DNA of 64,000 bases from Escherichia coli. Its GTDB lineage: Bacteria > Pseudomonadota > Gammaproteobacteria > Enterobacterales > Enterobacteriaceae. How positions within the stretch are numbered: position 1 is the stretch's first letter; each line of letters starts with the position of its first letter. The translations under genes were made by a program, and so were the position numbers. Below the pieces are notes generated by a model. That model did no database searches. It saw nothing but the letters and a program-made list of their open reading frames with translations, and was not told where the DNA came from. The stretch lies in NCBI RefSeq assembly GCF_030384885.1, contig NZ_CP128613.1; one strand, written 5' to 3'. This document shows, piece by piece, positions 1 to 64,000 of the stretch.

Positions 1-1
1 T

Positions 2-67
2 TTCACCAAACCAGTCACTGGCGGCTATTATTTCGCGCCGTCGCTGGACAAGTTGATGGCGCTGTAA
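2..67 (+). CDS. 3' end of an upstream gene truncated by the window start (C-terminus ...FTKPVTGGYYFAPSLDKLMAL*); possibly yfeX by synteny
   Basis: Open frame from window edge to TAA at 65-67; convergent with yfeW; identity is inference from K-12 gene order only. Confidence 0.3.
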   Translation, partial: FTKPVTGGYYFAPSLDKLMAL

Positions 68-87
68 GCGCTTCTGATTCGATGATT

Positions 88-125
88 AAAGGCCAGCCAG
101 TATCACAACTGACTGGCCTTTTTAT
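88..125. terminator. Hairpin plus T-tract between the convergent upstream gene and yfeW (likely bidirectional terminator)
   Basis: ggccag...ctggcc inverted repeat followed by ttttt on plus strand. Confidence 0.4.
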
Positions 126-1426
126 TACTGCTTTAACGCCGCATACACCTGATCCACCACCCAACCATAAGTTGCAATCGGTAGCTGACCGCTTTCGAAC
201 ATATTGGGATTTTTTTGTGGATCGGCAACTGGTGAATGTGGCTTGTTGCTTAACATCACAATCGCCATATGATTCACCGGATCGATAACGGTCACCGTCC
301 CGGTCCAGCCAGTGTGACCGTAGGTTTGCGGGCTTGCCAGCGTGCCAAACGTCGGCGTCATGGTGGCATTACCATTCACGCGCCAGCCGAGGCCAAAAGT
401 AGCATCTTCCTTAGAGCTGGTGGTGAACATCTTCACCGTTTCCGCACTGAACAGCGTCACATCACCATAGCCGCCGCCGTTCAGCATCGTTTGCATTAAC
501 ACCGCAATATCGCCGGTATTGGAAAACAAACCTGCGTGCCCGGAAACGCCGCCCATCGAATAAAAGGCTTTTTCATCGTGCACCTGACCCCAGAGAGTGG
601 AGGTGCGGATATTCGGGAAGTGAATCACGCCATCGCGGGTATTGCCGTTCAGTTCCGTGGCGGCAATTTGCTGTGGTTTAAAGCCTTTCAGCAGCGGATT
701 AAACACCGTATGCGTCAGGCCGAGCGGGCGATAAATCGACTCTTCAACATAGCGGTCAAGCGGCTGACCAGTAACTGACTCGACGATAAATCCAAGCAGC
801 ATATAATCGACATCGCTGTAGATATGTTTGCTGCCGGGCTGATATTCCAGCGGCGTGCGCTTGATCATTTCCAGCGTCTGGCCTTTATCCTGGGAATATA
901 ACGCGCCCGCGACGGCTTTATTTGGGTATTGCGGGTCCGCCGGGAAACCGCCGCTGTGATGCAGCAGATCAGAAATCCGCAGCGTGTTTTTGCCTTTGAT
1001 GGTGTCATTTGGACTGTCGGCAAATCCCGGAATATATTTCGCAATCAGATCGTCAGGATGTAGTTTGCCTTCGCTCATTAGCTTTTGTAGGGCGAAGTTA
1101 GTGGCGTACATTTTTGTGTTTGAGGCCAGGTCATACAGCGTCTCGGTGGTTGCTTTTACTGGCTGCTTCATTAACACGCTGCCATCGTACTTTTTCGCCG
1201 CGCCCCAGGCTTTGCGATACACAATCTGATTATCTTTAATGATCAGCAGGTTAACGCTGGGATAACCGGCATCAACTTGCTGGCTAATCCAGCGATCCAT
1301 CTGGTTAAGCCGTTCCACATTGAACCCTGCTTTCTCTGGCGAACTTTCTGTCAGAACAGGGTATTTTGCGGCGCTGACGCTACAGCTGACAGCCAGCAGA
1401 GAAAAATAGAGCATTGTCCGTTTCAT
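125..1426 (-). CDS. yfeW: Penicillin-binding protein 4B / AmpH-like beta-lactamase-fold peptidase
   Basis: 433-aa ORF with signal peptide and beta-lactamase-fold sequence; lies directly downstream of murQ-murP as in E. coli. Confidence 0.8.
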   Translation of the reverse strand: MKRTMLYFSLLAVSCSVSAAKYPVLTESSPEKAGFNVERLNQMDRWISQQVDAGYPSVNLLIIKDNQIVYRKAWGAAKKYDGSVLMKQPVKATTETLYDLASNTKMYATNFALQKLMSEGKLHPDDLIAKYIPGFADSPNDTIKGKNTLRISDLLHHSGGFPADPQYPNKAVAGALYSQDKGQTLEMIKRTPLEYQPGSKHIYSDVDYMLLGFIVESVTGQPLDRYVEESIYRPLGLTHTVFNPLLKGFKPQQIAATELNGNTRDGVIHFPNIRTSTLWGQVHDEKAFYSMGGVSGHAGLFSNTGDIAVLMQTMLNGGGYGDVTLFSAETVKMFTTSSKEDATFGLGWRVNGNATMTPTFGTLASPQTYGHTGWTGTVTVIDPVNHMAIVMLSNKPHSPVADPQKNPNMFESGQLPIATYGWVVDQVYAALKQ

Positions 1427-1428
1427 AA

Positions 1429-2853
<1,425 letters not shown>

Positions 2854-2856
2854 GGG

Positions 2857-3753
2857 TTATTCCTTGTCTAAAACCTGACGAATAAAGCCGCCGTGTTGAT
2901 CCAGGCGTTTTTTAGCTTCTGCGGCATCGAGATTTTTCAGCACCATCACAATGGCCGTTTTGCAGTTGCGCTCGCAGGCAATTAACGCCGCTTCCGCTTG
3001 TTCGGCGTTACATCCGGTGGCGTTTTTAACGATATTGACCTGGCGCACATGCAATTTTTCGTTGGTGGCGACCACATCGACCATCAGGTTGCCGAACACT
3101 TTGCCGGATTTAATCATCAGCCCGGTAGAGAGCATATTGAGCACCAGTTTCTGCGCTGTGCCTGCTTTCATTCGCGAAGAACCGGTAACCACTTCGGCAC
3201 CAACCACCGGAGTAATAGCAAACTCAGCGGTGGTTGAAACGGCGCTCCCCGGATTACAGGAAATGCCCACTGTGCGGCAACCGAGTTGGCGTGCGTATTC
3301 CAGCCCGGCAATCACATACGGAGTGCGACCACTGGCAGCAATACCAACCACCACATCCTGTGCGGTTAAGCCGATATTTTTTAGATCGTTAACGCCACCT
3401 TCCCGGCTATCTTCTGCGCCTTCCACCGCGTGCTGAATGGCATATTCACCGCCAGCAATCAAACCAACCACCAGGCCCGGTTTGACGCCGTAGGTCGGCG
3501 GACATTCGCTGGCATCAAGAATACCCAGACGACCGGAAGTCCCCGCACCGATGTAAATCAGTCGACCGCCGCCGCTTACCTGGGCGTGGATAACATCGAT
3601 CGCTGCGGCGATATCCGGCAGTACACGCTCAACGGCGAGTGGTACGGTTTTATCTTCATCGTTGATAATCCGGCACATTTCCAGCGTTGATACGCGGTCA
3701 ATTTCAGCCGAAGCGGCGTTCGAGCCTTCGGTAATCATCTTTTCAAGTTGCAT
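2857..3753 (-). CDS. murQ: N-acetylmuramic acid 6-phosphate etherase
   Basis: 298-aa SIS-domain ORF recognised as MurQ; upstream of murP. Confidence 0.9.
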
Positions 3754-3916
3754 CGGTGGTGACCTTACTATTTACGATCAAATAATTGCAGATGGATGGA
3801 ATCATATATCCCGAATTGACAGACTTAAAGGAATCATTGAGTCTACACTCGCAGAGTGTGAAGAGCGTCATAAGAACTTAAGCGGAATTTTTGCTGCCAG
3901 CCCAGGAGAGTGGAAG

Positions 3917-4774
3917 ATGTTGTACCTGACGAAAATACGCAATGCAGAAAGTGAATTTACCGAGAACGAGCAAAAAATAGCTGACTTTCTGCAGGCTAAA
4001 GTGAGTGAGCTGAAATCCGTCTCTTCGCGCAAGATGGCGAAACAGCTCGGCATCAGCCAGTCGAGTATTGTGAAGTTTGCCCAAAAGCTCGGCGCGCAAG
4101 GATTTACTGAATTGCGTATGGCGTTAATTGGCGAATACAGTGCCAGCCGGGAGAAAACGAATGCCACGGCGCTGCACTTGCACAGTTCGATTACCAGTGA
4201 CGATTCGCTGGAAGTGATTGCCCGTAAACTGAATCGCGAAAAAGAGCTGGCACTGGAGCAAACCTGCGCCTTACTCGATTACGCGCGGCTGCAAAAAATC
4301 ATTGAGGTCATCAGTAAAGCGCCGTTTATCCAGATAACAGGCCTGGGCGGGTCGGCGCTGGTGGGGCGCGATCTTTCATTCAAACTGATGAAAATTGGTT
4401 ATCGCGTGGCCTGTGAAGCCGACACGCACGTACAAGCTACCGTTTCCCAGGCGTTGAAAAAAGGTGATGTACAAATCGCTATCTCTTACAGCGGCAGTAA
4501 AAAAGAGATTTTGCTATGCGCCGAGGCAGCGCGAAAGCAGGGGGCAACGGTGATTGCCATTACTTCACTGACTGACTCTCCGCTGCGGCGGTTGGCACAT
4601 TTCACCCTCGATACCGTTTCTGGTGAAACCGAATGGCGTAGCTCGTCGATGTCCACCCGCACGGCACAAAATTCGGTTACCGATTTACTGTTTGTTGGGC
4701 TGGTACAACTTAATGATGTCGAGTCATTGAAAATGATTGAGCGCAGCAGTGAGCTAACGCAACGCCTGAAATGA
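3917..4774 (+). CDS. murR: RpiR/SIS-family transcriptional repressor of murQP
   Basis: Track ORF 3662..4774 trimmed to ATG at 3917 ([14 protein letters not shown]...), giving 285 aa; divergent from murQ. Confidence 0.8.
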
Positions 4775-4902
4775 TGCATAAAGCAGCGACTGGATTGAGA
4801 TTTTCCTGAATTAGTGAGCTGATCCGCAGCAATATTTTGTTTATCCTGTATTTTCAGAGGGAATGGAGTGTAACGCTCTGTATTAACAAGGAGAGCATTA
4901 AA

Positions 4903-5694
4903 ATGGGTAAACTCACGGGCAAGACAGCACTGATTACGGGCGCATTGCAGGGAATTGGCGAAGGAATTGCCAGAACTTTTGCGCGTCATGGCGCAAACCT
5001 AATCTTGCTGGATATCTCCCCTGAGATCGAAAAGCTGGCGGACGAACTGTGTGGTCGTGGTCATCGCTGTACGGCGGTTGTCGCCGATGTGCGTGACCCG
5101 ACGTCGGTAGCCGCAGCTATCAAGCGCGCAAAGGAAAAAGAAGGGCGCATTGATATCCTGGTGAATAACGCAGGCGTTTGTCGTCTGGGCAGTTTCCTCG
5201 ATATGAGCGATGAAGATCGCGATTTCCATATTGATATCAATATAAAAGGCGTATGGAACGTCACGAAGGCGGTGCTGCCGGAGATGATTGCCCGCAAAGA
5301 TGGTCGCATTGTGATGATGTCTTCGGTCACTGGCGATATGGTGGCCGATCCGGGCGAAACGGCGTATGCCTTAACGAAAGCGGCGATTGTTGGCCTGACT
5401 AAATCGCTGGCGGTGGAGTACGCGCAGTCTGGTATTCGCGTTAACGCAATCTGCCCTGGATACGTTCGCACGCCAATGGCTGAAAGCATTGCCCGCCAGT
5501 CGAATCCGGAAGATCCAGAATCGGTGCTGACTGAAATGGCGAAAGCAATCCCGCTGCGTCGCCTCGCCGATCCGCTGGAAGTCGGCGAACTGGCGGCCTT
5601 CCTCGCATCCGATGAATCCAGCTATTTAACCGGTACACAGAATGTGATTGATGGCGGCAGCACACTGCCGGAGACGGTTAGCGTCGGCATCTGA
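4903..5694 (+). CDS. ucpA: Short-chain dehydrogenase/reductase (SDR) oxidoreductase
   Basis: Track ORF trimmed to ATG at 4903 preceded by aaggagag RBS; TGxxxGxG Rossmann motif (TGALQGIG); 263 aa. Confidence 0.75.
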   Translation: MGKLTGKTALITGALQGIGEGIARTFARHGANLILLDISPEIEKLADELCGRGHRCTAVVADVRDPTSVAAAIKRAKEKEGRIDILVNNAGVCRLGSFLDMSDEDRDFHIDINIKGVWNVTKAVLPEMIARKDGRIVMMSSVTGDMVADPGETAYALTKAAIVGLTKSLAVEYAQSGIRVNAICPGYVRTPMAESIARQSNPEDPESVLTEMAKAIPLRRLADPLEVGELAAFLASDESSYLTGTQNVIDGGSTLPETVSVGI

Positions 5695-5997
5695 TTCACC
5701 TCTGTTTCCTCCCTGCATGTGTGGGGAGGATTTCGTCTTGAACTAAGTTCACCAGGCTATTTTATTTGTCATTTTGGCCCCGGGCAGTGCTCGAAATCCT
5801 CACGTACTATGTGTACGCTCCGGTTTCTCCGCGCTGTTCGTGTCCAAACTGACTGCAACAATTACGCCTGTTGAACCAAGTTCTTATTCCCTTTTCAACT
5901 TCCAAATCACCAAACGGTATATAAAACCGTTACTCCTTTCACGTCCGTTATAAATATGATGACTAATAGAAAGTCATTTAATTAATAAGGGTGCGCA

Positions 5998-7014
5998 ATG
6001 GCCGTTAACTTACTGAAAAAGAACTCACTCGCGCTGGTCGCTTCTCTGCTGCTGGCGGGCCATGTACAGGCAACGGAACTGCTGAACAGTTCTTATGACG
6101 TCTCCCGCGAGCTCTTTGCCGCCCTGAATACCCCGTTTGAGCAACAATGGGCGAAAGATAACGGTGGCGACAAGCTAACGATTAAACAATCTCATGCCGG
6201 GTCATCAAAACAGGCGCTGGCGATTTTGCAGGGCTTAAAAGCAGACGTTGTCACTTATAACCAGGTGACCGACGTGCAGATCCTGCATGATAAAGGCAAG
6301 CTGATCCCGGCTGACTGGCAGTCGCGCCTGCCGAATAACAGCTCGCCGTTTTACTCCACCATGGGCTTCCTGGTGCGAAAGGGCAACCCGAAGAATATCC
6401 ATGACTGGAACGATCTGGTGCGCTCCGACGTGAAGCTGATTTTCCCGAACCCAAAAACCTCCGGTAACGCGCGTTATACCTATCTGGCGGCATGGGGTGC
6501 AGCGGATAAAGCCGACGGTGGCGACAAAGCCAAAACCGAACAGTTTATGACTCAGTTCCTGAAAAACGTGGAAGTGTTCGATACCGGCGGTCGTGGCGCG
6601 ACCACTACTTTTGCCGAGCGCGGGCTGGGCGATGTGCTGATTAGCTTCGAATCGGAAGTGAACAACATCCGCAAGCAGTATGAAGCGCAGGGCTTTGAAG
6701 TGGTGATTCCGAAAACCAACATTCTGGCGGAATTCCCGGTAGCGTGGGTCGATAAAAACGTGCAGGCCAACGGTACGGAAAAAGCGGCAAAAGCTTACCT
6801 GAACTGGCTCTACAGCCCACAGGCGCAAACGATCATTACCGATTATTACTACCGCGTGAATAACCCGGAAGTCATGGACAAACTGAAAGACAAATTCCCG
6901 CAGACCGAGCTGTTTCGCGTGGAAGATAAATTTGGCTCCTGGCCGGAAGTGATGAAAACCCACTTCAACAGCGGCGGCGAGTTAGACAAGCTGTTAGCGG
7001 CGGGGCGTAACTAA
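5998..7014 (+). CDS. cysP: Thiosulfate/sulfate ABC transporter periplasmic binding protein
   Basis: 338-aa ORF with signal peptide; first gene of the cysPUWA(M) cluster. Confidence 0.9.
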
Positions 7015-7847
7015 TGTTTGCAGTTTCTTCCAGACGCGTGCTGCCGGGCTTTACCTTAAGCCTCGGCACCAGTCTGCTGTTTGTGTGCCTGATTTTGCTG
7101 CTGCCGCTCTCCGCACTGGTGATGCAACTGGCTCAGATGAGCTGGGCGCAGTACTGGGAGGTGATCACCAACCCGCAGGTGGTCGCGGCCTATAAAGTGA
7201 CGCTGCTGTCGGCGTTTGTGGCATCGATTTTTAACGGCGTTTTCGGCCTGCTGATGGCGTGGATTTTAACCCGCTATCGCTTTCCGGGCCGCACGCTGCT
7301 TGATGCGCTGATGGATTTACCGTTTGCGCTACCAACGGCGGTAGCAGGTTTAACGCTGGCTTCGCTCTTTTCCGTGAACGGTTTTTACGGCGAGTGGCTG
7401 GCGAAGTTTGATATCAAAGTCACCTACACCTGGCTTGGTATCGCGGTGGCGATGGCCTTTACCAGCATTCCGTTTGTGGTGCGCACCGTGCAGCCGGTGC
7501 TGGAGGAGTTGGGCCCGGAATATGAAGAAGCGGCAGAAACGCTCGGCGCAACGCGCTGGCAGAGTTTCTGCAAAGTGGTGCTGCCGGAGCTTTCTCCGGC
7601 GCTGGTGGCGGGCGTGGCGCTGTCGTTTACCCGTAGTCTCGGTGAGTTTGGTGCGGTGATTTTTATCGCCGGGAACATCGCCTGGAAGACGGAAGTGACG
7701 TCGCTGATGATTTTTGTTCGCTTACAGGAGTTTGATTACCCGGCGGCGAGCGCAATTGCTTCGGTGATCCTCGCTGCATCCCTGCTGCTGCTGTTCTCAA
7801 TTAACACTCTGCAAAGTCGCTTTGGTCGGCGTGTGGTAGGTCATTAA
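7014..7847 (+). CDS. cysU: Sulfate/thiosulfate ABC transporter permease
   Basis: 277-aa membrane ORF; start overlaps cysP stop (taATG). Confidence 0.9.
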   Translation: MFAVSSRRVLPGFTLSLGTSLLFVCLILLLPLSALVMQLAQMSWAQYWEVITNPQVVAAYKVTLLSAFVASIFNGVFGLLMAWILTRYRFPGRTLLDALMDLPFALPTAVAGLTLASLFSVNGFYGEWLAKFDIKVTYTWLGIAVAMAFTSIPFVVRTVQPVLEELGPEYEEAAETLGATRWQSFCKVVLPELSPALVAGVALSFTRSLGEFGAVIFIAGNIAWKTEVTSLMIFVRLQEFDYPAASAIASVILAASLLLLFSINTLQSRFGRRVVGH

Positions 7848-8722
7848 TGGCGGAAGTGACACAGTTGAAGCGTTATGACGCGCGCCCGATTAACTGGGGC
7901 AAATGGTTTTTGATTGGCACCGGAATGCTGGTTTCGGCGTTCATCCTGCTGGTGCCGATGATTTACATTTTCGTGCAGGCATTCAGCAAAGGGCTGATGC
8001 CGGTTTTACAGAATCTGGCTGATCCGGACATGCTACATGCCATCTGGCTAACGGTGATGATTGCGCTGATTGCCCTCCCGGTAAACCTGGTGTTCGGGAT
8101 TCTGCTGGCCTGGCTGGTGACGCGCTTTAACTTCCCCGGACGCCAGTTGCTGCTGACGCTGCTGGACATTCCGTTTGCTGTGTCGCCGGTGGTTGCCGGT
8201 CTGGTCTATCTGCTTTTCTACGGCTCTAACGGCCCGCTCGGCGGCTGGCTGGATGAACATAATCTGCAAATTATGTTCTCCTGGCCGGGAATGGTGCTGG
8301 TCACCATCTTCGTGACCTGTCCGTTTGTGGTGCGCGAGCTGGTGCCAGTGATGTTAAGCCAGGGCAGCCAGGAAGACGAAGCGGCGATTTTGCTTGGCGC
8401 GTCTGGCTGGCAGATGTTCCGGCGCGTCACGCTGCCGAACATCCGCTGGGCGCTGCTTTATGGCGTGGTGCTGACCAACGCCCGCGCGATTGGCGAGTTT
8501 GGTGCGGTGTCGGTGGTTTCCGGCTCGATTCGCGGCGAAACACTTTCGCTGCCGTTACAGATTGAATTGCTGGAGCAGGACTACAACACCGTCGGCTCCT
8601 TTACCGCCGCGGCGCTGTTGACGCTGATGGCGATTATCACCCTGTTTTTAAAGAGTATGTTGCAGTGGCGCCTGGAGAATCAGGAAAAACGCGCGCAACA
8701 GGAGGAACATCATGAGCATTGA
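7847..8722 (+). CDS. cysW: Sulfate/thiosulfate ABC transporter permease
   Basis: 291-aa membrane ORF; start overlaps cysU stop. Confidence 0.9.
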
Positions 8723-9809
8723 GATTGCCAATATTAAGAAGTCGTTTGGTCGCACCCAGGTGCTGAACGATATCTCACTGGATATTCCTTCTGGTCAGAT
8801 GGTCGCATTGCTGGGGCCGTCCGGTTCCGGGAAAACCACGCTGCTGCGGATTATCGCCGGGCTGGAGCATCAAACCAGCGGGCATATTCGTTTCCACGGC
8901 ACCGACGTCAGCCGCCTGCATGCACGCGATCGTAAAGTCGGTTTCGTGTTTCAGCATTACGCGCTGTTCCGCCATATGACGGTGTTCGACAATATCGCCT
9001 TTGGCCTGACGGTGCTGCCGCGTCGCGAGCGCCCGAATGCCGCGGCGATCAAAGCGAAAGTGACAAAATTACTGGAAATGGTGCAGCTTGCCCATCTGGC
9101 GGATCGTTATCCGGCGCAGCTTTCCGGCGGTCAGAAACAGCGTGTGGCGCTGGCGCGCGCGCTGGCTGTCGAACCGCAAATTCTGCTGCTTGATGAACCG
9201 TTTGGCGCGCTGGATGCGCAGGTGCGTAAAGAGCTGCGTCGCTGGCTGCGTCAACTTCATGAAGAGCTGAAATTCACCAGTGTGTTCGTGACCCATGACC
9301 AGGAAGAGGCGATGGAAGTCGCCAACCGCGTAGTGGTGATGAGCCAGGGCAATATCGAACAGGCTGATGAACCCGATCAGGTCTGGCGCGAACCGGCGAC
9401 CCGTTTTGTGCTGGAGTTTATGGGCGAAGTAAACCGCTTGCAGGGAACGATTCGCGGAGGGCAGTTCCACGTTGGCGCACATCGCTGGCCGCTGGGATAT
9501 ACCCCTGCGTACCAGGGGCCGGTGGATCTCTTCCTGCGCCCGTGGGAAGTGGATATCAGCCGCCGCACCAGCCTCGATTCGCCGCTGCCGGTACAGGTGC
9601 TGGAAGCCAGCCCGAAAGGCCACTACACCCAATTAGTCGTGCAGCCGCTGGGGTGGTATGAAGATCCGCTCACCGTGGTAATGCGTGGCGATGATGCGCC
9701 AGTGCGCGGCGATCGTTTGTTCGTCGGGCTGCAACATGCGCGGCTGTATAACGGCGACGAGCGTATTGAAACCCGCGATGAGGAACTTGCTCTCGCACAA
9801 AGCGCCTGA
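8712..9809 (+). CDS. cysA: Sulfate/thiosulfate ABC transporter ATP-binding protein
   Basis: 365-aa ORF with Walker A (GPSGSGKTT) and ABC signature (LSGGQKQR); 11-nt overlap with cysW. Confidence 0.9.
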
Positions 9810-9830
9810 TAGGTTGAGTGAATGTTAAAC

Positions 9831-9864
9831 GCCCGGAGGCGCTTCCCGCGATCCGGGCTTTTTA
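9831..9864 (+). terminator. Rho-independent terminator-like hairpin after cysA
   Basis: gcccgga...tccgggc stem followed by ttttt. Confidence 0.45.
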
Positions 9865-9885
9865 ATGGCAAGGTTTTGTAACCTG

Positions 9886-9920
9886 TAGGCCTGATAAGAC
9901 GGTAAACGTCGCATCAGGCA
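9886..9920. repeat. REP (repetitive extragenic palindrome) element
   Basis: gcctgataagacg...cgtcgcatcaggc palindromic REP-type sequence in the cysA-cysM spacer. Confidence 0.5.
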
Positions 9921-9942
9921 ACACCACGTATGGACAGAGATC

Positions 9943-10854
9943 GTGAGTACATTAGAACAAACAATAGGCAATACGCCTCTGGTGAAATTACAACGAATGG
10001 GGCCGGATAACGGCAGTGAAGTGTGGTTAAAGCTGGAAGGCAATAATCCAGCCGGTTCGGTGAAAGATCGTGCGGCGCTTTCGATGATCGTCGAGGCGGA
10101 AAAGCGCGGGGAAATTAAACCGGGTGATGTGTTAATCGAAGCCACCAGTGGTAACACCGGGATTGCGCTGGCAATGATTGCCGCGCTAAAAGGCTATCGC
10201 ATGAAATTGCTGATGCCCGATAACATGAGCCAGGAGCGTCGCGCGGCGATGCGTGCCTACGGTGCGGAGCTGATTCTGGTCACCAAAGAGCAGGGCATGG
10301 AAGGCGCGCGCGATCTGGCGCTGGAAATGGCAAATCGTGGGGAAGGCAAGCTGCTCGATCAGTTCAACAATCCCGATAATCCCTATGCACATTACACCAC
10401 CACCGGGCCGGAAATCTGGCAGCAAACCGGCGGTCGCATTACCCATTTTGTCTCCAGCATGGGGACGACCGGTACGATTACCGGTGTGTCGCGCTTTATG
10501 CGCGAGCAATCCAAATCGGTGACCATTGTCGGCCTGCAGCCGGAAGAGGGCAGCAGCATTCCCGGCATTCGTCGCTGGCCTGAGGAATATCTGCCAGGCA
10601 TCTTCAACGCTTCGCTGGTGGATGAGGTGCTGGATATTCATCAGCGCGATGCGGAAAACACCATGCGCGAACTGGCAGTGCGGGAAGGGATTTTCTGCGG
10701 TGTAAGTTCCGGCGGCGCGGTTGCCGGAGCACTGCGGGTGGCAAAAGCCAACCCCGGCGCTGTAGTGGTGGCGATCATCTGCGATCGCGGCGATCGCTAC
10801 CTTTCTACCGGGGTGTTTGGGGAAGAGCACTTTAGTCAGGGGGCGGGGATTTAA
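9943..10854 (+). CDS. cysM: Cysteine synthase B (O-acetylserine sulfhydrylase B)
   Basis: 303-aa ORF beginning GTG (MSTLEQTIGNTPLVKL...), PLP lysine motif region. Confidence 0.9.
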   Translation: MSTLEQTIGNTPLVKLQRMGPDNGSEVWLKLEGNNPAGSVKDRAALSMIVEAEKRGEIKPGDVLIEATSGNTGIALAMIAALKGYRMKLLMPDNMSQERRAAMRAYGAELILVTKEQGMEGARDLALEMANRGEGKLLDQFNNPDNPYAHYTTTGPEIWQQTGGRITHFVSSMGTTGTITGVSRFMREQSKSVTIVGLQPEEGSSIPGIRRWPEEYLPGIFNASLVDEVLDIHQRDAENTMRELAVREGIFCGVSSGGAVAGALRVAKANPGAVVVAIICDRGDRYLSTGVFGEEHFSQGAGI

Positions 10855-10856
10855 GA

Positions 10857-11225
10857 TTATTGTGCAGGCACCGTTTTATCCGTCTGCGCAATTAAAGCAT
10901 GTAAAAAAGGTTGCGCGTTTTCATCGCTCTTACCGGGCATCTTCACGATATACGGCTTCCCGGTAATCGATGATGACGAAGCAACCTTATCAATAAATTG
11001 CTCAGCAGTATCAATACGATTACGGGTATTGCCCAGCTTCAGACGCAAATGGGAAACCGCTTCATCGCAGGTATGTTCATCGCCGTTGCGCACAAATATC
11101 AAATCCTTTTTCTGTGCTAATCCCTCCAGCATGGCGTTGATGCGGGCTTCTTCGTGGGCGGTTAACTTCGCGTAAGCGGGGAGTGTCATTAGCAGCGTAA
11201 TGACCAGACAAATGATTTTCTTCAT
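10857..11225 (-). CDS. yfeK: Secreted protein of unknown function
   Basis: 122-aa ORF with N-terminal signal peptide; convergent with cysM with only a 2-nt gap. Confidence 0.65.
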
Positions 11226-11250
11226 TGAATTACCTTATCCTTGTTTTGTG

Positions 11251-11316
<66 letters not shown>

Positions 11317-11329
11317 GAGAAAAAATTAA

Positions 11330-12181
11330 ATGAGTAGTTTGTTGTTGTTTAACGATAAGAGCAGGGCATTGCAGGCGGATATCGTCGCCGTGCAGTCGCA
11401 GGTAGTGTACGGCAGCGTAGGCAACAGCATTGCCGTGCCTGCTATCAAACAGAACGGCCTGAATGTCTTTGCCGTGCCGACGGTATTGCTGAGCAATACG
11501 CCGCATTATGACACTTTCTACGGTGGTGCGATTCCGGACGAATGGTTTAGCGGTTATTTGCGTGCGCTTCAGGAGCGTGATGCGCTGCGCCAGCTGCGCG
11601 CTGTCACCACGGGCTATATGGGAACGGCATCGCAAATCAAAATCCTTGCCGAGTGGCTGACTGCGCTACGCAAAGACCATCCTGACTTATTGATTATGGT
11701 CGATCCGGTGATTGGCGATATTGATAGCGGAATTTATGTCAAACCTGACCTTCCTGAGGCATACCGACAATATTTACTGCCTCTGGCGCAGGGTATTACG
11801 CCTAATATCTTTGAGCTGGAAATCCTGACCGGTAAAGATTGCCGCGATCTCGACAGCGCCATTGCTGCCGCAAAAAGTCTGCTTTCAGACACATTAAAAT
11901 GGGTGGTGATTACCAGTGCCTCCGGTAACGAAGAAAATCAGGAGATGCAGGTGGTGGTGGTCAGTGCCGACAGCGTGAATGTCATTTCCCATTCTCGGGT
12001 AAAGACGGATCTTAAAGGAACAGGCGATCTGTTTTGCGCCCAGCTTATCAGTGGCTTGTTGAAAGGTAAGGAATTAACTGACGCGGTACATAGCGCGGGA
12101 TTACGCGTGCTGGAGGTGATGCGCTATACCCAGCAGCATGGTAGTGATGAATTGATTTTGCCGCCGCTGACTGAAGCATAA
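11330..12181 (+). CDS. pdxK: Pyridoxal/pyridoxine/pyridoxamine kinase
   Basis: 283-aa ribokinase-fold ORF recognised as PdxK; convergent with crr. Confidence 0.85.
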
Positions 12182-12210
12182 AAAAATGGCGCCGATGGGC
12201 GCCATTTTTC
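12182..12210. terminator. Bidirectional rho-independent terminator between pdxK and crr
   Basis: aaaaaa-tggcgcc-gat-gggcgcca-ttttt hairpin flanked by A- and T-tracts. Confidence 0.6.
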
Positions 12211-12223
12211 ACTGCGGCAAGAA

Positions 12224-12733
12224 TTACTTCTTGATGCGGATAACCGGGGTTTCACCCACAGTCACGCTACCGGACAGTTTGATCAGTTCTTTGATTTCGT
12301 CCATGTTGGAGATAACAACCGGAGTCAGGGTAGACTTGGCTTTCTCTTCCAGCAGCGGCAGATCGAATTCAATCACGGTATCACCAACTTTCACGCGCTG
12401 ACCTTCTTCAGCAATACGCTTGAAGCCTTCGCCTTTCAGTTCAACGGTGTCGATACCGAAGTGGACGAACAGTTCAACGCCGCTATCAGATTCGATAGAG
12501 AACGCGTGGTTGGTCTCAAAGATTTTACCAATGGTGCCGTCTACAGGCGCGACCATTTTGTTACCAGTTGGTTTGATAGCAATACCATCACCAACGATTT
12601 TTTCCGCAAAAACGACATCCGGCACGTCTTCGATATTGACGATCTCGCCAGAGAGCGGAGCAATGATCTCAATAGTTCCGGTATCCTTCTTGTCGTCGGA
12701 AACCAGAGATTTCAGTTTATCGAACAAACCCAT
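12224..12733 (-). CDS. crr: PTS glucose-specific EIIA component (EIIA-Glc)
   Basis: 169-aa ORF recognised essentially full-length as Crr. Confidence 0.95.
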
Positions 12734-12773
12734 GATCTTCTCCTAAGCAGTAAATTGGGCCGCATCTCGTGGA

Positions 12774-14501
12774 TTAGCAGATTGTTTTTTCTTCAATGAA
12801 CTTGTTAACCAGCGTCATTAACTCGTCCGTTGTCGGTTGAGCAAGAGCCTGCTCTGCTAACACCTTCGCATCTTCGAAGTTCGTGTTACGGATAATCTTC
12901 TTAATGCGCGGGATAGAAATGGCGCTCATAGAGAATTCGTCCAGACCCATCCCCAGCAACAGAAGTGTAGCACGTTCATCGCCAGCAAGCTCACCACACA
13001 TGCCAGTCCATTTGCCTTCAGCATGAGAAGCATCAATAACTTGCTTGATCAAGTTCAGCACGGACGGTGACATTGGCTGGTAAAGGTGTGAAATCATATC
13101 ATTACCACGGTCAACTGCCAGAGTGTACTGCGTTAAATCATTGGTGCCGATACTAAAGAAATCAACTTCTTTGGCTAAATGACGTGCAATTGTTGCGGCA
13201 GCCGGTGTTTCCACCATTACGCCGATTTCAATTGACTCGTCAAACGCTTTACCTTCGTCGCGCAGTTCCTGTTTGTAGATTTCGATCTCTTTGCGCAGTG
13301 CACGCACTTCTTCAACAGAGATGATCATCGGGAACATGATGCGCAATTTACCGAAAGCAGAGGCACGCAGGATAGCGCGGAGCTGATCGCGCAGGATCTC
13401 TTTACGATCCATCGCGATACGGATAGCGCGCCAGCCGAGGAACGGGTTCTCTTCTTTCGGGAAGTTCATGTATGGCAGCTCTTTGTCGCCGCCGATGTCC
13501 ATGGTACGAACGATAACCGCTTGTGAGCCACACGCTTCAGCTACTGCTTTGTAAGCAGCAAACTGTTCTTCTTCAGTGGGCAGCGCGTCGCGGTCCATGA
13601 ACAGGAACTCAGTACGATAAAGACCAACGCCTTCAGCGCCGTTACGCTCAGCACCTTCAACGTCACGAACCGTACCGATGTTAGCGCACACTTCTACCTG
13701 GTGACCGTCCAGCGTAATAGCTGGCAGATCTTTCAGTTTAGCAAGCTCTGCTTTTTCAGAAGCCACTTGCTCCTGAACAGCGCGCATTTTATCAATAACT
13801 TCGTTGGTTGGATTGACGTAAACCTGATTATTTACGGCATCCAGAATCAGATAGTCGTCATTTTTCACCTGAGAGGTGACGCTACCGGTACCCACGATAG
13901 CAGGCAGTTCCAGAGAACGCGCCATGATAGAGGTGTGGGAAGTACGGCCACCCGCGTCGGTGATGAAACCCAGCACCTTCTTCAGGTTCAGCTGTGCGGT
14001 TTCGGACGGCGTCAGATCAGCGGCAACCAGAATGACTTCATCCTGAATGGCGCTCAGGTCGATAATCTTCAGGCCCAGGATGTTGCGCAGCAGGCGCTTA
14101 CCGATATCACGTACGTCAGCCGCACGTTCTTTCAGGTATTCATCATCCAGCTCTTCCAGGGCAGAAGCCTGACCTTCGATAACTTCATGAGCAGCTGCGT
14201 CAGCTGTCATGTGCTTATCTTTAATCAGGGCTATGATTTCCTGCTCCAGCTCCTCATCTTCGAGTAGCATAATATGCCCTTCAAAGATGGCTTCTTTTTC
14301 TTCACCGAACGTTTCACCAGCTTTCGTTTTGATCGTTTCCAGCTGGGCTGATGCCTTGGCACGACCGCTCAGAAAACGTTCAACTTCCTGATCAACCTGG
14401 TCGGCAGAAATTTTTTTCCGGTCAATGACAATTTCGTCTTCTTTCAGAAGCAGAGCTTTACCGAAAGCGATACCCGGGGATGCTAAAATGCCTGAAATCA
14501 T
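12774..14501 (-). CDS. ptsI: PTS enzyme I (phosphoenolpyruvate-protein phosphotransferase)
   Basis: 575-aa ORF recognised as PtsI; sits between ptsH and crr. Confidence 0.95.
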
Positions 14502-14545
14502 AACCCTACCTTACTTGTGACTGATTTTTAAAAGAACCCGGGAAA

Positions 14546-14803
14546 TTACTCGAGTTCCGCCATCAGTTTAACCAGATGTTCAACCGCTTTCTGTTCGTCT
14601 TCGCCTTCTGCGGAGATAGTCACAACGGTACCTTGAGTCAGGCCCAGAGTCTGCAGTTTAAACAGGCTTTTCGCGCTGGCGCTTTTGCCGTTGGAAGTCA
14701 CAGTAATTTCAGAAGTGAAGCCCTTAGCTTCTTTTACAAACTGGGCAGCAGGGCGGGTGTGCAGACCGTTCGGAGCGGTAATGGTAACTTCTTGCTGGAA
14801 CAT
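14546..14803 (-). CDS. ptsH: PTS phosphocarrier protein HPr
   Basis: 85-aa [25 protein letters not shown]... with active-site His15. Confidence 0.95.
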
Positions 14804-15186
14804 TGTATTTCCCCAACTTATAGGTTTAGTGTTGTGGAACTAAAGTCTAGCCTGGCGGTTCGACTTTAGCCTGTATTGTTAGCGCCAGTTTTTAACAGAC
14901 GCGACGCACGAAGAGCGCAATACAGTCCTTTGCTGGCGGGTGTTGACCGCTGACGTTTCGTACGTCATTAAACATTATGCCGCTAAAGGAAGAATTGAAC
15001 CAAATCATAAAATCGATTCAGCTATGGCTTTTCCTGTAACGATTAATTTCGCGCATCAAAATAATTAGTCTGGTTAAATACCAGTTCCGACAGGCTGAAT
15101 CAATGCCAGGAGGGGCGAAAGTTTGAAGCAGGCCACAAAAAAGCACCTGAAAAGGTGCTTTTTTACGCATTTTTAACAAGCTGGCA

Positions 15187-16158
15187 TTACTGTTGCAATT
15201 CTTTCTCAGTGAAGAGATCGGCAAACAATGCGGTGCTTAAATAACGCTCACCCGATGACGGTAGAATAACCACAATATTCTTGTTGGTAAAGCTTTCATC
15301 TTCTTGTAGTTTCAACGCTGCAGCAACAGCCGCTCCAGAAGAGATACCTGCAAGAATACCTTCCTCTTCCATCAGACGACGCGCGGTAGAAATAGCTTCT
15401 TCATTGGTGATGCCAATGACTTTATCGACCAGTTTGAGATCAAGGTTAGCCGGGATAAAACCAGCGCCAATCCCCTGAATTTTATGCGGGCCAGGTTTAA
15501 TCTCTTCACCTGCCAGCGCCTGGGCGATAACCGGAGAATCGGTTGGCTCCACGGCGACAGAGATGAGATCAGTCTTGCCTTTGGTGCCTTTAATGTAGCG
15601 GCTGACGCCGGTCAGCGTACCGCCAGTCCCAACACCAGCAATAAATACATCAACCTGACCGTCGGTATCTTCCCAGATCTCCGGACCGGTGGTTTTTTCG
15701 TGAATTTCAGGGTTTGCCGGATTGCTGAATTGTTGCAGCAGTAGGTATTTCTCTGGATTGCTGGCGACAATTTCTTCTGCTTTTTGGATTGCGCCTTTCA
15801 TGCCTTTAGCACCTTCGGTCAGCACCAGGTTTGCACCTAACGCTTTCAGCAGCTTGCGGCGTTCAATACTCATGGTTTCTGGCATGGTCAGGGTGAGTTT
15901 GTAACCGCGAGCGGCAGCCACATAGGCCAGTGCAATCCCGGTATTACCGCTGGTTGGTTCAACCAGTTCAACGCCTGGTTTCAGCACGCCGCGCTTTTCG
16001 GCATCCCAAATCATGTTGGCACCGATACGGCACTTAACGCTGAAGCTGGGGTTACGGGATTCCACCTTCGCCAGAATGCGTCCGTTACCGATGCGATTCA
16101 GGCGAACCAGCGGCGTGTGACCGATAGTCAGCGAGTTATCTTCAAAAATCTTACTCAT
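15187..16158 (-). CDS. cysK: Cysteine synthase A (O-acetylserine sulfhydrylase A)
   Basis: 323-aa PLP-dependent ORF recognised as CysK. Confidence 0.95.
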
Positions 16159-16342
16159 GGCCTGTCCTTAACTGTATGAAATTGGGATACAACAGGTAGC
16201 ATACCCGCTCAGAGAATATGCGGAAGTAAGGATTTAGCATATCTATATGCAGAAGGGAAATAATGACATGCAAGATGGAATAAGGGGTGGCATAAGCCAC
16301 CCCTGTTTCACACAAACGGTTTACAAAATAACCGGTAGATTG

Positions 16343-17104
16343 TTACCGCCACATCGCGTGTTTATCGCGATAGCAATCGACCCACATCGCCGTCGCGCCA
16401 CAAACGGCAACGGGCATAATGAACAGATTAAGCAGCGGGATCATCGTAAACAGGCTGGTTAAAGCACCAAACTGCATATTGGTGATTTTGCGTGTGCGCA
16501 GGGCGGTGCGCATCTCTTTAAACGGCACTTTGTGGTTATCGAAGGGGTAATCGCAATACTGGATGGCTAACATCCAGGCGCTAAACAGGAACCACAGTAC
16601 CGGTGCGACGGTTTGCCCAATGCCAGGGATGAAGTAAAGAATTAGCAATACAATTGCGCGCGGCAGATACCAGGCAAATTTTTGCCATTCGCGTTTCATG
16701 ATTCGCGGCACATCTTTCATGATACCGAAAATTCCGGTATCTGGCGGTGTAGCGCCAGTCAGTCTTGCTTCCAGTTGTTCAGCCAATAAACCGTTGAACG
16801 GAGCAGCAATCCAGTTAGCAATCGTTGAGAAGAAATAGCCAAACACTAACAGCACAGAGATGACAGCCAGGGGCCACAACAGATAGCTCAGCCATTGTAA
16901 CCAGTCCGGAACATAACTCATGAGAGTCGGGATCCAGACATCGAGTTGCGTAAAGAGCCACCAGAATGCGCCCCCCATCAACAAAATATTGACCAGCAGC
17001 GGTAAAATAACGAAACGCCGAATCCCAGGTTGCGAGACGAGCTTCCAGCCTTGCGCAAAATAGTAAAAACCGCTGCGTGGGGCAGATGTGAATGATGAAA
17101 CCAT
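16343..17104 (-). CDS. cysZ: Sulfate transporter CysZ
   Basis: 253-aa polytopic membrane ORF recognised as CysZ; divergent from zipA. Confidence 0.9.
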
Positions 17105-17333
17105 AATCAGGATGAGCTCCTTTTGACCAATCCCAGGAAAATTCTGCGTATTTTACCGGGTAATTGCGCAATGGACAGTTAGGATATGTTCGAAAAAACA
17201 GCAAAAAGCACGATTTCATCTATCTTTGTGCTGTGAAAGTTAATAGTGCACTTGCACTTGAGGTAATCGGCAAATACTCTTAGTGAGTAAATGTTTGCCG
17301 TGGTGGCAAGGTGTTAGAACAACAGAGAATATA

Positions 17334-18332
17334 ATGATGCAGGATTTGCGTCTGATATTAATCATTGTTGGCGCGATCGCCATAATCGCTTTACTGGTAC
17401 ATGGTTTCTGGACCAGCCGTAAAGAACGATCTTCTATGTTCCGCGATCGGCCATTAAAACGAATGAAGTCAAAACGTGACGACGATTCTTATGACGAGGA
17501 TGTCGAAGATGATGAGGGCGTTGGTGAGGTTCGTGTTCACCGCGTGAATCATGCCCCGGCTAACGCCCAGGAGCATGAGGCTGCTCGTCCGTCGCCGCAA
17601 CACCAGTACCAACCGCCTTATGCGTCTGCGCAGCCGCGTCAACCGGTCCAGCAGCCGCCTGAAGCGCAGGTACCGCCGCAACATGCTCCGCGTCCAACGC
17701 AGCCGGTGCAGCAACCCGTGCAGCAGCCTGCCTATCAGCCTCAGCCTGAACAGCCGTTGCAGCAGCCAGTTTCGCCACAGGTCGCGTCAGCGCCGCAGCC
17801 AGTGCATTCAGCGCCGCAACCGGCACAACAGGCTTTCCAGCCTGCAGAACCCGTAGCGGCACCACAGCCTGAGCCTGTCGCGGAACCGACTCCAGTTGTG
17901 GATAAGCCGAAGCGCAAAGAAGCAGTGATCATCATGAACGTCGCGGCGCATCACGGTAGCGAGCTAAACGGTGAACTGCTTCTTAACAGCATTCAACAAG
18001 CGGGCTTCATTTTTGGCGATATGAATATTTACCATCGTCATCTTAGCCCGGATGGCAGCGGCCCGGCGTTATTCAGCCTGGCGAATATGGTGAAACCGGG
18101 AACCTTCGATCCTGAAATGAAGGATTTCACTACTCCGGGTGTCACTATCTTTATGCAGGTACCGTCTTACGGTGACGAGCTGCAGAACTTTAAGCTGATG
18201 CTGCAATCTGCGCAGCATATTGCCGATGAAGTGGGCGGTGTAGTGCTTGACGATCAGCGCCGTATGATGACTCCGCAGAAATTGCGCGAGTACCAGGACA
18301 TCATCCGCGAAGTCAAAGACGCCAACGCCTGA
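17334..18332 (+). CDS. zipA: Cell division protein ZipA (FtsZ-interacting)
   Basis: Track ORF trimmed to [18 protein letters not shown]...; N-terminal TM helix, long P/Q-rich linker, C-terminal FtsZ-binding domain; 332 aa here. Confidence 0.9.
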
Positions 18333-18363
18333 TACACTTAAGGCAAATTAACTCCTCTTCGAA

Positions 18364-18385
18364 CCCCCGCTTGTCGGGGGTTTTT
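18364..18385 (+). terminator. Rho-independent terminator-like hairpin after zipA
   Basis: cccccgcttgtcggggg followed by ttttt. Confidence 0.5.
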
Positions 18386-18393
18386 AGCATTGA

Positions 18394-20418
<2,025 letters not shown>

Positions 20419-20419
20419 G

Positions 20420-20638
20420 ATGGAAAAAGAGCAGCTGATTGAAATAGCCAATACGATAATGCCGTTTGGCAAATACAAAGGGCGTCGCTTAATCGACCTG
20501 CCGGAGGAGTATCTTCTGTGGTTTGCCCGCAAAGATGAGTTCCCGGCAGGGAAGCTCGGTGAGCTAATGCAAATCACGCTGCTGATTAAAACCGAGGGGC
20601 TGACGCAACTGGTCCAGCCCCTGAAACGCCCACTTTAA
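20420..20638 (+). CDS. ypeB: Small conserved protein (DUF3820-like)
   Basis: 72-aa ORF MEKEQLIEIANTIMPFGKYKGRRL... starting 2 nt after the ligA stop; track ORF 20327.. is an in-frame upstream extension overlapping ligA. Confidence 0.6.
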   Translation: MEKEQLIEIANTIMPFGKYKGRRLIDLPEEYLLWFARKDEFPAGKLGELMQITLLIKTEGLTQLVQPLKRPL

Positions 20639-21633
20639 GCTTTATCGGCGCTGCTTTCCTGCTGCGCCTGTAACTGTTCGGTCTGGCGTTTGTATCGACG
20701 CGCCAGCACCGCACAGACCATCAATTGGATCTGATGGAAAATCATCAGAGGCAGCACCATCATACCGATCACCGATGTGGGGAACAGAATGTTTGCCATC
20801 GGGATGCCATTTGCCAGACTCTTTTTCGAACCACAAAAGACGATAGTAATTTCATCTGCCTTATTGAAGCCCAGTCGGCGTGCCATAAAGACGTTAACTA
20901 CAATCACGATAGCCAGAAGAACGCAGCTAACCACCACGATAAATAGCAATGATCCCCAGCCAACTTTATGCCAGATGCCGTTAACGACGGCTTCGCTGAA
21001 CGCAGTATAAACCACCAACAGAATGGACGTCTGGTCAGTTTTCGCAATCCATTTTTTATTTCGTGATACCCAGTTGCCAATCCAAGGGCGAGAAAGATGT
21101 CCCAGCACAAATGGCAGCAACAGTTGCAGCATAATTTTACCGACCTGCTCAAGGCTGCCCCCTGCACCGTGAACATTCATCACCAGACCAACCAGCAATG
21201 GTGAAAGGAAAATCCCCAGCAGGCTGGATGCTGACGCAGAACAAACCGCCGCCGCGACGTTACCGCCCGCCATTGACGTGAAGGCGATTGCAGACTGCAC
21301 GGTCGCGGGGAGAATGCACAAGTAGAGAAAACCGGAGTAGAGCATCGGGTCGACATTTACCGGTTTCCACCAGGCAAACAGCACGCCCAAAATTGGGAAC
21401 AGCACGAAGGTGCTGCACATTACCCACAAATGCAGTCGCCAATGACCACCGCCTGCAATAATCGCCTCTCGCGATAACTTCGCGCCGTGCATAAAGAACA
21501 GCAGAGCAATGGCTGCGGTAGTCAGATTTTCAAAGAAGGGAACGAAATCGCCCCTGGCCGGAAAGAAAGAGGCCAGCAACACCACCGTGATCAGGGTTAA
21601 GGTGAAAGGATCGAGGATACGAAAAAGTTTCAT
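20635..21633 (-). CDS. yfeH: Bile acid:sodium symporter (BASS) family membrane transporter
   Basis: 332-aa polytopic membrane ORF; divergent from the LysR regulator yfeR. Confidence 0.75.
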   Translation of the reverse strand: MKLFRILDPFTLTLITVVLLASFFPARGDFVPFFENLTTAAIALLFFMHGAKLSREAIIAGGGHWRLHLWVMCSTFVLFPILGVLFAWWKPVNVDPMLYSGFLYLCILPATVQSAIAFTSMAGGNVAAAVCSASASSLLGIFLSPLLVGLVMNVHGAGGSLEQVGKIMLQLLLPFVLGHLSRPWIGNWVSRNKKWIAKTDQTSILLVVYTAFSEAVVNGIWHKVGWGSLLFIVVVSCVLLAIVIVVNVFMARRLGFNKADEITIVFCGSKKSLANGIPMANILFPTSVIGMMVLPLMIFHQIQLMVCAVLARRYKRQTEQLQAQQESSADKA

Positions 21634-21722
21634 AAAGACTCCAGATGATCGATGGTTCTATTGTGCTTCTTCCAGTTTGAGAAATAAAATTGATTTATTG
21701 CATCCATTCATGAAGAAAAAAG

Positions 21723-22649
21723 ATGAATTATTCTTTAAAGCAATTAAAGGTTTTCGTCACAGTAGCGCAGGAGAAAAGTTTTAGTCGTGCAGGAGAGCGT
21801 ATCGGCCTGAGCCAGTCGGCAGTGAGTCACAGTGTGAAGGAGCTGGAAAATCATACTGGTGTTCGCCTGCTGGACAGAACCACGCGTGAAGTGGTGCTTA
21901 CAGATGCAGGGCAGCAGTTGGCTTTGCGTCTTGAGCGACTGCTGGATGAACTTAACAGCACGTTGCGCGATACCGGGCGTATGGGGCAACAACTGAGCGG
22001 AAAAGTTCGGGTCGCTGCCAGCCAGACCATTTCCGCGCATCTTATTCCGCAATGCATTGCTGAAAGCCATCGCCGCTATCCAGATATTCAGTTTGTCCTG
22101 CACGATCGTCCGCAGCAGTGGGTGATGGAAAGTATTCGCCAGGGAGATGTCGATTTTGGCATCGTCATCGATCCAGGCCCAGTGGGCGATCTGCAATGTG
22201 AAGCGATTCTTTCCGAGCCTTTCTTTCTGCTTTGCCATCGCGATAGCGCTTTGGCCGTGGAAGATTATGTACCCTGGCAAGCATTACAGGGAGCGAAATT
22301 GGTGTTGCAGGATTACGCGTCAGGCAGCCGACCGCTGATTGACGCAGCGCTGGCGCGCAATGGTATTCAGGCGAATATTGTGCAGGAGATTGGTCATCCG
22401 GCGACGCTGTTCCCGATGGTAGCCGCAGGCATCGGCATCAGTATTCTTCCCGCACTGGCGCTACCATTGCCTGAAGGTAGCCCGCTGGTGGTAAAGCGCA
22501 TTACGCCGGTGGTTGAACGCCAGTTGATGCTGGTGCGCAGGAAGAACCGTTCACTTTCCACCGCCGCTGAAGCGTTATGGGACGTAGTACGAGACCAGGG
22601 CAATGCGCTAATGGCTGGGCGGGAAGGGGATCCGTTGTATCAGATATAG
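21723..22649 (+). CDS. yfeR: LysR-family transcriptional regulator
   Basis: 308-aa ORF with N-terminal HTH ([14 protein letters not shown]) and LysR substrate-binding domain. Confidence 0.75.
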
Positions 22650-22687
22650 AGTGAATTCATACTGCCGGGAGCTCCGGCAGTAATCAA

Positions 22688-23452
22688 TCAAAAATTAAAT
22701 TTGATGGAGTAGATTATCGCATCCTGGTAAAAATCTTCGCCCAGTTTGTCATCCGCATAACGATACTGAATCCCTGTGGTGATGTGTGAAGTTGCATTCC
22801 ACCAAAGTGCGACGGCACCATTCAGACCTTCTTTGCCGCCATTACCTGCCGCGTAGGTGGCATCACGATCAAACTCGTACTCGTTCCAGTTGGTGAGGGT
22901 GAATTTCTCACTGCCCAGCATAAAGCTGTAACCTGCAACCCAACCGGCGACATAACCGTTATCGCCGGTATAATAGGTTTGGTCTGTATAGCGTTTTGCA
23001 AAGAACGGTTTGAACCACCAACCGCTGCCGGTGAAATTGTAGCCGATCCCGTAAAGGAACATATCGTCATGGAAATTCACACGATTCGCAGAACCGTAGG
23101 TGCCATACGCATGCAAGTAGAGATTAAATCCGGTGTCACCCAGGTAAATACGGTTGGTATTTTTAAATGTATAACGCTGCTCGCTACCCTGTTTATCATG
23201 ACGATCATTATAAAAGTTTTCCCAGTCGAAGAACCCGTACATTTCTCCCCAACTAAAGTTAGCGCCGCCTTCCAGTTCCAGATATCCAAAATCATCTTTG
23301 TGTGATTTGGTCGACGATTTCTCAGTGGTTCTGCTAGTCCAGTCAAGATAATGAATACCTATATCAGCAAAACCGCCTTTAAATTCTGCATGGGATACTG
23401 CTGGTATCGCCAATACAGAAGAGAGTGTCAGAGTAAAAAGATGTTTTTTCAT
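22688..23452 (-). CDS. yfeN: Outer-membrane beta-barrel protein (Tsx/OmpK-like)
   Basis: 254-aa ORF with signal peptide, aromatic-rich, C-terminal Phe; coordinates taken from track. Confidence 0.65.
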   Translation of the reverse strand: MKKHLFTLTLSSVLAIPAVSHAEFKGGFADIGIHYLDWTSRTTEKSSTKSHKDDFGYLELEGGANFSWGEMYGFFDWENFYNDRHDKQGSEQRYTFKNTNRIYLGDTGFNLYLHAYGTYGSANRVNFHDDMFLYGIGYNFTGSGWWFKPFFAKRYTDQTYYTGDNGYVAGWVAGYSFMLGSEKFTLTNWNEYEFDRDATYAAGNGGKEGLNGAVALWWNATSHITTGIQYRYADDKLGEDFYQDAIIYSIKFNF

Positions 23453-23700
23453 AGCATAATTCCCTATGCCGATCGTTATTAGTTGATTGCTTAATAAAAA
23501 GGTTGATTAAAAGCGGCATATTGTTAATGCAAGGGAAAGGAGAGTACCAATACAGTTTTTTCAGCCTATTAATAGTGAAAAAATATAAATATATCGATAT
23601 CGAATAACTATCGGATACATGAAAAAAGTGTATTGGTATGAGGTAGGGCAATCTCGTTATAAAAAGGCGTTAGATTCCACCCTACAAAAAAAGGATATAT

Positions 23701-24534
23701 ATGTATCAGGCTCAGTTTTCTCATAACCCACTGTATTGCGTAGATATTATCAAGACTTATAAACCTGATTTCACGCCACGAGTGGCCTTTATTTTAGGTT
23801 CCGGGCTGGGCGCGCTGGCCGATCAGATTGAGAACGCGGTCGCAATTTCCTACGAAAAGCTGCCTGGGTTCCCGGTAAGTACCGTACACGGTCATGCGGG
23901 TGAGCTGGTGCTGGGTTATCTCCAGGGGGTGCCAGTGGCGTGCATGAAAGGTCGCGGACATTTCTACGAAGGTCGTGGGATGACCATCATGACGGATGCA
24001 ATCCGTACCTTTAAGTTGCTGGGCTGCGAGTTGCTGTTCTGCACCAATGCGGCTGGCTCACTGCGTCCTGAAGTGGGGGCCGGCAGTCTGGTCGCATTGA
24101 AAGATCACATCAACACCATGCCGGGAACGCCGATGGTGGGTCTTAATGATGAACGTTTTGGTGAGCGCTTCTTCTCGCTGGCGAATGCCTACGATGCGGA
24201 ATACCGCGCACTGTTACAAAAAGTGGCGAAAGAAGAGGGGTTCCCTCTGACGGAGGGCGTGTTCGTCTCGTATCCGGGGCCGAATTTCGAGACTGCGGCG
24301 GAAATTCGCATGATGCAAATTATTGGTGGGGATGTTGTTGGTATGTCTGTGGTGCCTGAGGTTATTTCAGCTCGCCATTGCGAACTTAAAGTCGTTGCGG
24401 TCTCTGCGATTACCAACATGGCGGAAGGTCTGAGTGACGTGAAGCTTTCTCATGCCCAAACGCTGGCAGCAGCGGAACTCTCAAAGCAAAACTTTATTAA
24501 TCTTATTTGCGGCTTTCTGCGCAAAATTGCCTGA
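23701..24534 (+). CDS. xapA: Xanthosine phosphorylase (purine nucleoside phosphorylase II)
   Basis: 277-aa PNP-family ORF recognised as XapA. Confidence 0.9.
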   Translation: MYQAQFSHNPLYCVDIIKTYKPDFTPRVAFILGSGLGALADQIENAVAISYEKLPGFPVSTVHGHAGELVLGYLQGVPVACMKGRGHFYEGRGMTIMTDAIRTFKLLGCELLFCTNAAGSLRPEVGAGSLVALKDHINTMPGTPMVGLNDERFGERFFSLANAYDAEYRALLQKVAKEEGFPLTEGVFVSYPGPNFETAAEIRMMQIIGGDVVGMSVVPEVISARHCELKVVAVSAITNMAEGLSDVKLSHAQTLAAAELSKQNFINLICGFLRKIA

Positions 24535-24594
24535 GTAAAACAACAATAAACGGCCTCACTGAGTGAGGCCATATGATGCGACAAGGAAACGATT

Positions 24595-25851
24595 ATGAGC
24601 ATCGCTTTGCGCTTAAAGGTAATGTCTTTTTTGCAATATTTTATCTGGGGGAGCTGGCTGGTTACCCTCGGTTCTTACATGATTAATACCCTTCATTTCA
24701 CCGGCGCTAATGTTGGCATGGTTTACAGTTCCAAAGGGATCGCCGCGATTATTATGCCTGGTATAATGGGGATCATCGCAGACAAATGGCTGCGTGCAGA
24801 ACGTGCATACATGCTGTGTCACCTGGTGTGTGCAGGCGTACTTTTTTATGCGGCATCCGTAACTGATCCGGATATGATGTTTTGGGTGATGTTAGTCAAT
24901 GCGATGGCGTTTATGCCGACTATTGCGTTATCGAACAGCGTCTCTTATTCCTGTCTTGCCCAGGCAGGGCTTGACCCGGTGACCGCTTTCCCGCCCATTC
25001 GCGTTTTTGGTACGGTGGGGTTCATTGTCGCCATGTGGGCAGTAAGCCTGCTGCATCTGGAATTGAGTAGTCTGCAACTGTATATCGCGTCCGGTGCGTC
25101 ATTGCTGCTGTCGGCTTATGCGCTGACTTTGCCGAAGATTCCGGTTGCGGAGAAAAAAGCGACTACATCGCTTGCCAGCAAGCTGGGTCTGGATGCCTTC
25201 GTGCTGTTTAAAAATCCACGCATGGCTATCTTTTTCCTCTTCGCCATGATGCTGGGTGCGGTGCTGCAAATTACCAACGTTTTTGGCAACCCGTTCCTGC
25301 ATGATTTCGCCCGTAATCCTGAGTTTGCTGATAGCTTCGTGGTGAAATATCCGTCCATTTTACTGTCAGTTTCACAGATGGCTGAAGTCGGTTTCATTCT
25401 GACGATACCGTTCTTTTTGAAGCGTTTCGGTATTAAAACCGTCATGCTGATGAGTATGGTGGCGTGGACGCTGCGCTTTGGCTTCTTTGCCTATGGCGAT
25501 CCATCACCAACCGGGTTTATTTTGCTGTTGCTGTCGATGATTGTTTACGGTTGTGCATTCGATTTCTTCAATATTTCTGGTTCGGTCTTTGTCGAACAGG
25601 AAGTTGATTCCAGCATTCGTGCCAGCGCCCAGGGCCTTTTTATGACGATGGTAAATGGCGTCGGCGCATGGGTTGGCTCGATTCTGAGCGGTATGGCAGT
25701 GGATTACTTCTCGGTGGATGGCGTAAAAGATTGGCATACCATTTGGCTGATGTTTGCAGGGTATGCTCTTTTCCTCGCAGTGATATTTTTCTTTGGGTTT
25801 AAATATAACCATGACCCTGAAAAGATAACGCATCGTTCAGTTACACATTAA
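24595..25851 (+). CDS. xapB: Xanthosine permease (MFS nucleoside:H+ symporter)
   Basis: 418-aa 12-TM ORF downstream of xapA. Confidence 0.9.
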   Translation: MSIALRLKVMSFLQYFIWGSWLVTLGSYMINTLHFTGANVGMVYSSKGIAAIIMPGIMGIIADKWLRAERAYMLCHLVCAGVLFYAASVTDPDMMFWVMLVNAMAFMPTIALSNSVSYSCLAQAGLDPVTAFPPIRVFGTVGFIVAMWAVSLLHLELSSLQLYIASGASLLLSAYALTLPKIPVAEKKATTSLASKLGLDAFVLFKNPRMAIFFLFAMMLGAVLQITNVFGNPFLHDFARNPEFADSFVVKYPSILLSVSQMAEVGFILTIPFFLKRFGIKTVMLMSMVAWTLRFGFFAYGDPSPTGFILLLLSMIVYGCAFDFFNISGSVFVEQEVDSSIRASAQGLFMTMVNGVGAWVGSILSGMAVDYFSVDGVKDWHTIWLMFAGYALFLAVIFFFGFKYNHDPEKITHRSVTH

Positions 25852-25903
25852 AAGGATTCGCAGCTCTGTTCCTTGGGGCTGCTTTTATGATAAAGGTTAA
25901 TTA

Positions 25904-26062
25904 GTGAAAGATATTTTATTTTCTTCTGGCGTTGGTTTTGGCATTGGTGCTTTGTTTACAATCGTGCGATTACCTATTCCTGTTCCAAATGTATTGCCGG
26001 GTATATTATCCATCGTGTTTATGTATGTCGGATATCTGGTGGTGAAATACTTTATGCCATGA
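25904..26062 (+). CDS. Small hydrophobic protein, XapX-like (52 aa, GTG start)
   Basis: My own translation: MKDILFSSGVGFGIGALFTIVRLPIPVPNVLPGILSIVFMYVGYLVVKYFMP*; below the 60-aa cutoff of the track; aagg about 8 nt upstream; I recall a XapX-domain family of small membrane proteins next to xapB. Confidence 0.45.
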   Translation: MKDILFSSGVGFGIGALFTIVRLPIPVPNVLPGILSIVFMYVGYLVVKYFMP

Positions 26063-26102
26063 TAATTTAATACGATGTATTTTTTATATGGAGCACTTAA
26101 TT

Positions 26103-26987
26103 ATGGAACGCGTATATAGAACAGATCTTAAGTTGCTCCGTTATTTTCTTGCCGTAGCGGAAGAGTTGCATTTTGGTCGCGCAGCAGCGCGTTTAAATAT
26201 GTCTCAGCCTCCGCTCAGTATTCATATTAAAGAGCTGGAAAATCAACTCGGCACGCAGCTTTTTATTCGCCATTCGCGCAGCGTCGTACTGACACACGCG
26301 GGCAAAATCTTGATGGAAGAATCGCGTCGATTGCTGGTGAATGCAAATAATATATTGGCTCGGGTTGAACAAATAGGTCGGGGAGAAGCAGGGCGGATTG
26401 AACTCGGGGTTGTGGGAACGGCAATGTGGGGACGGATGCGCCCGGTTATGCGGCGATTCCTTAGAGAAAATCCTAACGTTGAAGTTCTGTTTCGCGAAAA
26501 GATGCCCGCGATGCAAATGGCCTTGCTGGAACGCCGCGAACTTGATGCCGGGATCTGGCGAATGGCGACAGAACCACCGACTGGTTTTACCAGCTTACGG
26601 TTGCATGAATCGGCGTTTCTGGTGGCGATGCCTGAAGAGCATCATCTCTCATCATTTTCCACCGTCCCGCTGGAAGCGCTACGTGACGAGTATTTCGTTA
26701 CAATGCCGCCCGTGTACACTGACTGGGATTTTTTGCAGCGAGTTTGCCAGCAGGTGGGATTTTCACCGGTTGTTATTCGCGAAGTTAATGAACCGCAAAC
26801 GGTACTCGCCATGGTCAGTATGGGTATTGGTATCACATTGATAGCGGACAGCTACGCGCAGATGAACTGGCCCGGTGTCATATTCCGTCCGCTCAAAGAA
26901 CGCATCCCGGCAGACTTATATATTGTTTATGAAACGCAGCAGGTGACGCCCGCGCTGGTTAAACTGCTGGCGGCGTTGGCGCAGTAG
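26103..26987 (+). CDS. xapR: LysR-family activator of xapAB
   Basis: Track ORF trimmed to MERVYRTDLKLLRYF... giving 294 aa. Confidence 0.85.
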   Translation: MERVYRTDLKLLRYFLAVAEELHFGRAAARLNMSQPPLSIHIKELENQLGTQLFIRHSRSVVLTHAGKILMEESRRLLVNANNILARVEQIGRGEAGRIELGVVGTAMWGRMRPVMRRFLRENPNVEVLFREKMPAMQMALLERRELDAGIWRMATEPPTGFTSLRLHESAFLVAMPEEHHLSSFSTVPLEALRDEYFVTMPPVYTDWDFLQRVCQQVGFSPVVIREVNEPQTVLAMVSMGIGITLIADSYAQMNWPGVIFRPLKERIPADLYIVYETQQVTPALVKLLAALAQ

Positions 26988-27017
26988 ATGAGAGGCACGG
27001 GAACTGCCGGACATAGT

Positions 27018-27044
27018 TGGTCTGATAAGCGAAGCGCATCAGGC
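27018..27044. repeat. REP-like palindrome
   Basis: ctgataagcgaagcgcatcag palindromic sequence typical of REP elements. Confidence 0.4.
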
Positions 27045-27057
27045 AATTTCGCAAATT

Positions 27058-27114
27058 GCAGATAGCAAAAAAGCGCCTTTAGGGCGCTTTTTTACATTGG
27101 TGGGTCGTGCAGGA
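27058..27114. repeat. 57-bp direct repeat copy 1 (terminator hairpin plus 17-nt 3' end of tRNA-Lys)
   Basis: Identical to 27214..27270; contains aaaaaagcgcctttagggcgctttttt and tggtgggtcgtgcagga. Confidence 0.8.
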
Positions 27115-27213
27115 TGACTCGCTTCGCTCGCCCTTCGGGCCGTCGCCGCGAGCGGCTCCGTTGTTTCGCTGCGCTCAACTCGAACCTGCTGCAGGTTCGA
27201 ATCTTTGAGTATC

Positions 27214-27270
27214 GCAGATAGCAAAAAAGCGCCTTTAGGGCGCTTTTTTACATTGGTGGGTCGTGCAGGA
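27214..27270. repeat. 57-bp direct repeat copy 2 (overlaps the genuine lysV 3' end and its terminator)
   Basis: Exact 57/57 identity with 27058..27114 by direct comparison. Confidence 0.8.
27223..27250 (-). terminator. Rho-independent terminator of the valU-valX-valY-lysV operon
   Basis: On minus strand gcgcc-ctaaa-ggcgc hairpin followed by tttttt immediately after lysV CCA. Confidence 0.7.
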
Positions 27271-27329
27271 TTCGAACCTGCGACCAATTGATTAAAAGTC
27301 AACTGCTCTACCAACTGAGCTAACGACCC
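27254..27329 (-). tRNA. lysV: tRNA-Lys (UUU)
   Basis: Reverse complement reads GGGTCGTTAGCTCAGTTGGTAGAGCAGTTGACTTTTAATCAATTGGTCGCAGGTTCGAATCCTGCACGACCCACCA. Confidence 0.9.
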
Positions 27330-27333
27330 GAAG

Positions 27334-27409
27334 TGGTGGGTGATGACGGGATCGAACCGCCGACCCCCTCCTTGTAAGGGAGGTGCTCTCCCAGCTGAGC
27401 TAATCACCC
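27334..27409 (-). tRNA. valY: tRNA-Val (UAC)
   Basis: Reverse complement reads GGGTGATTAGCTCAGCTGGGAGAGCACCTCCCTTACAAGGAGGGGGTCGGCGGTTCGATCCCGTCATCACCCACCA; 4 nt from lysV. Confidence 0.9.
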
Positions 27410-27455
27410 ACTTCGGTACTTCACATTTTTACAAGAAATCTAGCTGGCGAGAAAG

Positions 27456-27531
27456 TGGTGGGTGATGACGGGATCGAACCGCCGACCCCCTCCTTGTAAG
27501 GGAGGTGCTCTCCCAGCTGAGCTAATCACCC
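27456..27531 (-). tRNA. valX: tRNA-Val (UAC)
   Basis: Second identical tRNA-Val copy. Confidence 0.9.
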
Positions 27532-27574
27532 ACTTCTCAATTTCTTGCTACACGGCGGAGACTACATAAGTAGT

Positions 27575-27650
27575 TGGTGGGTGATGACGGGATCGAACCG
27601 CCGACCCCCTCCTTGTAAGGGAGGTGCTCTCCCAGCTGAGCTAATCACCC
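27575..27650 (-). tRNA. valU: tRNA-Val (UAC)
   Basis: Third identical tRNA-Val copy, first gene of the operon. Confidence 0.9.
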
Positions 27651-27908
27651 CCGCTGTGTGGAGTCGCATTATAGGGAGAGTTCAAAATGAGTCAACGCAT
27701 TTTCTAAAGAAATTGTTCGTTCGTCGTAAATTTAAGCAAGATGATCGCAAAACAGACCGTGTTGCGCAATTTCTCAACGAAAACAATAATGCATCATGTA
27801 GCAACCCGAACTACATTGAGGAATCAGGCGGGAGTGATAGAATATCGCCCACTCAATTTTTCCAGGATTTGCCGGTTGTCGGCATCTTTCTAAACGTAAG
27901 GCCATTTC

Positions 27909-29324
27909 ATGAAAATCAAAACTCGCTTCGCGCCAAGCCCAACAGGCTATCTGCACGTTGGCGGCGCGCGTACTGCTCTTTACTCCTGGCTTTTTGCACG
28001 TAACCACGGCGGTGAGTTCGTGCTGCGTATTGAAGACACCGATCTTGAGCGTTCCACGCCGGAAGCTATCGAAGCCATTATGGATGGTATGAACTGGCTG
28101 AGCCTGGAGTGGGATGAAGGTCCGTACTTCCAGACCAAACGTTTTGATCGCTACAACGCGGTGATCGATCAGATGCTGGAAGAGGGCACAGCTTATAAAT
28201 GCTATTGCTCTAAAGAGCGCCTGGAAGCGCTGCGTGAAGAGCAAATGGCAAAAGGTGAGAAACCACGTTATGACGGTCGTTGCCGCCACAGCCATGAGCA
28301 TCACGCTGATGATGAACCGTGCGTTGTACGTTTTGCTAACCCGCAGGAAGGTTCCGTTGTTTTTGACGATCAGATCCGTGGTCCGATCGAGTTCAGCAAC
28401 CAGGAGCTTGATGATCTGATTATCCGTCGTACCGATGGTTCCCCGACCTATAACTTCTGTGTGGTTGTCGATGACTGGGATATGGAAATCACCCACGTTA
28501 TCCGTGGCGAAGACCATATCAACAACACGCCACGCCAGATCAACATTCTTAAAGCCCTGAAAGCGCCGGTACCGGTTTACGCGCACGTTTCTATGATCAA
28601 CGGCGATGACGGTAAAAAACTGTCCAAACGTCACGGGGCGGTCAGCGTAATGCAGTATCGTGATGATGGTTATCTGCCTGAAGCACTGCTGAACTATCTG
28701 GTGCGTCTGGGCTGGTCCCACGGCGATCAGGAAATCTTCACTCGTGAAGAGATGATTAAATACTTCACTCTGAATGTCGTCAGCAAATCTGCCAGTGCGT
28801 TCAACACCGACAAGCTGCTGTGGCTGAACCATCACTACATTAACGCGTTGCCGCCGGAGTATGTTGCTACTCATTTACAGTGGCACATTGAGCAGGAAAA
28901 TATCGATACCCGTAACGGCCCGCAGCTGGCTGATCTGGTGAAACTGCTGGGCGAACGCTGCAAGACGCTGAAAGAGATGGCTCAGAGCTGCCGTTATTTC
29001 TACGAAGATTTTGCTGAGTTCGATGCCGACGCCGCGAAAAAACATCTGCGTCCGGTAGCGCGTCAGCCGCTGGAAGTGGTTCGTGACAAACTGGCCGCGA
29101 TTACTGACTGGACCGCTGAAAACGTTCATCACGCTATTCAGGCGACGGCGGATGAGCTGGAAGTGGGTATGGGCAAAGTTGGTATGCCGCTGCGTGTCGC
29201 CGTAACCGGTGCGGGGCAATCTCCGGCACTGGATGTTACCGTTCACGCAATCGGTAAGACCCGCAGTATCGAGCGTATCAACAAAGCGCTGGCTTTTATT
29301 GCGGAACGCGAAAATCAGCAGTAA
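27909..29324 (+). CDS. gltX: Glutamyl-tRNA synthetase
   Basis: 471-aa class I aaRS with HVGG (HIGH-type) and KLSKR (KMSKS-type) motifs; divergent from the tRNA operon. Confidence 0.95.
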
Positions 29325-29342
29325 TTAGCGCATAAAAGATAA

Positions 29343-29371
29343 ACGGCAGGAGAGATACCCCTGCCGTTTTT
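29343..29371. terminator. Rho-independent terminator after gltX
   Basis: cggcagg...cctgccg hairpin followed by tttttt. Confidence 0.6.
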
Positions 29372-29374
29372 TAT

Positions 29375-29767
29375 TTATTCTGATTCATCTATGTCGAGAC
29401 GAGCAAGGAAATGACGAATTCCTTCACGTGACAAAAATTGCGCAACTTTTTCCTGCTCACTGTGAGTCATGTTGTCTATTGCGCTGATGATTTGCCGATA
29501 AGCGGGAGTGCGAATCCCCGGTGCATATTCGGCAAGGGGTTCTTCGGCTTCCAGAAGCATCGGCGTGTTATGGAAGGCTGGTGTATTCTGAATAAACTCG
29601 CAAACTTGCGTATCGATCAGAATAAGTCTGGCGCGACCGCCTTTCACGCCGGGAAATTTTTCCGTTTTCCAGCCTTTCTCTCTGATCCAACGGTTAACAG
29701 TTTGTTTAGCCACACCGAGGCATTCCGCCAGTTCTTCGGTGGTCATTTTATTGCGTAATCTTTTCAT
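29375..29767 (-). CDS. yfeD: Small putative DNA-binding protein, paralog of YfeC
   Basis: 130-aa ORF; N-terminal HTH-like segment clearly similar to the adjacent yfeC product. Confidence 0.7.
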   Translation of the reverse strand: MKRLRNKMTTEELAECLGVAKQTVNRWIREKGWKTEKFPGVKGGRARLILIDTQVCEFIQNTPAFHNTPMLLEAEEPLAEYAPGIRTPAYRQIISAIDNMTHSEQEKVAQFLSREGIRHFLARLDIDESE

Positions 29768-29768
29768 A

Positions 29769-30128
29769 TTATTTGCTATCGCGAATCCCTAAGCGTTGTA
29801 ATAACCCGATAATCCCTTCCCGCAGAAGCAAGGATGTAAACTGTTTTTGTTCAACTGGCGTCATCTCTTTCGCCAGTGTCACCAGTAACACTTCAAGCGG
29901 CGTATCACCAGACAGGGCAGGTGCTTCTCCCTGACCTTCCGGACGTTCAGCATTGCGAATATATTCACGAACCTGTTCATTGACGTGAACCAGTCTGGCT
30001 TTGCCACCCTGGACGCCTGGTTTTGGTGACGTCGTCCAGCCTTCCTTGCGTACCCATTTATTAATGGTCTGACGGCTATAACCGGTCAGTCTGGCAAGTT
30101 CATCTGGCGTCATCCTCTCCTTGAACAT
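29769..30128 (-). CDS. yfeC: Small putative DNA-binding protein, paralog of YfeD
   Basis: 119-aa ORF immediately upstream of yfeD (1-nt gap), same strand. Confidence 0.7.
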   Translation of the reverse strand: MFKERMTPDELARLTGYSRQTINKWVRKEGWTTSPKPGVQGGKARLVHVNEQVREYIRNAERPEGQGEAPALSGDTPLEVLLVTLAKEMTPVEQKQFTSLLLREGIIGLLQRLGIRDSK

Positions 30129-30348
30129 AACAATTCCCTGAATGTATGTAGGTCTATTAGCGGTTCATTTTATAACACCACTTTACAGGAAACCGTGACA
30201 TGAATAACTACTGAATGCGAGCGGTTTTCCAAAATTGTTCATTTGCCTGATTTTTCAGCGATTGAAACTACACGCTGCAATTTGCCGTTGACACATTCGG
30301 GCGGAATTCATATGATGCCGCCCGTCAACTCGACAAGCTTTACGTGAT

Positions 30349-30424
<76 letters not shown>

Positions 30425-30463
30425 AATTTTGCACCCAGCAAATTTGGTACGTAAACGACTCGT

Positions 30464-30539
<76 letters not shown>

Positions 30540-30546
30540 AATTTCA

Positions 30547-30575
30547 AACCCTCGCTGTAAAGCGGGGGTTTTTTG
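30547..30575 (+). terminator. Terminator-like hairpin after alaW
   Basis: ccctcgc-tgtaaa-gcggggg followed by tttttt. Confidence 0.5.
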
Positions 30576-30745
30576 TCTCTGCCTTTTGCCGCTTTTGTAA
30601 TACAGTCTACATCCTGGCAGTGCCGTGTGGTGAATGCATCACTGACTGAAAAAACAGCAACAGGCTGGCCCCTGTTTGCTTCGCGATGCGAATAAACTTA
30701 TTATTTGTGTGCCTGAAAACCCCGATCAGTGAGAGTAGTGTACTC

Positions 30746-32935
30746 ATGTTTGTGGAGCATAACCTGATAAAAAATATCAAGATATTCACACTAGCGTTTA
30801 CGCTCACCGTGGTACTTATTCAGCTATCCCGTTTTATTTCGCCACTTGCCGTTATCCATTCCAGTTATATCTTTTTGGCGTGGATGCCACTGTGCGTAAT
30901 GCTGGCAATCTTGTTTATCTTTGGCTGGCGCGGTGTCGTTCCTGTTTTAGGCGGGATGTTTTGCACCAATCTGTGGAATTTTCATCTCTCTTTTTTACAG
31001 AACTCCGTCATGCTCGGCAGCCAGACGTTTGCAGTCCTGTGTGCCTGTGCAATATTACGCTGGCAATTGGGAACGCGTTGGCGTTATGGTTTGACCAGCC
31101 GATACGTCTGGCAACGTCTCTTCTGGCTTGGTTTGGTGGCACCGATTGGCATCAAATGCAGCATGTATCTTGTGGGGAATTTCTTTGATTTTCCGCTAAA
31201 GATATCTACCTTTTTCGGCGATGCGGATGCCATTTTCACGGTCGTTGATTTGCTAAGCCTTTTCACCGCAGTGCTGATTTACAACATGCTGTTTTACTAT
31301 CTCACCCGCATGATTGTAAGTCCCCACTTTGCGCAGATCCTGTGGCGCAGGGATATCGCTCCGTCGTTGAGCAAAGAGAAACGCGTATTTACCTTAAGCT
31401 GGCTGGCAGCTCTTAGCGTGCTGCTACTTCTGATGTGTACACCGTATGAAAATGACTTCATTGCCGGTTACCTGGTACCTGTTTTCTTTATCATCTTTAC
31501 CCTCGGGGTCGGTAAGCTTCGCTATCCGTTTTTAAATCTCACCTGGGCTGTTTCAACGCTTTGCCTTCTGAATTACAACCAGAACTTTTTGCAAGGGGTA
31601 CAAACCGAATATTCGCTGGCATTTATTCTCGCGGTGCTGATTTCCTTTAGTGTTTGCCTGCTCTATATGGTGCGCATTTATCATCGTAGTGAATGGCTTA
31701 ACCGACGCTGGCATTTGCAGGCGCTGACCGATCCGTTAACGCTCTTACCCAACTTTCGCGCGTTGGAACAAGCACCAGAGCAAGAGGCTGGCAAGAGTTT
31801 TTGCTGCCTGCGTATTGATAACCTTGAGTTTATGAGTCGTCATTACGGGTTAATGATGCGCGTTCACTGTATCCGCTCAATTTACCGTACGTTAATGCCG
31901 CTGATGCAGGAAAACGAAAAGTTGTATCAATTGCCGGGGAGTGAACTGCTATTAGTACTGAGCGGGCCGGAAACGGAAGGGCGACTCCAGCATATGGTTA
32001 ACATCCTGAATAGTCGGCAAATTCACTGGAACAATACCGGGCTGGATATGGGCTATGGTGCTGCCTGGGGGCGTTTTGATGGAAATCAGGAAACCCTGCA
32101 ACCCTTGTTGGGGCAGTTAAGCTGGCTGGCGGAGCAATCCTGCGCACATCATCATGTGCTGGCGCTGGATAGCAGAGAGGAGATGGTTTCCGGGCAGACC
32201 ACTAAACAGGTGCTATTGCTGAATACCATTCGCACGGCGTTAGATCAGGGGGATTTGCTGCTCTACGCCCAGCCAATTCGCAACAAAGAGGGTGAAGGTT
32301 ATGATGAGATCCTCGCGCGACTGAAATATGACGGCGGCATTATGACCCCGGATAAGTTTCTGCCCCTTATTGCTCAGTTTAACCTTAGCGCGCGTTTTGA
32401 TTTGCAAGTGCTGGAATCCCTGTTGAAGTGGCTGGCAACACACCCCTGCGACAAGAAAGGTCCGCGCTTTTCAGTCAATTTAATGCCGCTCACGCTGCTG
32501 CAAAAAAATATTGCCGGGCGGATTATTCGTCTGTTTAAGCGTTATCACATCTCCCCGCAGGCGGTCATTCTTGAGATCACCGAGGAACAGGCGTTTTCTA
32601 ACGCAGAAAGCAGTATGTACAACATCGAGCAGCTGCATAAGTTTGGTTTCCGGATTGCGATTGATGATTTTGGCACCGGCTATGCCAACTACGAACGGCT
32701 AAAGCGTTTGCAGGCTGATATCATTAAAATTGATGGCGTCTTTGTGAAAGATATCGTCACGAACACGCTGGATGCGATGATTGTGAGATCAATTACCGAT
32801 CTGGCGAAAGCGAAGTCATTGAGTGTGGTCGCGGAGTTTGTCGAGACGCCACAGCAGCAGGCGCTATTGCATAAGCTCGGGGTGCAATATCTGCAAGGGT
32901 ATTTGATTGGTCGCCCTCAGCCATTAGCTGATTAA
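30746..32935 (+). CDS. pdeA: c-di-GMP phosphodiesterase with degenerate GGDEF and EAL domains and N-terminal MASE membrane domain
   Basis: Track ORF trimmed to MFVEHNLIKNI... giving 729 aa; multi-TM N-terminus and EAL-type C-terminus. Confidence 0.75.
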   Translation: MFVEHNLIKNIKIFTLAFTLTVVLIQLSRFISPLAVIHSSYIFLAWMPLCVMLAILFIFGWRGVVPVLGGMFCTNLWNFHLSFLQNSVMLGSQTFAVLCACAILRWQLGTRWRYGLTSRYVWQRLFWLGLVAPIGIKCSMYLVGNFFDFPLKISTFFGDADAIFTVVDLLSLFTAVLIYNMLFYYLTRMIVSPHFAQILWRRDIAPSLSKEKRVFTLSWLAALSVLLLLMCTPYENDFIAGYLVPVFFIIFTLGVGKLRYPFLNLTWAVSTLCLLNYNQNFLQGVQTEYSLAFILAVLISFSVCLLYMVRIYHRSEWLNRRWHLQALTDPLTLLPNFRALEQAPEQEAGKSFCCLRIDNLEFMSRHYGLMMRVHCIRSIYRTLMPLMQENEKLYQLPGSELLLVLSGPETEGRLQHMVNILNSRQIHWNNTGLDMGYGAAWGRFDGNQETLQPLLGQLSWLAEQSCAHHHVLALDSREEMVSGQTTKQVLLLNTIRTALDQGDLLLYAQPIRNKEGEGYDEILARLKYDGGIMTPDKFLPLIAQFNLSARFDLQVLESLLKWLATHPCDKKGPRFSVNLMPLTLLQKNIAGRIIRLFKRYHISPQAVILEITEEQAFSNAESSMYNIEQLHKFGFRIAIDDFGTGYANYERLKRLQADIIKIDGVFVKDIVTNTLDAMIVRSITDLAKAKSLSVVAEFVETPQQQALLHKLGVQYLQGYLIGRPQPLAD

Positions 32936-32996
32936 CAGGCGTAAAAAAAGCAGGGAATTATCCCCGGCTTTTGTGGCTGATGACAAACAGAAAAAT

Positions 32997-33025
32997 GCCT
33001 GATGCGCTACGCTTATCAGGCCTAC
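32997..33025. repeat. REP element
   Basis: gcctgatgcgctacgcttatcaggcctac, classic REP palindrome, flanked on both sides by hairpin-T-tract terminators. Confidence 0.55.
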
Positions 33026-33037
33026 ATGGAATTGAAG

Positions 33038-33055
33038 CCGGGGAATTATCCCCGG
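33038..33055. other. Palindrome ccGGGGaattatCCCCgg matching the GGGG(N6)CCCC target preference of IS186; unoccupied here
   Basis: Sequence read directly; a degenerate copy GGG-aattat-CCCC lies at about 32953..32965. Confidence 0.5.
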
Positions 33056-33077
33056 CTTTTTAATTAATGAATTGGAC

Positions 33078-34280
33078 TTACAGCACCAGTGCTGCGATTG
33101 ACGCAGACAGCACACTCACCAGAGTAGAGCCGTAAACCAGTTTCAGACCGAAGCGAGAAACCACGTTACCTTGCTCTTCATTCAGGCCTTTAACCGCACC
33201 GGCGATAATCCCGATAGAAGAGAAGTTAGCGAAGGAAACCAGGAACACGGAGATGATGCCTTCAGCACGCGGAGAGAGCGTGGAAGCGATTTTCTGCAGA
33301 TCCATCATCGCAACGAACTCGTTGGAAACCAGTTTGGTCGCCATAATACTGCCCACCTGCAGTGCTTCACTGGAAGGAACACCCATCACCCACGCAACCG
33401 GATAGAAGATGTAGCCCAGGATGCCCTGGAAGGAGATGCTGTAGCCAAACCAGCCAGTCACAGTGGCAAACAGTGCGTTCAGCGCAGCGATCAGGGCGAT
33501 AAAGCCGATCAGCATCGCGGCAACGATAATGGCAACTTTGAAACCTGCCAGAATGTATTCACCCAGCATTTCGAAGAAGCTCTGACCTTCGTGCAGGTTG
33601 GACATCTGAATGTTTTCTTCACTGGCATCAACACGGTAAGGGTTGATCAGCGACAGCACGATAAAGGTGCTGAACATGTTCAGTACCAGCGCCGCAACGA
33701 CGTATTTCGGCTCCAGCATCGTCATGTATGCACCAACGATGGACATCGACACGGTGGACATCGCCGTAGCTGCCATGGTGTACATACGATTGCGGGAGAT
33801 TTTGCCGAGGATATCTTTATAGGCAATAAAGTTTTCAGACTGACCCAGAATCAGAGAGCTGACGGCGTTGAAGGATTCCAGTTTGCCCATACCGTTGACT
33901 TTGGAGAGCAGGAAACCAATTGCGCGGATAATCACCGGCAACACGCGAATGTGCTGGAGAATACCGATCAGCGCAGAGATAAAGACGATTGGGCACAGCA
34001 CTTTCAGGAAGAAGAATGCCAGGCCTTGATCATTCATGCTACCAAAGACGAAGTTAGTCCCTTCGTTGGCAAATCCGAGCAGTTTCTCAAACATTTCGGA
34101 GAAGCCTTTCACGAAGCCCAAACCAACGTCGGAGTTCAGGAAGAACCACGCCAGTAACACTTCGATAACAAGCAGTTGAATAACATAACGGATACGAATT
34201 TTTTTGCGGTCGCTGCTTACCAGCAGTGCGAGAATCGCAACAACGGCAAGTGCCAGTACAAAATGAAGGACGCGGTCCAT
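33078..34280 (-). CDS. nupC: Nucleoside:H+ symporter (CNT family)
   Basis: Track ORF trimmed to [20 protein letters not shown]... giving 400 aa. Confidence 0.9.
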
Positions 34281-34552
34281 ATTTGCTCCAAATATGAGGC
34301 AGGTTAAATTTCCGTGCACATTCTATGTAACATGGTTAAGGAAAACGAGATCTGACACACACTATAATGACGTCCTGTGACAAGCTTCAAAAATAGTGAG
34401 CTGTCATACATTTCTGCTATGTTGTGTATGGAAGCTGAAAGTTATGTAAATGTGCTAACATTAAACATAATCACAACATTCAAGTCATCAATCTTTTCGT
34501 CGTCATAATTCTGGTCTATCAAAGAAATCATCACAATCCACTTAAATGAATT

Positions 34553-34575
34553 TGATAATCATTCTCGTTTGTCAT
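34553..34575. promoter_or_regulatory. Fur-box-like sequence in the mntH promoter
   Basis: tgataatcattctcgtttgtcat resembles the GATAATGATAATCATTATC Fur consensus. Confidence 0.4.
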
Positions 34576-34581
34576 AGCATG

Positions 34582-34604
34582 AAACATAGCAAAGGCTATG
34601 TTTT
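34582..34604. promoter_or_regulatory. MntR operator-like palindrome
   Basis: aaacatagc-aaag-gctatgtttt inverted repeat 12 nt upstream of the mntH start codon. Confidence 0.55.
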
Positions 34605-34606
34605 AG

Positions 34607-35854
<1,248 letters not shown>

Positions 35855-35882
35855 TTCAACTGGCGTCGTACCAGGCATCACT

Positions 35883-35971
35883 GGCGGATGCGGCGTAAAA
35901 CGCCTCATCCGCCCTACGCGTTAAAGAGACGGTTTGTAGGCCTGATAAGACGCACTAGCGTCGCATCAGGC
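35883..35971. repeat. Pair of REP elements (BIME-like)
   Basis: ggcggatgcggcgtaaaacgcctcatccgcc and gcctgataagacgcactagcgtcgcatcaggc palindromes between mntH and ypeC. Confidence 0.5.
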
Positions 35972-35995
35972 ATTGTGCTCCATTGGCGAATGTGT

Positions 35996-36322
35996 TTAAT
36001 GGCGGTGTCCATGTCCGCGGCCTTTTCCGCGATGATCGTCACGATCGCGCCAGCCTTCACGATAGCCACGCTCATACGCTTTACGCTTATCCCAGCCACG
36101 GTGGTAGCCATTATCATGACGCCACCAGCGGTTTTTACGCCATTCATAATTGCGATGCCAGTAGTCACGGTCGCGCCAGTGACCACCGTCCCAGTAATTA
36201 CCGTAATGATCGCGATCGCCAATTTGTAATTTGATTGATGGCAGTAGGGTGATTTCACCTGCGTTTGCCGCAAGCGGGGTAAATGCCATCAGGGCGGCCG
36301 CCAGAAACAGTGACCTGAACAT
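35996..36322 (-). CDS. ypeC: Small secreted His/Arg/Trp-rich protein (DUF2502)
   Basis: 108-aa ORF with signal peptide [21 protein letters not shown] and repetitive RD/RW/HR-rich mature part. Confidence 0.7.
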
Positions 36323-36436
36323 TGTTATTCTCCTTCACGATCGAAGCCGTCAGCGGCCTGTTAACGCAATATTACGGGGAGGTAAAGCCCCGTATCATCG
36401 CCATAACTCTTAAATCATAAAGGAGAGCATTTTTTG

Positions 36437-37693
36437 CTAAACGTTATCGTGGGGTGGCTGTTGCTTCGGACGATTGACCATCATCATCGGCTTACCTGCT
36501 AATAACAGCCATGCCGGAAGCATGACGATACAGAGCAGCGGTAGCAATGTGGTATTGGGTACAACGACTGCCGCCATAAAAAGACTTAACCAGCCATCGC
36601 GTGTTACCACCAGCACGATGCCGAGAATAGCGCAGGAAACGGTTATTGCCGCCGGGACAGCGGGAACGTGCTCATGCAGCATCAATCCTAATGCCACGCC
36701 GACAAACACTGCCGGGAATATTCGCCCACCGCGAAAGCCGCTGGCGGCAGCAACCACGAGAGCGGCAAGTTTAATCACCGCCAGCAAAAAGTAATCGCTG
36801 GTGCTGAAAGCCTGATTTGCCACCATCTGCTGCATCTCATCCAGCCCTTTAAATAGCGAAACCGGTCCAGCAATAACCCCCAGAATACCGAGAATAAATC
36901 CGCCAACTCCCAGCATTAGCACCGGATTTTTAATCTGATGCATCATCGCGTGCAACCGTGGCAGACACCATACGGCAACCATCCCTGCTGCGATGGCAAT
37001 CGCCGCCACAATTGCACCGCTGAGAATATCGGTCATCTCCATCTGCCCATAATGCGCAATGGGCAGCGAAAAATGAGGATGGAAAAACAATCCGGTGGTT
37101 AGCGCACCAGCCGCCGCCGCCATTAACGGCGCAAAGAGACGATCCCATAGCGGGACTTCACTACTGCCATTTAAGGTTTGCGAAAATATCAACGCCGCCG
37201 CAACAGGTGTGCCAAACAGCGCGCCGATAGTTCCGGCAGAGGCTAAAATAGTCCATTCCATCCGGTTGACGCGCGGTAACAGACGAGCGCCTATCGCAAC
37301 CGCAAGGGCGATATTGACGGTCATGATCGGATGTTCCGGCCCGAGACTGACGCCGCCAGCAAGACCAAGAATTAATGCTACGATAAGTCCTGGTAGCGCA
37401 GAGGGCGGAACGGGTGCGCCGATCAGCGGTTCACAGGCGGGGTCTGGTCCAGCATGCCCCTGGCTGAAACGGATAACCAACCCCACCGCAATACCTGTTA
37501 GCGTTAATATGGCGATGATCCAGAAAGGTGAATCCTGGGCTATCCCCAGAGTTCCCGGCAGTCGTTGCCAGAGCAAATTCTGTAATACCGAGGCGATTTT
37601 CATCACCACAATCAGAATAAGACTGGACGCAATCCCAATTGCCACGGCGGGGAGTGATAATAACAACATGGTTCTGGCTCGCGGATGGAGCAT
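36437..37693 (-). CDS. yfeO: ClC-family-like putative ion channel/transporter
   Basis: 418-aa polytopic membrane ORF. Confidence 0.7.
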
Positions 37694-37896
37694 GTTCTAT
37701 TCCTTATGCAGGGTCAGATACTTAGTTTGCCCAGCTTGCTAAAAGGCATCGCTGCAATTGGTGCTGAAACGATAAAGTAATTGTGTGACCCAGATCGATA
37801 TTTACAGGGAGCCTGCCTTTCCGGCGTTGTTGTTATGCCCCCAGGTATTTACAGTGTGAGAAAGAATTATTTTGACTTTAGCGGAGCAGTTGAAGA

Positions 37897-38862
37897 ATGA
37901 CAAAGTATGCATTAGTCGGTGATGTGGGCGGCACCAACGCACGTCTTGCTCTGTGTGATATTGCCAGTGGTGAAATCTCGCAGGCTAAGACCTATTCAGG
38001 GCTTGATTACCCGAGCCTCGAAGCGGTCATTCGCGTTTATCTTGAAGAACATAAGGTCGAGGTGAAAGACGGCTGTATTGCCATCGCTTGCCCCATTACC
38101 GGTGACTGGGTGGCAATGACCAACCATACCTGGGCGTTCTCAATTGCCGAAATGAAAAAGAATCTCGGTTTTAGCCATCTGGAAATTATTAACGATTTTA
38201 CCGCTGTATCGATGGCGATCCCGATGCTGAAAAAAGAGCATCTGATTCAGTTTGGTGGCGCAGAACCAGTCGAAGGTAAGCCTATTGCGGTTTACGGTGC
38301 CGGAACGGGGCTTGGGGTTGCGCATCTGGTTCATGTTGATAAACGCTGGGTAAGCTTGCCAGGCGAAGGCGGTCACGTTGATTTTGCGCCGAATAGTGAA
38401 GAAGAGGCCATTATCCTCGAAATACTGCGTGCAGAAATTGGTCATGTTTCGGCAGAGCGCGTGCTTTCTGGCCCTGGTCTGGTGAATTTGTATCGCGCGA
38501 TTGTGAAAGCCGACAACCGCCTGCCAGAAAATCTCAAGCCAAAAGATATTACCGAACGTGCGCTGGCTGACAGCTGCACCGATTGCCGCCGCGCGTTGTC
38601 GCTGTTTTGCGTCATTATGGGCCGTTTTGGCGGCAATCTGGCGCTCAATCTCGGGACATTTGGCGGCGTGTTTATTGCCGGTGGTATCGTGCCGCGCTTC
38701 CTTGAGTTCTTCAAAGCCTCTGGTTTCCGTGCCGCATTTGAAGATAAAGGGCGCTTTAAAGAATATGTCCATGATATTCCGGTGTATCTCATCGTCCATG
38801 ACAATCCGGGCCTTCTCGGCTCCGGCGCACATTTACGCCAGACCTTAGGCCACATTCTGTAA
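37897..38862 (+). CDS. glk: Glucokinase
   Basis: 321-aa [24 protein letters not shown]... recognised as Glk. Confidence 0.95.
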
Positions 38863-39080
38863 ATCCTTCCTGTCAAATCGGGAGATAACTCTCCCGATAA
38901 TCTTTTAAATCAAACAGTTAATCCTATTTTTCTTTGTGTCCCCTCACAAGGCCGACCTGCGTCACACTTCCGTACAGCGGGATTAATTCTCCAGTAAATG
39001 CATTATTTGTCTGGTAACGGCGATTTGTTTTGCACGTTCATAATTTCACTCATCAACTATCACTGAACGAGGAATTAACG

Positions 39081-39407
39081 ATGAGTAAGAAACTGATTGC
39101 CTTATGTGCCTGCCCAATGGGCCTGGCTCACACCTTTATGGCCGCTCAGGCGCTGGAAGAAGCGGCGGTAGAAGCCGGTTATGAAGTGAAAATTGAAACC
39201 CAGGGTGCGGACGGCATCCAGAATCGTCTGACCGCGCAGGATATCGCCGAAGCGACCATCATCATCCACTCCGTGGCGGTTACCCCGGAAGATAACGAAC
39301 GTTTCGAATCACGCGACGTTTATGAAATCACTTTGCAGGACGCAATTAAAAACGCTGCGGGCATCATCAAAGAAATCGAAGAGATGATTGCCGCTGAACA
39401 ACAGTAA
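39081..39407 (+). CDS. fryB: PTS fructose-like EIIB component
   Basis: Track ORF trimmed to MSKKLIALCACPMGLAHTFMAAQ... giving 108 aa; EIIB-Fru CxxCP cysteine motif; gagg RBS. Confidence 0.8.
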   Translation: MSKKLIALCACPMGLAHTFMAAQALEEAAVEAGYEVKIETQGADGIQNRLTAQDIAEATIIIHSVAVTPEDNERFESRDVYEITLQDAIKNAAGIIKEIEEMIAAEQQ

Positions 39408-39428
39408 TATTCGACAGGGATAATTGTT

Positions 39429-40676
39429 ATGGCCATTAAAAAACGCAGTGCAACCGTTGTGCCTGGCGCATCCGGTGCGGCAGCGGCAATTAAGAATCCG
39501 CAGGCCTCTAAAACCAGCTTCTGGGGTGAGCTCCCGCAGCATGTGATGTCAGGGATTTCACGCATGGTGCCAACCTTAATTATGGGCGGTGTGATCCTCG
39601 CTTTCAGCCAGTTGATTGCTTATAGCTGGCTTAAAATTCCTGCGGATATCGGCATCATGGATGCTCTTAATAGCGGGAAATTCTCCGGTTTCGACCTCTC
39701 CTTACTGAAGTTTGCCTGGCTGTCACAGTCCTTTGGTGGCGTGCTGTTTGGCTTTGCCATACCGATGTTTGCCGCTTTTGTGGCGAACTCCATCGGCGGC
39801 AAACTGGCATTCCCGGCTGGTTTTATCGGCGGCTTGATGTCTACCCAGCCGACGCAACTGCTGAACTTCGATCCCAGCACGATGCAATGGGCGACCTCTT
39901 CGCCGGTGCCGTCCACCTTCATTGGTGCCCTGATTATTTCTATCGTTGCGGGTTACCTTGTGAAGTGGATGAACCAGAAAATCCAGTTACCGGATTTCCT
40001 GTTAGCGTTCAAAACCACATTTTTGCTACCGATTCTTTCCGCCATTTTTGTCATGCTGGCGATGTACTACGTCATCACCCCATTTGGTGGCTGGATCAAC
40101 GGCGGTATTCGTGCCGTGCTGACTGCCGCAGGTGAGAAGGGCGCGCTAATGTATGCGATGGGTATCGCAGCAGCGACAGCAATCGACCTTGGTGGCCCGA
40201 TCAACAAAGCAGCAGGTTTCGTTGCCTTCAGCTTTACCACTGACCACGTATTACCGGTCACCGCACGTTCTATCGCTATCGTTATTCCACCGATTGGTCT
40301 GGGTCTGGCGACCATTATTGACCGTCGTTTAACCGGCAAACGCCTGTTCAACGCTCAGCTTTATCCGCAGGGTAAAACCGCCATGTTCCTTGCCTTTATG
40401 GGGATCAGTGAGGGTGCGATTCCGTTTGCGCTGGAAAGCCCCATCACCGCTATTCCGTCCTATATGGTTGGCGCGATTGTCGGCTCAACCGCCGCTGTCT
40501 GGCTGGGTGCAGTTCAATGGTTCCCGGAATCTGCTATCTGGGCATGGCCGCTGGTCACTAACCTCGGTGTCTATATGGCGGGGATCGCGCTGGGAGCAAT
40601 CATTACTGCGCTGATGGTGGTGTTCCTGCGTCTGATGATGTTCCGTAAAGGCAAATTGTTAATCGATAGCCTGTAA
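39429..40676 (+). CDS. fryC: PTS fructose-like EIIC component
   Basis: 415-aa polytopic membrane ORF downstream of fryB. Confidence 0.8.
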
Positions 40677-40690
40677 GAAGGACAATCCAG

Positions 40691-41776
40691 ATGACATTAC
40701 TCGCTTCGCTGCGCGACTGGCTTAAGGCGCAACAACTGGATGCAGTGCTTCTCTCCTCACGGCAGAACAAACAGCCGCATCTGGGGATCTCCACCGGATC
40801 AGGTTATGTGCTGATTAGTCGTGAAAGTGCGCACATTCTGGTGGATTCGCGCTATTACGCGGATGTAGAAGCCCGCACCCAGGGCTACCAGCTGCATTTG
40901 CTTGATGCGACGCACACGCTTACCACTATCGTCAGGCAAATCATTGCCGATGAGCAGTTGCAAACGCTCGGTTTTGAAGGCCAGCAGGTAAGTTGGGAAA
41001 CCGCGCACCGCTGGCAGTCTGAACTCAATGCGAAACTGGTAAGCGCCACGCCGGATGTGCTGCGGCAAATCAAAACGCCAGAGGAGGTGGAGAAAATCCG
41101 CCTCGCCTGTGGGATTGCCGATCGCGGTGCAGAGCATATTCGCCGCTTTATTCAGGCGGGGATGAGCGAATGCGAGATAGCCGCTGAACTGGAGTGGTTT
41201 ATGCGCCAGCAGGGCGCAGAAAAAGCCTCTTTCGATACCATTGTCGCCAGTGGCTGGCGTGGGGCGCTGCCGCACGGCAAAGCCAGCGACAAGATTGTTG
41301 CAGCGGGCGAGTTTGTCACTCTTGATTTTGGTGCGCTGTATCAGGGCTACTGCTCTGATATGACGCGTACCTTGCTGGTGAATGGCGAAGGGGTGAGCGC
41401 CGAATCTCACCCGCTGTTTGATGTGTATAACATTGTCCTGCAGGCACAGCTCGCGGCAATCTCCGCGATTCGCCCCGGCGTGCGCTGCCAACAGGTTGAC
41501 GACGCCGCGCGCCGGATCATTACAGAAGCCGGTTATGGTGACTATTTTGGTCACAACACTGGTCATGCCATCGGCATTGAAGTCCATGAAGAGCCGCGTT
41601 TTTCACCGCAGGACACCACGACGCTACAGCCAGGGATGTTACTGACCGTGGAGCCGGGGATTTATTTGCCAGGGCGAGGTGGCGTGCGCATCGAAGATGT
41701 CGTGCTGGTTACCCCGCAAGGCGCGGAAGTGCTCTACGCCATGCCAAAAACAGTGTTGCTCACGGGAGAGGCATAA
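40691..41776 (+). CDS. ypdF: Xaa-Pro aminopeptidase (M24 family)
   Basis: 361-aa ORF with M24 metal-ligand motifs ([13 protein letters not shown]). Confidence 0.8.
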
Positions 41777-42813
41777 TGGATTTATCGCTATTAAAAGCGT
41801 TGAGCGAGGCAGATGCGATCGCCTCCTCGGAACAGGAAGTGCGGCAGATCCTGCTGGATGAAGCGGATCGACTGCAAAAAGAAGTGCGATTTGATGGCCT
41901 GGGATCGGTGCTGATCCGCCTCAATGAATCGACAGGTCCGAAGGTGATGATCTGTGCGCATATGGACGAAGTGGGATTTATGGTGCGTAGCATCTCCCGC
42001 GAAGGGGCGATTGATGTCCTGCCAGTTGGCAATGTGCGCATGGCTGCCCGCCAGCTTCAGCCAGTACGGATCACTACTCGTGAAGAGTGCAAAATTCCCG
42101 GTTTGCTCGATGGCGAACGGCAGGGGAATGACGTCAGCGCCATGCGCGTGGACATTGGTGCGCGCTCGTATGACGAAGTGATGCAGGCAGGTATTCGTCC
42201 GGGCGATCGTGTCACGTTTGATACCACTTTTCAGGTTCTCCCTCACCAGCGAGTGATGGGTAAAGCCTTTGATGACCGCCTCGGTTGCTACCTGCTGGTG
42301 ACGTTACTACGTGAGCTGCACAACGCCGAGCTGCCTGCGGAAGTGTGGCTGGTGGCAAGTTCCAGCGAAGAGGTGGGATTACGCGGCGGGCAAACCGCCA
42401 CCCGCGCGGTGTCGCCGGACATCGCCATTGTGCTTGATACCGCCTGCTGGGCGAAAAACTTTGATTATGGCGCGGCTAACCATCGCCAGATTGGTAACGG
42501 CCCGATGCTGGTGTTAAGCGACAAGTCGCTGATTGCGCCGCCAAAACTTACCGCGTGGATCGAAACCGTCGCGGCAGAAATTGGCGTGCCGTTGCAGGCC
42601 GATATGTTCAGCAACGGCGGAACGGACGGCGGGGCGGTGCATTTAACCGGCACTGGCGTACCCACAGTGGTGATGGGGCCAGCAACCCGCCACGGACATT
42701 GCGCCGCATCGATTGCCGACTGCCGCGACATTTTGCAGATGCAGCAGCTTTTATCTGCCCTTATTCAACGTCTTACCCGTGAGACGGTTGTTCAACTGAC
42801 GGATTTCAGATGA
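41776..42813 (+). CDS. ypdE: M42-family aminopeptidase
   Basis: 345-aa ORF; start overlaps ypdF stop. Confidence 0.8.
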
Positions 42814-42837
42814 TCTCCTGATTAACCCGGAGCGGTT

Positions 42838-45333
42838 ATGTTAACGATTCAATTTCTCTGTCCTTTGCCAAACGGCCTGCATGCTCGTCCGGCGTGGGAA
42901 CTTAAAGAGCAGTGCAGCCAGTGGCAAAGCGAAATCATCTTCATTAACCATCGCCAGAACGTAAAGGCCGATGCCAAAAGTTCGCTGGCGCTGATTGGCA
43001 CCGGCACCTTATTTAATGACAGTTGCAGCCTGAACATTAGCGGCAGCGATGAAGAGCAGGCGCGGCGCGTGCTGGAAGAGTACATCCAGGTGCGCTTTAT
43101 CGACAGCGACAGCGTCCAGCCGACGCAGGCAGAACTGACGGCACATCCACTGCCGCGTTCATTAAGCCGCCTGAACCCTGATTTACTGTACGGCAATGTG
43201 CTGGCAAGCGGCGTCGGCGTGGGTACGTTGACCCTGCTACAGAGCAACAGCCTCGACAGTTATCGGGCAATCCCGGCTAGTGCGCAAGACTCCACCTGGC
43301 TGGAACACAGCCTGGCAACGCTTGCCGAGCAACTGAACCAGCAGTTGCGCGAGCGTGACGGCGAAAGCAAAACTATCCTCAGCGCCCATTTATCGCTGAT
43401 TCAGGATGATGAATTTGCAGGGAATATCCGTCGCCTGATGGCAGAACAGCATCAGGGGCTGGGGGCTGCGATCATCAGCAATATGGAGCAGGTTTGCGCC
43501 AAGCTTTCTGCCTCTGCCAGCGATTATCTGCGCGAGCGGGTCAGCGACATTCGTGATATCAGCGAACAATTGCTGCATATCACCTGGCCGGAACTGAAGC
43601 CGCGTAATAATCTGGTGCTCGAAAAACCGACCATTCTGGTGGCTGAAGATTTAACCCCTAGCCAGTTTTTGAGCCTCAATTTAAAAAATCTTGCGGGCAT
43701 GATTCTGGAGAAAACCGGGCGCACCTCGCATACTCTGATTCTGGCCCGCGCCTCGGCGATCCCCGTACTGAGCGGCCTGCCGCTGGATGCCATTGCTCGC
43801 TATGCCGGGCAACCGGCGGTGCTTGACGCCCAGTGCGGCGTGCTGGCTATTAATCCTGATGACGCGGTGGGTGGTTATTATCAGGTTGCGCAGACGCTGG
43901 CGGATAAACGCCAGAAACAACAGGCGCAGGCCGCCGCGCAGCTGGCCTATTCCCGTGATAACAAGCGCATTGATATCGCGGCGAATATTGGCACCGCTCT
44001 GGAAGCGCCTGGCGCGTTTGCCAACGGCGCGGAAGGTGTCGGGCTGTTTCGTACCGAAATGCTCTATATGGAGCGCGACAGTGCGCCGGACGAACAGGAA
44101 CAGTTTGAAGCATACCAACAGGTGCTACTGGCGGCGGGCGACAAGCCGATTATTTTCCGCACGATGGACATCGGCGGCGATAAAAGCATTCCTTACCTCA
44201 ACATTCCCCAGGAAGAGAACCCGTTCCTCGGCTATCGCGCGGTACGAATTTACCCGGAATTTGCTGGCCTGTTCCGCACTCAACTGCGGGCTATTTTGCG
44301 TGCCGCCAGTTTCGGCAACGCCCAGCTGATGATCCCGATGGTTCACAGCCTCGATCAGATCTTATGGGTGAAGGGCGAGATCCAAAAAGCGATCGTTGAG
44401 CTTAAACGCGATGGCCTGCGTCATGCAGAGTCGATTACGCTGGGTATCATGGTGGAAGTACCGTCGGTGTGCTACATCATCGACCACTTCTGCGATGAGG
44501 TCGATTTCTTCAGTATCGGTTCTAACGATATGACCCAGTATCTGTATGCGGTCGATCGTAATAACCCGCGCGTATCGCCGCTGTATAACCCGATTACGCC
44601 ATCGTTCCTGCGCATGTTGCAGCAGATTGTTACCACTGCGCATCAGCGCGGCAAATGGGTAGGTATTTGCGGTGAACTGGGCGGTGAAAGTCGTTATCTG
44701 CCGCTACTGCTTGGACTGGGCCTGGATGAGCTGAGTATGAGTAGCCCGCGTATTCCGGCGGTGAAAAGCCAGCTTCGTCAACTGGATAGCGAGGCGTGTC
44801 GGGAACTGGCGCGTCAGGCATGTGAATGCCGCAGTGCGCAGGAAATTGAAGCGTTACTCACCGCCTTTACGCCGGAAGAAGACGTTCGCCCACTGCTGGC
44901 GCTGGAGAATATCTTTGTTGATCAGGCCTTTAGCAATAAAGAGCAGGCGATCCAGTTCCTGTGCGGCAACCTTGGCGTTAACGGGCGTACTGAACATCCG
45001 TTTGAGCTGGAAGAAGATGTCTGGCAGCGGGAAGAGATTGTCACTACTGGCGTTGGTTTTGGCGTGGCGATCCCGCACACCAAATCTCAGTGGATCCGTC
45101 ATTCCAGTATCAGCATTGCCCGGCTGGTGAAACCGGTTGACTGGCAGTCAGAAATGGGCGAAGTCGAACTGGTGATCATGCTGACGCTGGGCGCTAACGA
45201 AGGGATGAACCATGTGAAAGTCTTCTCGCAGCTGGCGCGCAAACTGGTGAATAAAAACTTCCGCCAGTCGTTGTTTGCCGCGCAAGATGCACAAAGCATC
45301 CTGACGCTGCTGGAAACGGAATTAACCTTCTGA
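42838..45333 (+). CDS. fryA: PTS multiphosphoryl transfer protein (fused HPr-like, enzyme I-like and EIIA domains)
   Basis: 831-aa ORF; N-terminal HPr-like segment (GLHARPA), central region paralogous to ptsI in this same window, C-terminal EIIA-Fru-like domain. Confidence 0.85.
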   Translation: MLTIQFLCPLPNGLHARPAWELKEQCSQWQSEIIFINHRQNVKADAKSSLALIGTGTLFNDSCSLNISGSDEEQARRVLEEYIQVRFIDSDSVQPTQAELTAHPLPRSLSRLNPDLLYGNVLASGVGVGTLTLLQSNSLDSYRAIPASAQDSTWLEHSLATLAEQLNQQLRERDGESKTILSAHLSLIQDDEFAGNIRRLMAEQHQGLGAAIISNMEQVCAKLSASASDYLRERVSDIRDISEQLLHITWPELKPRNNLVLEKPTILVAEDLTPSQFLSLNLKNLAGMILEKTGRTSHTLILARASAIPVLSGLPLDAIARYAGQPAVLDAQCGVLAINPDDAVGGYYQVAQTLADKRQKQQAQAAAQLAYSRDNKRIDIAANIGTALEAPGAFANGAEGVGLFRTEMLYMERDSAPDEQEQFEAYQQVLLAAGDKPIIFRTMDIGGDKSIPYLNIPQEENPFLGYRAVRIYPEFAGLFRTQLRAILRAASFGNAQLMIPMVHSLDQILWVKGEIQKAIVELKRDGLRHAESITLGIMVEVPSVCYIIDHFCDEVDFFSIGSNDMTQYLYAVDRNNPRVSPLYNPITPSFLRMLQQIVTTAHQRGKWVGICGELGGESRYLPLLLGLGLDELSMSSPRIPAVKSQLRQLDSEACRELARQACECRSAQEIEALLTAFTPEEDVRPLLALENIFVDQAFSNKEQAIQFLCGNLGVNGRTEHPFELEEDVWQREEIVTTGVGFGVAIPHTKSQWIRHSSISIARLVKPVDWQSEMGEVELVIMLTLGANEGMNHVKVFSQLARKLVNKNFRQSLFAAQDAQSILTLLETELTF

Positions 45334-45335
45334 CG

Positions 45336-46193
45336 TTAGCCCTGAAAACGGGCGCTGTACTCTCCCGGCGTCAGGCCAAACTGACGCCGGAAGACGCGAC
45401 AAAAATAGTCGCTGTCCGGAAAGCCGCAACGCTGCGCCACTTCATGAATCGACAGATGATATTTCTGCAAAATCATCCTCGCCTTCGCCATTCGCACCCA
45501 ACGCACATATTCGATAAAACGCATTGTTCCATGCTGCGCAAACAGTTTTGACAGATGATTGGGCGTGATATTAAAAAACTGCGCCACGTTCTCACGGGTG
45601 AGCGGCTGGGCATAATTATCCTGAACCCAGTTACAAATGCTGTGATAGAGAAAATCGCCGCGCGGCTGCGAATTACCCGGCGGCATATTCACCACGTTGC
45701 GGCAAAGATGCAGCAAACTTAACACCAGCGGCTGAATGATATTCTGCTCCAGCGGCGAACGGCTAAGATGGGTGAGGGCAGTAAGCATTGCTTCACCTTC
45801 GCCGCGTTGCAGGCTGGGAAGTTGGATCTGGCGAACCGGATGCAACAACGACGTGGTGCGGCTATCGTAATACGATAAACCAAGCCAGGTCGGCGCGAAC
45901 ACCAGACTTAACAGCATTACCGGTTTGTTGTTGACCGGTAAATTAGCCGCGCGCGCTGGAATAAACAGCATTTCTCCTTCCACCATACGTTGTTGCTTTG
46001 CTTCCAGCTGATTGCCGTATTCGCCGCGTAGCACGATATCCAGACGGGGAAAATCAATACATAAACTGCCCACTGGCAATGAGGCGGGCTGGCTGGCAAA
46101 CCAGACGCGCCCAAGGAGTTGCGGGTTAAGCACCAGGCCGCTGAACAGATCGGCGAAAAATTGTTGATCGGCGGGCAAGCCTGTTGCTTTCAT
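45336..46193 (-). CDS. ypdC: AraC-family transcriptional regulator
   Basis: 285-aa ORF with C-terminal AraC-type HTH. Confidence 0.75.
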   Translation of the reverse strand: MKATGLPADQQFFADLFSGLVLNPQLLGRVWFASQPASLPVGSLCIDFPRLDIVLRGEYGNQLEAKQQRMVEGEMLFIPARAANLPVNNKPVMLLSLVFAPTWLGLSYYDSRTTSLLHPVRQIQLPSLQRGEGEAMLTALTHLSRSPLEQNIIQPLVLSLLHLCRNVVNMPPGNSQPRGDFLYHSICNWVQDNYAQPLTRENVAQFFNITPNHLSKLFAQHGTMRFIEYVRWVRMAKARMILQKYHLSIHEVAQRCGFPDSDYFCRVFRRQFGLTPGEYSARFQG

Positions 46194-46204
46194 GAAAATC
46201 CCGA

Positions 46205-46939
46205 TTACAGATGCATTAACTGCCTGAATTCTTTTACTTTGCTACGGCTGACCGGCACTTCAAAATCCAGATCTTTCAGTCGCAGAATGTAGGTGTTATT
46301 AAACCACGGTTCGATTTCGCGGATTTTGTTCAGATTGACACAAAATGAGCGATGGCAGCGGAAAAAATGCGACGGCGGCAGCTTGCTGCAAAACTCGGTA
46401 ATGTTCATCGGCATTACGTAGGATTCACGCCGCGTATAGACAAAGGTCATTTTCTCGTGCGCTTCGGCGTAATAGATATCGTTAATTGGCGTGACGATGA
46501 TTCGCTCATCTTTCACCAGATTAATGGTGTCATTCTCACGCGTTACCGTCGCGGCAGGCGTACTGCTGGTCTGCTGTTGTTGCCAGGCTGCTTCCAGTTT
46601 TTGCAGCATCCCGGTAATGCGTGATTCCTGATACGGTTTGAGAATGTAGTCAAACGCTTCCAGTTCAAACGCTTCTACCGCATGTTCTTTCCACGCGGTG
46701 ATGAACACAATAAACGGTTTATGGGCGAACTGGCTGATGTTTTGCGCCAGCAACACACCATCCAGCGACGGAATATTGATATCCAGAAAAATGGCGTCGA
46801 CGCGGTTATGCTGCAAAAACTTCAACACGTCCAGACCGTCGTCAAAGGTGCCGACAATCTCCATCTGGCTGTGCTCTTTAATTAGCCAGCTCAGTTCCTG
46901 TTGTGCCAGGAATTCGTCTTCAACAATGATGACTTTCAC
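46205..46939 (-). CDS. ypdB: LytTR-family response regulator
   Basis: Track ORF (TTG start) trimmed to GTG giving MKVIIVEDEF...; receiver domain plus LytTR DNA-binding domain; 244 aa. Confidence 0.8.
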   Translation of the reverse strand: MKVIIVEDEFLAQQELSWLIKEHSQMEIVGTFDDGLDVLKFLQHNRVDAIFLDINIPSLDGVLLAQNISQFAHKPFIVFITAWKEHAVEAFELEAFDYILKPYQESRITGMLQKLEAAWQQQQTSSTPAATVTRENDTINLVKDERIIVTPINDIYYAEAHEKMTFVYTRRESYVMPMNITEFCSKLPPSHFFRCHRSFCVNLNKIREIEPWFNNTYILRLKDLDFEVPVSRSKVKEFRQLMHL

Positions 46940-46953
46940 AATATCACTCCGGC

Positions 46954-48651
46954 TCAAAGCAATAACGTAGCCTGTGAGGCGACAGGGGTGCGTTGGTTAG
47001 GAATGTAAAACGCAATTTCCGTTCCTGGTTCCAGGCGGCGGATATGCAGCCCCTCGCCATACAATAACTTCACGCGATGATGGACATTCAGCAGGCCAAT
47101 TTTATTGCCCGGCATTTCGTTCGCTTCGACCCGCTCAATGACTTTTGGATCGATGCCGTGCCCGGTATCTCGCACCGCAATGCGTACCCGATTACCGCAC
47201 TCTGCAACGCTGATGGTGACAACGCCTTTACCTTTGCAAGGCTGAATACCGTGGACAATGGCGTTCTCCACTAAAGGCTGGATCAGCAGGCTGGGAATGC
47301 AGCAATTCACCTCTTCATCAATATCATAGATAACCGTCAGCTTGTCGCCAAAGCGGGCCTGCTCAATGGCAATATAGTCTTTAATTTGATACAGCTCTTT
47401 TTTGATATCGATTTGCTCATCGTCTTTTAATTCAATGTTATAGCGCAGATAACGCGACAGATTAAAGATCAGCTGGCGAGCGGTATCCGGATTCAGACGG
47501 ATCGACGATGAGATAGCATTCAGAGCATTAAACAGGAAATGGGGATTAATTTTGCTTTGCAGAGCGCGAAGCTCTGCCTTATTTGCCATTTCACGTAGTT
47601 GCTCGGCGCGTGAAACCTCCAGTTGGGTGGAGATGATTTGCGACAGACCGACCGCCATTTCCTGTAATGACGAGGTGATCTGATGTGCGTGGCAGTAGTA
47701 AATTTTCAGCGTCCCGGTCACGACCCCTTTCTCCCAAAGCGGGATCACCAGCATCGAGTGGATTTCCGGTGTACGGTGGGCTTCATCATTGTTTTTAATA
47801 ATGATTTTTCCGTAATTCATTGCCTGACGCGTTGTTGGGCTGATGAAATCATCGCCATTCTGATAGTTGTGTTCACCTACGCCAACATAGGCCAGCACAT
47901 GATCGGTGTTGGTAATCGCTACCGCATCGGCGTGAATATCATCGCGGATAATTTCACAAACTTTGCGTAATGACTCGCTATTGACATGGCGAAACAGCGG
48001 CAGCGTTTTGTTGGCGATATCCAGCGCCAGCTTGGCCTGCCGCGCGGCGCTGGCCTCTTTTTCGCCCTCAACGCTTTGTACCAGCAACACAATAAAGCCG
48101 ATACAAACGCTGCCGAGGATCATCGGAATCCCGATTTTGGAGACGATATCAATCCCCAGTGCAGTGGTGGGTGCCCAGACAATCACCAGGATCATCGTCA
48201 ACGTTTCACATAACATGCCACCGAGAATACCGACGCGCCAGCGCTGTGCTTTGGGGATTTTCAGGTTGATCCAGCCTGATATGCAACCCGCGAGAATACT
48301 GGTGATAAAGCACGGAATTGCCGTCACGCCGCCGATGTCGATTAAATAACGGTGAATACCCGCAATCACACCGGTAATGATGCCTACCCACGGGCCAAAT
48401 AGAATTCCGCCTGACATCACCGCGATAATACGCACATTAACCAGCGAGCCTTCTACGGGCACGCCGGACCAGGTGCTGAACAGGGCGAACAGCGAGAAAA
48501 TGGCGGTAACGGCGAGCAGCTCTTTTGGGGAGTGCGCCGACTTGTGCAACAGTTCGCGAAACAGGCGGATACGGATGAGAAAGAACAGGCAGATAAGCAT
48601 TAACGCTGCCCGATCGAAGACCGCCAGCAGCATGTTGAATATTTCGTGCAC
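46954..48651 (-). CDS. ypdA: LytS-type sensor histidine kinase
   Basis: 565-aa ORF with multi-TM sensing domain, GAF-like region and HisKA_3/HATPase domains. Confidence 0.8.
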
Positions 48652-49027
48652 GGGTGACTCTGAATAAGGATTAAACCTCTATGATAGGTAACCTGAAGGC
48701 CGATGACCAGCAGGCCGTTTTTGAGGAAAGACCACAATTTTAAAAGGGGATTGAAAGTTAAATGGTGTATTAGCAATGCATCTCTTAATAATGCATATCT
48801 GTTTGGTAAATTTATTGAAATTATAATGTTAATAAATTGAGTGGTAATTTTCTTGTTAGCGTAGATAAATTTCCTGTTTTTAAAGCGGAGTTCCTCATTT
48901 AAGGCTATTAACAAAAATGTTCTAAAACGCTGGACAGACAGAAATTAATCAGGCTATTTTCAAAACAGCCACCATCGTGGCAGCGTCGCTCGGACGGTCC
49001 GGGCGCTCACGTTAATCTGAGGAAATT

Positions 49028-50266
49028 ATGGCTGACACTCGCCCTGAACGTCGCTTTACGCGTATTGATCGTCTCCCACCCTACGTTTTTAACATTACCG
49101 CTGAACTGAAAATGGCTGCGCGTCGGCGCGGCGAAGATATTATCGATTTCAGTATGGGTAACCCGGACGGTGCGACCCCGCCGCATATCGTCGAAAAATT
49201 ATGTACGGTGGCCCAGCGACCGGACACGCATGGTTATTCCACCTCGCGTGGTATTCCGCGGTTACGTCGCGCCATTTCCCGCTGGTATCAGGATCGCTAC
49301 GACGTCGAGATCGACCCGGAATCAGAGGCTATCGTCACCATTGGCTCGAAAGAGGGGCTGGCGCATCTGATGCTGGCGACGCTGGATCACGGTGACACTG
49401 TACTGGTGCCTAATCCAAGCTACCCGATTCATATTTACGGCGCGGTGATTGCCGGGGCGCAGGTACGCTCAGTGCCGCTGGTGGACGGTGTCGATTTCTT
49501 CAACGAACTGGAACGCGCCATTCGCGAAAGTTATCCGAAACCGAAGATGATGATCCTCGGCTTCCCGTCGAACCCAACCGCGCAATGCGTGGAACTGGAA
49601 TTCTTTGAGAAGGTTGTGGCGCTGGCGAAACGCTACGATGTGCTGGTGGTCCATGACCTGGCCTATGCCGATATCGTCTACGATGGCTGGAAAGCGCCGT
49701 CAATTATGCAGGTGCCGGGTGCACGAGACGTGGCGGTCGAGTTCTTTACGCTGTCGAAAAGCTACAACATGGCGGGCTGGCGTATCGGCTTTATGGTCGG
49801 TAACAAAACGCTGGTCAGTGCGTTGGCACGTATTAAAAGCTATCACGATTACGGTACTTTTACGCCGTTGCAGGTGGCGGCGATTGCGGCACTGGAGGGC
49901 GATCAACAGTGCGTGCGCGATATTGCCGAACAGTACAAACGCCGCCGCGATGTACTGGTTAAAGGGCTGCATGAAGCAGGCTGGATGGTCGAAATGCCGA
50001 AGGCTTCGATGTATGTCTGGGCGAAAATCCCGGAACCATATGCGGCCATGGGCTCACTGGAATTTGCCAAGAAACTGCTTAACGAAGCGAAGGTCTGTGT
50101 CTCTCCAGGGATTGGCTTTGGCGACTACGGCGACACCCATGTCCGCTTTGCGCTGATTGAAAACCGCGACCGTATACGCCAGGCGATTCGTGGAATTAAA
50201 GCGATGTTCCGTGCCGACGGTTTACTACCCGCCAGCAGCAAACATATTCACGAAAACGCGGAATAA
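49028..50266 (+). CDS. alaC: Glutamate-pyruvate aminotransferase (class I aminotransferase)
   Basis: 412-aa PLP aminotransferase ORF recognised as AlaC/YfdZ. Confidence 0.85.
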
Positions 50267-50284
50267 ACACCATCGCCAGAAATG

Positions 50285-50313
50285 CAAACAGGAGCCAGAT
50301 GGCTCCTGTTTTT
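50285..50313. terminator. Bidirectional terminator between alaC and ypdK
   Basis: aaacaggagccagatggctcctgttttt: hairpin flanked by A- and T-tracts. Confidence 0.6.
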
Positions 50314-50330
50314 CATTGCACAGTTTGCTT

Positions 50331-50402
50331 TTAGATCATCAGGGCAAAAGTACCGGCCCAAACGATGACCATAAAAGAAATGCCCATAAAGAAATATTTC
50401 AC
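50331..50402 (-). CDS. ypdK: 23-aa hydrophobic microprotein (GTG start)
   Basis: My own translation of the minus strand: MKYFFMGISFMVIVWAGTFALMI*; ggagag RBS about 7 nt upstream; matches my memory of E. coli YpdK. Confidence 0.5.
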   Translation of the reverse strand: MKYFFMGISFMVIVWAGTFALMI

Positions 50403-50756
50403 TTTACATCTCTCCGCGTAATTACTGTTACGCCTGAATGACTTCATTACACCTGATACAGTGAGTTGACACCGGGCAAAACGACATTGAAAGTCCATAT
50501 TTTACCGTGGGCATCACCCCAGAATTCTGAGCTAAACTGCTCGAGACGGCGCTAATGTACGCCTAAAACTGAAACGAGACAAGAGGCATTTTCTTATTTA
50601 CTTTTAGTAACTTACAGGTGTCTCATATCGGCGACAGTTTAATTTCTGACGGTAATAATTAGAGATTCAGCGAAGGAAAAAACCTTAAGAAAAAAGCCAT
50701 AAAAACCATGAGGTTATTATGGCTGATTTGAGGAGGGAAAGAGTAAGAGCAGTTTG

Positions 50757-51677
50757 TTAAATGTATAACGACGATTCTCCCACCGGGCGCGTTTTAAAGC
50801 GACGGTGGATCCAGAGGTACTGCTCCGGTGCGCGCATAATCTCTTTCTCGATAATCTTGTTCATATAGGCAGCGGCTTGATTTTCATCTGCCGGGTAGCC
50901 TTCCATTTCAGGGGTGATGAACAACCGATATCCGCTGTAATCCGTTTTTCTGACCATCGTTACGGTCAACATGGCTGCGCCAGAGAGACGAGAGAGGACA
51001 TAGGTGCCATTGGTTGTAGCAACATTTTCTACCGCAAAGAACGGTGCGAAGGAGCTACCTTTACGACCATAATCCTGATCGGGAGCAAACCATACGGCTT
51101 CACCTTTCTTCAGCGCACCGACAATACCGCGCAGATTATTTCTGCCGATCATCGCTTTGTTAGAGCGCATGCGACCACGGGTCTGCACCCATTCCATCAG
51201 CTGATTATTATGCGGACGATAGGTGGCCATCATTGGCTGACATAGTCCCATCACGCGGCCGCCCAATTCCAGCGACATAAAATGGACGCCGACAACCATC
51301 ACGCCACGATTCTGCAGTTGTGCGCGTTTGAGGTTATCCAGCCCTTCAACATCAAACCATTTACGTACGCGACTGTCGGGCCAGAACCATGCCATGCCGG
51401 TTTCTACCAGCGCCATGCCGAGTGAACGAAAGTTTTCGGCAATCATCTTCTCGCGCTCTTCAGCAGAATGCTGTGGGAAACAAAGTTCCAGGTTCTTACG
51501 GGCGATAGATTCACGACGTTTCAGGAATGGTCGCGCCATCGTGCCGATACGCGTGCCGAGAAAACAGAGAACAGGGTAAGGAAGCTGTACCCAAAGCCAG
51601 AGTACACCAAGCCCAAACCATGTGAGCCAGTAGCGAGGATGTAGAAACTCGCGGGAAAATTTGCATTTTGGAAACAT
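50757..51677 (-). CDS. lpxP: Lipid A biosynthesis palmitoleoyltransferase (cold-induced)
   Basis: Track ORF trimmed to MFPKCKFSREFLHPRYWLTW... giving 306 aa. Confidence 0.8.
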   Translation of the reverse strand: MFPKCKFSREFLHPRYWLTWFGLGVLWLWVQLPYPVLCFLGTRIGTMARPFLKRRESIARKNLELCFPQHSAEEREKMIAENFRSLGMALVETGMAWFWPDSRVRKWFDVEGLDNLKRAQLQNRGVMVVGVHFMSLELGGRVMGLCQPMMATYRPHNNQLMEWVQTRGRMRSNKAMIGRNNLRGIVGALKKGEAVWFAPDQDYGRKGSSFAPFFAVENVATTNGTYVLSRLSGAAMLTVTMVRKTDYSGYRLFITPEMEGYPADENQAAAYMNKIIEKEIMRAPEQYLWIHRRFKTRPVGESSLYI

Positions 51678-52030
51678 AGTTACCTTCTGTAGATACGAAT
51701 TGTTGTATCGCAGAAGATTCCATGTCGACAGCGGTACACTCAATTGATTGGGCCATCATGTACGACAATGGTTCCTGTAAAGAGTGTAAAGACTAGTCAG
51801 GACATAACCACGAGGAGCATGAATGCGGTGCTTTTACTTTATCACTGGCTGACTGCTTTCAGCTACTGATTATTTATCGTGCAAAGTAAATATTTTTTTC
51901 GCACATTACAGTCTTGCATTTAACGTGCTGTTTTCATTAATACTTAGCAAAAATTGCCAGAGGTTAAGGATTGTCTTACTATTAAAGTGACTGAAGTTAC
52001 AGGTTTTTTAGCGCGGCAGGAGGTTGAGCT

Positions 52031-52273
52031 ATGATTTATTTATGGATGTTTCTCGCCCTGTGTATTGTCTGCGTAAGCGGATACATCGGTCAGGTACTGA
52101 ACGTGGTCTCGGCGGTCTCTTCTTTCTTCGGCATGGTGATCCTCGCTGCACTCATTTACTACTTCACCATGTGGTTAACTGGCGGTAATGAACTAGTGAC
52201 GGGGATATTTATGTTTCTTGCCCCGGCTTGTGGCTTGATGATTCGCTTTATGGTGGGGTATGGCAGGCGGTAG
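52031..52273 (+). CDS. yfdY: Small inner-membrane protein (DUF2545)
   Basis: 80-aa ORF with two predicted TM helices. Confidence 0.6.
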   Translation: MIYLWMFLALCIVCVSGYIGQVLNVVSAVSSFFGMVILAALIYYFTMWLTGGNELVTGIFMFLAPACGLMIRFMVGYGRR

Positions 52274-52349
52274 TAGTTCAGGATGGATCATTTGGGCAGG
52301 TGCTCACATCATCAACAGATATGATTGTTCACCTGCCATGTGACAGACG

Positions 52350-52625
52350 CTATCGCACAGGATGAATAAGATAATTCGCCTTTGTCGGAAAAGGGGGCGT
52401 GATGTCTTCTGTGAGATTTAATGGTGGCGCATCTTCTCTCATCTTAAACAAAATCGCCTGTGATGGTTGAAGTTTTGTAGAATGAGTTGTCGTCATCACT
52501 GACGTTTTTTCTGTCTCTTTATAGCTCGTCTCACTTCCACCACCAGAAATGGAAAATGCAAAAACATTGCATGCCATAATAGAGACCAATAAAAATAAGC
52601 TAAAAAGCATTAAGTTTACTTTCAT
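52350..52625 (-). CDS. ypdI: Small exported protein / putative lipoprotein
   Basis: 91-aa ORF with lipoprotein-type signal (LLVSIMAC). Confidence 0.55.
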   Translation of the reverse strand: MKVNLMLFSLFLLVSIMACNVFAFSISGGGSETSYKETEKTSVMTTTHSTKLQPSQAILFKMREDAPPLNLTEDITPPFPTKANYLIHPVR

Positions 52626-52767
52626 AGAAAGTTATCCTGAGAATGGCTCACTGAGAACCTACGATGTTATGGCTGTATTTACATTTAATTAATCAGTATT
52701 TACATCGATATAATAAATGACATCTCTTTGTGGTATATAAGAATAGTTCTCTGCGACAGGAAGCATA

Positions 52768-52785
52768 TTCCTACAATTGTAAGAC
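52768..52785. promoter_or_regulatory. EvgA-box-like 18-bp inverted repeat upstream of yfdX
   Basis: TTCCTACA-AT-TGTAAGAC; resembles the TTCYTACA..TGTARGAA EvgA box as I recall it. Confidence 0.5.
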
Positions 52786-52805
52786 TAAAATACTTCTTGC
52801 GATAA

Positions 52806-52823
52806 TAACTACAACTGTAAGAT
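52806..52823. promoter_or_regulatory. Second, weaker EvgA-box-like repeat upstream of yfdX
   Basis: TAACTACA-AC-TGTAAGAT. Confidence 0.4.
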
Positions 52824-52920
52824 AACCCTTTCAAAATGACCGTTGCTCTCTGATTTCTCATTTCATGCTCACCCAATATGATGGCGGCGTTTTCTAAAAC
52901 TGTTAAAGAATGAGGTAAGT

Positions 52921-53553
52921 ATGAAACGTTTAATTATGGCTACGATGGTCACAGCGATTTTGGCATCATCAACTGTATGGGCTGCTGATAATGCACCGGT
53001 AGCAGCACAACAGCAAACTCAGCAAGTTCAGCAAACCCAGAAAACTGTAGCAGCAGAGCGTATCTCTGAACAGGGTTTATATGCGATGCGTGACGTGCAG
53101 GTAGCGCGCCTGGCTCTGTTTCATGGCGATCCGGAAAAGGCAAAAGAACTGACCAATGAAGCTTCAGCTTTGCTGTCAGATGACAGTACTGAATGGGCAA
53201 AGTTCGCTAAGCCAGGTAAAAAGACCAATATCAATGATGACCAATATATTGTCATTAATGCATCTGTCGGAATTTCTGAGAGTTATGTAGCGACACCAGA
53301 AAAAGAAGCAGCGATAAAAATTGCGAATGAAAAAATGGCGAAAGGAGATAAAAAGGGCGCAATGGAAGAGCTTCGCCTGGCCGGTGTTGGCGTAATGGAA
53401 AACCAATATCTGATGCCGCTTAAACAGACTCGTAATGCACTTGCTGATGCGCAGAAACTGCTTGATAAAAAGCAATACTACGAGGCAAACCTGGCGCTTA
53501 AAGGTGCGGAAGATGGAATCATCGTCGATAGCGAAGCACTGTTTGTGAACTAA
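52921..53553 (+). CDS. yfdX: Periplasmic protein YfdX (EvgA-regulon member)
   Basis: 210-aa ORF with signal peptide [21 protein letters not shown]. Confidence 0.8.
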
Positions 53554-53606
53554 TGCTGACAGGCAGCATATTGAAGTAAAAGATTTTACTCCCTCCAGGC
53601 GACAAT

Positions 53607-53644
53607 TTTTTATGACCACAATACGACCGATTGTGGTCATAAAA
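53607..53644. repeat. Perfect 15-bp inverted repeat with 7-nt loop
   Basis: ttttatgaccacaat-acgaccg-attgtggtcataaaa, 54 nt downstream of the yfdX stop. Confidence 0.7.
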
Positions 53645-53797
53645 TTATTTGGCGCTCGCGGTTCTATAAACACGCATTTTCTATTCCTCAAAGTAAACAT
53701 TAATAATCCCGTGTCATCACGAAATCATTGTTTATGTTATGTTTTATGGTACGATTTAAAAATCGTAATCATTTCCCTAACTGTAAATCACAATCGC

Positions 53798-53815
53798 TTC
53801 TTACAGTTGTAAGAA
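53798..53815. promoter_or_regulatory. Perfect EvgA-box-like palindrome upstream of frc
   Basis: TTCTTACA-GT-TGTAAGAA, about 250 nt upstream of the frc start. Confidence 0.55.
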
Positions 53816-54066
53816 TAACATCACAAATGTCGCGGCTCTCTCTGATTACCGCAAACCAATATTTATCATATTCTTCTTTTCGTCCTCACTACTTACCATG
53901 CAAAAAGGAATTGGAAGTGGCGATGAAATGATTTCCAGCACTTGATACAGGAATTTAAAAATATCGAGTGCAGCTACGACGATATTTTGCGGATTATTTA
54001 TAGAGGGCGTTATGCCTTAAATAAACGCTAAATTAACATATATTTAATTAACTAATAGGTATTGCT

Positions 54067-55317
54067 ATGTCAACTCCACTTCAAGGAATTAAAGTTCTCG
54101 ATTTCACCGGTGTGCAATCTGGCCCATCTTGTACTCAGATGCTGGCGTGGTTTGGCGCTGACGTCATTAAAATTGAACGTCCCGGCGTTGGTGACGTAAC
54201 GCGTCGCCAGCTGCGAGATATTCCTGATATCGATGCACTTTACTTCACCATGCTTAACAGCAACAAACGTTCTATTGAATTAAATACCAAAACAACGGAA
54301 GGCAAAGAGGTAATGGAAAAGCTGATCCGCGAAGCTGATATCTTGGTCGAGAACTTTCATCCAGGGGCTATTGATCACATGGGCTTCACCTGGGAGCATA
54401 TTCAGGAAATCAACCCACGTCTGATTTTTGGTTCGATCAAAGGGTTTGATGAGTGTTCGCCTTATGTGAATGTAAAAGCCTATGAAAACGTTGCTCAGGC
54501 AGCGGGTGGCGCGGCATCCACTACGGGTTTTTGGGACGGCCCGCCGCTGGTAAGCGCTGCAGCGTTGGGTGACAGCAACACCGGAATGCATTTGCTGATC
54601 GGTTTACTTGCTGCTTTGCTGCATCGCGAAAAAACGGGGCGTGGGCAACGAGTTACCATGTCAATGCAGGATGCCGTGTTGAACCTTTGCCGCGTGAAAT
54701 TACGTGACCAGCAGCGCCTCGATAAGCTGGGTTATCTGGAAGAATACCCGCAGTATCCGAATGGCACATTTGGCGACGCAGTACCACGCGGTGGTAATGC
54801 GGGTGGTGGCGGTCAGCCTGGCTGGATCCTGAAATGTAAAGGCTGGGAAACCGATCCTAACGCCTATATTTATTTCACTATTCAGGAGCAAAACTGGGAA
54901 AACACCTGTAAAGCTATCGGCAAACCAGAATGGATTACCGATCCGGCATACAGTACAGCTCATGCCCGACAGCCACATATTTTCGATATTTTTGCTGAAA
55001 TCGAAAAATACACTGTCACTATTGATAAACATGAAGCGGTGGCCTATTTGACTCAGTTTGATATTCCTTGTGCACCGGTTTTAAGTATGAAAGAAATTTC
55101 ACTTGATCCCTCTTTGCGCCAAAGTGGCAGTGTTGTCGAAGTGGAGCAACCGTTGCGTGGAAAATATCTGACAGTTGGTTGTCCAATGAAATTCTCTGCC
55201 TTTACGCCGGATATTAAAGCTGCGCCGCTATTAGGTGAACATACCGCTGCTGTATTGCAGGAGCTGGGTTATAGCGACGATGAAATTGCTGCAATGAAGC
55301 AAAACCACGCCATCTGA
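54067..55317 (+). CDS. frc: Formyl-CoA:oxalate CoA-transferase
   Basis: 416-aa family III CoA-transferase ORF recognised as Frc/YfdW. Confidence 0.9.
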
Positions 55318-55370
55318 TATTAACGGGGGCTTCTGGCTCCCAATTTATAAAAATTTCGAGGTTATTAATC

Positions 55371-57065
55371 ATGTCAGATCAACTTCAAATGACAGATGGT
55401 ATGCATATCATCGTTGAAGCATTAAAACAGAATAATATTGACACTATTTATGGTGTTGTAGGTATTCCTGTGACGGATATGGCGCGCCATGCCCAGGCGG
55501 AAGGCATTCGTTATATTGGTTTTCGTCATGAGCAATCTGCAGGCTATGCGGCTGCGGCAAGCGGTTTTCTTACCCAAAAGCCAGGGATCTGCCTGACCGT
55601 TTCTGCGCCAGGATTCCTCAATGGTTTGACCGCATTGGCCAACGCAACAGTAAATGGTTTTCCGATGATCATGATCAGCGGCTCCAGCGATCGCGCGATC
55701 GTTGATCTCCAGCAAGGTGATTATGAAGAGCTGGACCAAATGAATGCGGCAAAACCCTATGCCAAAGCGGCATTCCGCGTTAACCAGCCGCAGGATCTTG
55801 GCATTGCGTTGGCACGCGCTATCCGGGTCTCCGTTTCGGGTCGCCCTGGCGGTGTTTATCTTGATTTGCCAGCAAATGTCCTGGCTGCGACGATGGAAAA
55901 GGACGAGGCATTAGCCACTATTGTTAAAGTTGAAAACCCATCGCCAGCGTTATTGCCATGCCCGAAGTCAGTCACTAGTGCAATTTCGCTGTTAGCAAAA
56001 GCAGAACGGCCATTAATTATCCTTGGTAAAGGCGCGGCGTATTCACAAGCTGATGAGCAGCTTCGTGAGTTTATTGAAAGTACCCAGATTCCATTCCTGC
56101 CAATGTCTATGGCGAAAGGGATCCTGGAAGATACGCATCCACTTTCTGCGGCGGCTGCGCGTTCGTTTGCGCTGGCAAATGCTGATGTTGTCATGCTTGT
56201 TGGGGCGCGACTGAATTGGTTACTGGCGCACGGTAAAAAAGGATGGGCGGCAGATACACAGTTTATTCAACTGGATATAGAACCGCAGGAAATTGACAGC
56301 AATCGACCCATTACTGTGCCAGTCGTTGGCGATATTGCATCCAGTATGCAAGGTATGCTGGCAGAACTGAAACAAAACACATTTACGACTCCACTGGTGT
56401 GGCGCGATATTTTAAATATCCACAAGCAGCAAAATGCGCAAAAAATGCATGAAAAGTTAAGTACAGATACCCAACCATTAAATTACTTTAATGCATTGAG
56501 TGCGGTGCGCGATGTATTGCGCGAGAACCAGGATATTTATTTAGTTAATGAAGGGGCAAATACCCTGGATAATGCACGAAATATTATTGATATGTATAAA
56601 CCACGTCGTCGTCTGGATTGTGGCACCTGGGGTGTCATGGGCATCGGTATGGGCTATGCCATCGGTGCTAGCGTGACCTCTGGTTCTCCGGTTGTCGCCA
56701 TTGAAGGTGATAGTGCTTTTGGTTTCAGTGGGATGGAGATTGAAACGATTTGTCGATATAACCTGCCGGTGACAATCGTTATTTTTAATAATGGCGGCAT
56801 CTACAGAGGAGACGGTGTTGATCTCAGTGGCGCTGGTGCACCATCACCAACAGATCTATTGCACCATGCAAGGTATGACAAATTAATGGATGCATTTCGT
56901 GGCGTTGGATATAACGTCACCACGACAGATGAACTTCGTCATGCTTTAACCACCGGTATTCAGTCGCGCAAACCGACCATTATTAATGTGGTCATCGACC
57001 CAGCAGCAGGAACTGAAAGTGGCCATATTACCAAACTTAACCCAAAACAAGTCGCTGGTAATTAA
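55371..57065 (+). CDS. oxc: Oxalyl-CoA decarboxylase (ThDP-dependent)
   Basis: 564-aa ORF with ThDP-binding motif ([31 protein letters not shown]). Confidence 0.9.
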
Positions 57066-57133
57066 ATACTGACATCGTCTCCTCTTGCCAACTCATTATC
57101 GATGGTGAGGGGACCCTTATCGGAAATACTATT

Positions 57134-58078
57134 ATGCTAACATTTTTTATTGGCGATTTATTGCCTATTATCGTAATCATGCTGTTGGGTTATTTTAGCG
57201 GCAGACGAGAAACTTTTTCAGAAGATCAAGCCCGGGCATTTAATAAACTGGTATTAAACTACGCTCTTCCTGCGGCCCTATTTGTTTCTATTACCCGGGC
57301 AAACAGGGAAATGATTTTTGCGGACACTCGCCTGACCCTTGTATCACTTGTGGTTATTGTCGGATGTTTCTTTTTCTCCTGGTTTGGTTGCTACAAATTT
57401 TTTAAACGTACCCATGCAGAAGCAGCAGTATGTGCATTAATTGCAGGTTCACCTACCATTGGATTCCTGGGGTTTGCAGTTCTCGACCCTATTTATGGTG
57501 ATTCCGTATCAACAGGTTTAGTGGTAGCAATTATTTCTATTATTGTTAACGCAATTACTATTCCTATTGGTCTGTATTTGCTGAATCCCTCCTCAGGAGC
57601 GGATGGTAAGAAGAATAGCAATCTGAGCGCGTTAATCTCTGCGGCAAAGGAGCCAGTCGTATGGGCACCTGTTCTGGCAACGATCTTGGTGTTGGTTGGG
57701 GTAAAAATTCCGGCAGCATGGGATCCAACCTTTAATCTGATTGCGAAGGCTAACTCAGGGGTAGCGGTATTCGCTGCGGGGTTGACTCTGGCTGCACATA
57801 AATTCGAGTTCAGTGCTGAAATTGCTTATAACACCTTCCTGAAGCTGATTCTGATGCCACTGGCACTGCTTCTCGTTGGTATGGCATGTCATTTGAACAG
57901 CGAACATCTGCAGATGATGGTACTGGCAGGCGCATTACCGCCGGCATTCTCCGGAATCATTATTGCCAGCCGGTTTAATGTCTACACCCGCACTGGTACA
58001 GCGTCATTGGCTGTTAGCGTGCTGGGTTTTGTCGTCACGGCTCCCTTGTGGATTTATGTCAGTCGACTGGTTTCATAA
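57134..58078 (+). CDS. yfdV: AEC-family membrane transporter
   Basis: 314-aa polytopic ORF. Confidence 0.75.
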
Positions 58079-58151
58079 TTAATCATGTTATTAATTTTCA
58101 TAAATGCCGAAGAGTCTTTTCACCTTCGGCTTTTTTTCAAGGCATAAGCAA

Positions 58152-59297
58152 ATGACCAATAATGAATGCAAAGGGCCGTTTGAAGGCTTATTAGTTATCG
58201 ATATGACGCATGTCCTTAATGGGCCTTTCGGAACTCAACTTCTTTGTAATATGGGCGCAAGGGTAATTAAAGTTGAGCCGCCAGGTCATGGTGATGATAC
58301 CCGCACATTTGGTCCCTATGTGGATGGACAGTCACTCTATTACAGTTTTATTAATCATGGCAAAGAGAGTGTGGTTCTTGATTTAAAGAATGATCACGAT
58401 AAAAGCATATTTATAAATATGCTTAAACAAGCGGATGTATTAGCTGAGAATTTTCGCCCAGGTACAATGGAAAAACTGGGGTTTTCATGGGAAACGCTAC
58501 AAGAAATCAACCCGCGTCTCATCTATGCTTCATCGTCAGGTTTTGGGCATACTGGCCCGCTAAAAGATGCTCCTGCCTACGATACCATCATTCAGGCAAT
58601 GAGCGGGATAATGATGGAAACGGGATACCCTGATGCTCCGCCTGTGCGCGTGGGTACCTCTCTTGCGGATTTATGTGGCGGTGTCTATTTATTCAGTGGA
58701 ATCGTGAGTGCGCTTTATGGCCGCGAAAAAAGCCAGCGAGGGGCGCATGTCGATATCGCGATGTTTGATGCCACTCTGAGTTTTCTGGAGCATGGACTGA
58801 TGGCATATATCGCGACAGGGAAGTCACCACAACGTCTGGGAAATCGTCACCCCTACATGGCACCTTTTGATGTTTTCGATACTCAGGATAAACCAATTAC
58901 GATTTGTTGTGGTAATGACAAGCTTTTTTCTGCGTTATGCCAGGCACTGGATCTGACGGAACTTGTTGATGATCCCCGATTTATCAGCAATATTTTACGC
59001 GTACAAAACCAGGCTATTCTTAAACAATATATTGAGCGGACGTTAAAAACGCAGGCAGCTGAAGTTTGGTTAGCCAGAATACATGAAGTTGGTGTACCCG
59101 TAGCGCCGTTATTAAGTGTGGCTGAGGCCATTAATTTGCCACAAACTCAGGCGAGAAATATGTTGATTGAAGCCGGGGGAATAATGATGCCGGGTAATCC
59201 GATAAAAATCAGCGGCTGCGCGGACCCGCATGTTATGCCGGGAGCGGCAACGCTCGACCAGCATGGGGAACAAATTCGCCAGGAATTCTCATCGTAA
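58152..59297 (+). CDS. yfdE: Acetyl-CoA:oxalate CoA-transferase (family III)
   Basis: Track ORF trimmed to MTNNECKGPFEGLLVIDMTHVLNGPFG... giving 381 aa; paralogous to frc. Confidence 0.8.
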   Translation: MTNNECKGPFEGLLVIDMTHVLNGPFGTQLLCNMGARVIKVEPPGHGDDTRTFGPYVDGQSLYYSFINHGKESVVLDLKNDHDKSIFINMLKQADVLAENFRPGTMEKLGFSWETLQEINPRLIYASSSGFGHTGPLKDAPAYDTIIQAMSGIMMETGYPDAPPVRVGTSLADLCGGVYLFSGIVSALYGREKSQRGAHVDIAMFDATLSFLEHGLMAYIATGKSPQRLGNRHPYMAPFDVFDTQDKPITICCGNDKLFSALCQALDLTELVDDPRFISNILRVQNQAILKQYIERTLKTQAAEVWLARIHEVGVPVAPLLSVAEAINLPQTQARNMLIEAGGIMMPGNPIKISGCADPHVMPGAATLDQHGEQIRQEFSS

Positions 59298-59352
59298 ATG
59301 TTAGATGTGCTGGTAAATAGCTCCCACATTTGAACATTGTGGGAGCCGCTAT

Positions 59353-62300
59353 TTAGTCATTTTGTTGACAGAAAACCGCAATCTCCTGGTCTAACTCTGC
59401 AATGTGTTCTTTAACAGAGTTCAGCAACTTAAGAATTTCAGGCTTGCTGTCATCTGAAACGGGCGTTATTTCTAACTGGTGGCTAAGATTAATCAACTTT
59501 TGCAAATTCAGGATGTTAGCCGCACCGTGGATGCGATGAATACACTGATGGAAAGTTCTGTTATCGCCAGCTTCTAACGCATGAAACGCAGCGGGTAGAT
59601 CTTTATGCGTTTCATGCTGGAAAGTCATGAGAATCTCCTGCATCAGTTGTAGATCGTTCGCCGTATTATTTTTCAGGGCCTCGATATCAAGGTGGCGATA
59701 CTGAGGTGCAATATGCGCAACCTGGTGTAACTGACTTAAATGTGTTTTCAGTACATCCAGGGTTAACGGTTTGAACAAACATAAGTTCATGCCGCAATTT
59801 AACCCTTTGTCGCGTTCATTAGCCTGTGCGTTGGCCGTAAGCCCCCAGACGGGTAAAGAATAATGTTGCTCACGGAGTTTGCGGGTCAACTCAAAACCAT
59901 CCATATTCGGCATATTAACGTCAGTAATAAACAGATCATAATGCTGCATACTGACTTTGTGTAGCGCCTGTACACCATCAGAGGCTTCATCAACATCATA
60001 CCCTAATAGGTTTAGCTGGCGTTTGAGTAAAAGTCTGTTTGTCGGATGATCATCCGCGATTAATATGTTTAATTTTTCAGGCAGTGTGACGGGTTGTTCT
60101 GGTTTTGCCTCGACAGTCGCCACTTGCTGGGTAATTTCTACCGGGATTGTGATTGTAAAAGTCGTTCCTATGCCGGGATGACTTTCTAATGACAAATCGC
60201 CCTGCATGTTTTTGATTAATTCTTTGCAGATCATGAGGCCTAAACCAGAACCTGTTTGCTGACGACCTGCTGTTGTTTGGCTATAGCGTTTAAACAGTTG
60301 TTGTTGTTCTTCCTGCGATAATCCGCTTCCGGTGTCCATAATCGTCATTTTGATAACAGCGTGGTAGTCATCAATATGAACCAGGGAAGTCGTAATTTTT
60401 ACTGCCCCCTCGGTGGTAAATTTAAGGGCATTACTCAGTAAATTAGACAGCACCTGCTTAAATGCTTGAGGGTCGATTTTAACCAGGTAGCGTTCAGGAA
60501 GCGTACTGCTGCAATTTAATGCGATGGATTTGCTTGCAGCAATCGCACCGAAAGAATGACAAGTGTTCTGGACTAAAGCAGGGATATCGACCCATTGTGG
60601 TTGAAGTTGATAGTTACCCGATTCAATTTTGTCGACATCAAGGATTTCACCAATTAAGCCGAGGAGCGACTGTCCGGTGGCGTAAGCAAGTGAAATCGCC
60701 TCCACACGTTGCTCCTTGCTAAGACCTGAACCCGACAGAAGTTCCAGGAAGCCCATAATGGAGCTTATTGGTGTTCTTATTTCGTGACTCATTGTTGCCA
60801 GGAACTGGCTTTTTGCGACAGTTGCATTGATAGCTTTATTTCTTTCTACTTCGAGTGCATGAATTAAATCACGCGTCTCGGTAATATCTTGCCAACCACA
60901 AATATATACTGCATTGTCACTTGCAGGTAAATTGCATAATGTATGCCAATGATTAATGCATCTTTTTTCAATACCATTATTAATTTCAAAAACTTGGCTA
61001 TATATTGTTCTGTTTTCTTTTGTTTCTGCTGTGACTTCATGCACATTAGAAAAAACATCTTTAAAGGGGGAGTCACTGTTTTCTAATGGTAACATTGCAT
61101 TTTTGTAGTAATCAGCAGTGAAATAATGTTCAAATGCACTATTGTGACTAATGACATTACCTTGCCAGTTTACAACATAAGTTGGATTCGGTAAGGAATC
61201 CGAGAGTGCTTTCCGGAATGATATTTGGTTTTCTAAATCACCCTGAATTACCTTACGACGACGAACTGAGCGTAACAGGTAGAATCCCCATAAAAGGCTA
61301 CTGCCAACTAATAAAACGGATAAAGTCGTAACAATGTAAAATTGCTCACTATAGAGGTCCCATGTGTCAATGGTCACATTGGGCATTTTGATCCATTTTT
61401 CCGTCAGGCGCAGAACTTCGCTTGGGGGAATTGCATTCAATGCTTTATTAATAATATCCTTAAGTTCTGGTTCTCCGCGAGGAAAAGCGAACGAAAGCGA
61501 TGCATTCTCAACGCCGGGAATAAGAAAATGATAAAGCTCATTAGGATAGTAATGGTCGATCATGTAACGCGAATTTAGCTGTGTCGCGACCAGGGCATCA
61601 AGTTCACCTTCCTTAACCTTGTGAAATGCAGCGCTAGCATTATCGACTTGTATCCACTCAACCTCCGGATACATCTCTTTCAATTGCGAATGAAGCTCAT
61701 AATAATATGGAATGGCAACTTTCATTCCTTTTTTTAAAGTTTGTTCACTATCAGGCGCTTTTTGCATGACGAAAACGTAAGGCGTTGTTATGAATGCTTC
61801 AGCAAATAAAACATTATTTTCTCGATCTTCACTATAAATAGCACCAGGTAAGATATCCCATCCATCGGGATTAAGCTGTGTTCCGGCATGGATATTGTGT
61901 GAAACGGTGATCGGAGAAAATTTTAAACCTGTTTGCAATGTAATAATATTAAGAATATCCCCCATAACGCCCCGAACCGAGCCATTTTCATCAGTCATAG
62001 AATAGGGGGGCGAGTAAGGATTTTCCAGCACCCTTAATTCGGGATGCTGCTTAATCCACAGTTTTTCATGTTCAGTGAGTTCTAATGGTTTGTTCAGAAA
62101 GGCCAGGTTCCCTGTATCAAGCCAATTTTGTGATACTTCATAGCGAACTTCATTTGTTAAAGCATCGACAAATCGATTGAGTACTTCATTAAGAACAACT
62201 GATTCTTTTCTGGTTAAGAAGAAATTATATTGGCGCGGTGTACTATAATAATTTACTACATTTAAGGAGTGAGTAAAATATCGGGAAATCATACTACTGG

Positions 62301-62946
62301 TAATGATGTTACTACCCATAAAGTAATCATTATGTCCGGTAGAAACGGATGCCAATGCCTGATATAAATTTGTAAAAGAGATAATTGTTGCTTTGGGAAA
62401 TGATTGGTGAATTACCTCGTCGGGGGGGTAATTTGCTACTCGCGCAATATTCACTGGTTTCGGCGAGGTTAGCGGTCGCATTGAATCGTGGAGGGTGGTG
62501 ACCAGCGCCGGAAAGGTAATTATCAATGGTTTGGTTGCAGCAATGTCCTCATTAACAGGCGGCGAAGCAACTAAATGTGATAACACGATATCGACTTCAC
62601 CTTCTTCCAGCGCGTCCATTGCTTTTTGATGATTAGGGTATTCCCGGAGTGTTAATTTGATATTTAATGCTTTTTTTAAAAGATTTAAATAATCAGCATT
62701 AATACCACGAACCCGTTGCTGCGAATCGGTATGCAATAATGTCGCTGTTTTTGACTTGTGTACTGCAATCACAAGATTTTTTTTGCTTGCCAGCCAACGC
62801 AACTCCTTGTTGCTCAGACGCAGTGGATCAAGTGTGACACGATTGTTACTACTGATGCCACGATATTCAATGTAATCTTCGTCTGCGAAACTTATAGTCG
62901 ACCAAAGACAACAAGAGAGAAGAAAAAAATAGGTTAAAAACTTCAT
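59353..62946 (-). CDS. evgS: Hybrid sensor histidine kinase EvgS
   Basis: Track ORF trimmed to MKFLTYFFLLSCCLW... giving 1197 aa; two periplasmic binding-protein domains, HisKA, HATPase, receiver and HPt domains. Confidence 0.9.
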   Translation of the reverse strand: MKFLTYFFLLSCCLWSTISFADEDYIEYRGISSNNRVTLDPLRLSNKELRWLASKKNLVIAVHKSKTATLLHTDSQQRVRGINADYLNLLKKALNIKLTLREYPNHQKAMDALEEGEVDIVLSHLVASPPVNEDIAATKPLIITFPALVTTLHDSMRPLTSPKPVNIARVANYPPDEVIHQSFPKATIISFTNLYQALASVSTGHNDYFMGSNIITSSMISRYFTHSLNVVNYYSTPRQYNFFLTRKESVVLNEVLNRFVDALTNEVRYEVSQNWLDTGNLAFLNKPLELTEHEKLWIKQHPELRVLENPYSPPYSMTDENGSVRGVMGDILNIITLQTGLKFSPITVSHNIHAGTQLNPDGWDILPGAIYSEDRENNVLFAEAFITTPYVFVMQKAPDSEQTLKKGMKVAIPYYYELHSQLKEMYPEVEWIQVDNASAAFHKVKEGELDALVATQLNSRYMIDHYYPNELYHFLIPGVENASLSFAFPRGEPELKDIINKALNAIPPSEVLRLTEKWIKMPNVTIDTWDLYSEQFYIVTTLSVLLVGSSLLWGFYLLRSVRRRKVIQGDLENQISFRKALSDSLPNPTYVVNWQGNVISHNSAFEHYFTADYYKNAMLPLENSDSPFKDVFSNVHEVTAETKENRTIYSQVFEINNGIEKRCINHWHTLCNLPASDNAVYICGWQDITETRDLIHALEVERNKAINATVAKSQFLATMSHEIRTPISSIMGFLELLSGSGLSKEQRVEAISLAYATGQSLLGLIGEILDVDKIESGNYQLQPQWVDIPALVQNTCHSFGAIAASKSIALNCSSTLPERYLVKIDPQAFKQVLSNLLSNALKFTTEGAVKITTSLVHIDDYHAVIKMTIMDTGSGLSQEEQQQLFKRYSQTTAGRQQTGSGLGLMICKELIKNMQGDLSLESHPGIGTTFTITIPVEITQQVATVEAKPEQPVTLPEKLNILIADDHPTNRLLLKRQLNLLGYDVDEASDGVQALHKVSMQHYDLFITDVNMPNMDGFELTRKLREQHYSLPVWGLTANAQANERDKGLNCGMNLCLFKPLTLDVLKTHLSQLHQVAHIAPQYRHLDIEALKNNTANDLQLMQEILMTFQHETHKDLPAAFHALEAGDNRTFHQCIHRIHGAANILNLQKLINLSHQLEITPVSDDSKPEILKLLNSVKEHIAELDQEIAVFCQQND

Positions 62947-62950
62947 GTGG

Positions 62951-63565
62951 TTAGCCGATTTTGTTACGTTGCGCAAATGTGTAAAGATCCATCAGTGATT
63001 TACATTCTAATTTTTCCATCAGGCGACTTTTATAAGTGCTGACAGTTTTGTTGCTGATGAACATTTTCTCGGCAATGTCATTGTTATCTTTGCCATCGAG
63101 GATATAGCGCATGACACTAATTTCTTGTTTCGATAAGGAGTCGAGTTTTTGCTGGTCGGACGTTAAACTTCCAACAAATCGATTGAGAGAGAAGGGGAAA
63201 TAGCAGTAGCCATTTTTTGCTGCTTCAATAGCCGCAATGATATTGTTCATGCCCTCTTTTTTACTGACGAATCCATTAGCGCCAGCATCAGCACAATGTT
63301 TCCCGTAAAAATGGTCATTTTTAGCGGAGACGATAATAATAATTCCGCTATATTGGCGCTTCCTCAGTGTTTCTAACACCTGGATACCGTTAACTCCGGG
63401 GATATCGACGTCAATGATGACGATATCAGGCTTAAGTGTTTCCACCCGTTGAACGGCGCTTCCGCCTTCAGTCAACTCGGCTAAGATTTCAATATCGTTT
63501 TTGATCAATAAATTACGAATTGCTGCGATAGCAAGAGGATGGTCATCAATAATTATTGCATTCAT
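62951..63565 (-). CDS. evgA: NarL/FixJ-family response regulator EvgA
   Basis: 204-aa ORF MNAIIIDDHPLAIAAIRNLL... with receiver domain and LuxR-type HTH. Confidence 0.9.
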   Translation of the reverse strand: MNAIIIDDHPLAIAAIRNLLIKNDIEILAELTEGGSAVQRVETLKPDIVIIDVDIPGVNGIQVLETLRKRQYSGIIIIVSAKNDHFYGKHCADAGANGFVSKKEGMNNIIAAIEAAKNGYCYFPFSLNRFVGSLTSDQQKLDSLSKQEISVMRYILDGKDNNDIAEKMFISNKTVSTYKSRLMEKLECKSLMDLYTFAQRNKIG

Positions 63566-63789
63566 AGATTATTCCCTTTGCAATGAAGCATCTCCCTTCT
63601 CCCTGTAGTAATACAGACATAAGGCATCATCTCATTTTCTCAATAAAAATAAGAAAATTTGCGCTTCCTTTAAGATAATTCGGTAAGTATACCATATAAA
63701 TAGTCAGCATAAATAAAATGTCAACAATAAATTCAGGGATAATACCGCTAACTTATAGTTTCAAATGATTACTATAAGGCTTCTCATTA

Positions 63790-63807
63790 ATCCTACAGGC
63801 GTAAGAA
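63790..63807. promoter_or_regulatory. EvgA-box-like inverted repeat in the evgA-emrK divergent promoter region
   Basis: ATCCTACA-GG-CGTAAGAA. Confidence 0.45.
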
Positions 63808-63980
63808 TTGTATTGCAAAAGTCACGGTTCAGTCCTCTGTTGTATCTTCTGCAACTCCTTTAAATTAGGCCTCCAACGTTCCTGGGATAATGTGTAACAC
63901 ATGCACTGTGTTTGATATGAAGAATGAATACTCTTTTCATTCAATTCATAAATTTCATCTATGCGAAATGAGAGATAATA

Positions 63981-64000
63981 GTGGAACAGATTAATTCAAA
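63981..64000 (+). CDS. emrK: First codons of a multidrug efflux membrane-fusion protein gene, truncated by the window end
   Basis: gtg gaa cag att aat tca reads (M)EQINS, consistent with my memory of the EmrK N-terminus; divergent from evgA. Confidence 0.35.

Follow-up and report, generated by a model that had tools for sequence, protein, structure and literature searches.

The closest described arrangement of this locus is that of Escherichia coli K-12. In MG1655 the genes follow one another in the order pdxK, yfeK (b2419, 124 aa), yfeS (b2420, 244 aa) and cysM (b2421). The 952-bp unit that contains yfeS places this gene behind yfeK in one sigma-E-driven operon, for which a sigma-24 promoter, yfeKp, is given, and boric-acid sensitivity has been reported as a yfeS phenotype in K-12 (PMC11502571). 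The only recognisable feature of K-12 YfeS is a WGR domain at residues 9-71 (PF05406, E = 6e-18). A PDB sequence search with YfeS returned only 2ra8, the WGR domain of an uncharacterised Bacteroides protein, and PADLOC assigned neither YfeS nor YfeK to a defence system (0 families for each). Two more general arrangements are comparable as well: convergent gene pairs that end at a bidirectional intrinsic terminator, and the accessory-gene hotspots between core genes of Enterobacteriaceae.

The window, by which we mean the whole stretch of 64,000 nucleotides analysed here, is collinear with K-12 from 2,549,441 to 2,484,000 over its full 64 kb with 94.6-96.2% identity. The flanking genes, their order and their orientation are common to both. 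In contrast to K-12, the window lacks the 952-bp unit with yfeS and its REP pair, the two stop codons are separated by 2 bp and not by 955 bp, and YfeK has 122 aa ending in PAQ* as opposed to 124 aa ending in PAEGN*. Only two large indels distinguish the sequences over 63 kb, the yfeS unit and IS186C. The latter is a 1.3-kb element between nupC and pdeA in K-12, where the window has only about 76 bp (32964-33041).

The cysM-yfeK junction in the window

The features of the junction are the following.

9943..10854, plus strand: cysM (cysteine synthase B), 303 aa, GTG start, TAA stop at 10852-10854 (ORF list)
10855..10856: the entire cysM-yfeK intergenic gap, 'GA', 2 bp (direct sequence reading)
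10855..10863: unoccupied yfeS site; the cassette replaces 'ATTATTG' (10856-10862) in yfeS-carrying genomes (junction comparison)
10857..11225, minus strand: yfeK, 122 aa, TAA stop read as 'tta' at 10857-10859 (ORF list)
11330..12181, plus strand: pdxK, divergent from yfeK and bounding the locus (ORF list and annotation in 2013C-4282)

A first-pass annotation of this DNA had placed the cysM stop at 10852..10854 and the yfeK stop at 10857..10859 with 2 nt in between, and these coordinates are exact both in the sequence and in the ORF list. CysM of the window is 98.7% identical to K-12 CysM over 303 aa, that is over its full length. cysM is the last gene of the cysPUWAM operon, with the order cysP-T-W-A-M annotated in a record that is 99.9% identical to the window; high full-length identity to K-12 and the position after cysA together define the gene as cysM. 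YfeK is a DUF5329 protein (PF17263, 108.7 bits against a cut-off of 27, E = 1.8e-31, Pfam) with a signal-peptide-like N-terminus and the C-terminus ...TVPAQ*, and it is 96.7% identical to K-12 YfeK over 122 aa. Identical relative coordinates of cysM and yfeK are annotated by PGAP in 2013C-4282, O157:H7 Z852, N1131 and 2020CK-00188. In Z852, yfeK is annotated as a frameshifted pseudogene (2058-2425 of the retrieved locus), and the match is 1 base shorter than the query.

The window thus carries the empty allele, characterised by the contiguous sequence TAA-GA-TTA and a 122-aa YfeK that ends in (P/S)AQ*. The K-12-type arrangement, with a yfeS ORF of about 244 aa encoding a WGR protein between yfeK and cysM, is not present. 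With K-12 YfeS as the tblastn query, no YfeS-like ORF could be detected within the 64-kb window (best E = 2.3). The first-pass annotation had expected a yfeS gene in the yfeK-cysM neighbourhood of K-12 and was right to do so: MG1655 carries yfeS between the two genes, and its 955 bp between the stops rule out that K-12 has the same 2-bp abutment, the observation that would have spoken against this expectation.

Empty and occupied alleles

The yfeS unit of 952 bp has the 8-bp repeat ATTAATCC at each edge, with the copies 952 bp apart (repeat family D6). It contains a ribosome-binding site, yfeS, a hairpin after yfeS and two REP palindromes, which form a REP pair. The hairpin after yfeS is complete in EC6563 and in a clade-I-like strain, and 16 bp shorter in K-12 and Pseudocitrobacter. 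For the K-12 unit, we could detect neither a transposase nor an integrase, its sole ORF product being the WGR-domain protein, nor an inverted repeat that pairs the two ends of the unit. The REP pair in the yfeS-cysM spacer of K-12 has REP-like matches in the window at 9880-9920, 27016-27052, 32977-33029 and 35882-35973, one of them in the cysA-cysM intergenic region.

The empty allele reads ...GGGGATTTAA-GA-TTATTG(T/C)GCAG.... The occupied allele reads ...GGGGATTTAAG-GATTAAT-AGC... on the cysM side and ...GCG-GATTAAT-TTCCTTCCGCAG... on the yfeK side. Occupation substitutes 7 bp of the empty site and replaces the last two yfeK codons. The two alleles are discrete, with the YfeK tail always linked to the occupancy state: YfeK ends in PAEGN* wherever the site is occupied (PAKGN* in EC6563) and in PAQ* or SAQ* where it is empty. 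That the YfeK C-terminus varies with occupancy is a modest but useful point. The first-pass annotation had proposed a clean presence/absence difference at this junction. Presence and absence are real; the difference is not perfectly clean, as 7 bp are replaced and the C-terminus of YfeK is altered.

The boundaries of the unit are identical in E. coli K-12, EC6563, the clade-I-like strain and Pseudocitrobacter, and ATTAATCC is kept at both edges in these four genomes. The empty site has a similar single copy, AATAATC. In the occupied allele, an extra 6-7 bp (the EGN codons) lie between the conserved yfeK sequence and the repeat.

Frequency of the two states in E. coli

Counted at a threshold of at least 95% DNA identity, yfeS DNA is present in 1387 of 5426 complete E. 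coli genomes (about 26%); derivatives of K-12 and strains of the B type are among them. With a 100-bp query that spans an E. coli empty junction and has it at its centre, the contiguous empty junction is found in at least 3986 of the same 5426 genomes (about 73%). The compact 2-bp form is seen in the window, N1131, O157 Z852, 2020CK-00188 and the E. coli GTDB representative. In E. coli, the majority of genomes show the abutment, and K-12 represents the minority state. The expectation of yfeS at this position, with which the first-pass annotation had approached the junction, holds for K-12 itself and reverses the situation in the species, where K-12 belongs to the 1387 of 5426. We conclude that the finding is real but ordinary. 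It is an accessory-gene presence/absence polymorphism, already known in kind, in which K-12 is the unusual strain. For about three quarters of E. coli, yfeS phenotypes reported in K-12, such as boric-acid sensitivity, do not apply.

The median number of yfeS places per E. coli genome is one, and yfeS was found at no other locus. The single plasmid copy of yfeS is a frameshift-ridden copy of the chromosomal region. It is located on the 50-kb 'plasmid' pZ0117EC0005-3 (NZ_CP098226.1), which reads cysW-cysA-cysM-yfeS-yfeK-pdxK-crr-ptsI-ptsH-cysK-cysZ with every gene annotated as frameshifted. We rejected it as a genuine yfeS plasmid; this frameshifted cys-pts copy is probably an assembly artefact or a low-quality duplicate of a chromosomal contig. 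On genuine plasmid or phage records YfeS was not found, the matches there being distant or partial WGR matches. Two insertion sequences were observed at the occupied site: IS1A lies inside yfeS in E. coli LR-03, and E. coli GF4-3 has an IS3-family element between its cysM and yfeS genes (6711-8059 of the retrieved locus).

Strain 2013C-4282 and clade I-type relatives

The window is 99.9-99.98% identical to E. coli 2013C-4282 (NZ_CP027579.1), which is among the completely sequenced strains of Escherichia cryptic clade I (PMC10100065). The annotation of this record is identical to that of the window, with the cysM end at 15355 and the yfeK start at 15358, and no difference of note was found. 2013C-4282 is in effect the strain from which the window comes, or else very closely related to it. 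The first-pass annotation had called for a search for yfeS elsewhere in the genome. We used a chimeric query of the junction region and K-12 yfeS in unnatural relative orientation (blastn, 'distant' mode). It found one place only on the 2013C-4282 chromosome, the junction, so that no yfeS-like DNA is detected on NZ_CP027579.1. Across all records, only 3 places matched by this query were on plasmids. That a cryptic clade I strain lacks yfeS does not call for a special explanation.

In 18 chromosomes, the cysM-yfeK allele has at least 97% identity to that of the window; yfeS is present in 12 of them, and the site is empty in 6. One empty/occupied pair in this window-like group is near-isogenic, with 1 base of difference in yfeK and 6 in cysM, and it shows the same cassette boundaries as the comparison of the window, N1131 and O157 with K-12. 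As empty and occupied alleles are nearly identical in their flanks, the polymorphism segregates even on the window's own flanking haplotype.

Origin of the yfeS unit

Outgroup loci were retrieved with YfeK and comprise twelve loci from eleven other enterobacterial species, with Salmonella and Klebsiella not among them. The spacing between yfeK and cysM compares as follows.

E. coli GTDB representative: 2-bp gap
Pseudocitrobacter faecalis: 2-bp gap
Enterobacteriaceae UBA5654: 1-bp gap
Escherichia sp. E1V33: 12-bp overlap
Citrobacter amalonaticus, Superficieibacter sp. and Entomohabitans: 31-57 bp gap

In Escherichia sp. E1V33, the cysM stop TGA is at 1417-1419 and the yfeK stop at 1426-1428 of the retrieved locus, and the 3' ends overlap by 12 bp (1417-1428). 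The junction can therefore be tighter still than that of the window.

The base composition of yfeS differs from that of its surroundings. yfeS has a GC content of 39.2% and a GC3 of 36.7%, compared to 56.5% and 61.8% for cysM and 52.2% and 58.8% for pdxK; overall, the flanks of the unit have 52-58% GC versus 39% for yfeS. An uncultured Pseudocitrobacter sp. MAG carries yfeS (4408-5142 of the retrieved locus) at the same site and with the same edges as K-12. Between K-12 and this MAG, DNA identity is 95.9% for yfeS, 89.6% for cysM and 80.5% for yfeK. Between K-12 and the clade-I-like occupied allele, the corresponding values are 97.1%, 93.6% and 94.1%. Judged by sequence divergence, the yfeS cassette is younger than its flanks, and the contrast between yfeS and yfeK in the Pseudocitrobacter MAG points to transfer of the cassette between genera. 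Different constraint could contribute slightly to the higher conservation of yfeS over yfeK, although the amino acid changes in YfeS are many relative to its nucleotide changes. One long BLAST segment had suggested that the cassette diverged in step with its flanks; this was rejected by the gene-by-gene comparison, in which yfeS is clearly less diverged. Outside a tight enterobacterial cluster, the nearest relatives of YfeS are 40-65% identical and come from Paenibacillus, Dysgonomonas, Clostridium and Fusobacterium.

Outgroup spacing, composition, relative age and relatives of yfeS together lead to the view that a foreign gene was acquired at the junction and later exchanged between lineages. 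We conclude, with a probability of about 0.82, that cysM and yfeK converge with their 3' ends on a small insertion site which is unoccupied in the window, and that the yfeS unit is a horizontally acquired cassette. To lack yfeS is the common and probably the original state in E. coli. The empty form would be ancestral for Escherichia; yfeS was presumably acquired once from a low-GC donor and may then have passed between enterobacterial lineages as a whole allele, through homologous recombination in the conserved flanks. K-12 cannot serve as a neutral reference for yfeK-cysM, where yfeS is strain-variable and horizontally acquired.

A different history would have yfeS present in the ancestors of the window strain and then lost, through a deletion or because recombination with another Escherichia replaced it by an empty allele. 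Clade-I-type flanks that are nearly identical do accompany both states, a deletion could have used the 8-bp direct repeats that border the cassette, and yfeS is shown to be dispensable by the IS1 within it in LR-03 and the IS3 next to it in GF4-3. The empty junction (TAAGATTATTG...), however, is not the product that recombination between the repeats would leave. A query built as the ATTAATCC-repeat recombination product gave a best full-length match of 93.2% in the 5426 genomes, which is the ordinary empty allele. As its predicted product is absent from all 5426 genomes, a deletion between the 8-bp repeats was rejected as the origin of the empty allele. Further arguments against loss are the identical empty junction in another genus and the foreign composition of yfeS, which is also younger than its flanks. 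We regard this history as unlikely overall. The ancestral emptiness is shown at the level of the genus and does not extend to the window's own lineage. Given the near-identical flanks of the two states, this particular lineage could have had yfeS and lost it by allele replacement, a possibility that has to be reckoned with.

Other cargo at the junction

Acquisition at an insertion site, as we prefer it for yfeS, has parallels at the same junction in other species. In E. albertii NBRC 107761, a 1.8-kb insert with 34.5% GC lies between yfeK and cysM (4376-6194 of the retrieved locus). Two ORFs, with 280 and 175 aa, are encoded in it on the strand of cysM; Pfam returned nothing for them beyond a sub-threshold DKNYY match, and YfeK ends there in ...TVELKNK*. 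Citrobacter sedlakii NBRC 105722 has a 3.8-kb insert (4364-8185 of the retrieved locus) encoding proteins of 628 and 654 aa on the yfeK strand, the second with TPR matches. About 0.5 kb is found at the junction of Superficieibacter electus. The neighbourhood is also rearranged in some genera: pdxK directly adjoins cysM in Enterobacter sp. ENT03, where yfeK is divergent from cysM, and pdxK lies between yfeK and cysM in Atlantibacter sp. RC6.

Like the known accessory-gene hotspots between core genes of Enterobacteriaceae, the yfeK/cysM junction holds low-GC cargo that differs by species. Unlike them, the site is very small, has no tRNA, integrase or phage remnants, and its cargo is limited to one or two genes. 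It is conceivable, if rather improbable, that the meeting point of the two 3' ends is a cross-genus micro-hotspot that takes up unrelated low-GC cargo without a recombinase of its own and rewrites the last yfeK codons each time, and that the yfeS unit jumped between Escherichia and Pseudocitrobacter after their divergence with identical edges. If true, this would hint at targeted insertion in trans, for example linked to the REP pair or to ATTAATCC, rather than at plain homologous recombination. Such recombinase-free behaviour of the junction is only a mildly novel thread.

The yfeS unit might itself be an autonomous or mobilisable element that is site-specific for an A(A/T)TAATC(C) target and duplicates it, and not an allele moved by homologous recombination. 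The exact 8-bp repeat at both edges with identical boundaries in the four genomes, the similar single copy AATAATC in the empty site, and a cassette far more similar between genera than its flanks would all fit such an element. The unit has no transposase, integrase or terminal inverted repeats, though, and its extra 6-7 bp (EGN codons) are not predicted by a simple target duplication. The repeat is weak support by itself, since the same 1 kb contains seven further exact 8-bp repeats with two copies. In addition, yfeS is found at no other E. coli locus and is absent from genuine plasmids and phages. We consider an element of this kind improbable. The abutment as an assembly or sequencing artefact, from a collapsed or misjoined region, is refuted: thousands of genomes that were closed independently have the same junction, as do other genera, and the 63 kb that are collinear between the window and K-12 contain no more than two large indels.

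Transcript ends and promoter

The first-pass annotation had seen no room for a terminator between the two genes. This is literally true of the 2-bp gap, but a stable hairpin is formed within the last 12 codons of yfeK.

10859..10892, plus strand: hairpin with an 11-bp stem and a 12-nt loop, in the last 12 yfeK codons, starting 5 nt past the cysM stop (folding)

On the plus strand, which corresponds to the cysM mRNA, the hairpin folds with -14.4 kcal/mol (z = -3.2), compared to -8.6 kcal/mol (z = -0.8) on the minus strand. In N1131, folding predicts a strong hairpin on both strands. The hairpin arms are shared by E. coli N1131, O157, the GTDB representative and P. faecalis. Only three positions of the stem vary and all of them keep the pairing on the plus strand, which is weak evidence as it would arise by chance in 1 of 8 cases. 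In the occupied allele, the stem of the yfeK-end hairpin is cut to 7 bp.

Convergent pairs with a bidirectional intrinsic terminator likewise have a GC-rich hairpin where the two genes meet. In contrast to these, the hairpin of the window lies inside the yfeK coding sequence and is followed by a U-tract on neither strand. The stem is followed by UAAAGCAUGUAAAAAAGG on the plus strand and by AAUCUUAAAUCCCC on the minus strand. Of the two elements of an intrinsic terminator, the GC-rich stem-loop is present and the U-rich tract directly after the stem is not. The hairpin at 10859-10892 is not an intrinsic terminator because a U-tract is absent on either strand. A consensus scan of 10400-11500 detected no terminator (0 terminator-like sites) and no sigma-70 promoter, and Rfam gave no match in the same interval at a permissive E-value.

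Without intrinsic terminators, the cysM and yfeK transcripts would each run some way into the other gene. The hairpin would most likely be a structure that stabilises the 3' end of the cysPUWAM transcript, and termination at the compact junction may be Rho-dependent or simply leaky. The compact junction is a convenient natural case for transcript ending in convergent genes without an intergenic terminator.

Upstream of yfeK, a promoter-like motif is present.

11259..11286, minus strand: sigma-E-type promoter-like motif GAAACTT-N16-TCAAA, upstream of yfeK (pattern match)

K-12 has the identical motif, and a single base distinguishes the two sequences over the 104 nt upstream of yfeK. The sigma-E-type motif of the window fits the statement that a sigma-24 promoter drives yfeK-yfeS (PMC11502571).

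Follow-up and report, generated by a model that had tools for sequence, protein, structure and literature searches.

A zipA gene of Escherichia coli with one of two major natural length alleles of its proline/glutamine-rich linker

The zipA gene in a 64,000-nucleotide stretch of Escherichia coli DNA (contig NZ_CP128613.1 of RefSeq assembly GCF_030384885.1, hereafter the window) encodes a ZipA protein of 332 residues, four more than that of K-12, and the whole of this difference is a single 12-bp unit within the linker. Its anatomy, the frequencies of its alleles in the population, the repeats bounding the linker junctions and a composition control for the overlapping reading frames were all observed directly. 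We are highly confident that this is an ordinary, essential division gene whose disordered P/Q tether comes in two major natural length alleles, one of which is present here; repeat slippage is the inferred cause of the length difference, which is presumably neutral.

The gene spans 999 bp with a single stop codon, at its end, as read from the ORF list and translation, and lies in a plus-strand open frame of positions 17283-18332, within which annotation places the start codon, an ATG, at 17334 (MMQDLRL...). RefSeq places zipA of the near-identical strain 2013C-4282 at the same coordinates. The identification as zipA, made in an earlier sequence-only reading of this DNA, was confirmed by a ZipA_C match with E = 3e-46, by 98% identity to K-12 ZipA and by gene order, as cysZ (16343-17104, minus strand) and ligA (18403-20418, plus strand) flank zipA in the same cysZ-zipA-ligA arrangement in the window and in K-12 MG1655. 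The gene and its protein domains are located as follows.

17334-18332, plus strand: zipA coding sequence, 332 aa plus stop (ORF and translation; RefSeq annotation in strain 2013C-4282; 98% identity to K-12 ZipA; full-length match to PDB 9iue)
17352-17417, plus strand: N-terminal transmembrane helix, aa 7-28 (stretch identical to K-12; limits from PMC6904479)
17418-17588, plus strand: charged domain, aa 29-85, rich in R, D and E (limits from PMC6904479)
17589-17900, plus strand: P/Q-rich disordered linker, aa 86-189, 104 residues versus 100 in K-12 (composition; domain limits)
17925-18296, plus strand: ZipA_C FtsZ-binding domain, aa 198-321 (Pfam PF04354, E = 3.2e-46)

All of the ZipA-defining features that sequence can test are present. 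A 20-residue hydrophobic stretch is followed by an R/K/D/E-rich segment, as in the anchor and charged region of ZipA, and the PF04354 match scores 156.8 bits against a cutoff of 23. The PDB entries 1F46, 1F47 and 1F7W match residues 189-332 of the window protein at ~1e-90, and 9iue (328 aa) matches it end to end. Since the ZipA_C domain is 100% identical to that of K-12, the protein would be expected to bind the FtsZ C-terminal peptide and to be essential for division.

The window protein corresponds to WP_001353054.1, and its gene has an identical copy in one of 5,426 complete genomes, that of strain 2013C-4282, the next best match being 99.4% identical. Over window positions 1-50000, the 2013C-4282 chromosome (NZ_CP027579.1, from position 4502) shows the same gene coordinates and eight single-base mismatches, at 8075, 10896, 28777, 40029, 42779, 43870, 47031 and 49162. 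Relative to nine other alleles, the window zipA carries nine private substitutions, six of which cluster within 52 bp (17879-17930) where the linker meets the FtsZ-binding domain and yield A186T and M189V; this cluster may represent a short recombination patch from a divergent lineage. Downstream, the zipA-ligA spacer contains a G+C-rich hairpin at ~18361-18386 (ACCCCCG-CUUGU-CGGGGGU) followed by five U, which looks like an intrinsic terminator, and the whole 70-nt spacer has a predicted folding energy of -19.2 kcal/mol (z = -1.4). A consensus promoter/terminator scan returned no promoter-like site in 17050-18450, a result that is uninformative because the same scan missed this hairpin. Farther along the window are tRNA clusters at 27098-27650 (three Val, one Lys and an RtT sRNA annotation) and 30349-30539 (two Ala), which are ordinary and, according to the matching RefSeq record, flank gltX and yfeCD.

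In K-12, ZipA is divided into a transmembrane helix (aa 7-28), a charged domain (29-85), a P/Q domain (86-185) and a globular FtsZ-binding domain (186-328) (PMC6904479), and the same source, citing Ohashi et al. 2002, regards the P/Q domain as an unstructured flexible tether. The corresponding residues 86-189 of the window protein are 30% P, 25% Q, 13% A and 11% V, which identifies the low-complexity P/Q/A-rich tract picked out by the sequence-only reading as the known ZipA linker, its disorder being taken from the literature. The interval assigned to it there, 17560-17900 (aa 76-189), has precisely the same end as the P/Q tract, but starts some ten residues upstream of aa 86 (nt 17589). At the DNA level, the linker is 66% G+C and 14% T, compared with 50% G+C window-wide, and it lies outside the PDB domain structures, which begin at aa 189-194. 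Among ten aligned zipA alleles, 6.4% of linker sites were variable, versus 1.6% for the N-terminal and 3.5% for the C-terminal part; almost every amino-acid change fell inside or adjoining the linker, and it held every length difference. The earlier description of the linker as a run of repeats was right as to its low complexity but not as to a tandem array, since Tandem Repeats Finder (minimum score 30) reported none in zipA; the tract instead combines many short dispersed direct repeats with one imperfect two-copy 12-bp tandem, positioned as follows.

17706-17717, plus strand: 12-bp unit GTGCAGCAACCC (V125-Q-Q-P128), missing in K-12 (DNA alignments)
17718-17729, plus strand: second, retained copy of the unit, GTGCAGCAGCCT, with 10 of 12 bases the same as the first (DNA comparison)

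Alignment of the window gene with zipA of K-12 MG1655 (b2412, NP_416907.1; 987 bp, 328 aa) revealed that GTGCAGCAACCC accounts for the entire difference between 332 and 328 residues. This unit directly abuts its imperfect twin GTGCAGCAGCCT, the pair encoding ten residues where K-12 reads QPVQQP, and the 12-bp deletion of K-12 can slide across 8 bp of shared GTGCAGCA. The sequence-only reading had set 332 residues against 328 for K-12; lengths taken from both genes (999 versus 987 bp) agree with it and, with K-12 ZipA at 328 residues rather than the same length, the comparison is not refuted. The 332-aa form thus has four extra residues from a kept second 12-bp unit, an ordinary and presumably harmless variant. 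An assembly artefact was also considered as the cause of the 332-aa form and was ruled out, as thousands of independent complete genomes agree.

To place this allele in the species, zipA was searched in 5,426 complete E. coli genomes by whole-gene megablast and was present in 5,425. In an evenly spaced sample of the megablast ranking, 17 genes measured 999 bp, 22 measured 987 bp and a single one measured 888 bp. Class totals were taken from a gapped 92-bp blastn query centred on the 12-bp unit, which returned 2,378 records at identities of at least 90%, 3,047 at 80-90% and 67 with less than 80% coverage. In a 60-row sample of these, records of at least 96.7% identity spanned 91-92 bp without a gap and represent the 332-aa class, and records at 83.7-84.8% identity spanned 80 bp and represent the K-12 class, while the 67 low-coverage records suggest larger rearrangements. 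The 332-aa form therefore accounts for ~43% of the 5,426 complete genomes, the K-12 form for ~56% and larger linker deletions for ~1%. The variation in linker length across E. coli proposed by the sequence-only reading is borne out. Exact 28-mer junction queries independently matched 2,026 genomes for the insertion-type junction and 3,035 for the K-12-type, together covering 5,061 of 5,425; the gapped query was used for totals because nearby SNPs or other indels break the 28-base word. Among the zipA matches, two were on records labelled as plasmids and one genome had two copies; these, together with the one genome of 5,426 that lacked a match, probably reflect replicon mislabelling or assembly problems.

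Carriers of the 332-aa form include O157:H7, O127:H6, strain 042 and the ST95-named strain ST95-32, and carriers of the 328-aa form include K-12, O103 and O111; judged from these named strains, length class seems to go with lineage. A doubled QPVQQPQPVQQP or a close variant stands at the position of the unit in ZipA of E. albertii (331 aa), of E. marmotae (330 aa) and of a divergent Escherichia lineage (330 aa). Because these related species have two QPVQQ-like units, two units are probably the ancestral state, from which the K-12 form would have arisen by deletion of 12 bp.

These frequencies bear on whether the linker could be a contingency locus, a hypermutable simple-sequence tract that switches ZipA length often within populations. 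Many different indel alleles and at least one recurrent event would fit such a locus, but the two forms make up ~99% of the 5,426 genomes, and within each class the sequence at the junction is conserved: of the 2,026 genomes matching the 42-bp insertion-type junction, 2,001 do so at 99% identity or more. This argues for stable vertical inheritance. Moreover, Tandem Repeats Finder detected no array, the sole tandem being two imperfect copies with 10 of 12 bases identical, and every event was in-frame, with no on/off frameshifts. Neither a near-perfect multi-unit array in the window zipA nor frequent copy-number switching among the 5,426 genomes was found, and we regard a contingency locus as extremely improbable.

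Beyond the two major forms, a protein search and fetched alleles gave E. coli ZipA lengths of 295-375 aa in public data, comprising 295, 298, 300, 301, 303-305, 308-310, 314, 323, 328, 330, 332, 333 and 335 aa and longer forms of 348, 349, 351, 354, 355 and 375 aa, so that the P/Q tract ranges from ~67 to 147 residues across the series. In 17 of 20 variants read, the change lay within the P/Q tract, and in one it lay just upstream (aa 80); the remaining two (335 and 323 aa) differed by small indels of the charged domain, to which the 323-aa protein adds a linker deletion. The FtsZ-binding domain was constant in length in all 20, and the longer forms were internal duplications of 17-47 residues. 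A 348-aa ZipA from an ENA metagenome differs from the other variants in having a 20-residue hydrophobic insertion (RISLFFFVVLFSPPS...) right after the transmembrane helix, likely an assembly or frameshift artefact.

To examine how such lengths arise, eight alleles were each compared with their closest full-length reference at the DNA level; protein-only modelling gave arbitrary placements and underestimated microhomology. The sample is small and consists of alleles that were easy to retrieve, and its eight comparisons amount to about six distinct junctions, because the 308-aa allele is counted twice and its left repeat copy is common to the 295-aa allele. The junctions were as follows.

K-12, 328 aa: 12-bp deletion at repeat GTGCAGCA (8 bp)
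309 aa: 69-bp deletion at repeat CGCAGCCG (8 bp)
308 aa (two loci): 60- or 72-bp deletion at repeat CAGCAGCC (8 bp)
EM10-18-28, 295 aa: 111-bp deletion at repeat CAGCAGCC (8 bp)
O103 ML775, 300 aa: 84-bp deletion at repeat CGCAGCC (7 bp)
349 aa: 51-bp duplication at repeat CAGCCG (6 bp)
GMM076, 328 aa: independent 12-bp deletion at repeat GCA (3 bp)

Junction microhomologies in the eight comparisons were 8, 7, 3, 8, 8, 8, 6 and 8 bp, so that seven of them sit on in-frame direct repeats of 6-8 bp. By comparison, homology of at least 6 bp occurs in only 0.66% of the distinct in-frame deletion placements of 12-111 bp within the linker, and the association with repeats is therefore far beyond chance. 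The exception is GMM076, which reached 328 aa through a different, independent 12-bp deletion with only 3 bp of microhomology, against the slippage pattern. The observed deletions also coincide with repeat pairs listed from the window sequence itself, at spacings of 12, 69, 72, 96 and 111 bp, including those below.

17629-17636, plus strand: left copy of CGCAGCCG, with the right copy at 17698-17705, 69 bp away; between them they delimit the 23-aa deletion in the 309-aa allele
17649-17656, plus strand: left copy of CAGCAGCC, with further copies at a distance of 72 bp (17721-17728) and of 111 bp (17760-17767); the resulting pairs bound the deletions of the 308-aa and 295-aa alleles
17698-17704, plus strand: CGCAGCC, with its partner at 17794-17800, 96 bp away; the pair bounds the deletion of the 300-aa allele of O103 ML775

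This junction anatomy suggests that replication slippage is at work. With CCG/CCA (Pro), CAG/CAA (Gln) and GCN (Ala) codons used so heavily, short direct repeats at in-frame spacing would abound in the linker, and between these repeats replication slippage or RecA-independent short-homology recombination may sometimes delete or duplicate the intervening codons. Because zipA is essential, only in-frame products would survive, and a change of length would be tolerated because the linker, an unstructured tether from the membrane anchor to the FtsZ-binding domain, acts as a spacer and has no fold to disrupt. By polymer scaling, four residues would contribute a contour of ~1.5 nm out of ~38 nm and alter the random-coil end-to-end distance by ~2%, and therefore no phenotype is expected, suggesting that the change in linker length is neutral.

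Alternatively, the length of the tether might be adaptively tuned to envelope geometry or to the spacing between the Z ring and the membrane, in which case the 332/328 split and the 309-aa allele would be functional. That the length classes appear to follow lineage is compatible with such tuning, although neutral inheritance predicts the same association, which does not exclude selection either. Similarly, the site of the unit changed independently in GMM076 and in E. albertii, which has its own pair of 331- and 321-aa alleles, set apart by an indel of ten residues at this QPVQQ site and indicating a hotspot shared across species, but repeat-driven mutational bias explains the recurrence. The 309-aa allele, with its 23-residue linker deletion, is abundant, being listed in 1,861 blocks of a public assembly collection and having its junction in 24 complete genomes, most of which come from clinical isolates of human origin (SaT040, for example); the allele seems to be the mark of a successful clone, and its abundance could stem from clonal success or from some advantage. 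Against tuning, the ~2% shift estimated for a chain of ~100 unstructured residues is slight, and alleles from 295 to 375 aa all come from viable isolates, arguing for wide tolerance. We therefore consider adaptive tuning very unlikely, and see only a small chance that some lengths in the natural series, for example 309 aa, spread because Z-ring-to-membrane spacing or the dynamics of the divisome depend subtly on the length of the tether. Neutral length alleles produced by slippage between repeats are the reading we prefer.

The composition of the linker has a further consequence, in that its T-poor DNA nearly removes stop codons from four of the five other reading frames, leading to long spurious ORFs over the linker. 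Those found in the window are listed below.

17551-17856, plus strand: spurious 101-aa ORF in the +1 frame of the linker (no Pfam family; shuffle mean 102.6 open codons versus 102 observed)
17560-17865, minus strand: spurious antisense 101-aa ORF within a 122-codon stop-free stretch (no Pfam family; shuffle mean 110 codons, 69% reach the observed length)
17469-17714, minus strand: spurious antisense 81-aa ORF within a 105-codon stop-free stretch (no Pfam family; shuffle mean 94 codons, 18% reach the observed length)
17741-17935, minus strand: spurious antisense 64-aa ORF (ORF list; no Pfam family)
17808-17954, minus strand: 48-aa ORF (ORF list)

Some of these ORFs could in principle encode real overlapping or antisense proteins, for example those at 17551-17856 on the plus strand and 17560-17865 on the minus strand, as they run to ~100 codons, possess start codons and are open in all 13 alleles examined. 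To obtain a null expectation for the open stretches, the order of the 104 linker codons was shuffled 2,000 times, with the results below.

Frame 1: observed stop-free stretch 102 codons, shuffle mean 103, 55% of shuffles reach the observed length
Frame 2: observed stop-free stretch 105 codons, shuffle mean 94, 18% of shuffles reach the observed length
Frame 3: observed stop-free stretch 122 codons, shuffle mean 110, 69% of shuffles reach the observed length

Shuffled codons thus gave equally long stretches in 18-69% of cases, and no ORF beyond the expectation from composition was found. Stop codons occurred at 0-2 per 100 codons in the three shuffled frames of the linker, as against 7-10 per 100 codons over the three stop-rich alternative frames of the C-terminal domain. 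None of the four other-frame ORFs tested matched a Pfam family, and RefSeq annotates none of the linker's other-frame ORFs. Across the 13 alleles their lengths simply track the indels of zipA, and their translations are low-complexity products rich in Arg/Leu/Ser or in Ala. The earlier claim that the repeat-rich linker generates spurious ORFs on both strands is thereby supported by the matching shuffles and the lack of Pfam families, and real overlapping genes here have next to no probability.

The P/Q tether and both alleles (332 and 328 aa) are already known, being annotated as RefSeq proteins in thousands of genomes, and the polymorphism of the linker is visible in any alignment; our literature search found no paper devoted to length polymorphism of the ZipA linker. 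Added here are the exact 12-bp unit, the ~43% and ~56% frequencies, the polarity, the range of 295-375 aa and the repeat-bound junctions. The finding on zipA length is correct but ordinary and carries little biological weight. Its practical implications are that K-12, as a shortened form of minority ancestry, does not make 328 aa the species norm; that the 12-bp indel offers a handy marker, which seems to track lineage; that ORF callers will yield false ORFs of ~100 codons on both strands across the linker; and that the natural series of 295-375 aa could serve as ready material for tests of tether length and FtsZ anchoring.

Compared with its nearest known relatives, the window protein shares with K-12 ZipA 98% identity, the same four-part architecture and an identical transmembrane helix, charged region and ZipA_C domain, but has the four additional linker residues VQQP (nt 17706-17717) and the linker substitutions H120R, A122T, P152S, A186T and M189V (window numbering). 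With the RefSeq 332-aa alleles (for example WP_001299866.1 and WP_001305210.1; O157:H7, 042, O127:H6 and numerous further strains), it shares the length class and the duplicated unit, whereas its exact sequence is rare and carries the nine private substitutions. Slipped-strand, or short-homology, deletion and duplication between direct repeats is a classical mutational mechanism in E. coli, and the ends of the linker indels likewise coincide with direct repeats of 6-8 bp, the likeness here lying in junction anatomy. Disordered linkers of the divisome, such as the C-terminal linker of FtsZ, vary in length and sequence between species; the ZipA linker is similarly of low complexity and tolerant of length change, and it spaces a folded domain from the point of attachment to a membrane or partner, but it belongs to a different protein, and its variation occurs within one species and is traced to specific short direct repeats.

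Follow-up and report, generated by a model that had tools for sequence, protein, structure and literature searches.

A conserved 52-residue predicted membrane protein is encoded between xapB and xapR in the xap locus of Escherichia coli

The xapABR operon of Escherichia coli is a textbook operon that encodes a xanthosine phosphorylase, a xanthosine permease and a LysR-type activator. The question raised by this locus is whether the stretch between xapB and xapR is a simple spacer or whether it carries a further gene, here referred to as xapX, and, if so, what the product of that gene might do. The window, i.e. the whole stretch of DNA that was analysed, comprises 64,000 nucleotides of E. coli (RefSeq assembly GCF_030384885.1, contig NZ_CP128613.1), and all coordinates refer to it unless stated otherwise. 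The features of the locus are as follows.

22688–23452, minus strand: yfeN, encoding a homologue of the Tsx-family outer-membrane channels (PF03502, Channel_Tsx), divergent from xapA
23701–24534, plus strand: xapA, xanthosine phosphorylase (PNP family), the first gene of the cassette (RefSeq; domains of orthologues)
24595–25851, plus strand: xapB, xanthosine/H+ symporter (MFS, nucleoside:H+ symporter family; RefSeq; Pfam Nuc_H_symport on an orthologue)
25860–25888, plus strand: terminator-like hairpin between xapB and xapX, with a 9-bp stem (25860–25882), followed by TTTTAT (scan)
25893–25896, plus strand: Shine-Dalgarno-like AAGG, with a 7-nt spacer to the GTG of xapX
25904–26062, plus strand: xapX ORF, GTG start, 52 aa, predicted two-helix membrane hairpin, XapX domain TIGR03510, equal to RefSeq WP_000651752.1
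26103–26987, plus strand: xapR, LysR-type activator (RefSeq start)
27257–27650, minus strand: lysV-valY-valX-valU tRNA gene cluster

The initial annotation of this DNA had described a GTG-initiated ORF of 52 amino acids between xapB and xapR, on the same strand as both, and the sequence matches this description exactly. The GTG is found at 25904–25906 and the TGA stop codon at 26060–26062 (sequence and ORF list), and the translation of the ORF is MKDILFSSGVGFGIGALFTIVRLPIPVPNVLPGILSIVFMYVGYLVVKYFMP. It is separated by 52 nt from the stop codon of xapB (25851) and by 40 nt from the annotated start of xapR (26103). An in-frame TAA at 25898–25900, two codons 5′ of the GTG, leaves the GTG as the sole possible start and excludes a longer form of XapX. 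The AAGG motif that had been noted upstream of the start is indeed present, at a spacing of 7 nt, and a purine-rich Shine-Dalgarno sequence is found 5–8 nt 5′ of the xapX start in each genus compared; in the same position the run reads AAGGA in Salmonella, AGGAGG in Chimaeribacter, GGGGG in Enterobacter and AAGGGA in Phytobacter. The ORF surfaces in an ORF list only when the cut-off is below 60 amino acids, and the list used here was made at 30. On the distal side of the locus, the mechanically called xapR ORF begins with an ATG at 26088 (MEHLIMERVY...), 15 nt upstream of the RefSeq start at 26103, and a GGAG at approximately 26090–26093 suits the latter start. The 3′ side of xapR is occupied by an RtT RNA element (Rfam RF00391, 51.6 bits; 27098–27223, minus strand), the lysV-valYXU tRNA genes and gltX; the tRNA genes give rise to repeated spurious ORFs of the type "MMTGSNRRPPPCKGGALPAELI" in the ORF list.

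An ORF of this kind could have arisen by chance inside a non-coding spacer in which the xapR promoter would lie, as would fit its short length, its GTG start and the lack of an annotation in the MG1655 reference. Such a reading is refuted by four observations on the match to a protein family and on the pattern of substitutions, and has next to no probability left. The profile search that had been proposed with the initial annotation places the protein in the NCBIfam family TIGR03510 ‘XapX domain’ with 64.2 bits, well over the cut-off of 27.8 (E = 5.8e-18), residues 4–50 aligning to model positions 2–48 of 49. Relative to the K-12-type allele, xapX carries seven nucleotide differences, all seven of which are at codon position 3 and synonymous, leaving the protein identical; given 38.8 synonymous sites of 156, the chance of seven out of seven synonymous changes is approximately 6e-5. 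The adjoining 52 non-coding bases 5′ of xapX differ from the K-12 allele at six positions (11.5%), and xapA, xapB and xapR have accumulated 6–8 amino-acid changes apiece. Across Escherichia, Salmonella, Enterobacter and Chimaeribacter, dN/dS for xapX is low (0.06–0.2 where computable; dN 0.14–0.22, with synonymous sites saturated) and on par with that of xapR across the same genera. Conservation of the frame across Enterobacteriaceae, another check that had been suggested, was likewise borne out: the start codon, be it ATG or GTG, aligns to one residue, and the frame and its Shine-Dalgarno sequence are kept across 10 genera of Enterobacterales, under purifying selection. Judged by these substitution patterns, selection acts on the amino-acid sequence of xapX, which is almost certainly a real, translated gene. 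The xapX locus has no entry in the supplementary table of the E. coli sORF Ribo-seq study of Stringer et al., and the xap operon is uninduced without xanthosine; the acid-stress and RiboReport supplements yielded nothing relevant to xapX.

The protein encoded by xapX is 52 amino acids in length with a GRAVY of +1.31, and AF2, supplied with a 25-sequence alignment, models two helices (residues 2–20 and 30–50) with a mean pLDDT of 86.7, in keeping with the hydrophobic protein with one or two transmembrane segments that had been anticipated. The product is thus predicted to be a two-helix hydrophobic membrane hairpin, presumably located in the inner membrane, and of a size too small for an enzyme. 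The helices are joined by the loop R22-L-P-I-P-V-P28, which corresponds to a nearly invariant family loop (K/R)LPxPxP, mostly (K/R)LPxPAP. Among 25 diverse members, reaching down to 35% identity, G15, P24, P28 and G43 are invariant and G11, L23 and P26 are at least 90% conserved, and the signature of the family can be written as MK(D/E)I...GxGxGxG...(K/R)LP(I/V)PAP...G..G(I/V).G...G(Y/F). Both helices display faces of glycine or other small residues (GxGxGxG in helix 1, and G or S at every 3–4 residues in helix 2), a pattern which suggests that the helices pack tightly, both inside one hairpin and from copy to copy. Lysine and arginine residues summed over the 25 members number 61 at both termini together versus 21 in the loop, and the extensions that the long forms of XapX bear at the N- or C-terminus are hydrophilic; on these grounds an N-in/C-in topology, in which the proline loop would face outwards, is weakly favoured. 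A Foldseek search of the PDB with the xapX model gave no match, a sequence-profile search of the PDB was empty, and no match to XapX was found in PHROGs or PADLOC.

With its score, its size of about 50 amino acids, its two hydrophobic helices, its loop and glycine pattern and its location between xapB and xapR, the protein is a full member of TIGR03510 and differs from it in no respect; indeed, the family name refers to this ORF of the xap locus, and the members share a two-helix hairpin of about 50 amino acids, an MK(D/E)I N-terminus and a (K/R)LPxPAP loop. The relationship to Pfam PF07235 (DUF1427) is of a different kind. This profile of 84 positions (gathering threshold 27.1 bits) models a long form in which the hairpin is followed by a soluble C-terminal tail, whereas E. 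coli XapX is without the tail. The E. coli protein does not match PF07235 even at E <= 10, and short homologues score 12.8–26.4 bits, below the threshold, over profile positions ~3–50 only. A long form of 96 amino acids from Rhizobium, composed of the hairpin and a 45-residue soluble tail, scores 130 bits against PF07235 and also matches the description of XapX. Given the lack of a match to PF07235, the RefSeq name ‘DUF1427 family protein’ is a loose one for the product of xapX. A single-sequence scan of 1.84 billion representatives recovered 33 relatives, all 26–93 amino acids in length, and a profile built from 25 of these recovered 1,387 protein clusters named XapX or DUF1427; the family extends over several bacterial phyla, haloarchaea and viruses. 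Members with a length of 64–82 amino acids were considered as possible fusions, a reading that was set aside as most look like mis-called upstream starts, with the MK(D/E)I start lying internally.

The distribution of the locus within E. coli was surveyed by megablast with 421 bases around xapX against 5,426 complete genomes. The xapX locus was found in about 4,060–4,080 of these and the region was absent from 1,346, about a quarter. As a separate observation on one strain, in 258E xapR is adjoined by IS1B, catA1, a GNAT gene and a Tn3-family transposon, which replace xapA-xapB-xapX. The identity of the xapX region falls in two bands, at least 99% (1,528 records) and 90–95% (2,420 records), which is consistent with deep phylogroup divergence and not with anything specific to xapX. 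Along the same lines, the possibility that the divergence of 4–8% from K-12 is specific to the xap genes could be ruled out, since positions 17000–33000 of the window average 95.7% identity to K-12 over 16 kb, dropping to 87% at the 5′ end of xapA.

The ORF had been called ‘unlisted’ in the initial annotation, and this stands for the 60-aa ORF track and for the curated K-12 MG1655 record NC_000913.3, in which there is no feature between xapR (b2405) and xapB (b2406); the expected place of xapX in that record is ~2,522,518–2,522,676 on the minus strand. It does not stand for RefSeq/PGAP, where a CDS named ‘DUF1427 family protein’ is annotated between xapB and xapR in every megablast row sampled. 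The identical protein, WP_000651752.1, is carried by PGAP-annotated genomes including K-12 derivatives, and is common to two E. coli records whose DNA differs by 5.5%. Outside the K-12 reference, the gene is annotated as a matter of routine, and as an already catalogued gene it is not a discovery; the additions made here are the association with nucleoside phosphorylase and hydrolase genes in distant lineages, the conserved inter-cistronic hairpin and a large viral subfamily. Literature searches for XapX, TIGR03510, DUF1427, PF07235, WP_000651752 or the peptide found no paper on function, and no paper with xapR was found among the small-protein literature. A 2005 census listed DUF1427 as apparently ‘plant-associated’, a label that is contradicted by the family distribution found here, and the further literature trace of xapX or DUF1427 is a mention in one gene table.

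A genome scan with an alignment restricted to Enterobacterales returned 11 loci. All 10 Enterobacterales genera examined have the genes in the order xapA-xapB-xapX, with xapX always directly after xapB. In Chimaeribacter, the four xap genes are found between metG and the rha genes instead of between yfeN and gltX, and this change of site implies that the xap cassette moves as a unit. In the Budviciaceae Pragia and Limnobaculum, a deoC equivalog (220 bits) begins ~20 nt 3′ of xapX and is only then followed by xapR, from which it appears that xapX stays with xapB rather than with xapR, as an internal cistron of a catabolic operon; this arrangement also implies read-through of the hairpin that precedes xapX and argues against the ORF being a leader for xapR. 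In most Enterobacteriaceae, yfeN keeps synteny with the cassette, and in Budviciaceae it is found ~2 kb upstream; by this synteny its product may be an outer-membrane component of the same pathway.

The hairpin between xapB and xapX begins nine bases 3′ of the xapB stop codon in E. coli, and its stem survives five substitutions within it between two E. coli alleles, both of which were folded. A GC-rich hairpin is present right 3′ of the xapB stop in nine of the 10 genera, with unrelated sequences, and is followed by a T-run in about half of them. It is probably a partial terminator or an mRNA-stabilizing 3′ structure that sets the level of xapAB above that of the distal genes. A scan for sigma-70-like promoters over 25600–26300 returned none at threshold, inspection of the xapB-xapR spacer by eye revealed no convincing sigma-54 motif, and no Rfam element was found in the same spacer.

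Homologues were sampled in about fourteen types of gene context. Those in nucleoside contexts beyond the Enterobacterales cassette are distant from E. coli XapX, with 37–47% identity or in another domain of life. In Aeromonas caviae the order is tatD-nupC-xapX-deoC-deoA-deoB-deoD, in a MAG of an uncultured member of the Enterobacterales it is nupC-yjdM-xapX-deoB-deoD, and in the Vibrionaceae Salinivibrio and Photobacterium it is xapX-deoD, with no transporter nearby. In the haloarchaeon Halomarina, genes for a nucleoside hydrolase, USP, ECF S/T/A and a RihA-like nucleoside hydrolase are followed by xapX with a 4-nt overlap. The spans of these homologues, within their excised loci, are as follows.

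5001–5171, 5001–5171, 5001–5168, 4965–5159 and ~6004–6171: distant XapX homologues in nucleoside contexts

As an aside on the source record, NZ_AP026896.1, a 4.94-Mb Aeromonas caviae ‘plasmid’ in PLSDB, carries deoCABD, nupC and tatD and is clearly a chromosome, with a gene table that is nearly empty. The remaining contexts are heterogeneous. In Natrinema, xapX is convergent with a gene for 5′-deoxyadenosine deaminase, an ambiguous case, and on a Yersinia frederiksenii plasmid it follows a KdgM porin gene and, after a gap of 2 nt, the gene for a GPH-type MFS transporter. One locus has an FMN reductase gene followed by xapX with a 4-nt overlap, and another has the arrangement csoR / xapX-rlmH. 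Two distant Firmicutes (Salibacterium and a Thermoanaerobacteraceae MAG) share DUF1934-argS-xapX, with pyrG next in one of them; in Brevibacillus a sugar-type operon ends with UPF0261, PEP_hydrolase and xapX; and in Rhizobium the long form lies in an aromatic ring-cleavage operon (dioxygenase, hydrolase, long-form XapX, amidohydrolase). Nucleoside-related arrangements make up four of the about fourteen context types in this small, non-random sample, which is far above what is expected of a random gene, the chance being roughly estimated as of order 1e-4. The three arrangements from Gammaproteobacteria may, however, go back to a common ancestor, in which case they are not independent. The transporters encoded next to XapX genes are mutually unrelated, namely MFS-NHS (XapB), MFS-GPH, CNT (NupC) and ECF, with none in Vibrionaceae, and as far as these gene orders tell, the common denominator of the nucleoside contexts is the cleavage of purine nucleosides and not one permease.

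The family is also well represented in viruses. At least 563 viral contigs of IMG/VR carry a XapX of the KLP(V/I)PAPP subfamily, and in viral contigs of ~100 kb xapX is part of a fixed module, DnaE-MazG-RecA-...-xapX-...-PD-(D/E)XK. Gene 83 of the halovirus HCTV-1 (46366–46527), which already bears the GenBank note ‘XapX’, encodes a protein of 53 amino acids with 42% identity to E. coli XapX; it sits in the replication region of an archaeal virus, between polB/acyltransferase and the RFC clamp loader, whereas E. coli xapX sits in a catabolic operon. Geobacillus virus E3 has an unannotated copy at 75919–76077.

What, then, might XapX do? It would appear, with a confidence that is somewhat better than even, that XapX is a small membrane protein co-expressed with nucleoside catabolism, encoded by the third cistron of a mobile xapA-xapB-xapX(-xapR) cassette; that it is functionally tied to nucleoside utilization is about an even proposition. 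Two glycine-rich transmembrane helices, joined by the rigid and nearly invariant (K/R)LPxPxP loop, would form a hairpin in the inner membrane. The protein would be translated from its own Shine-Dalgarno sequence and GTG, on mRNA that results from read-through of the post-xapB hairpin and possibly, perhaps constitutively, on that of xapR as well. It could then support the uptake and catabolism of purine nucleosides in the role of a small partner, a modulator or an oligomeric element; co-induction with xapAB would be expected, and XapB is the obvious candidate for a partner in E. coli. Against a role in nucleoside metabolism stand the many family members that lack a nucleoside context (FMN reductase, csoR/rlmH, argS, sugar-type, ring-cleavage and viral loci). 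It also counts against this reading that, to our knowledge, the paralogous transporter NupG works without a XapX-like partner.

A narrower proposal is that XapX is a dedicated accessory subunit of XapB, which binds the xanthosine permease and stabilizes or tunes it in the manner of AcrZ with AcrB or KdpF with KdpABC. It would explain why xapX directly follows xapB in every Enterobacterales locus examined, and it would suit both the position of the Y. frederiksenii plasmid homologue 2 nt after the gene for a GPH-family MFS transporter and that of the Aeromonas gene after the nucleoside transporter gene nupC. However, the proposal is unlikely from the available gene orders. The neighbouring transporters come from unrelated families, to all of which a single 52-residue hairpin is unlikely to fit specifically; the Vibrionaceae have xapX-deoD without a nearby transporter, other homologues lie by genes for unrelated soluble enzymes or in viral replication modules, and consistent co-occurrence with one transporter family is not found. 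The conserved terminator-like hairpin between xapB and xapX, T-run included in about half of the genera, is moreover unexpected for a stoichiometric subunit. Even further from the permease, it has to be considered whether the translation of the ORF matters only for the expression of xapR or for mRNA stability, the peptide itself being functionless. The end of xapX lies 40 nt before xapR, xapR has been reported to be constitutively transcribed (PMC7205307) and a SELEX peak of the RpoN holoenzyme maps to the xapB-xapR spacer (PMC8743547), all of which would suit a regulatory uORF. This is nevertheless extremely improbable and near refuted, given the selection on the amino-acid sequence, the spread of the family across several bacterial phyla, haloarchaea and viruses, the separation of xapX from xapR by deoC in Budviciaceae and the lack of a downstream LysR gene for most homologues, so that a uORF and a chance ORF are both essentially excluded. 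A type I toxin-like peptide, for which a stand-alone locus with an antisense RNA, a narrow phylogenetic range and one helix would be expected, was also considered and ruled out by the location in a catabolic cassette, the broad range of the family, the two helices and the lack of an Rfam element in the spacer.

The main alternative to a tie with nucleosides is that XapX is a generic, self-associating glycine-zipper hairpin, serving as a small pore, an anchor or a modulator of membrane state, whose position in the xap locus is historical and whose membership of operons is opportunistic. The heterogeneous neighbourhoods across the family, the glycine-rich faces on both helices and the carriage of XapX in DNA-replication modules by HCTV-1 and the IMG/VR contigs would all be accommodated by such a protein, as would the long forms (the true Pfam DUF1427), in which the hairpin may serve as the anchor of the 45-residue soluble tail. 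The movement of the four-gene cassette as a unit speaks against it, as do the PNP or nucleoside hydrolase genes that adjoin xapX in four differently organized loci, one of them archaeal, a pattern that is hard to obtain by chance; we regard this alternative, too, as rather unlikely. At the other extreme, the hairpins could constitute a widespread, transporter-independent factor of nucleoside supply, e.g. one that, as an oligomer, facilitates or activates the flux of nucleosides or nucleobases in concert with intracellular phosphorolysis or hydrolysis, and would be carried in the replication modules of tailed bacterial and haloarchaeal viruses to boost the supply of DNA precursors. This bolder idea must be regarded as very unlikely. 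The reading of XapX as a small membrane protein co-expressed with nucleoside catabolism remains the preferred one.

The locus is of some, if modest, practical consequence for work on the xap system in any of these cases. The gene xapX is a conserved member of a textbook operon, yet it has remained outside the curated K-12 annotation and the literature found here, and models and deletions of the xap system leave it out of account; when the ‘xapB-xapR intergenic region’ is deleted or replaced in a construct, a conserved, predicted membrane protein is in fact taken out. XapX is repeatedly paired with genes for PNP or a nucleoside hydrolase, in Enterobacterales, Aeromonas and Vibrionaceae as well as in a haloarchaeon, and this provides a concrete hypothesis for the family, one that is cheap to test in E. 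coli.

XapX can be compared with two types of known small membrane protein. The c-subunit of ATP synthase is a hairpin of two helices, the first of which carries a GxGxGxG motif, joined by a short conserved loop that opens with a basic residue, and these motifs drive its tight packing into a ring. XapX is alike in its predicted hairpin, in the GxGxGxG of helix 1 and in the basic residue at the start of the loop, a resemblance that may be taken as a structural analogy only. AcrZ (with AcrB), KdpF (with KdpABC) and MgtS (with MgtA) are small membrane partners of transporters that consist of a single helix and whose partners have been shown experimentally. XapX resembles them in being hydrophobic, in its size class of about 50 amino acids or fewer and in having its gene by or within a transporter operon, but it is predicted to have two helices, and homologues of it are encoded alongside several mutually unrelated transporters or without any.

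Follow-up and report, generated by a model that had tools for sequence, protein, structure and literature searches.

In the 64,000-nucleotide stretch of Escherichia coli DNA that was analysed (the window), the tRNA-Lys(UUU) gene lysV stands 3' of three tRNA-Val(UAC) genes. The names valU, valX, valY and lysV were assigned by position in K-12. Directly downstream of lysV there is a repetitive element that belongs to the tRNA-linked repeats (TLRs, RtT family in Rfam), with xapR as neighbour on one side and valY on the other, and the lysV and xapR units are convergent. The promoter of the valU operon sits just upstream of the first tRNA-Val on the minus strand and is the sole evident source of transcripts able to reach the lysV element. 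The features of the locus are as follows.

27668..27695, minus strand: sigma-70-like promoter of the valU-valX-valY-lysV operon, TTGACT-16-TATAAT, with 11 of 12 consensus matches
27575-27650, 27456-27531 and 27334-27409, minus strand: three tRNA-Val(UAC) genes, the upstream members of the operon
27254-27329, minus strand: lysV, tRNA-Lys(UUU), found by ARAGORN and Rfam (79.2 bits)
27214..27271, minus strand: proximal copy of the 58-bp repeat, made up of the 3' 18 nt of lysV (27254-27271) and a 40-nt trailer with T1
27223..27249, both strands: T1, a bidirectional intrinsic terminator hairpin directly after lysV, A6-GCGCC-loop-GGCGC-T6, recognised by eye and by folding
27116..27213, minus strand: TLR-specific segment of 98 bp with, in the tRNA sense, a linker, an inverted T-arm, the direct 5' half of the T-stem and conserved hairpins
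27098..27223, minus strand: match to Rfam RF00391 (RtT RNA), 51.6 bits, a stretch labelled 'RtT sRNA' by PGAP elsewhere
27179..27203, minus strand: family-conserved P hairpin, in which the inverted T-arm GAUUCGAACCUGC pairs with the direct T-arm 5' half AGCAGGUUCGAG
27127..27146, minus strand: conserved 20-nt core GCGACGGCCCGAAGGGCGAG (pattern GCRACGRCCCGWAGGGYGAR), containing the invariant CCC-GAA-GGG hairpin
27058..27115, minus strand: distal copy of the 58-bp repeat, made up of an 18-nt copy of the tRNA-Lys 3' end (27098-27115) and a trailer with T2
27067-27093, both strands: T2, a terminator whose 27-mer is identical to T1

Direct sequence comparison gives an exact identity of 58 bp between 27058-27115 and 27214-27271, and the DNA between the two copies is 98 bp long (27116-27213). 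The original prediction had described an exact direct repeat at 27058..27114 and 27214..27270, and the identity holds on re-comparison, but the repeat extends one base further (to 27115 and 27271) than the 57 bp first reported. The part belonging to tRNA-Lys was correctly recognised as its 3' end but is 18 nt long and not 17, and the insert, said to be 99 bp (27115..27213), is present but 98 bp. The repeat thus consists of the last 18 nt of tRNA-Lys (ATCCTGCACGACCCACCA in the tRNA sense) and a 40-nt trailer with the terminator. The 18-mer TGGTGGGTCGTGCAGGAT is found at 27098-27115 and 27254-27271 with 0 mismatches, and these are its only two occurrences in the 64-kb window when up to three mismatches are allowed, against 0.09 expected. 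An inexact repeat search gives a slightly longer match of 61 nt at 98% (27055-27115 and 27211-27271, period 156) with one mismatch. Chance cannot account for an exact 58-mer that recurs after 156 bp.

The trailer of each copy holds AAAAAAGCGCC-TTTAG-GGCGCTTTTTT (27067-27093 and 27223-27249), and the terminator hairpin with its arms folds at -19.1 kcal/mol. Because T1 and T2 are built up by an A-tract, a GC hairpin and a T-tract, they could act as terminators in both directions. A terminator scan reported neither of them because the extension of the stem absorbed the A/T arms. Both of the strong palindromes previously noticed in the insert were located: cgctcgc/gcgagcg at 27125-27131 and 27148-27154, and cgaacctgc/tgcaggttcg at 27181-27199. 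The second had been said to consist of T-arm sequence of tRNA-Lys running both ways, which agrees with the finding that the real T-arm at 27269-27281 recurs inverted, with all 13 nt matching, at 27191-27203. This palindrome is the P hairpin of the TLR family.

The RtT model RF00391 matches over model positions 1-130 of 130, with a score (51.6 bits) that is modestly above the gathering score of 45 and an E-value of 1.3e-9 when 213 nt are searched and 4e-7 for the whole window. The match starts 30 nt downstream of lysV on the same strand. The hallmark of TLRs is that their last 18-19 bp are the same as those closing the tRNA or rRNA gene upstream (PMC8144298), and the lysV element is closed by an 18-nt copy of the 3' end of its upstream tRNA. 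In an alignment with 34 homologues the element shares the core GCGACGGCCCGAAGGGCGAG and the hairpins P, Ha, Hb and Hc, but it does not preserve the outer helix. The 521-bp query (window 26900-27420) matches E. coli AST215 with 100% identity, and the PGAP annotation of that strain gives the order xapR, 'RtT sRNA', tRNA-Lys, three tRNA-Val and gltX. The label 'RtT sRNA' is placed by PGAP at this spot in thousands of E. coli genomes. The same arrangement is found in K-12 MG1655, with a lysV-xapR spacer of 264 nt and an RtT match of 47.3 bits, and there the element is without annotation in NC_000913.3. Further RtT matches in K-12 are situated in the lysT operon (five) and at tyrT (four). The feature is an already-known TLR of the RtT family after lysV, and it is already labelled by routine annotation. 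Two fallback suggestions of the original prediction fit well with this, namely a small structured RNA, since the element belongs to the Rfam RtT family, and a degenerate tRNA fragment, which is essentially right since its two arms are tRNA-derived.

TLRs were first seen by Egan and Landy in 1978, and Rudd reported 22 TLRs at ten K-12 loci in 1999 (both as cited in PMC8144298). The type example is rttR, which belongs to the 178-bp repeats of tyrT-tyrV (Egan and Landy 1978; Bosl and Kersten 1991; Rudd 1999, per PMC8144298). An early phenotype claim for RtT has been withdrawn, and no function has been established for any TLR of a tRNA operon (PMC8144298). A delta-22-TLR strain has been built, and the strain table includes an 'rIV' deletion at ~2.5194 Mb (PMC8144298), a position near lysV in older MG1655 numbering; the supplement coordinates, as machine-read, contain a typo (2519426-2591521). 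Judged by its name and position, 'rIV' is probably rlV and probably this lysV element. A literature search pairing lysV with xapR found nothing, and a literature match to a CoCoNuT preprint was a false lead.

The leading idea of the original prediction was a footprint of integrase-mediated insertion or a scar after excision. In this view lysV would once have been the target of an integrase that brought in an island, attL and attR would survive as the two copies of the tRNA 3' end, and the 98 bp would be the leftover of a deletion. T-loop-type att sites are characterised by a duplicated tRNA 3' end beginning in the T-loop, and this is the geometry of the lysV repeat, which resembles the att direct repeats of islands and prophages in this respect. 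The presence or absence of the adjacent xapRBA block in different strains also speaks for an inserted island. However, the core of an att site is normally inside the 3' part of the tRNA, whereas 40 of the 58 bp of the lysV repeat lie beyond the tRNA and include the operon terminator. The intervening DNA also differs from that between attL and attR in that it is a conserved member of a multi-locus family found behind many tRNA and 5S genes. The TLR core is found after 5S rRNA genes as well (Pseudocitrobacter; PMC8144298). Such genes are not known to be integrase targets.

Searches for remains of a mobile element gave a consistent picture. No integrase gene or remnant was found between or beside the repeats in the window, neither an integrase nor an island nor other foreign DNA was found between the repeats in spread samples of 5426 E. 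coli genomes, where 0, 1 or 2 tandem units were the only alleles seen and rare alleles may have escaped, and the 64-kb window holds no further copy of the tRNA 3' end (up to three mismatches) able to bound the xap block. Phage records gave no real match, the three hits being a Salmonella chromosomal scaffold and two unannotated records shorter than 2 kb. Among the matches in plasmid records, 34 of 35 are labelled non-mobilizable and many are megabases long, and they are read as misfiled chromosomes. With a repeat reaching 40 bp past the tRNA, no integrase, no island allele in the samples and homology to a family, the integrase interpretation is abandoned as extremely improbable.

The pattern of the 20-nt core, GCRACGRCCCGWAGGGYGAR, was derived by comparing the window with the lysT and tyrT loci of K-12. 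A scan of species-representative genomes for this core rendered at least 120 stretches, and the listed matches include Enterobacterales, Orbales, some Alteromonadales, Vibrionales and Oceanospirillales. Another 15-20 or so of the listed matches, in GC-rich genomes outside the Gammaproteobacteria, look like chance, with ~17 expected in 298 Gb, and were ignored. There were 101 listed matches with an upstream tRNA on the same strand in the flanking DNA, and in 88 of them the last 18 nt of that tRNA, with at most one mismatch, return 11-18 nt later. Among these 88 the upstream tRNA is most often Lys-UUU (39 instances), followed by Tyr-GUA (28), Arg-ACG (14) and Pro-UGG (4), with one instance each of Pro-CGG, Arg-CCG and Ser-UGA. 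A 5S-linked TLR in Pseudocitrobacter (L088) has the same core and closes with the 3' end of 5S.

Read in the tRNA sense, the long form of the element opens with a 5' arm complementary to the 3' strand of the tRNA T-stem and acceptor. This arm is followed by GAGAAC (TTCGAAC in the window copy), an inverted T-stem, the direct 5' half of the T-stem and GGTTCGAG. The hairpins Ha, Hb, Hc and Hd come next, and the element ends with CGAGTMATCC and the tRNA 3' end. Among the listed matches, terminal Lys and Pro TLRs have a copy of their own species-specific terminator on either side, as found in Klebsiella, Pantoea, Erwinia, Citrobacter, Leclercia, Hafnia and Gilliamella. In Pantoea and Klebsiella three units follow one another, again with a period of 156 nt. 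Bracketed TLRs in so many genera indicate that the layout at lysV is the norm of the family and not a local accident.

The presence of the same core behind seven tRNA species and 5S can also be taken as a sign of a self-propagating element, or of a tRNA pseudogene with an insertion, in which the core inserts or recombines at the universal T-loop sequence GGTTCGAATCC. Insertion at this sequence would place the T-arm of the host tRNA on both sides of each copy, and the element does read as the T-stem 5' half with GGTTCGA, the core, and then ATCC with the T-stem 3' half, acceptor and CCA. There are also tRNA-Tyr-like bodies in Citrobacter and Kosakonia with the core exactly in the T-loop (L023, L025, L073 and L103), but these chimeras are equally explained by deletion between the T-arm of the tRNA and the partial T-arm of a downstream TLR, and the 5S-linked copies have no T-loop. 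Moreover, the core has no associated transposase or integrase and was not found on phages or true plasmids, and the variation seen within E. coli consists only of changes in tandem copy number at fixed loci. A module that moves by itself is for these reasons quite unlikely.

The structure of the element was compared in an alignment of 35 long-form members (A2), the window copy included. The closing pair of Ha is GC, CG or UA in 18, 8 and 8 sequences, with exchanges in 16 sequences, and four of the five Ha pairs have changes on both sides. Hb (ACGUUGC/GCAACG) shows exchanges of U-A to C-G, while Hc (CCC-GAA-GGG) is invariant in the alignment. The P hairpin (helix 2) has 93% of its cells paired across the 35 members. 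The partner of the 5' arm is the tRNA-like 3' end. This arm varies with the identity of the tRNA, and 5 of its 10 pairs have changes on both sides. The TLRs linked to tRNA-Arg(ACG) have AUCUUCC/GGGAAGAU in Hafnia and AUCCUCC/GGGAGGAU in Enterobacteriaceae. Overall, 90% of the cells are paired compared with 34-45% when the partners are slid; the shuffle control for the alignment does not preserve relatedness. G-U pairs favour the tRNA-sense strand, for instance as U-G in 28 sequences at columns 41:124. These core hairpins argue for some structural constraint at the level of the family. The complementarity and covariation of the tRNA-derived arms could instead reflect the origin of the element and not selection on the RNA.

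The window copy is a weak representative of this structure. Its outer helix, between the 5' arm and the tRNA-like 3' end, is largely broken, as in its Enterobacteriaceae relatives, and Hd is minimal. The Rfam consensus structure fits the window copy poorly in the outer helix. RNAalifold gives an alternative closure by a T-stem-like helix, which is invariant so that no covariation signal is possible. Single-sequence folds of the two strands exceed shuffled sequences slightly and to a similar degree (z -1.9 and -2.2). The folding of both strands suggested earlier as a check, at only ~2 SD from shuffles, settles neither the structure nor the strand, for which the family alignment was required. 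The fold of 214 nt has a z of -6.5, dominated by the two identical terminators pairing with each other. A 28-codon Arg-rich open reading frame with a TTG start, in a frame shared with 'tpr' of K-12, was treated as a by-product of the GC-rich core and not as a gene.

Alleles of lysV with 0, 1 or 2 tandem 156-bp units are found among E. coli strains. FUJ80154 and strain 105 have no unit and only a single 58-mer, the window and strain E6 have one unit, and SW071618 has two tandem units. A near-identical unit with its terminator is situated behind lysQ, the last gene of the lysT operon, which adjoins nadA, in MS145-7 and K-12. When lysV was aligned from five loci together with lysQ from one, all allele junctions proved precise and in register with the 58-bp repeat. 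The locus is a tandem array with a period of 156 bp, and its alleles differ by whole units.

Counts in 5426 complete E. coli genomes show how common these alleles are. At least one unit at lysV is present in 2309 genomes (~43%) and absent in ~57%, and a unit at lysQ is present in 2474 (~46%). The 98-bp body is found anywhere in 3242 genomes, with 5149 copies in total and 1-5 per carrier genome. By arithmetic, ~1540 genomes have the unit at both lysV and lysQ and ~2180 at neither. The unit is therefore a common presence/absence and copy-number polymorphism with 0-5 copies per genome. Comparison of strains, which had been proposed as a check for an island at lysV, does reveal polymorphism at this site, but it concerns the copy number of tandem units and not the presence or absence of an island.

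The xapRBA block beside lysV is itself present in some strains and absent in others. Alleles with 0 units and with 1 unit are each found on both flank types, with and without xap, so that the unit must repeatedly have been gained or lost, or moved by recombination. Since the identical bidirectional terminator is present in both copies, with one facing lysV and the other xapR, the arrangement might be taken as no more than a doubled 'fail-safe' terminator that separates lysV from the convergent xapR unit, where the DNA in between is only filler. This is very unlikely, considering that the supposed filler belongs to a conserved family whose hairpins covary, that the same arrangement exists without xapR in strain E6 and behind lysQ next to nadA, and that strains with zero copies manage with a single terminator.

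A tandem array of TLR units suggests how the alleles may have arisen. Each unit is built up by the 98-bp TLR body, the 18-nt copy of the tRNA-Lys 3' end and the 40-nt terminator trailer, and the real 3' end of lysV with its terminator is the first, partial unit. Slippage and unequal exchange are well-established behaviour of closely spaced direct repeats. From the structures of the alleles, we infer that slippage or unequal recombination between the 58-bp direct repeats is the most likely way in which units are lost and gained, and that gene conversion most likely swaps them with the near-identical lysQ unit. Related genera widely share the T1-TLR-T2 layout, and for this reason the presence of the unit is probably ancestral and the alleles with 0 units are probably deletions.

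Transcription from the valU promoter is expected to stop mostly at T1. An element enclosed by two identical bidirectional terminators would be transcribed only by read-through of T1, and such a transcript would carry the TLR and end at T2, which would also insulate the element from xapR. Because the 3' end and trailer of the element copy those of lysV, the enzymes that process the tRNA 3' end, through cleavage by RNase E followed by exonucleolytic trimming, would release a discrete RNA, predicted to be hairpin-rich, ~116-126 nt long and ending in CCA. The strong terminators on both sides may mean that the lysV copy is hardly transcribed.

The lysV element resembles the TLRs of tyrT-tyrV, including rttR, in following a tRNA gene directly and on the same strand, in ending with an 18-nt copy of the 3' end of that tRNA, and in sharing the core GCRACGRCCCGWAGGGYGAR, the hairpin layout and variable tandem arrays. 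It differs from them in having arms specific for tRNA-Lys and not for tRNA-Tyr, a degenerate outer helix and a minimal Hd, and a tandem G-A/A-G mismatch and two extra pairs in Hb. Another difference is that the 156-bp lysV unit includes the operon terminator, so that the TLR comes after the terminator and not inside the transcript.

The TLRs rrA, rrB and rrF are found between the terminators T1 and T2 of rrnA, rrnB and rrnD (PMC8144298). They are made by read-through, their 3' end has been mapped to a point 3 nt beyond the 18-mer repeat, and the repeated 3' end has been proposed to direct RNase E (PMC8144298). The lysV TLR is similarly placed between two terminators (T1 27223-27249, T2 27067-27093), and it closes with a repeat of the 18 nt that end the stable RNA upstream of it. 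Its core is also that of the 5S-linked TLR of Pseudocitrobacter. In contrast to rrA, rrB and rrF, the lysV element is linked to a tRNA and not to 5S.

RNAs of the rrn TLRs have been detected and bind Hfq and CsrA in vitro, whereas TLRs in tRNA operons are predicted non-binders (PMC8144298). A lysV TLR produced by read-through could in the same way be a true trans-acting sRNA, working as a regulator or protein sponge like RrA, RrB and RrF with Hfq and CsrA. The T1-TLR-T2 layout is as in rrnB (PMC8144298), the core is deeply conserved with covarying hairpins, and PGAP uses the label 'sRNA'. However, the lysV copy is absent in ~57% of the E. coli genomes and the helices of the family are at their weakest in the window copy. 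In addition, the 19 TLRs of tRNA operons scored <0.01 as CsrA binders and the earlier RtT phenotype was retracted (PMC8144298). A regulatory role in trans is on this basis considered unlikely. A different parallel is 3'ETS-leuZ (PMC8144298), which the lysV element resembles as a by-product of the 3' trailer of a tRNA operon that could persist as a small RNA. Unlike the lysV element, 3'ETS-leuZ is upstream of its terminator, has a demonstrated sponge function, has no copy of a tRNA 3' end and does not belong to a repeat family.

The explanation that best accounts for these observations, and in which we have high confidence, is an RtT-family TLR attached to lysV, with tandem units that probably recombine, a predicted read-through trailer and a copy that looks dispensable. 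The lysV element is most likely a dispensable trailer transcribed by terminator read-through and probably trimmed in the manner of the tRNA, and the lysV copy probably has little or no cellular role. Its dispensability is indicated by its frequent absence, its eroded helices and the construction of the delta-22-TLR strain. Since ~57% of the genomes have no unit at lysV and the delta-22-TLR strain could be built, any function would be non-essential.

The importance for the window itself is small, because the element is a known and already labelled family member, and the reading as an island scar can be dropped. The polymorphism of the unit at lysV and lysQ can, on the other hand, confuse alignment or assembly around these tRNA operons. 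For the family, TLRs are still without an established function nearly 50 years after their discovery. Their arms consist of the direct 3' end and the inverted T-arm of the upstream stable-RNA gene, and are listed from Enterobacterales to Orbales and Oceanospirillales. One tentative and rather unlikely reading is that the TLR core is not just filler of the operon but a conserved structured module whose arms match its stable-RNA gene, through either a copy-and-retarget mechanism or an RNA function. If true, it would mean an unrecognised mechanism for copying and retargeting at the conserved T-loop sequence, or an RNA that works by pairing with or mimicking the 3' half of the neighbouring tRNA, for example by luring away or guiding the enzymes that mature 3' ends, or by sensing terminator read-through. 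The family-wide pattern of the same core, host-specific arms, covarying hairpins and, in many genera, terminator-bracketed units defines concrete tests.

The lysV unit of the window differs from most E. coli copies at position 27187 (column ~159 of alignment A1), where it reads GGTTCGAG rather than GGTTTGAG, and its version of the 98-bp body of the tRNA-linked repeat (TLR) was matched with at least 99% identity in only 336 of 3243 matching records. The following features lie inside and beside this TLR in the window:

27092-27178, minus strand: 28-codon arginine-rich ORF MSAAKQRSRSRRRPEGRAKRVILHDPPM with a TTG start, traversing the TLR core
27018-27046: REP-type palindrome tgcctgatgcgcttcgcttatcag (minus-strand reading), flanked by terminator T2 and the stop codon of xapR (26987)
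~22650-27052: xapR-xapB-xapA block adjoining lysV, which also holds a DUF1427 ORF and a 254-aa ORF
22688-23452: the 254-aa ORF within the xap block, taken to be yfeN

The 28-codon ORF shares its reading frame with tpr, the ORF annotated as 'protamine-like' in the K-12 tyrT TLR, and RPEGR occurs in both. The ORF probably arises only as a by-product of the high GC content of the TLR core.

Comparison of the window with strains 105 and E6 shows that some E. coli lack the xapR-xapB-xapA block near lysV and have a 342-bp FlxA-like gene separating yfeR from lysV. The homology of these strains to the window stops at about 27047-27052, just 3-8 nt past the distal copy of the 58-bp direct repeat. The xap block is not bounded by a further copy of the tRNA 3' end.

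Immediately past gltX, strain 105 has a truncated IS200/IS605 tnpA together with a TnpB (InsQ) gene (L005 6236-7877); both are missing at that site in strain E6, where gltX is directly followed by yfeD. Elsewhere in the window, the tandem pair of tRNA-Ala(GGC) genes at 30348-30551 has a common 89-nt repeat (97%) reaching 13 nt beyond each tRNA, and no RtT-type element was detected at this pair.

Other genera display several variants of the TLR. Long forms follow tRNA-Arg(CCG) in the Oceanospirillales Amphritea and Neptuniibacter (L014, L054, L130), with 5' arms matching that tRNA and decayed 3' copies (6-8 mismatches or indels). An Alcanivoracaceae MAG (L028 7200-7700) has two tandem 156-nt units directly 5' of a tRNA-Ser(GGA) gene, each built up by a tRNA-Ser-like 5' fragment and a TLR core in a layout lacking the terminal tRNA 3' end. 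In Citrobacter and Kosakonia, the TLR core is placed exactly in the T-loop of tRNA-Tyr-like bodies:

L023 415-434, minus strand
L025 9889-9908, minus strand
L073 1059-1078, minus strand
L103 offset 2778 of the reverse complement, minus strand

These bodies have an altered D-arm, the anticodon GCA and a decayed 3' end. They represent either recombinants between a tRNA and a TLR or tRNA pseudogenes bearing an insertion.

Within E. coli, a TLR follows each tRNA-Lys gene of the lysT operon, which was compared in K-12 and at the lysQ locus of MS145-7 (L004):

L007 262-1516: K-12 lysT-valT-lysW-valZ-lysY-lysZ-lysQ

Four short-form TLRs constitute spacers between the tRNAs, and a long form is found behind lysQ. 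The near-identity of this long form and the lysV unit, which extends to the terminator, suggests gene conversion between the ends of the lysV and lysT operons.

Follow-up and report, generated by a model that had tools for sequence, protein, structure and literature searches.

Escherichia coli yfeC and yfeD as a probably co-transcribed pair of diverged paralogous transcription factors from an ancient tandem duplication

How did two small and visibly similar genes come to stand end to end beside gltX in Escherichia coli, how old is that arrangement, and what do the two products do now? The stretch of DNA that was analysed, which we call the window (64,000 nt at its full length), carries both genes on its minus strand. 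On the coding strand yfeC is the upstream gene (29769..30128; 119 aa, with the ATG at 30128 and the stop codon TAA at 29769-29771) and yfeD the downstream one (29375..29767; 130 aa), and both coding sequences are supported by the list of open reading frames, by the Pfam family PF07037 and by RefSeq, that of yfeD also by a comparison of rates. A sequence-only reading had described two adjacent ORFs on one strand with a gap of 1 nt and had named them yfeD and yfeC, and both points hold. Read directly from the sequence, the junction is TAA-T-ATG (29765..29771, minus strand), in which the lone base 29768 separates the yfeC stop from the yfeD start, and the names agree with the RefSeq labels of both ORFs in strain 2013C-4282, where the stretch is 100% identical, and with their K-12 counterparts, yfeC being b2398 and yfeD b2399. 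In K-12 the YfeC protein is annotated as a DNA-binding dual regulator. We propose that the two genes form a co-transcribed, probably coupled pair of diverged paralogous transcription factors that arose by an ancient duplication, and we hold this reading to be quite probable.

Downstream of yfeD lies the convergent gltX, and upstream of yfeC a 220-nt intergenic region is followed by the divergent tRNA-Ala genes alaW-alaX (30349-30424 and 30464-30539, plus strand) and then by pdeA. The placement between gltX and the alaW-alaX tRNA genes is common to K-12, 2013C-4282 and Cedecea. Some further features of the surroundings may be recorded here. The mechanical ORF of pdeA (plus strand) spans 30686-32935, 749 aa from the ATG at 30686, and its annotated CDS spans 30746-32935 (729 aa, 2190 nt); an RtT RNA element lies at 27098-27223 (minus strand), after the valU-valX-valY-lysV tRNA operon on the far side of gltX; and K-12 has an IS186 between nupC and pdeA (L002:2274-3618), with no insertion at that place in the window strain (32936-33100).

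The similarity of the two proteins extends over both of their halves. Aligned by BLASTP, YfeC and YfeD have 48/130 identities (37%, E 3e-27), and their Smith-Waterman score of 207 compares with 27.2 ± 4.8 for 2000 shuffles (z = 37.8), so that the identity is far above background. The sequence-only reading had pointed to an N-terminal block of helix-turn-helix and wing residues and to a C-terminal block, EQ...LLREGI..L..RLGI. When the alignment was made half by half, z was 31 for the N-terminal and 10 for the C-terminal half, and since the observed score was reached by 0 shuffles in either half, both blocks are genuine. The whole 122-position profile of PF07037 (YfeC-like, formerly DUF1323; gathering cut-off 22.9 bits) matches YfeD with 204.3 bits (residues 8-129) and YfeC with 171.8 bits (residues 6-118). 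The one Pfam family and predicted architecture, the adjacency on one strand, and the existence of single-copy relatives beside gltX in two outgroup lineages bear out a tandem duplication as the origin of the pair. The pair, its family membership and its paralogy are already recorded publicly (Pfam, K-12 b2398/b2399, PMC8464067), and what had been observed and interpreted from the letters alone is correct, ordinary and nothing new.

The distribution of the single and the duplicated state gives this duplication its context. When 1.84 billion representative proteins were searched exhaustively with the family profile, 246 matched at E 1e-3 or better, among them many fragments or unrelated multi-HTH repeat proteins, and the named homologues all belong to the Enterobacteriaceae or to Chimaeribacter (Yersiniaceae). 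The repeat proteins (P0285, P0289, P0302 and about 60 others) are 200-1300 aa long with 3-13 tandem generic helix-turn-helix units; they match dozens of HTH families and were discarded as noise rather than counted as family members. In a scan of 100,044 species, each represented by a single genome, 282 stretches matched, and the best 80 of these 282 loci, when inspected, comprised 77 tandem pairs, one triplet, and two that end before the second gene, the tandem arrangement being found in 78/78 scorable Enterobacteriaceae species loci from that best 80. It is seen also in Cedecea and two further lineages, and within E. coli the locus is present in 5425/5426 genomes. Single copies were found in two places. 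Chimaeribacter has one YfeC-like gene in the order mntH, nupC, a formate/nitrite-transporter gene, the YfeC-like gene and convergent gltX, and on contig L085 one copy adjoins a gltX whose product is 74% identical to E. coli GltX. Both singletons score nearer the upstream than the downstream copy in 78/78 genomes.

The duplication is, on these comparisons, to be read as ancient and not recent, because DNA identity between the two genes is no more than about 60%, the two proteins inside one genome are 32-49% identical, and the pair is present in every scorable species locus. The simplest history would probably be that one ancestral gltX-adjacent gene underwent tandem duplication in the ancestry of the Enterobacteriaceae. 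We infer this timing with a qualification: yfeD changes faster, so that the singletons would look yfeC-like even had the duplication come before the outgroups split off, with one copy disappearing afterwards, and the faster yfeD could thereby mimic the pattern. A younger event is seen in Enterobacter sp. BIGb0383 (L051:4001-5144), which has three family members in tandem, their junctions overlapping as ATGA; the third gene arose by a recent duplication of the downstream gene, that of the yfeD type.

The two copies have changed at very different rates. Between species the identity of yfeC has a mean of 74%, and the upstream copies group together in one tight, monophyletic clade, while yfeD has a mean of 54% and a minimum of 30% and is the less conserved copy in 99% of species pairs. 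The median omega is nonetheless about 0.10 for yfeC and for yfeD, and both genes are under strong purifying selection. Compared with yfeC, yfeD has about 2x the dN and about 2x the dS; with both quantities approximately doubled and omega equal, its faster change does not come from relaxed constraint. After the duplication, the upstream copy would have stayed near the ancestral sequence and evolved slowly, and the downstream copy would have diverged about twice as fast with purifying selection still acting on it.

The junction itself is conserved. In 54 of 78 species the stop and the start are exactly 1 nt apart, and in 77 of 78 they are at most 9 nt apart or overlap; from this conserved tight junction we argue that the pair is most likely co-transcribed and that the translation of yfeD is probably coupled to that of yfeC. 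The anatomy of the locus would provide for one transcript, from a promoter upstream of yfeC to a hairpin terminator common to the convergent yfeD and gltX (29341..29369, both strands). This terminator, found by a terminator scan, has a 12-bp stem and a U-rich tract on each strand, and its RNA fold has an energy of -21.8 kcal/mol (z -4.9). The putative promoter is an extended -10-like element, TGTTATAAA (30169..30177, minus strand), about 45 nt upstream of the first yfeC ATG (ATG1), and the block TGnTATAAn at this position is conserved in an alignment of 16 genera. A Shine-Dalgarno-like AGGGA (30135..30139, minus strand) stands 6 nt upstream of ATG1, and CAGGGAAT/CAGGAAAT, of the AGGGA/AGGAA type, is kept across most of 75 orthologous upstream sequences. 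With a gap of 1 nt, one indel would fuse the yfeC and yfeD frames. Two single ORFs, P0005 (209 aa, from an ENA contig) and P0418 (249 aa, from a Franconibacter cluster), apparently fuse YfeC-like and YfeD-like parts, and they may be either sequencing errors or real fusions.

The 220-nt intergenic region upstream of yfeC is common to the divergent alaW-alaX promoter (30288..30316, plus strand; TTGACA, 17 nt, TATGAT, with 11/12 matches in a promoter scan), which is strongly conserved in the 16-genus alignment. A search for repeats upstream of yfeC that might form an operator found weak, short repeats only. Between the yfeC and alaW promoters, at about 30211-30234 (alignment columns ~118-137), there is a palindrome, TTGCGAGC-(2-4 nt)-GCTCGCAA, which is conserved in Yokenella, Enterobacter, Klebsiella, Phytobacter and others, with its left half degenerate in E. 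coli, Citrobacter and Salmonella, and which may be a candidate regulator site.

The start of yfeC has been annotated in two ways, K-12 having 114 aa (a CDS of 345 nt) from a second in-frame ATG, Met6 (30111..30113, minus strand), and PGAP placing the start at the first, which gives 119 aa. Of 75 distinct orthologous sequences, 74 have ATG1 and the remaining one has GTG in its place, codon 4 switches between GAG and GAA, and codon 5 is Arg in 73/75 by way of five synonymous codons. Synonymous variation of this kind in codons 4-5 points to constraint at the protein level, and hence the 119-aa form would be the conserved one. The start at ATG1 is thus supported over the 114-aa alternative.

Each protein is most likely a winged helix-turn-helix of the Mu/excisionase/MerR type followed by a linker and a helical hairpin. 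In YfeC the predicted winged helix-turn-helix comprises residues 6-60 (29949..30113, minus strand), in the order strand, helix, helix, strand, GVQGGKA wing, strand, helix, and the two-helix hairpin at the C-terminus comprises residues 77-112 (…EMTPVEQKQFTSLLLREGIIGLLQRLGI; 29793..29900, minus strand; AlphaFold pLDDT 92-95). The AlphaFold model of YfeC alone (pLDDT 81.8) has the winged helix-turn-helix from residue 5 to 60, then a disordered linker, then the hairpin. For YfeD the regions come from a fused AlphaFold model, in which the winged helix-turn-helix comprises residues 8-62 with the wing GVKGGRA (29582..29746, minus strand; pLDDT 75-88) and the hairpin residues 88-123 (29399..29506, minus strand; helices 237-247 and 251-272 of the fusion). 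The disordered linker is longer in YfeD than in YfeC in the AlphaFold models. Both paralogues keep the hairpin motif LLREGI.G.L.RLGI, and the hairpin probably has a role in dimerisation.

The MerR-like winged-helix fold is also that of the N-terminal domains of excisionase/Xis, BldC and MerR proteins (PF12728 HTH_17, TIGR01764), and of these models PF12728 matches YfeD with 31.1 bits. The MerR-type Pfam models (PF13411/PF00376) match neither protein at E 0.1 or better. MerR regulators have a long antiparallel coiled coil and an effector-binding domain, whereas both are absent from YfeC and YfeD, the models of which have the linker, a hairpin of about 35 residues and nothing after it. The PGAP label 'MerR family' on YfeD therefore holds at the level of the superfamily only. 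Excisionase/Xis proteins have an integrase partner, unlike YfeC and YfeD; there is no integrase or mobile element beside the pair, its neighbours being gltX, the tRNA operons and pdeA.

The closest sequence relatives of the family are the DNA-binding domains of Mu-type repressors and transposases. The Pfam model PF02316 (HTH Mu-type; structures 1qpm/1g4d and 1tns) gives 14.7 bits, under its cut-off of 23.3, and searches of the PDB with single sequences found nothing for YfeD and marginally MuA only for YfeC, so that a family profile was needed. Run against PDB sequences, that profile has as its top two matches the MuA N-terminal domain (1tns, E 5e-5) and the Mu c repressor (E 0.018), and the wing signature GW...GVKGGKA is common to the family and to both of these proteins. 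With a profile of Mu-type repressors as the target, hhalign aligns YfeC 5-110 with Mu Rep 16-133 (97.7%, E 1.9e-12), and the DNA-binding domain alone still gives 97.1%. The hairpin alone aligns co-linearly with residues 98-133 of the Mu repressor at 41% (E 2.8e-4), compared with 1-10% for mismatched controls. From these profile comparisons, the homology of the DNA-binding domain to Mu-type proteins appears solid if remote, and that of the C-terminal part to the Mu repressor is suggestive. In addition, the Chimaeribacter singleton matches PHROG 7148 'transcriptional repressor' over residues 4-110.

The family also differs from these phage proteins in several ways. The Mu repressor has 196 aa, whereas YfeC and YfeD have about 120-130 aa and are without its C-terminal third; and the Mu repressor and MuA belong to a transposable phage, while YfeC and YfeD are stand-alone chromosomal core genes without transposase or phage neighbours. 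A tblastn search with YfeC found no match in phage records, that with the singleton matched the N-terminus of Mu gene A only, and the matches in plasmid records were mislabelled chromosomes or chromosomal fragments only; on this evidence the family is not mobile at present. One such record, a linear 198-kb 'plasmid unnamed1' (NZ_CP070008.1), carries mntH-nupC-pdeA-alaXW-yfeC and a truncated yfeD in a segment that abuts IS5075, Tn3 and IS26 and has many frameshifted genes; it is either a misassembly or an IS-mediated capture. One might suppose that the family is a domesticated, C-terminally shortened descendant of a Mu-type transposable-phage repressor that was fixed beside gltX in some early enterobacterial lineage and then duplicated, yfeD becoming a recombining, dimorphic partner. 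We regard this as a possible but rather doubtful history. If it were true, the DNA-binding domain and the oligomerisation helices would both have been inherited from the phage repressor, and E. coli would maintain the linker-plus-hairpin of yfeD in two deep allele classes.

These allele classes are plain in the E. coli records. Compared with the yfeD allele of the window, 2,243 records are at least 95% identical, 3,184 are at 80-90% (the K-12 type) and none lies between, while yfeC is at least 95% identical in every E. coli record. The window strain belongs to the minority class: its yfeD has 88% DNA identity to that of K-12, and the proteins of the two strains differ at 1 residue in YfeC and at 11 in YfeD. 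The divergent segment has sharp limits, at about 29,388-29,627, in the 3' two-thirds of yfeD; it covers the linker and hairpin and not the winged helix-turn-helix, and within it the identity between window and K-12 is 81-85%. The lowered identity runs on into the terminator region, towards 29271. To E. whittamii and other cryptic-clade genomes the K-12 segment shows 95-99% identity, where its flanks reach 85-92%; of the fetched loci, E. albertii comes closest to the window-type segment, at 86%. That the K-12-type segment is nearer to the cryptic clades than its flanks are suggests recombination and long-lived allele classes at yfeD.

With regard to function, the published ChIP-exo data list 50 rows for YfeC, with a TTC-rich inverted-repeat motif with a 6-nt spacer, and a yfeC deletion strain has 205 differentially expressed genes (PMC8464067). 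For YfeD there are 43 rows (PMC8464067 supplement). When the two sets of tables in PMC8464067 are compared, which cover one condition and tagged proteins, so that the two may bind jointly elsewhere, they have one coincident peak, at 3332954 (NC_000913.2) in ispB/rplU/sfsB. The YfeC peaks are about 30 bp wide, those of YfeD about 9 bp. The unrelated factor YciT peaks less than 100 nt from 3332954, and the ispB/rplU/sfsB peak may be a ChIP hot spot. The sfsB gene at this peak presumably encodes a Ner-like, Mu-related protein. A further peak, assigned to yfeC (2516052-2516085, NC_000913.2), would, as we place it, fall some 400 nt upstream, at the 3' end of alaX, rather than at the promoter of yfeC. 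ChIP artefacts commonly arise at tRNA genes. As for regulation within the pair, yfeD mRNA is up by a log2FC of 4.3 (~20-fold) in the yfeC deletion (PMC8464067), which is a weak indication that YfeC probably lowers the expression of yfeD and could also come from a polar effect of the deletion.

A different reading of the same data is that YfeC and YfeD are an obligate heterodimer or hetero-oligomer that pairs through the C-terminal hairpins, its subunit ratio being fixed by coupled translation. The retention of the pair in every scorable species, the tight junction, the hairpin motif present in both paralogues and the one ChIP-exo peak in common would all fit such a complex. That peak, however, is one coincidence among some 50 YfeC and 43 YfeD rows and perhaps a hot spot, the peak widths of the two proteins differ, and the single-copy relatives argue that the ancestor worked without a partner. 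A YfeC-(GGGGS)6-YfeD AlphaFold fusion, made with a 46-row species-paired alignment, had a pTM of 0.33, so that its halves are not confidently packed, a crude and not decisive result of a single fused model that lends the complex no support. On balance we consider an obligate complex unlikely. We return instead to the reading of two diverged regulators, in which the N-terminal winged helix-turn-helix binds DNA, as the published ChIP-exo data show, the C-terminal helical hairpin would probably dimerise each protein, and YfeC and YfeD, now at largely different sites, would represent a regulator that has been sub- or neo-functionalised, YfeC perhaps lowering yfeD expression too.

Two other explanations can be set beside these. 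RASTA-Bacteria listed it in 2007 as a high-confidence new toxin-antitoxin candidate from gene size and arrangement (PMC2374986), and the genes do resemble a type II operon in being small, adjacent on one strand and coupled by a stop/start junction, with an HTH in one product. In type II operons, however, the two products are not of one kind, whereas YfeC and YfeD are paralogues with the same DNA-binding architecture and without a toxin domain: searches of Pfam, NCBIfam and PADLOC found no toxin domain in either protein and gave HTH-type matches only, and PF15943 'YdaS_toxin' matches weakly (E 0.0015 and 0.039, below cut-off) and over the HTH helices only. Toxin-antitoxin and defence-system readings were rejected. 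The yfeC deletion strain, moreover, grew and was profiled while yfeD was up 20-fold, which is indirect evidence that YfeD is not a toxin restrained by YfeC, and the strong purifying selection on both genes, the single-copy relatives, and the near-universal presence of the locus in the E. coli core genome, with no phage record and with chromosomal fragments only among plasmid records, likewise stand against a toxin-antitoxin pair, to which we give almost no credence. The matches of the family profile to Mu-type c repressors and to the MuA N-terminal domain, and that of the Chimaeribacter protein to PHROG 7148, could alternatively mean that the genes are leftover repressor genes of a decayed Mu-like prophage with no present function for the host. 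However, there are no other phage genes on either side, the gene order with gltX and the tRNA operons is kept from genus to genus, and the GC content of the pair is 47-50% against 49.7% for the window; the genes are, with omega near 0.1, maintained by selection, and their ChIP-exo and RNA-seq effects have been published (PMC8464067). A functionless remnant is accordingly very improbable.

Our analysis presented herein therefore leaves yfeC and yfeD as a pair of paralogous transcription factors, and it adds to the public record the context that the duplication is probably as old as the Enterobacteriaceae and that the copies differ strongly in rate despite equal constraint. The toxin-antitoxin prediction of 2007 is now poorly supported. 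For annotators it is useful that the conserved start of yfeC would give a protein of 119 aa, and for those who work on these regulators, that E. coli has two deep yfeD allele classes, the differences between which are confined to the part of the protein that does not bind DNA.

Follow-up and report, generated by a model that had tools for sequence, protein, structure and literature searches.

An unoccupied IS186-type target palindrome and a rare REP-containing allele in the pdeA-nupC spacer of Escherichia coli

The convergent genes pdeA and nupC of Escherichia coli are separated by a short spacer that carries an IS186 copy in MG1655 and an uninterrupted GC-rich palindrome in the chromosome studied here. 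Is this palindrome the empty form of the MG1655 insertion site, or a transcription terminator that merely resembles one? We analyzed the spacer within a 64-kb stretch of DNA, hereafter the window. Our preferred reading, to which we assign a probability of about 0.93, is that the intact palindrome would combine two roles, intrinsic-terminator stem and natural IS186 hot-spot target, and that it stands empty here in a derived allele that appears to have been lengthened by 88 bp.

Layout of the spacer and its two hairpins

The tested segments of the window are 100% identical to the chromosome of E. coli 2013C-4282 (NZ_CP027579.1, in which coordinates equal the window position + 4501). The statement in the initial annotation that the strain is not MG1655-identical is thus true but trivial. 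pdeA and nupC converge on a 142-bp spacer, and mntH lies beyond nupC (Table 1). Upstream of pdeA there are two tRNA-Ala(GGC) genes in the window (30349-30539), as in MG1655, and three in tandem in strain Z0117EC0005 (locus 338-643).

Table 1. Features of the pdeA-nupC spacer and its flanks (window coordinates)
Feature	Position	Strand	Sequence or context	Basis or remark
pdeA (yfeA) CDS, cyclic-di-GMP phosphodiesterase	30746..32935	+	stop at 32935	ORF list; RefSeq annotation NZ_CP027579.1 35247-37436
pdeA-nupC spacer	32936..33077			142 bp
Spacer start	A7 = 32943-32949		CAGGCGT, then A7	
Hairpin 1	32950-32968		GCAGGGAATTATCCCCGGC	A7 before, T4 after (32969-32972)
Direct repeat, copies 1 and 2	32953-72 and 33041-60		GGGAATTATCCCCGGCTTTT	exact, 20 nt, offset 88 bp
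REP unit	32973..33036		GTGGCTGATGACAAACAGAAAAAT, then REP, then ATGGAATTGAA	64 bp
REP core	32997-33025		GCCTGATGCGCTACGCTTATCAGGCCTAC	exact match; GTAG on - strand
Hairpin 2	33037-33056		GCCGGGGAATTATCCCCGGC	perfect palindrome; T5 after (33057-33061)
Unoccupied IS186 target	33040..33053		GGGG(AATTAT)CCCC = GGGGAATTATCCCC	sole motif match in window; MG1655 junctions; occupied genomes; published motif
Predicted IS186 target duplication	33042-33051		GGAATTATCC	
Spacer end	between hairpin 2 T5 and nupC stop		AATTAATGAATTGGAC	
nupC CDS, nucleoside:H+ symporter	33078..34280	-	stop at 33078	ORF list; annotation NZ_CP027579.1 37579-38781

The spacer had been described as a REP element flanked by two hairpin-T-tract terminators, and the order of hairpin, REP and hairpin is accurate. 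That description overlooked that the two hairpins share an exact direct repeat, that the arrangement is a rare and apparently derived allele, and that IS186 is found in hairpin 2 only. The hairpins and T-tracts it named are present, but it also missed that the good U-tracts are arranged crosswise. On the - strand, which is transcribed with nupC, hairpin 1 is followed by U7 and hairpin 2 by UUCAAUUCC; on the + strand, transcribed with pdeA, the tail is U4-GUGG after hairpin 1 and U5 after hairpin 2. The weak tails are accordingly those of hairpin 2 on the - strand and of hairpin 1 on the + strand.

Hairpin 2 is predicted to fold at -20.4 kcal/mol (z -5.3); the value for hairpin 1, with its one internal mismatch, is -13.1 kcal/mol (z -2.2; -13.1 / -12.6 kcal/mol). 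The only terminator-like site returned by a terminator scan is hairpin 1 on the - strand (32966..32951). Hairpin 2 on the + strand was not flagged, probably because greedy stem extension consumes its T-tract. Hairpin 1 is probably the effective nupC terminator, and hairpin 2 on the + strand is a terminator-like structure that may serve pdeA, in which case each gene would use the distal hairpin. Since the hairpin with the good U-tract is the distal one for either gene, the REP probably lies in the predicted 3'UTR of both mRNAs. With one palindrome a copy of the other, the whole spacer can also fold as a long-range stem that encloses the REP (-49.7 kcal/mol, z -4.4). A search of 32500-33500 against Rfam at E <= 1 found no known RNA family; sub-threshold matches to anti-hemB (24.9 bits, gathering score 49.5) and MicX (24.7 bits, gathering score 75) were rejected as chance matches.

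In single-hairpin strains the palindrome lies between A6-7 and T5-6, an architecture that would act as a bidirectional terminator. The window shares with bidirectional Rho-independent terminators a GC-rich perfect stem, an upstream A-tract, a downstream T-tract, a position between two stop codons and a structure conserved in relatives. It differs from them in that the hairpin is duplicated, and a transcript from either side is predicted to meet a hairpin with a poor U-tail, then the REP, and then a hairpin with a good tail.

The palindrome as a target of IS186

IS186 uses the motif 5'-GGGG(N6/N7)CCCC-3' in either orientation, and K-12 has only 19 N6 and 35 N7 sites of this kind (Lee et al. 2016, PMC5009759); the motif is also quoted in PMC6925257. 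In the 64-kb window GGGGNNNNNNCCCC occurs once, inside hairpin 2, and the proposal that the nupC-proximal hairpin fits the IS186 motif is correct (the hairpin sequence originally quoted, ccGGGGaattatCCCCgg, spans 33038-33055). Hairpin 1, a degenerate copy of the palindrome, does not fit the motif: one G is missing from its left arm (GCAGGG), which leaves GGG only. By itself the match is statistically unremarkable in 64 kb: the chance expectation is 0.52 per window, and 37 of 100 shuffled sequences contained at least one. What gives the match weight is that it is orthologous to actual sites of insertion.

MG1655 provides such a site. As the initial annotation states, there is an IS186 copy between nupC (b2393) and yfeA/pdeA (b2395) in this strain, namely IS186C (insL3, b2394; 2514273-2515617). 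Its junctions read ...AAAAAAACCGGGGAATTATCC / CATAAGCGC...GCGCTTATG / GGAATTATCCCCGGCTTTTTT..., or ...GATTAACAGGCGTAAAAAAACCGGGGAATTATCC / CATAAGCGCTAACTTAAGGGTTG...CAACCCTTAAGTTAGCGCTTATG / GGAATTATCCCCGGCTTTTTTATG... in the orientation of the window. IS186C lies inside the orthologous palindrome CCGGGGAATTATCCCCGG, and GGAATTATCC is repeated at both junctions. The suggested alignment to MG1655 therefore shows what had been anticipated, an IS186 insertion with a target duplication within a GGGG(N6)CCCC palindrome. By the RefSeq boundaries the duplication is 10 bp, and up to 12 bp are formally possible because the terminal C/G of IS186 is ambiguous.

Removing IS186C and one copy of GGAATTATCC from MG1655 gives AAAAAAACCGGGGAATTATCCCCGGCTTTTTT. 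The MG1655 target is orthologous to both hairpins of the window, since its left flank matches that of hairpin 1 and its right flank that of hairpin 2. The two loci are orthologous and share the core GGGGAATTATCCCC, with the window in the pre-insertion state. They differ in that the window site is unoccupied, has G in place of A ahead of CCGGGG, carries TTAATTAATGAATTGGAC instead of TTTATGTATGGTC as the nupC-side flank, and contains an extra 88 bp, a REP unit and a second hairpin copy, that MG1655 lacks.

The window had been proposed to represent the empty site, and it does so because the palindrome is continuous and a search that tolerated up to 3 mismatches found no IS186 terminal repeat anywhere in the window. 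The duplication predicted for an insertion here would be GGAATTATCC. An empty site is unsurprising in this background, because the 2013C-4282 chromosome has no match to an IS186 probe: when an internal 250-nt IS186 probe was combined with a strain-specific pdeA segment, this chromosome record, the one replicon of the strain that was covered, was hit in one place only, at pdeA. The empty state thus simply reflects a chromosome without IS186. With the same probe the median E. coli genome has zero IS186 places. Strain 2017-02-2CC (NZ_AP027764.1), which has the identical pdeA segment and is the closest at the locus, has seven IS186 places and an empty pdeA-nupC site.

We surveyed 5,426 complete E. 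coli genomes for occupied forms of the locus. A junction probe made of the pdeA flank and one IS186 end, in the MG1655 orientation, was covered to at least 80% in 479 genomes; the pdeA flank joined to the other IS186 end, which reports the opposite orientation, was found in 467. A by-product of a chimeric probe gave 465 genomes for this second orientation. Consistent with the sum of 479 and 467, the match to the locus ends at window position 32964 in about 966 genomes. IS186 therefore occupies the pdeA-nupC palindrome in ~17% of complete genomes, about one in six, in nearly equal orientations and with GGAATTATCC on each side. These values count genomes rather than events, and they overstate the number of independent insertions because of clonal over-representation, especially of K-12 laboratory derivatives, which are likely many among the 479 genomes with the MG1655 orientation. 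At least two insertion events per allele class are strictly demonstrated by the opposite orientations.

The same holds for the allele seen in the window. Among the 17 genomes that carry the REP allele (see below), five contain IS186, each with its match to the window broken off at the same base inside hairpin 2. None of the five has IS186 in hairpin 1, and the choice of the nupC-proximal hairpin as the target was thus the right one. E200086 and Z0117EC0005 both carry IS186 in hairpin 2, with the transposase on the - strand in the former and on the + strand in the latter, and their junctions are identical (...GCCGGGGAATTATCC / CATAAG...CTTATG / GGAATTATCCCCGGCTTTTTAATTAATG). In E600003, also of the REP allele, the chimeric probe places IS186 in the + orientation. 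The REP allele provides direct evidence that IS186 has entered the exact sequence of 33040-33053 at least twice independently.

A rival account holds the palindrome to be a bidirectional intrinsic terminator only and its fit to the IS186 motif to be a coincidence of no relevance. In its favor, distant Enterobacteriaceae, whose loop sequences differ, conserve a hairpin with A/T tracts as a structure downstream of nupC, and the chance expectation of the motif is not small. However, IS186 sits in the exact palindrome in 946 + 5 genomes and in both orientations. A terminator role does not preclude a target role, and the occupied orthologous sites refute termination as the exclusive explanation, which we regard as very improbable.

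We favor the dual reading, in which the palindrome at 33037-33056 would be the intrinsic-terminator stem common to the convergent pdeA and nupC, as its structure and U-tracts suggest, and would at the same time serve IS186, a member of the IS4 family, as a natural hot-spot target. The transposase would recognize the GC arms of GGGG(N6/N7)CCCC, as the work of Lee et al. (2016, PMC5009759) suggests, and insertion would duplicate the core and adjacent bases. Of the two hairpin copies, the nupC-proximal one alone retains a complete GGGG arm, and occupation by IS186 was seen in no other copy. From these comparative data we infer that the site in the window could be used by IS186 in the same way. 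The locus shares with the hot spots of Lee et al. (2016, PMC5009759) an N6 core between GGGG and CCCC, insertion in both orientations and repeated use of one site. It differs in that those were de novo events, whereas use of the pdeA-nupC site is deduced from natural isolates. This site could not figure among their events, as it was already filled in their K-12 background.

The lon promoter is reportedly a further IS186 hot spot, in work by SaiSree and colleagues from 2001. A 289-bp contig of 1.4x coverage in an Alkalicoccobacillus porphyridii assembly (NZ_VLXZ01000152.1) contains an E. coli pdeA-nupC spacer with a K-12-type flank and an empty site, and is almost certainly E. coli contamination.

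A rare allele with a REP unit and a second hairpin

The typical E. coli spacer, for example that of ST131, is 49 bp long and has one hairpin and no REP. By contrast with this common form, the whole spacer of the window is matched by only 12 of the 5,426 genomes. A 44-nt probe from the 5' flank of the REP unit was found in 17 genomes, always at the pdeA-nupC locus, and in one plasmid-labelled record. This record, NZ_CP098226.1 (pZ0117EC0005-3, 50 kb), repeats xapR, tRNA, gltX, yfeCD, alaX, pdeA and IS186 at 20167-32322. Nearly all genes in the repeated region are frameshifted, and the record probably represents a duplicate contig rich in errors, or an artefact of assembly, rather than a real mobilization.

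The REP core on the - strand (33025-32997) reads GTAGGCCTGATAAGCGTAGCGCATCAGGC and consists of GTAG-GCCTGATAAGCGTAGCGCATCAGGC, 29 nt in total. It has the GTAG and the imperfect palindrome of REP elements, is extragenic, and belongs to a high-copy sequence type: there are >190,000 REP-related places in the E. coli genomes, with a median of at least 40 per genome. RNA folding predicts a stem-loop on both strands. The GTAG convention and the length of 29 nt for z1 are those of the published class definitions (PMC8266576), and by its length the element resembles z1. A second, degenerate REP of the same subtype is present in the window at 27016-27044 (-), with 3 mismatches and GTTG in place of GTAG.

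Relatives of the REP unit that are ~90% identical and share its extended flanks (TG.GGCTGATGACAAAC...CCTACATGGAA) were found with a 72-nt probe at gudD-barA and cysQ-cpdB, and the cysQ-cpdB copy runs on into a BIME-1-like linker and a second REP. At this level of identity both copies are too divergent to be recent donors, and neither the 44-nt nor the 72-nt probe detected a closer one. Like known REP/BIME elements (y, z1 and z2; TnpA-REP/RAYT-associated), the element has GTAG and an imperfect palindrome, a length of 29 nt, a copy number in the hundreds per genome and shared extended flanks. Unlike them, it stands alone instead of pairing as REP/iREP, its presence is polymorphic, and it is bracketed by a 20-24-bp duplication of a host hairpin.

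By parsimony, the alignment suggests that the window has gained 88 bp over an ancestral single hairpin: 64 bp are the z1-like REP unit, and the other 24 bp repeat the hairpin and its T-tract. The segment is read as derived because a single hairpin without a REP is the state of most E. coli and of every outgroup in the sample. The outgroups were recovered with a degenerate pattern of the nupC 3'-end and comprise Escherichia sp. MOD1-EC7003, a divergent 'E. coli' species representative, Citrobacter, Pluralibacter, Enterobacter and Trabulsiella; every recovered locus has a single A-tract, hairpin and T-tract after nupC and lacks the REP. Escherichia is represented in this sample by the first two only. 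Flanking variants add to the picture: EC42405 joins the REP allele to an MG1655-like nupC flank, and in RMDEC465 a single hairpin lies between window-like flanks. The REP allele is thus found on at least two flank haplotypes.

The polarity could also be reversed, with the two-hairpin and REP form ancestral and the single hairpin left over once the 20-nt direct repeats had recombined out the DNA between them. At a distance of 88 bp, direct repeats lend themselves well to slippage or to deletion independent of RecA, and the single hairpin of RMDEC465 in window-type flanks could be such a product. However, about 5,400 of the 5,426 E. coli genomes have no trace of the REP-unit flank at the locus, ST131 among the single-hairpin strains, and the outgroup loci are uniformly of the simple type. 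In addition, all single-hairpin alleles are free of the lesion in hairpin 1 (GCCGGGG to GCAGGG), although it could be hidden if a deletion had kept the left arm of copy 2. We consider ancestry of the longer form improbable.

Another possible origin of the paired hairpins is the footprint that IS186 or another IS would leave by inserting and then excising imprecisely, given that a direct repeat encloses the added segment at a site known as an IS186 target. However, the repeat measures 20-24 bp and takes in the T-tract, whereas the IS186 duplication is 10 bp, and the intervening 64 bp are a REP unit with paralogs elsewhere in the genome. No IS186 terminal-repeat sequence is present even with 3 mismatches allowed. 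The excision footprint was rejected on repeat length and the missing terminal repeat, and it is the least probable of the alternatives considered here.

Gain of the 88 bp by a single-hairpin ancestor thus remains our preferred reading. We speculate, tentatively and with more doubt than confidence, that the addition is a snapshot of REP dissemination, in which a REP landed just 3' of the intrinsic terminator and the target hairpin was duplicated. If true, this event would, as a by-product, have given the IS186 hot spot a second copy that is now in decay. The duplication signature would also fall outside the predictions of the HUH/TnpA-REP single-strand model. HUH/IS200-type single-strand transposition is not known to duplicate its target.

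Relation to known IS186 and REP biology

The empty site is a real finding, it was read correctly, and it is known biology: the MG1655 copy of IS186 is annotated, the motif is published, and the site is an ordinary empty one. A literature search that joined IS186 with nupC found no paper. The locus illustrates the target specificity of IS186 in textbook fashion, with the window showing its pre-insertion state, and the main value lies in a check of correctness. Only the rare allele with a REP and a duplicated hairpin is slightly new. That allele may interest work on the spread of REP elements, which is still poorly understood (PMC8266576). The spacer could also be used as a three-state typing marker, with a single hairpin, a hairpin-REP-hairpin arrangement, or an IS186 copy in either orientation. 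An occupancy of ~17%, with insertions in both orientations, places the palindrome of pdeA and nupC, presumably also their shared terminator, among the sites that IS186 uses recurrently in natural E. coli.

Follow-up and report, generated by a model that had tools for sequence, protein, structure and literature searches.

Repression of the Escherichia coli mntH gene by both Fe2+-Fur and Mn2+-MntR was reportedly described by Patzer and Hantke in 2001, and motifs for OxyR, Fur, and MntR are said to have been recognized by Kehres et al. in 2002 at the mntH promoter of Salmonella enterica. The dual metal control of this gene is therefore already known, and nothing in the locus described here is new. 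The mntH promoter is a textbook case of the integration of two metal signals and a peroxide signal, with little discovery value; its practical value is that of a positive control, as a reader given only the sequence placed the two operators within a few bases, and simple matrices built from other members of the two regulons recover the Fur and MntR sites as the top matches in 64 kb. Reviews and a RegulonDB curation paper (citing Patzer and Hantke 2001, Kehres 2002, and Waters 2011) state that Fur and MntR repress mntH independently of each other and that OxyR activates it.

The closest described MntR operators, those of mntS/rybA, mntP, and dps, match the mntH operator in their half-site ([A/G]A[C/T]ATAGC) and in the length of their spacer (4 nt), and the mntH site is the sole perfect palindrome among them. 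According to the literature, MntR represses mntH but activates mntP, which has two MntR sites far upstream. In the K-12 genome, these two MntR-type sites are 40 bp apart and precede a long leader, at a distance of approximately 360 to 420 nt from the mntP ATG (positions 4267 to 4326 of the K-12 segment), a placement that is consistent with MntR acting there as an activator and not as a repressor. The classical Fur boxes, such as those of fhuA, fepA, cirA, and ryhB, represent the same 19-bp motif that is found at mntH, where the Fur site overlaps core promoter elements. In contrast to the iron-uptake promoters, the Fur box of mntH controls a manganese importer and is combined with a site for a second metalloregulator. 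Finally, the Mn2+ riboswitch proposed for Salmonella (Shi 2014) makes an RNA stem out of CAUAGC and GCUAUG, which are also part of the MntR operator.

The window, a stretch of 64,000 nt from E. coli, carries mntH, encoding an NRAMP-family Mn2+/H+ importer, at positions 34616 to 35854 on the plus strand; its neighbors are pdeA (30686 to 32935, plus strand) and nupC (33078 to 34280, minus strand), as well as ypeC and yfeO, both on the minus strand. The gene assignment made in the initial annotation is borne out by a score of 622.8 bits (cut-off, 430) against the NCBIfam entry NF001923, “Mn(2+) uptake NRAMP transporter MntH,” and the RefSeq annotation of strain 2013C-4282 and of K-12 agrees with it. 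The nupC-mntH intergenic region (34320 to 34615) shows 100% identity to that of strain 2013C-4282 and is found in 5,424 of the 5,426 complete E. coli genomes. The cognate regulator gene, mntR, is present in 5,421 of these 5,426 genomes and lies outside the 64-kb window. This is the same locus as the K-12 mntH promoter, with identical Fur box, −35 and −10 hexamers, palindrome, and Shine-Dalgarno sequence and with strain-level polymorphisms only: between positions 34546 and 34640, it differs from K-12 MG1655 solely by a T/G substitution at 34572, within the promoter spacer, and by a synonymous ACT/ACG change in the second codon of mntH. The Shine-Dalgarno sequence AGAGG, read directly at 34605 to 34609 on the plus strand, is located 6 nt 5′ of the mntH ATG, and its GAGG is kept in the alignment of 80 species. 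An orthologous layout, CTTGATAATCATTATC followed by TAGCAT and then by AAACATAGCAAAGGCTATGTTT, is found in S. enterica subsp. arizonae and subsp. diarizonae. The Salmonella Fur box is slightly nearer to the consensus (ATTATC versus ATTCTC in E. coli), and divergence from the E. coli sequence is seen upstream of the OxyR core. Taken together, the region is almost certainly the E. coli mntH regulatory region, in which a sigma-70 promoter is bracketed by two predicted operators for metal-dependent repressors. This reading draws on the positions, scores, and conservation of the motifs and on the palindrome motif that is common to other promoters of the MntR regulon; the regulation by Fur, MntR, and OxyR is that of the literature.

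The core promoter detected by a promoter scan consists of a −35 hexamer, TTGATA, at 34552 to 34557 and a −10 hexamer, TAGCAT, at 34575 to 34580, both on the plus strand and separated by a 17-nt spacer in this strain; the −35 hexamer lies inside the predicted Fur operator. In Shimada et al. 2014 (PMC3946193), the entry for mntH gives the same combination, TTGATA-17-TAGCAT, as its promoter, within a SELEX peak of the RpoD holoenzyme. Relatives of the locus were collected by scanning representative genomes with the MntH protein, which yielded 80 loci with protein identities of 89% or more, distributed over Escherichia, Citrobacter, Salmonella, Enterobacter, Klebsiella, Raoultella, Kluyvera, Buttiauxella, Leclercia, Atlantibacter, and other genera. 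TTGATA is invariant in all 82 aligned sequences, followed by a spacer of 16 or 17 nt. The −10 hexamer has the form TA[G/A][C/T/A][A/T/C]T (TAGCAT, TAGCTT, TAATAT, TAACAT, TAGTTT, or TAGCCT); its T1, A2, and T6 are fixed while positions 3 to 5 drift, a pattern characteristic of −10 elements. Two additional E. coli alleles are 97% and 90% identical over positions 34545 to 34615; all differences downstream of the Fur cluster fall within 34567 to 34581, one of them at position 3 of the −10 hexamer, and the Fur core, the −35 hexamer, the palindrome, and the Shine-Dalgarno sequence are unchanged. With this 71-nt query, approximately 1,000 of 5,385 genomes fall into the band of 90 to 95% identity, and one of these approximately 1,000 was inspected.

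A search of the window with the classical 19-mer Fur consensus, allowing up to 3 mismatches, returned no match because the site carries 4 mismatches (direct reading gives 15 of 19 positions at 34548 to 34566). Therefore, a matrix was learned de novo by an expectation-maximization motif search, with no motif supplied, from 15 promoter regions of established Fur targets in K-12 (fepA-fes, fepD-entS, fepB-entC, fhuA, fecA, fecI, cirA, fiu, fhuE, exbB, tonB, ryhB, fhuF, bfd, and sufA), with mntH excluded. The resulting consensus, AATGATAATCATTTTCATT (21.3 bits), is the canonical Fur box, and the training sites score from 17.6 to 28.5 bits. When both strands of the window are scanned with this matrix, the best-scoring of the 127,964 positions is 34551 to 34569 on the plus strand (24.9 bits; TTTGATAATCATTCTCGTT), a sequence nearly identical to the fhuA site TATAATAATCATTCTCGTT, and the second is 34545 to 34563 on the minus strand (17.2 bits); the next match in the window scores 12.9 bits. 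In 100 Markov-1 random sequences of 64 kb, the maximum averages 14.1 bits and never exceeds 21.7 bits, so that none of the 100 reaches 24.9. The predicted Fur operator thus comprises two overlapping 19-bp sites, offset by 6 bp, at 34545 to 34569. Its span equals that of the mntH cluster as recorded in Chen et al. 2007 (PMC2189734), namely, two sites over 25 bp with 19.9 bits at −56. A 7-1-7 Fur unit, TGATAATCATTCTCG, can be recognized with 2 mismatches at 34553 to 34567. The Fur-box-like element that the initial annotation had proposed for 34553 to 34575 is therefore present as the top match of the window, with coordinates that had been shifted downstream by approximately 6 to 8 nt; positions 34570 to 34575 belong to the nonconserved spacer, except for the last, which opens the −10 hexamer.

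The second operator is a perfect palindrome, AAACATAGC-AAAG-GCTATGTTT, detected by a repeat finder and by matrix at 34582 to 34603. Its arms (34582 to 34590 and 34595 to 34603) are 9 nt each, 100% complementary, and separated by a 4-nt spacer; it starts 1 nt past the −10 hexamer TAGCAT, and its end at 34603 is 12 nt short of the mntH ATG. The palindrome had initially been described as near-perfect at 34582 to 34604, which includes one extra T, and as ending 12 nt before the ATG; the latter is right as the offset from 34604 to 34616 but not as the gap, which comprises 11 intervening nucleotides. The perfection of the repeat was rejected as proof of its significance, as 8 perfect 9-N4-9 inverted repeats occur in the window, against approximately 0.35 expected; the others that were inspected are G+C-rich and terminator-like.

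What distinguishes this palindrome is its match to the operators of other MntR targets. The motif AACATAGC-N4-GCTATGTT has a single perfect match in the 64 kb. In 18 kb of the K-12 genome around known MntR targets, the mntH-derived motif, with up to 3 mismatches, has 4 matches (approximately 0.08 expected), and these are confined to the region in front of dps, the rybA/mntS 5′ end (where the mntS site and the annotated 5′ end of rybA overlap), and the region upstream of mntP, which contains two of them. To avoid circularity, the upstream regions of dps, mntS, and mntP from K-12 were also compared with each other with no motif given, and their best shared 20-mers were the ATAGC-N4-GCTAT elements, matching at 15 to 17 of 20 positions. 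A symmetrized matrix trained only on the four dps, mntS, and mntP sites, mntH being excluded, assigns 28.6 bits to the mntH palindrome, equal to the best of its training sites (23.8 to 28.6 bits); the next match in the window scores 12.5 bits, 16 bits lower, and the random maximum is 19.5 bits. On formal scoring, the palindrome thus fits the known MntR sites. A full-text literature search with the palindrome sequence returned no match.

Conservation among the 80 Enterobacteriaceae genomes follows the two operators. It amounts to 1.92 bits per column in the palindrome, 1.75 in the Fur cluster, and 1.68 in the −10 hexamer, compared with 1.51 in the first ten codons of mntH, 0.86 in the stretch between the Fur cluster and the −10 hexamer, and 0.33 in the DNA further upstream. 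The Fur and MntR boxes are thus phylogenetic footprints across these genomes, with flanks that are saturated with changes. The palindrome core ACATAGCAAAGGCTAT is essentially invariant, the sole change being one in the spacer in one genome: the ACATAGC...GCTAT arms are the same in 82 of 82 sequences, and the AAAG spacer (34591 to 34594) is the same in 81 of 82. By contrast, the spacers of the MntR sites of dps, mntS, and mntP differ (ACCG, ACAG, CAAA, and TTAG). The invariance of AAAG is not obviously explained by MntR binding alone and may reflect a constraint on the initially transcribed sequence.

Directly upstream of the −35 hexamer, at 34505 to 34541 on the plus strand, there is an OxyR-like array, ATAA-N7-CTAT-N7-ATCA-N7-CCAC. 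It matches 13 of the 20 specified consensus positions and is tied within the top 14 of the approximately 64,000 positions of the window, a match that is weak by sequence alone. However, its core, CTATCAnAGAAATCA, is conserved in the 80 species at 1.09 bits per column, versus 0.33 further upstream. Activation of mntH by OxyR is stated in reviews and in a RegulonDB curation paper, and this array is likely to be the site of activation by H2O2.

These elements suggest the following mechanism. When iron is replete, Fe2+-Fur bound at the two overlapping sites (34545 to 34569) would overlie the −35 hexamer together with the adjoining 12 nt of the spacer and would thereby exclude RNA polymerase (promoter occlusion). 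When manganese is replete, a dimer of the DtxR-family regulator Mn2+-MntR would occupy the palindrome at 34582 to 34603, which would include the transcription start, placed at approximately 34587 from the hexamers by the usual 7-nt rule, and reach approximately +17, and would block open-complex formation or promoter escape; the steric details of both steps are ones that we infer. The OxyR-like site, abutting the −35 hexamer, would account for the reported induction by peroxide through class-I-like activation by oxidized OxyR. The manganese importer would then be made only when iron and manganese are both low or under H2O2 stress. The initial reading of dual repression by Fur and MntR agrees with the top-ranking sites of both matrices, with the conservation in 80 species, and with the literature; of the wider promoter picture, it had both operators and lacked the OxyR-like site, the core hexamers, and the published RNA-level claim.

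The promoter region is overlapped by a small open reading frame homologous to ypeD, at 34546 to 34623 on the plus strand, which covers the Fur box (with its ATG inside), the −10 hexamer, the MntR palindrome, and the mntH start. In K-12, ypeD (b4819) starts 70 nt upstream of mntH, overlaps the mntH start, and has 29 codons; in the window it has only 25, since the ypeD frame gains a TAA from the ACG-to-ACT change that is synonymous in mntH codon 2. The ypeD ATG lies upstream of the predicted mntH transcription start, and its translation therefore implies an unmapped upstream start. An alternative promoter from the promoter scan, ATCACA-18-GATAAT, was weighed as a possible origin of a longer leader and discarded, as its start would still be downstream of the ypeD ATG; conservation is uninformative on GATAAT (34554 to 34559) as a −10 hexamer because it lies inside the invariant Fur box. 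In strain 2013C-4282, PGAP has annotated 34579 to 34623 (plus strand) as a 14-codon “hypothetical protein,” which is the ypeD frame without its N-terminal part; its ATG falls partly within the −10 hexamer, and the annotation is probably an artifact of the ypeD frame.

In a model reportedly put forward by Shi, Zhao, and Kong in 2014, GCUAUG pairs alternately with duplicated copies of CAUAGC. Applied to the window, the palindrome would act mainly as RNA transcribed from an upstream start, forming a terminator-like hairpin in the mntH 5′ untranslated region that serves as a Mn2+-sensing OFF riboswitch, with GCUAUG at 34595 to 34600 pairing alternatively with CAUAGC at 34573 to 34578 and at 34585 to 34590. 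The duplication of CATAGC is indeed seen by direct reading, and the fully transcribed 25-nt hairpin (−9.4 kcal/mol; z-score, −5.6) is followed by UUUU. Ribosome profiling of ypeD, with its start at 34546, implies transcripts that span the whole palindrome, and some longer mntH transcripts probably exist. Accounts of Shi, Zhao, and Kong 2014 in reviews mention a “terminator-like structure in the mntH 5′ UTR,” a Mn2+ OFF riboswitch in Salmonella that is conserved in E. coli, and residual repression by Mn in a ΔmntR strain. However, the 80-genome alignment contains no compensatory changes, either in the stem or in the pairing of the upstream copy with GCUAUG. In 47 of 65 distinct sequences, a C·A mismatch replaces the C34585-G34600 pair, and in 11 the pair of A34583 is broken. 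The G-to-A change that breaks the C-G pair produces ATATAGC, a half-site that occurs in the mntS and mntP MntR sites, and is therefore of a kind that a protein site would tolerate and an RNA stem would not. The upstream CATAGC copy is kept as a TAnnnT −10 hexamer and not as CATAGC. The stem is A/U-rich, with a U-tract of 4 nt in E. coli that is shorter in most genera, and a terminator scan of the region found no terminator. An Rfam search at a permissive threshold found no family, only chance-level snoRNA and sRNA matches with E values above 1. Moreover, a transcript starting at approximately 34587 retains only a 4-bp stem (z = +1.45). The riboswitch model operates at the RNA level and requires an upstream start, and the comparative data do not support it. 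As judged from the alignment, an RNA mechanism at this palindrome is unsupported, and it is unlikely to be the main role of the element, for which repression by MntR bound to DNA is the preferred reading. The published mntH “riboswitch” should be viewed with caution, since stem pairs are lost to natural variation with no compensating change, and yet the variants stay within the repertoire of MntR half-sites.

The same 22 nt might also act twice, as the MntR operator in DNA and as an RNA hairpin in longer transcripts, through termination or through translational coupling of ypeD and mntH. Such a dual role, which we consider a long shot, would, if true, help to explain both the invariance of AAAG and the left arm (81 to 82 of 82 sequences) and the initiation of ribosomes within the Fur box, at 34546. 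As the RNA half has been published (Shi 2014), novelty would be limited to the coupling with ypeD and the constraint on the spacer.

It is very improbable that the AT-rich upstream element is kept solely as a −35 hexamer plus spacer and not as a Fur site. The invariant TTGATA within it is a −35 hexamer, and resemblance to a Fur box is common in AT-rich promoter DNA; however, the conserved stretch is well longer than the hexamer (little or no change is seen in CTTGATAATCATTCTC), 24.9 bits falls within the range of the training sites and exceeds the maximum of each of the 100 random sequences, and a second site at a 6-bp offset is typical of Fur clusters. In addition, mntH promoter-lacZ fusions depend on Fur, according to the literature.

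Finally, the idea that the conserved block is constrained by the coding of YpeD at 34546 to 34623 and not by the operators is scarcely credible: ypeD is annotated in K-12 and, in Stringer et al. 2021, is detected by Ribo-RET and Ribo-Api profiling and aligned with Salmonella and Citrobacter sequences, but about half of the 82 sequences have a broken or shifted frame (3 Escherichia genomes have a stop after 8 codons), the alternation between 16- and 17-nt promoter spacers shifts it between genera, the change that shortens it in the window is silent in mntH, and conservation tracks the geometry of the palindrome and the hexamers, not the codon positions. Given the broken frames, the apparent conservation of the YpeD amino acid sequence is probably a by-product of the conservation of the predicted operators.

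Several additional features were observed in the window. In K-12, IS186C sits between the 3′ end of nupC and pdeA; it is absent from the present strain, where the gap (32936 to 33077) is only 142 bp, compared with positions 5274 to 6618 of the K-12 segment. This 142-bp gap contains a perfect G+C-rich 9-N4-9 repeat at 33036 to 33057 (AGCCGGGGAATTATCCCCGGCT) with the look of a bidirectional terminator. On the nupC side of the nupC-mntH intergenic region, positions 34399 to 34436 carry an imperfect inverted repeat, AGCTGTCATACA and TGTATGGAAGCT, with arms that are 83% complementary and 14 nt apart. It is close to the nupC promoter-like hexamers TTGAAG-18-TATAGT and may be linked to the known control of nupC by CRP and CytR. 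Six further perfect 9-N4-9 repeats are found at 12185, 15140, 16283, 38877, 50288, and 58403. Several of these are G+C-rich and presumably represent terminator stems; the repeat at 58403 (AAGCATATTTATAAATATGCTT), which is AT-rich, is a possible binding site for a protein.
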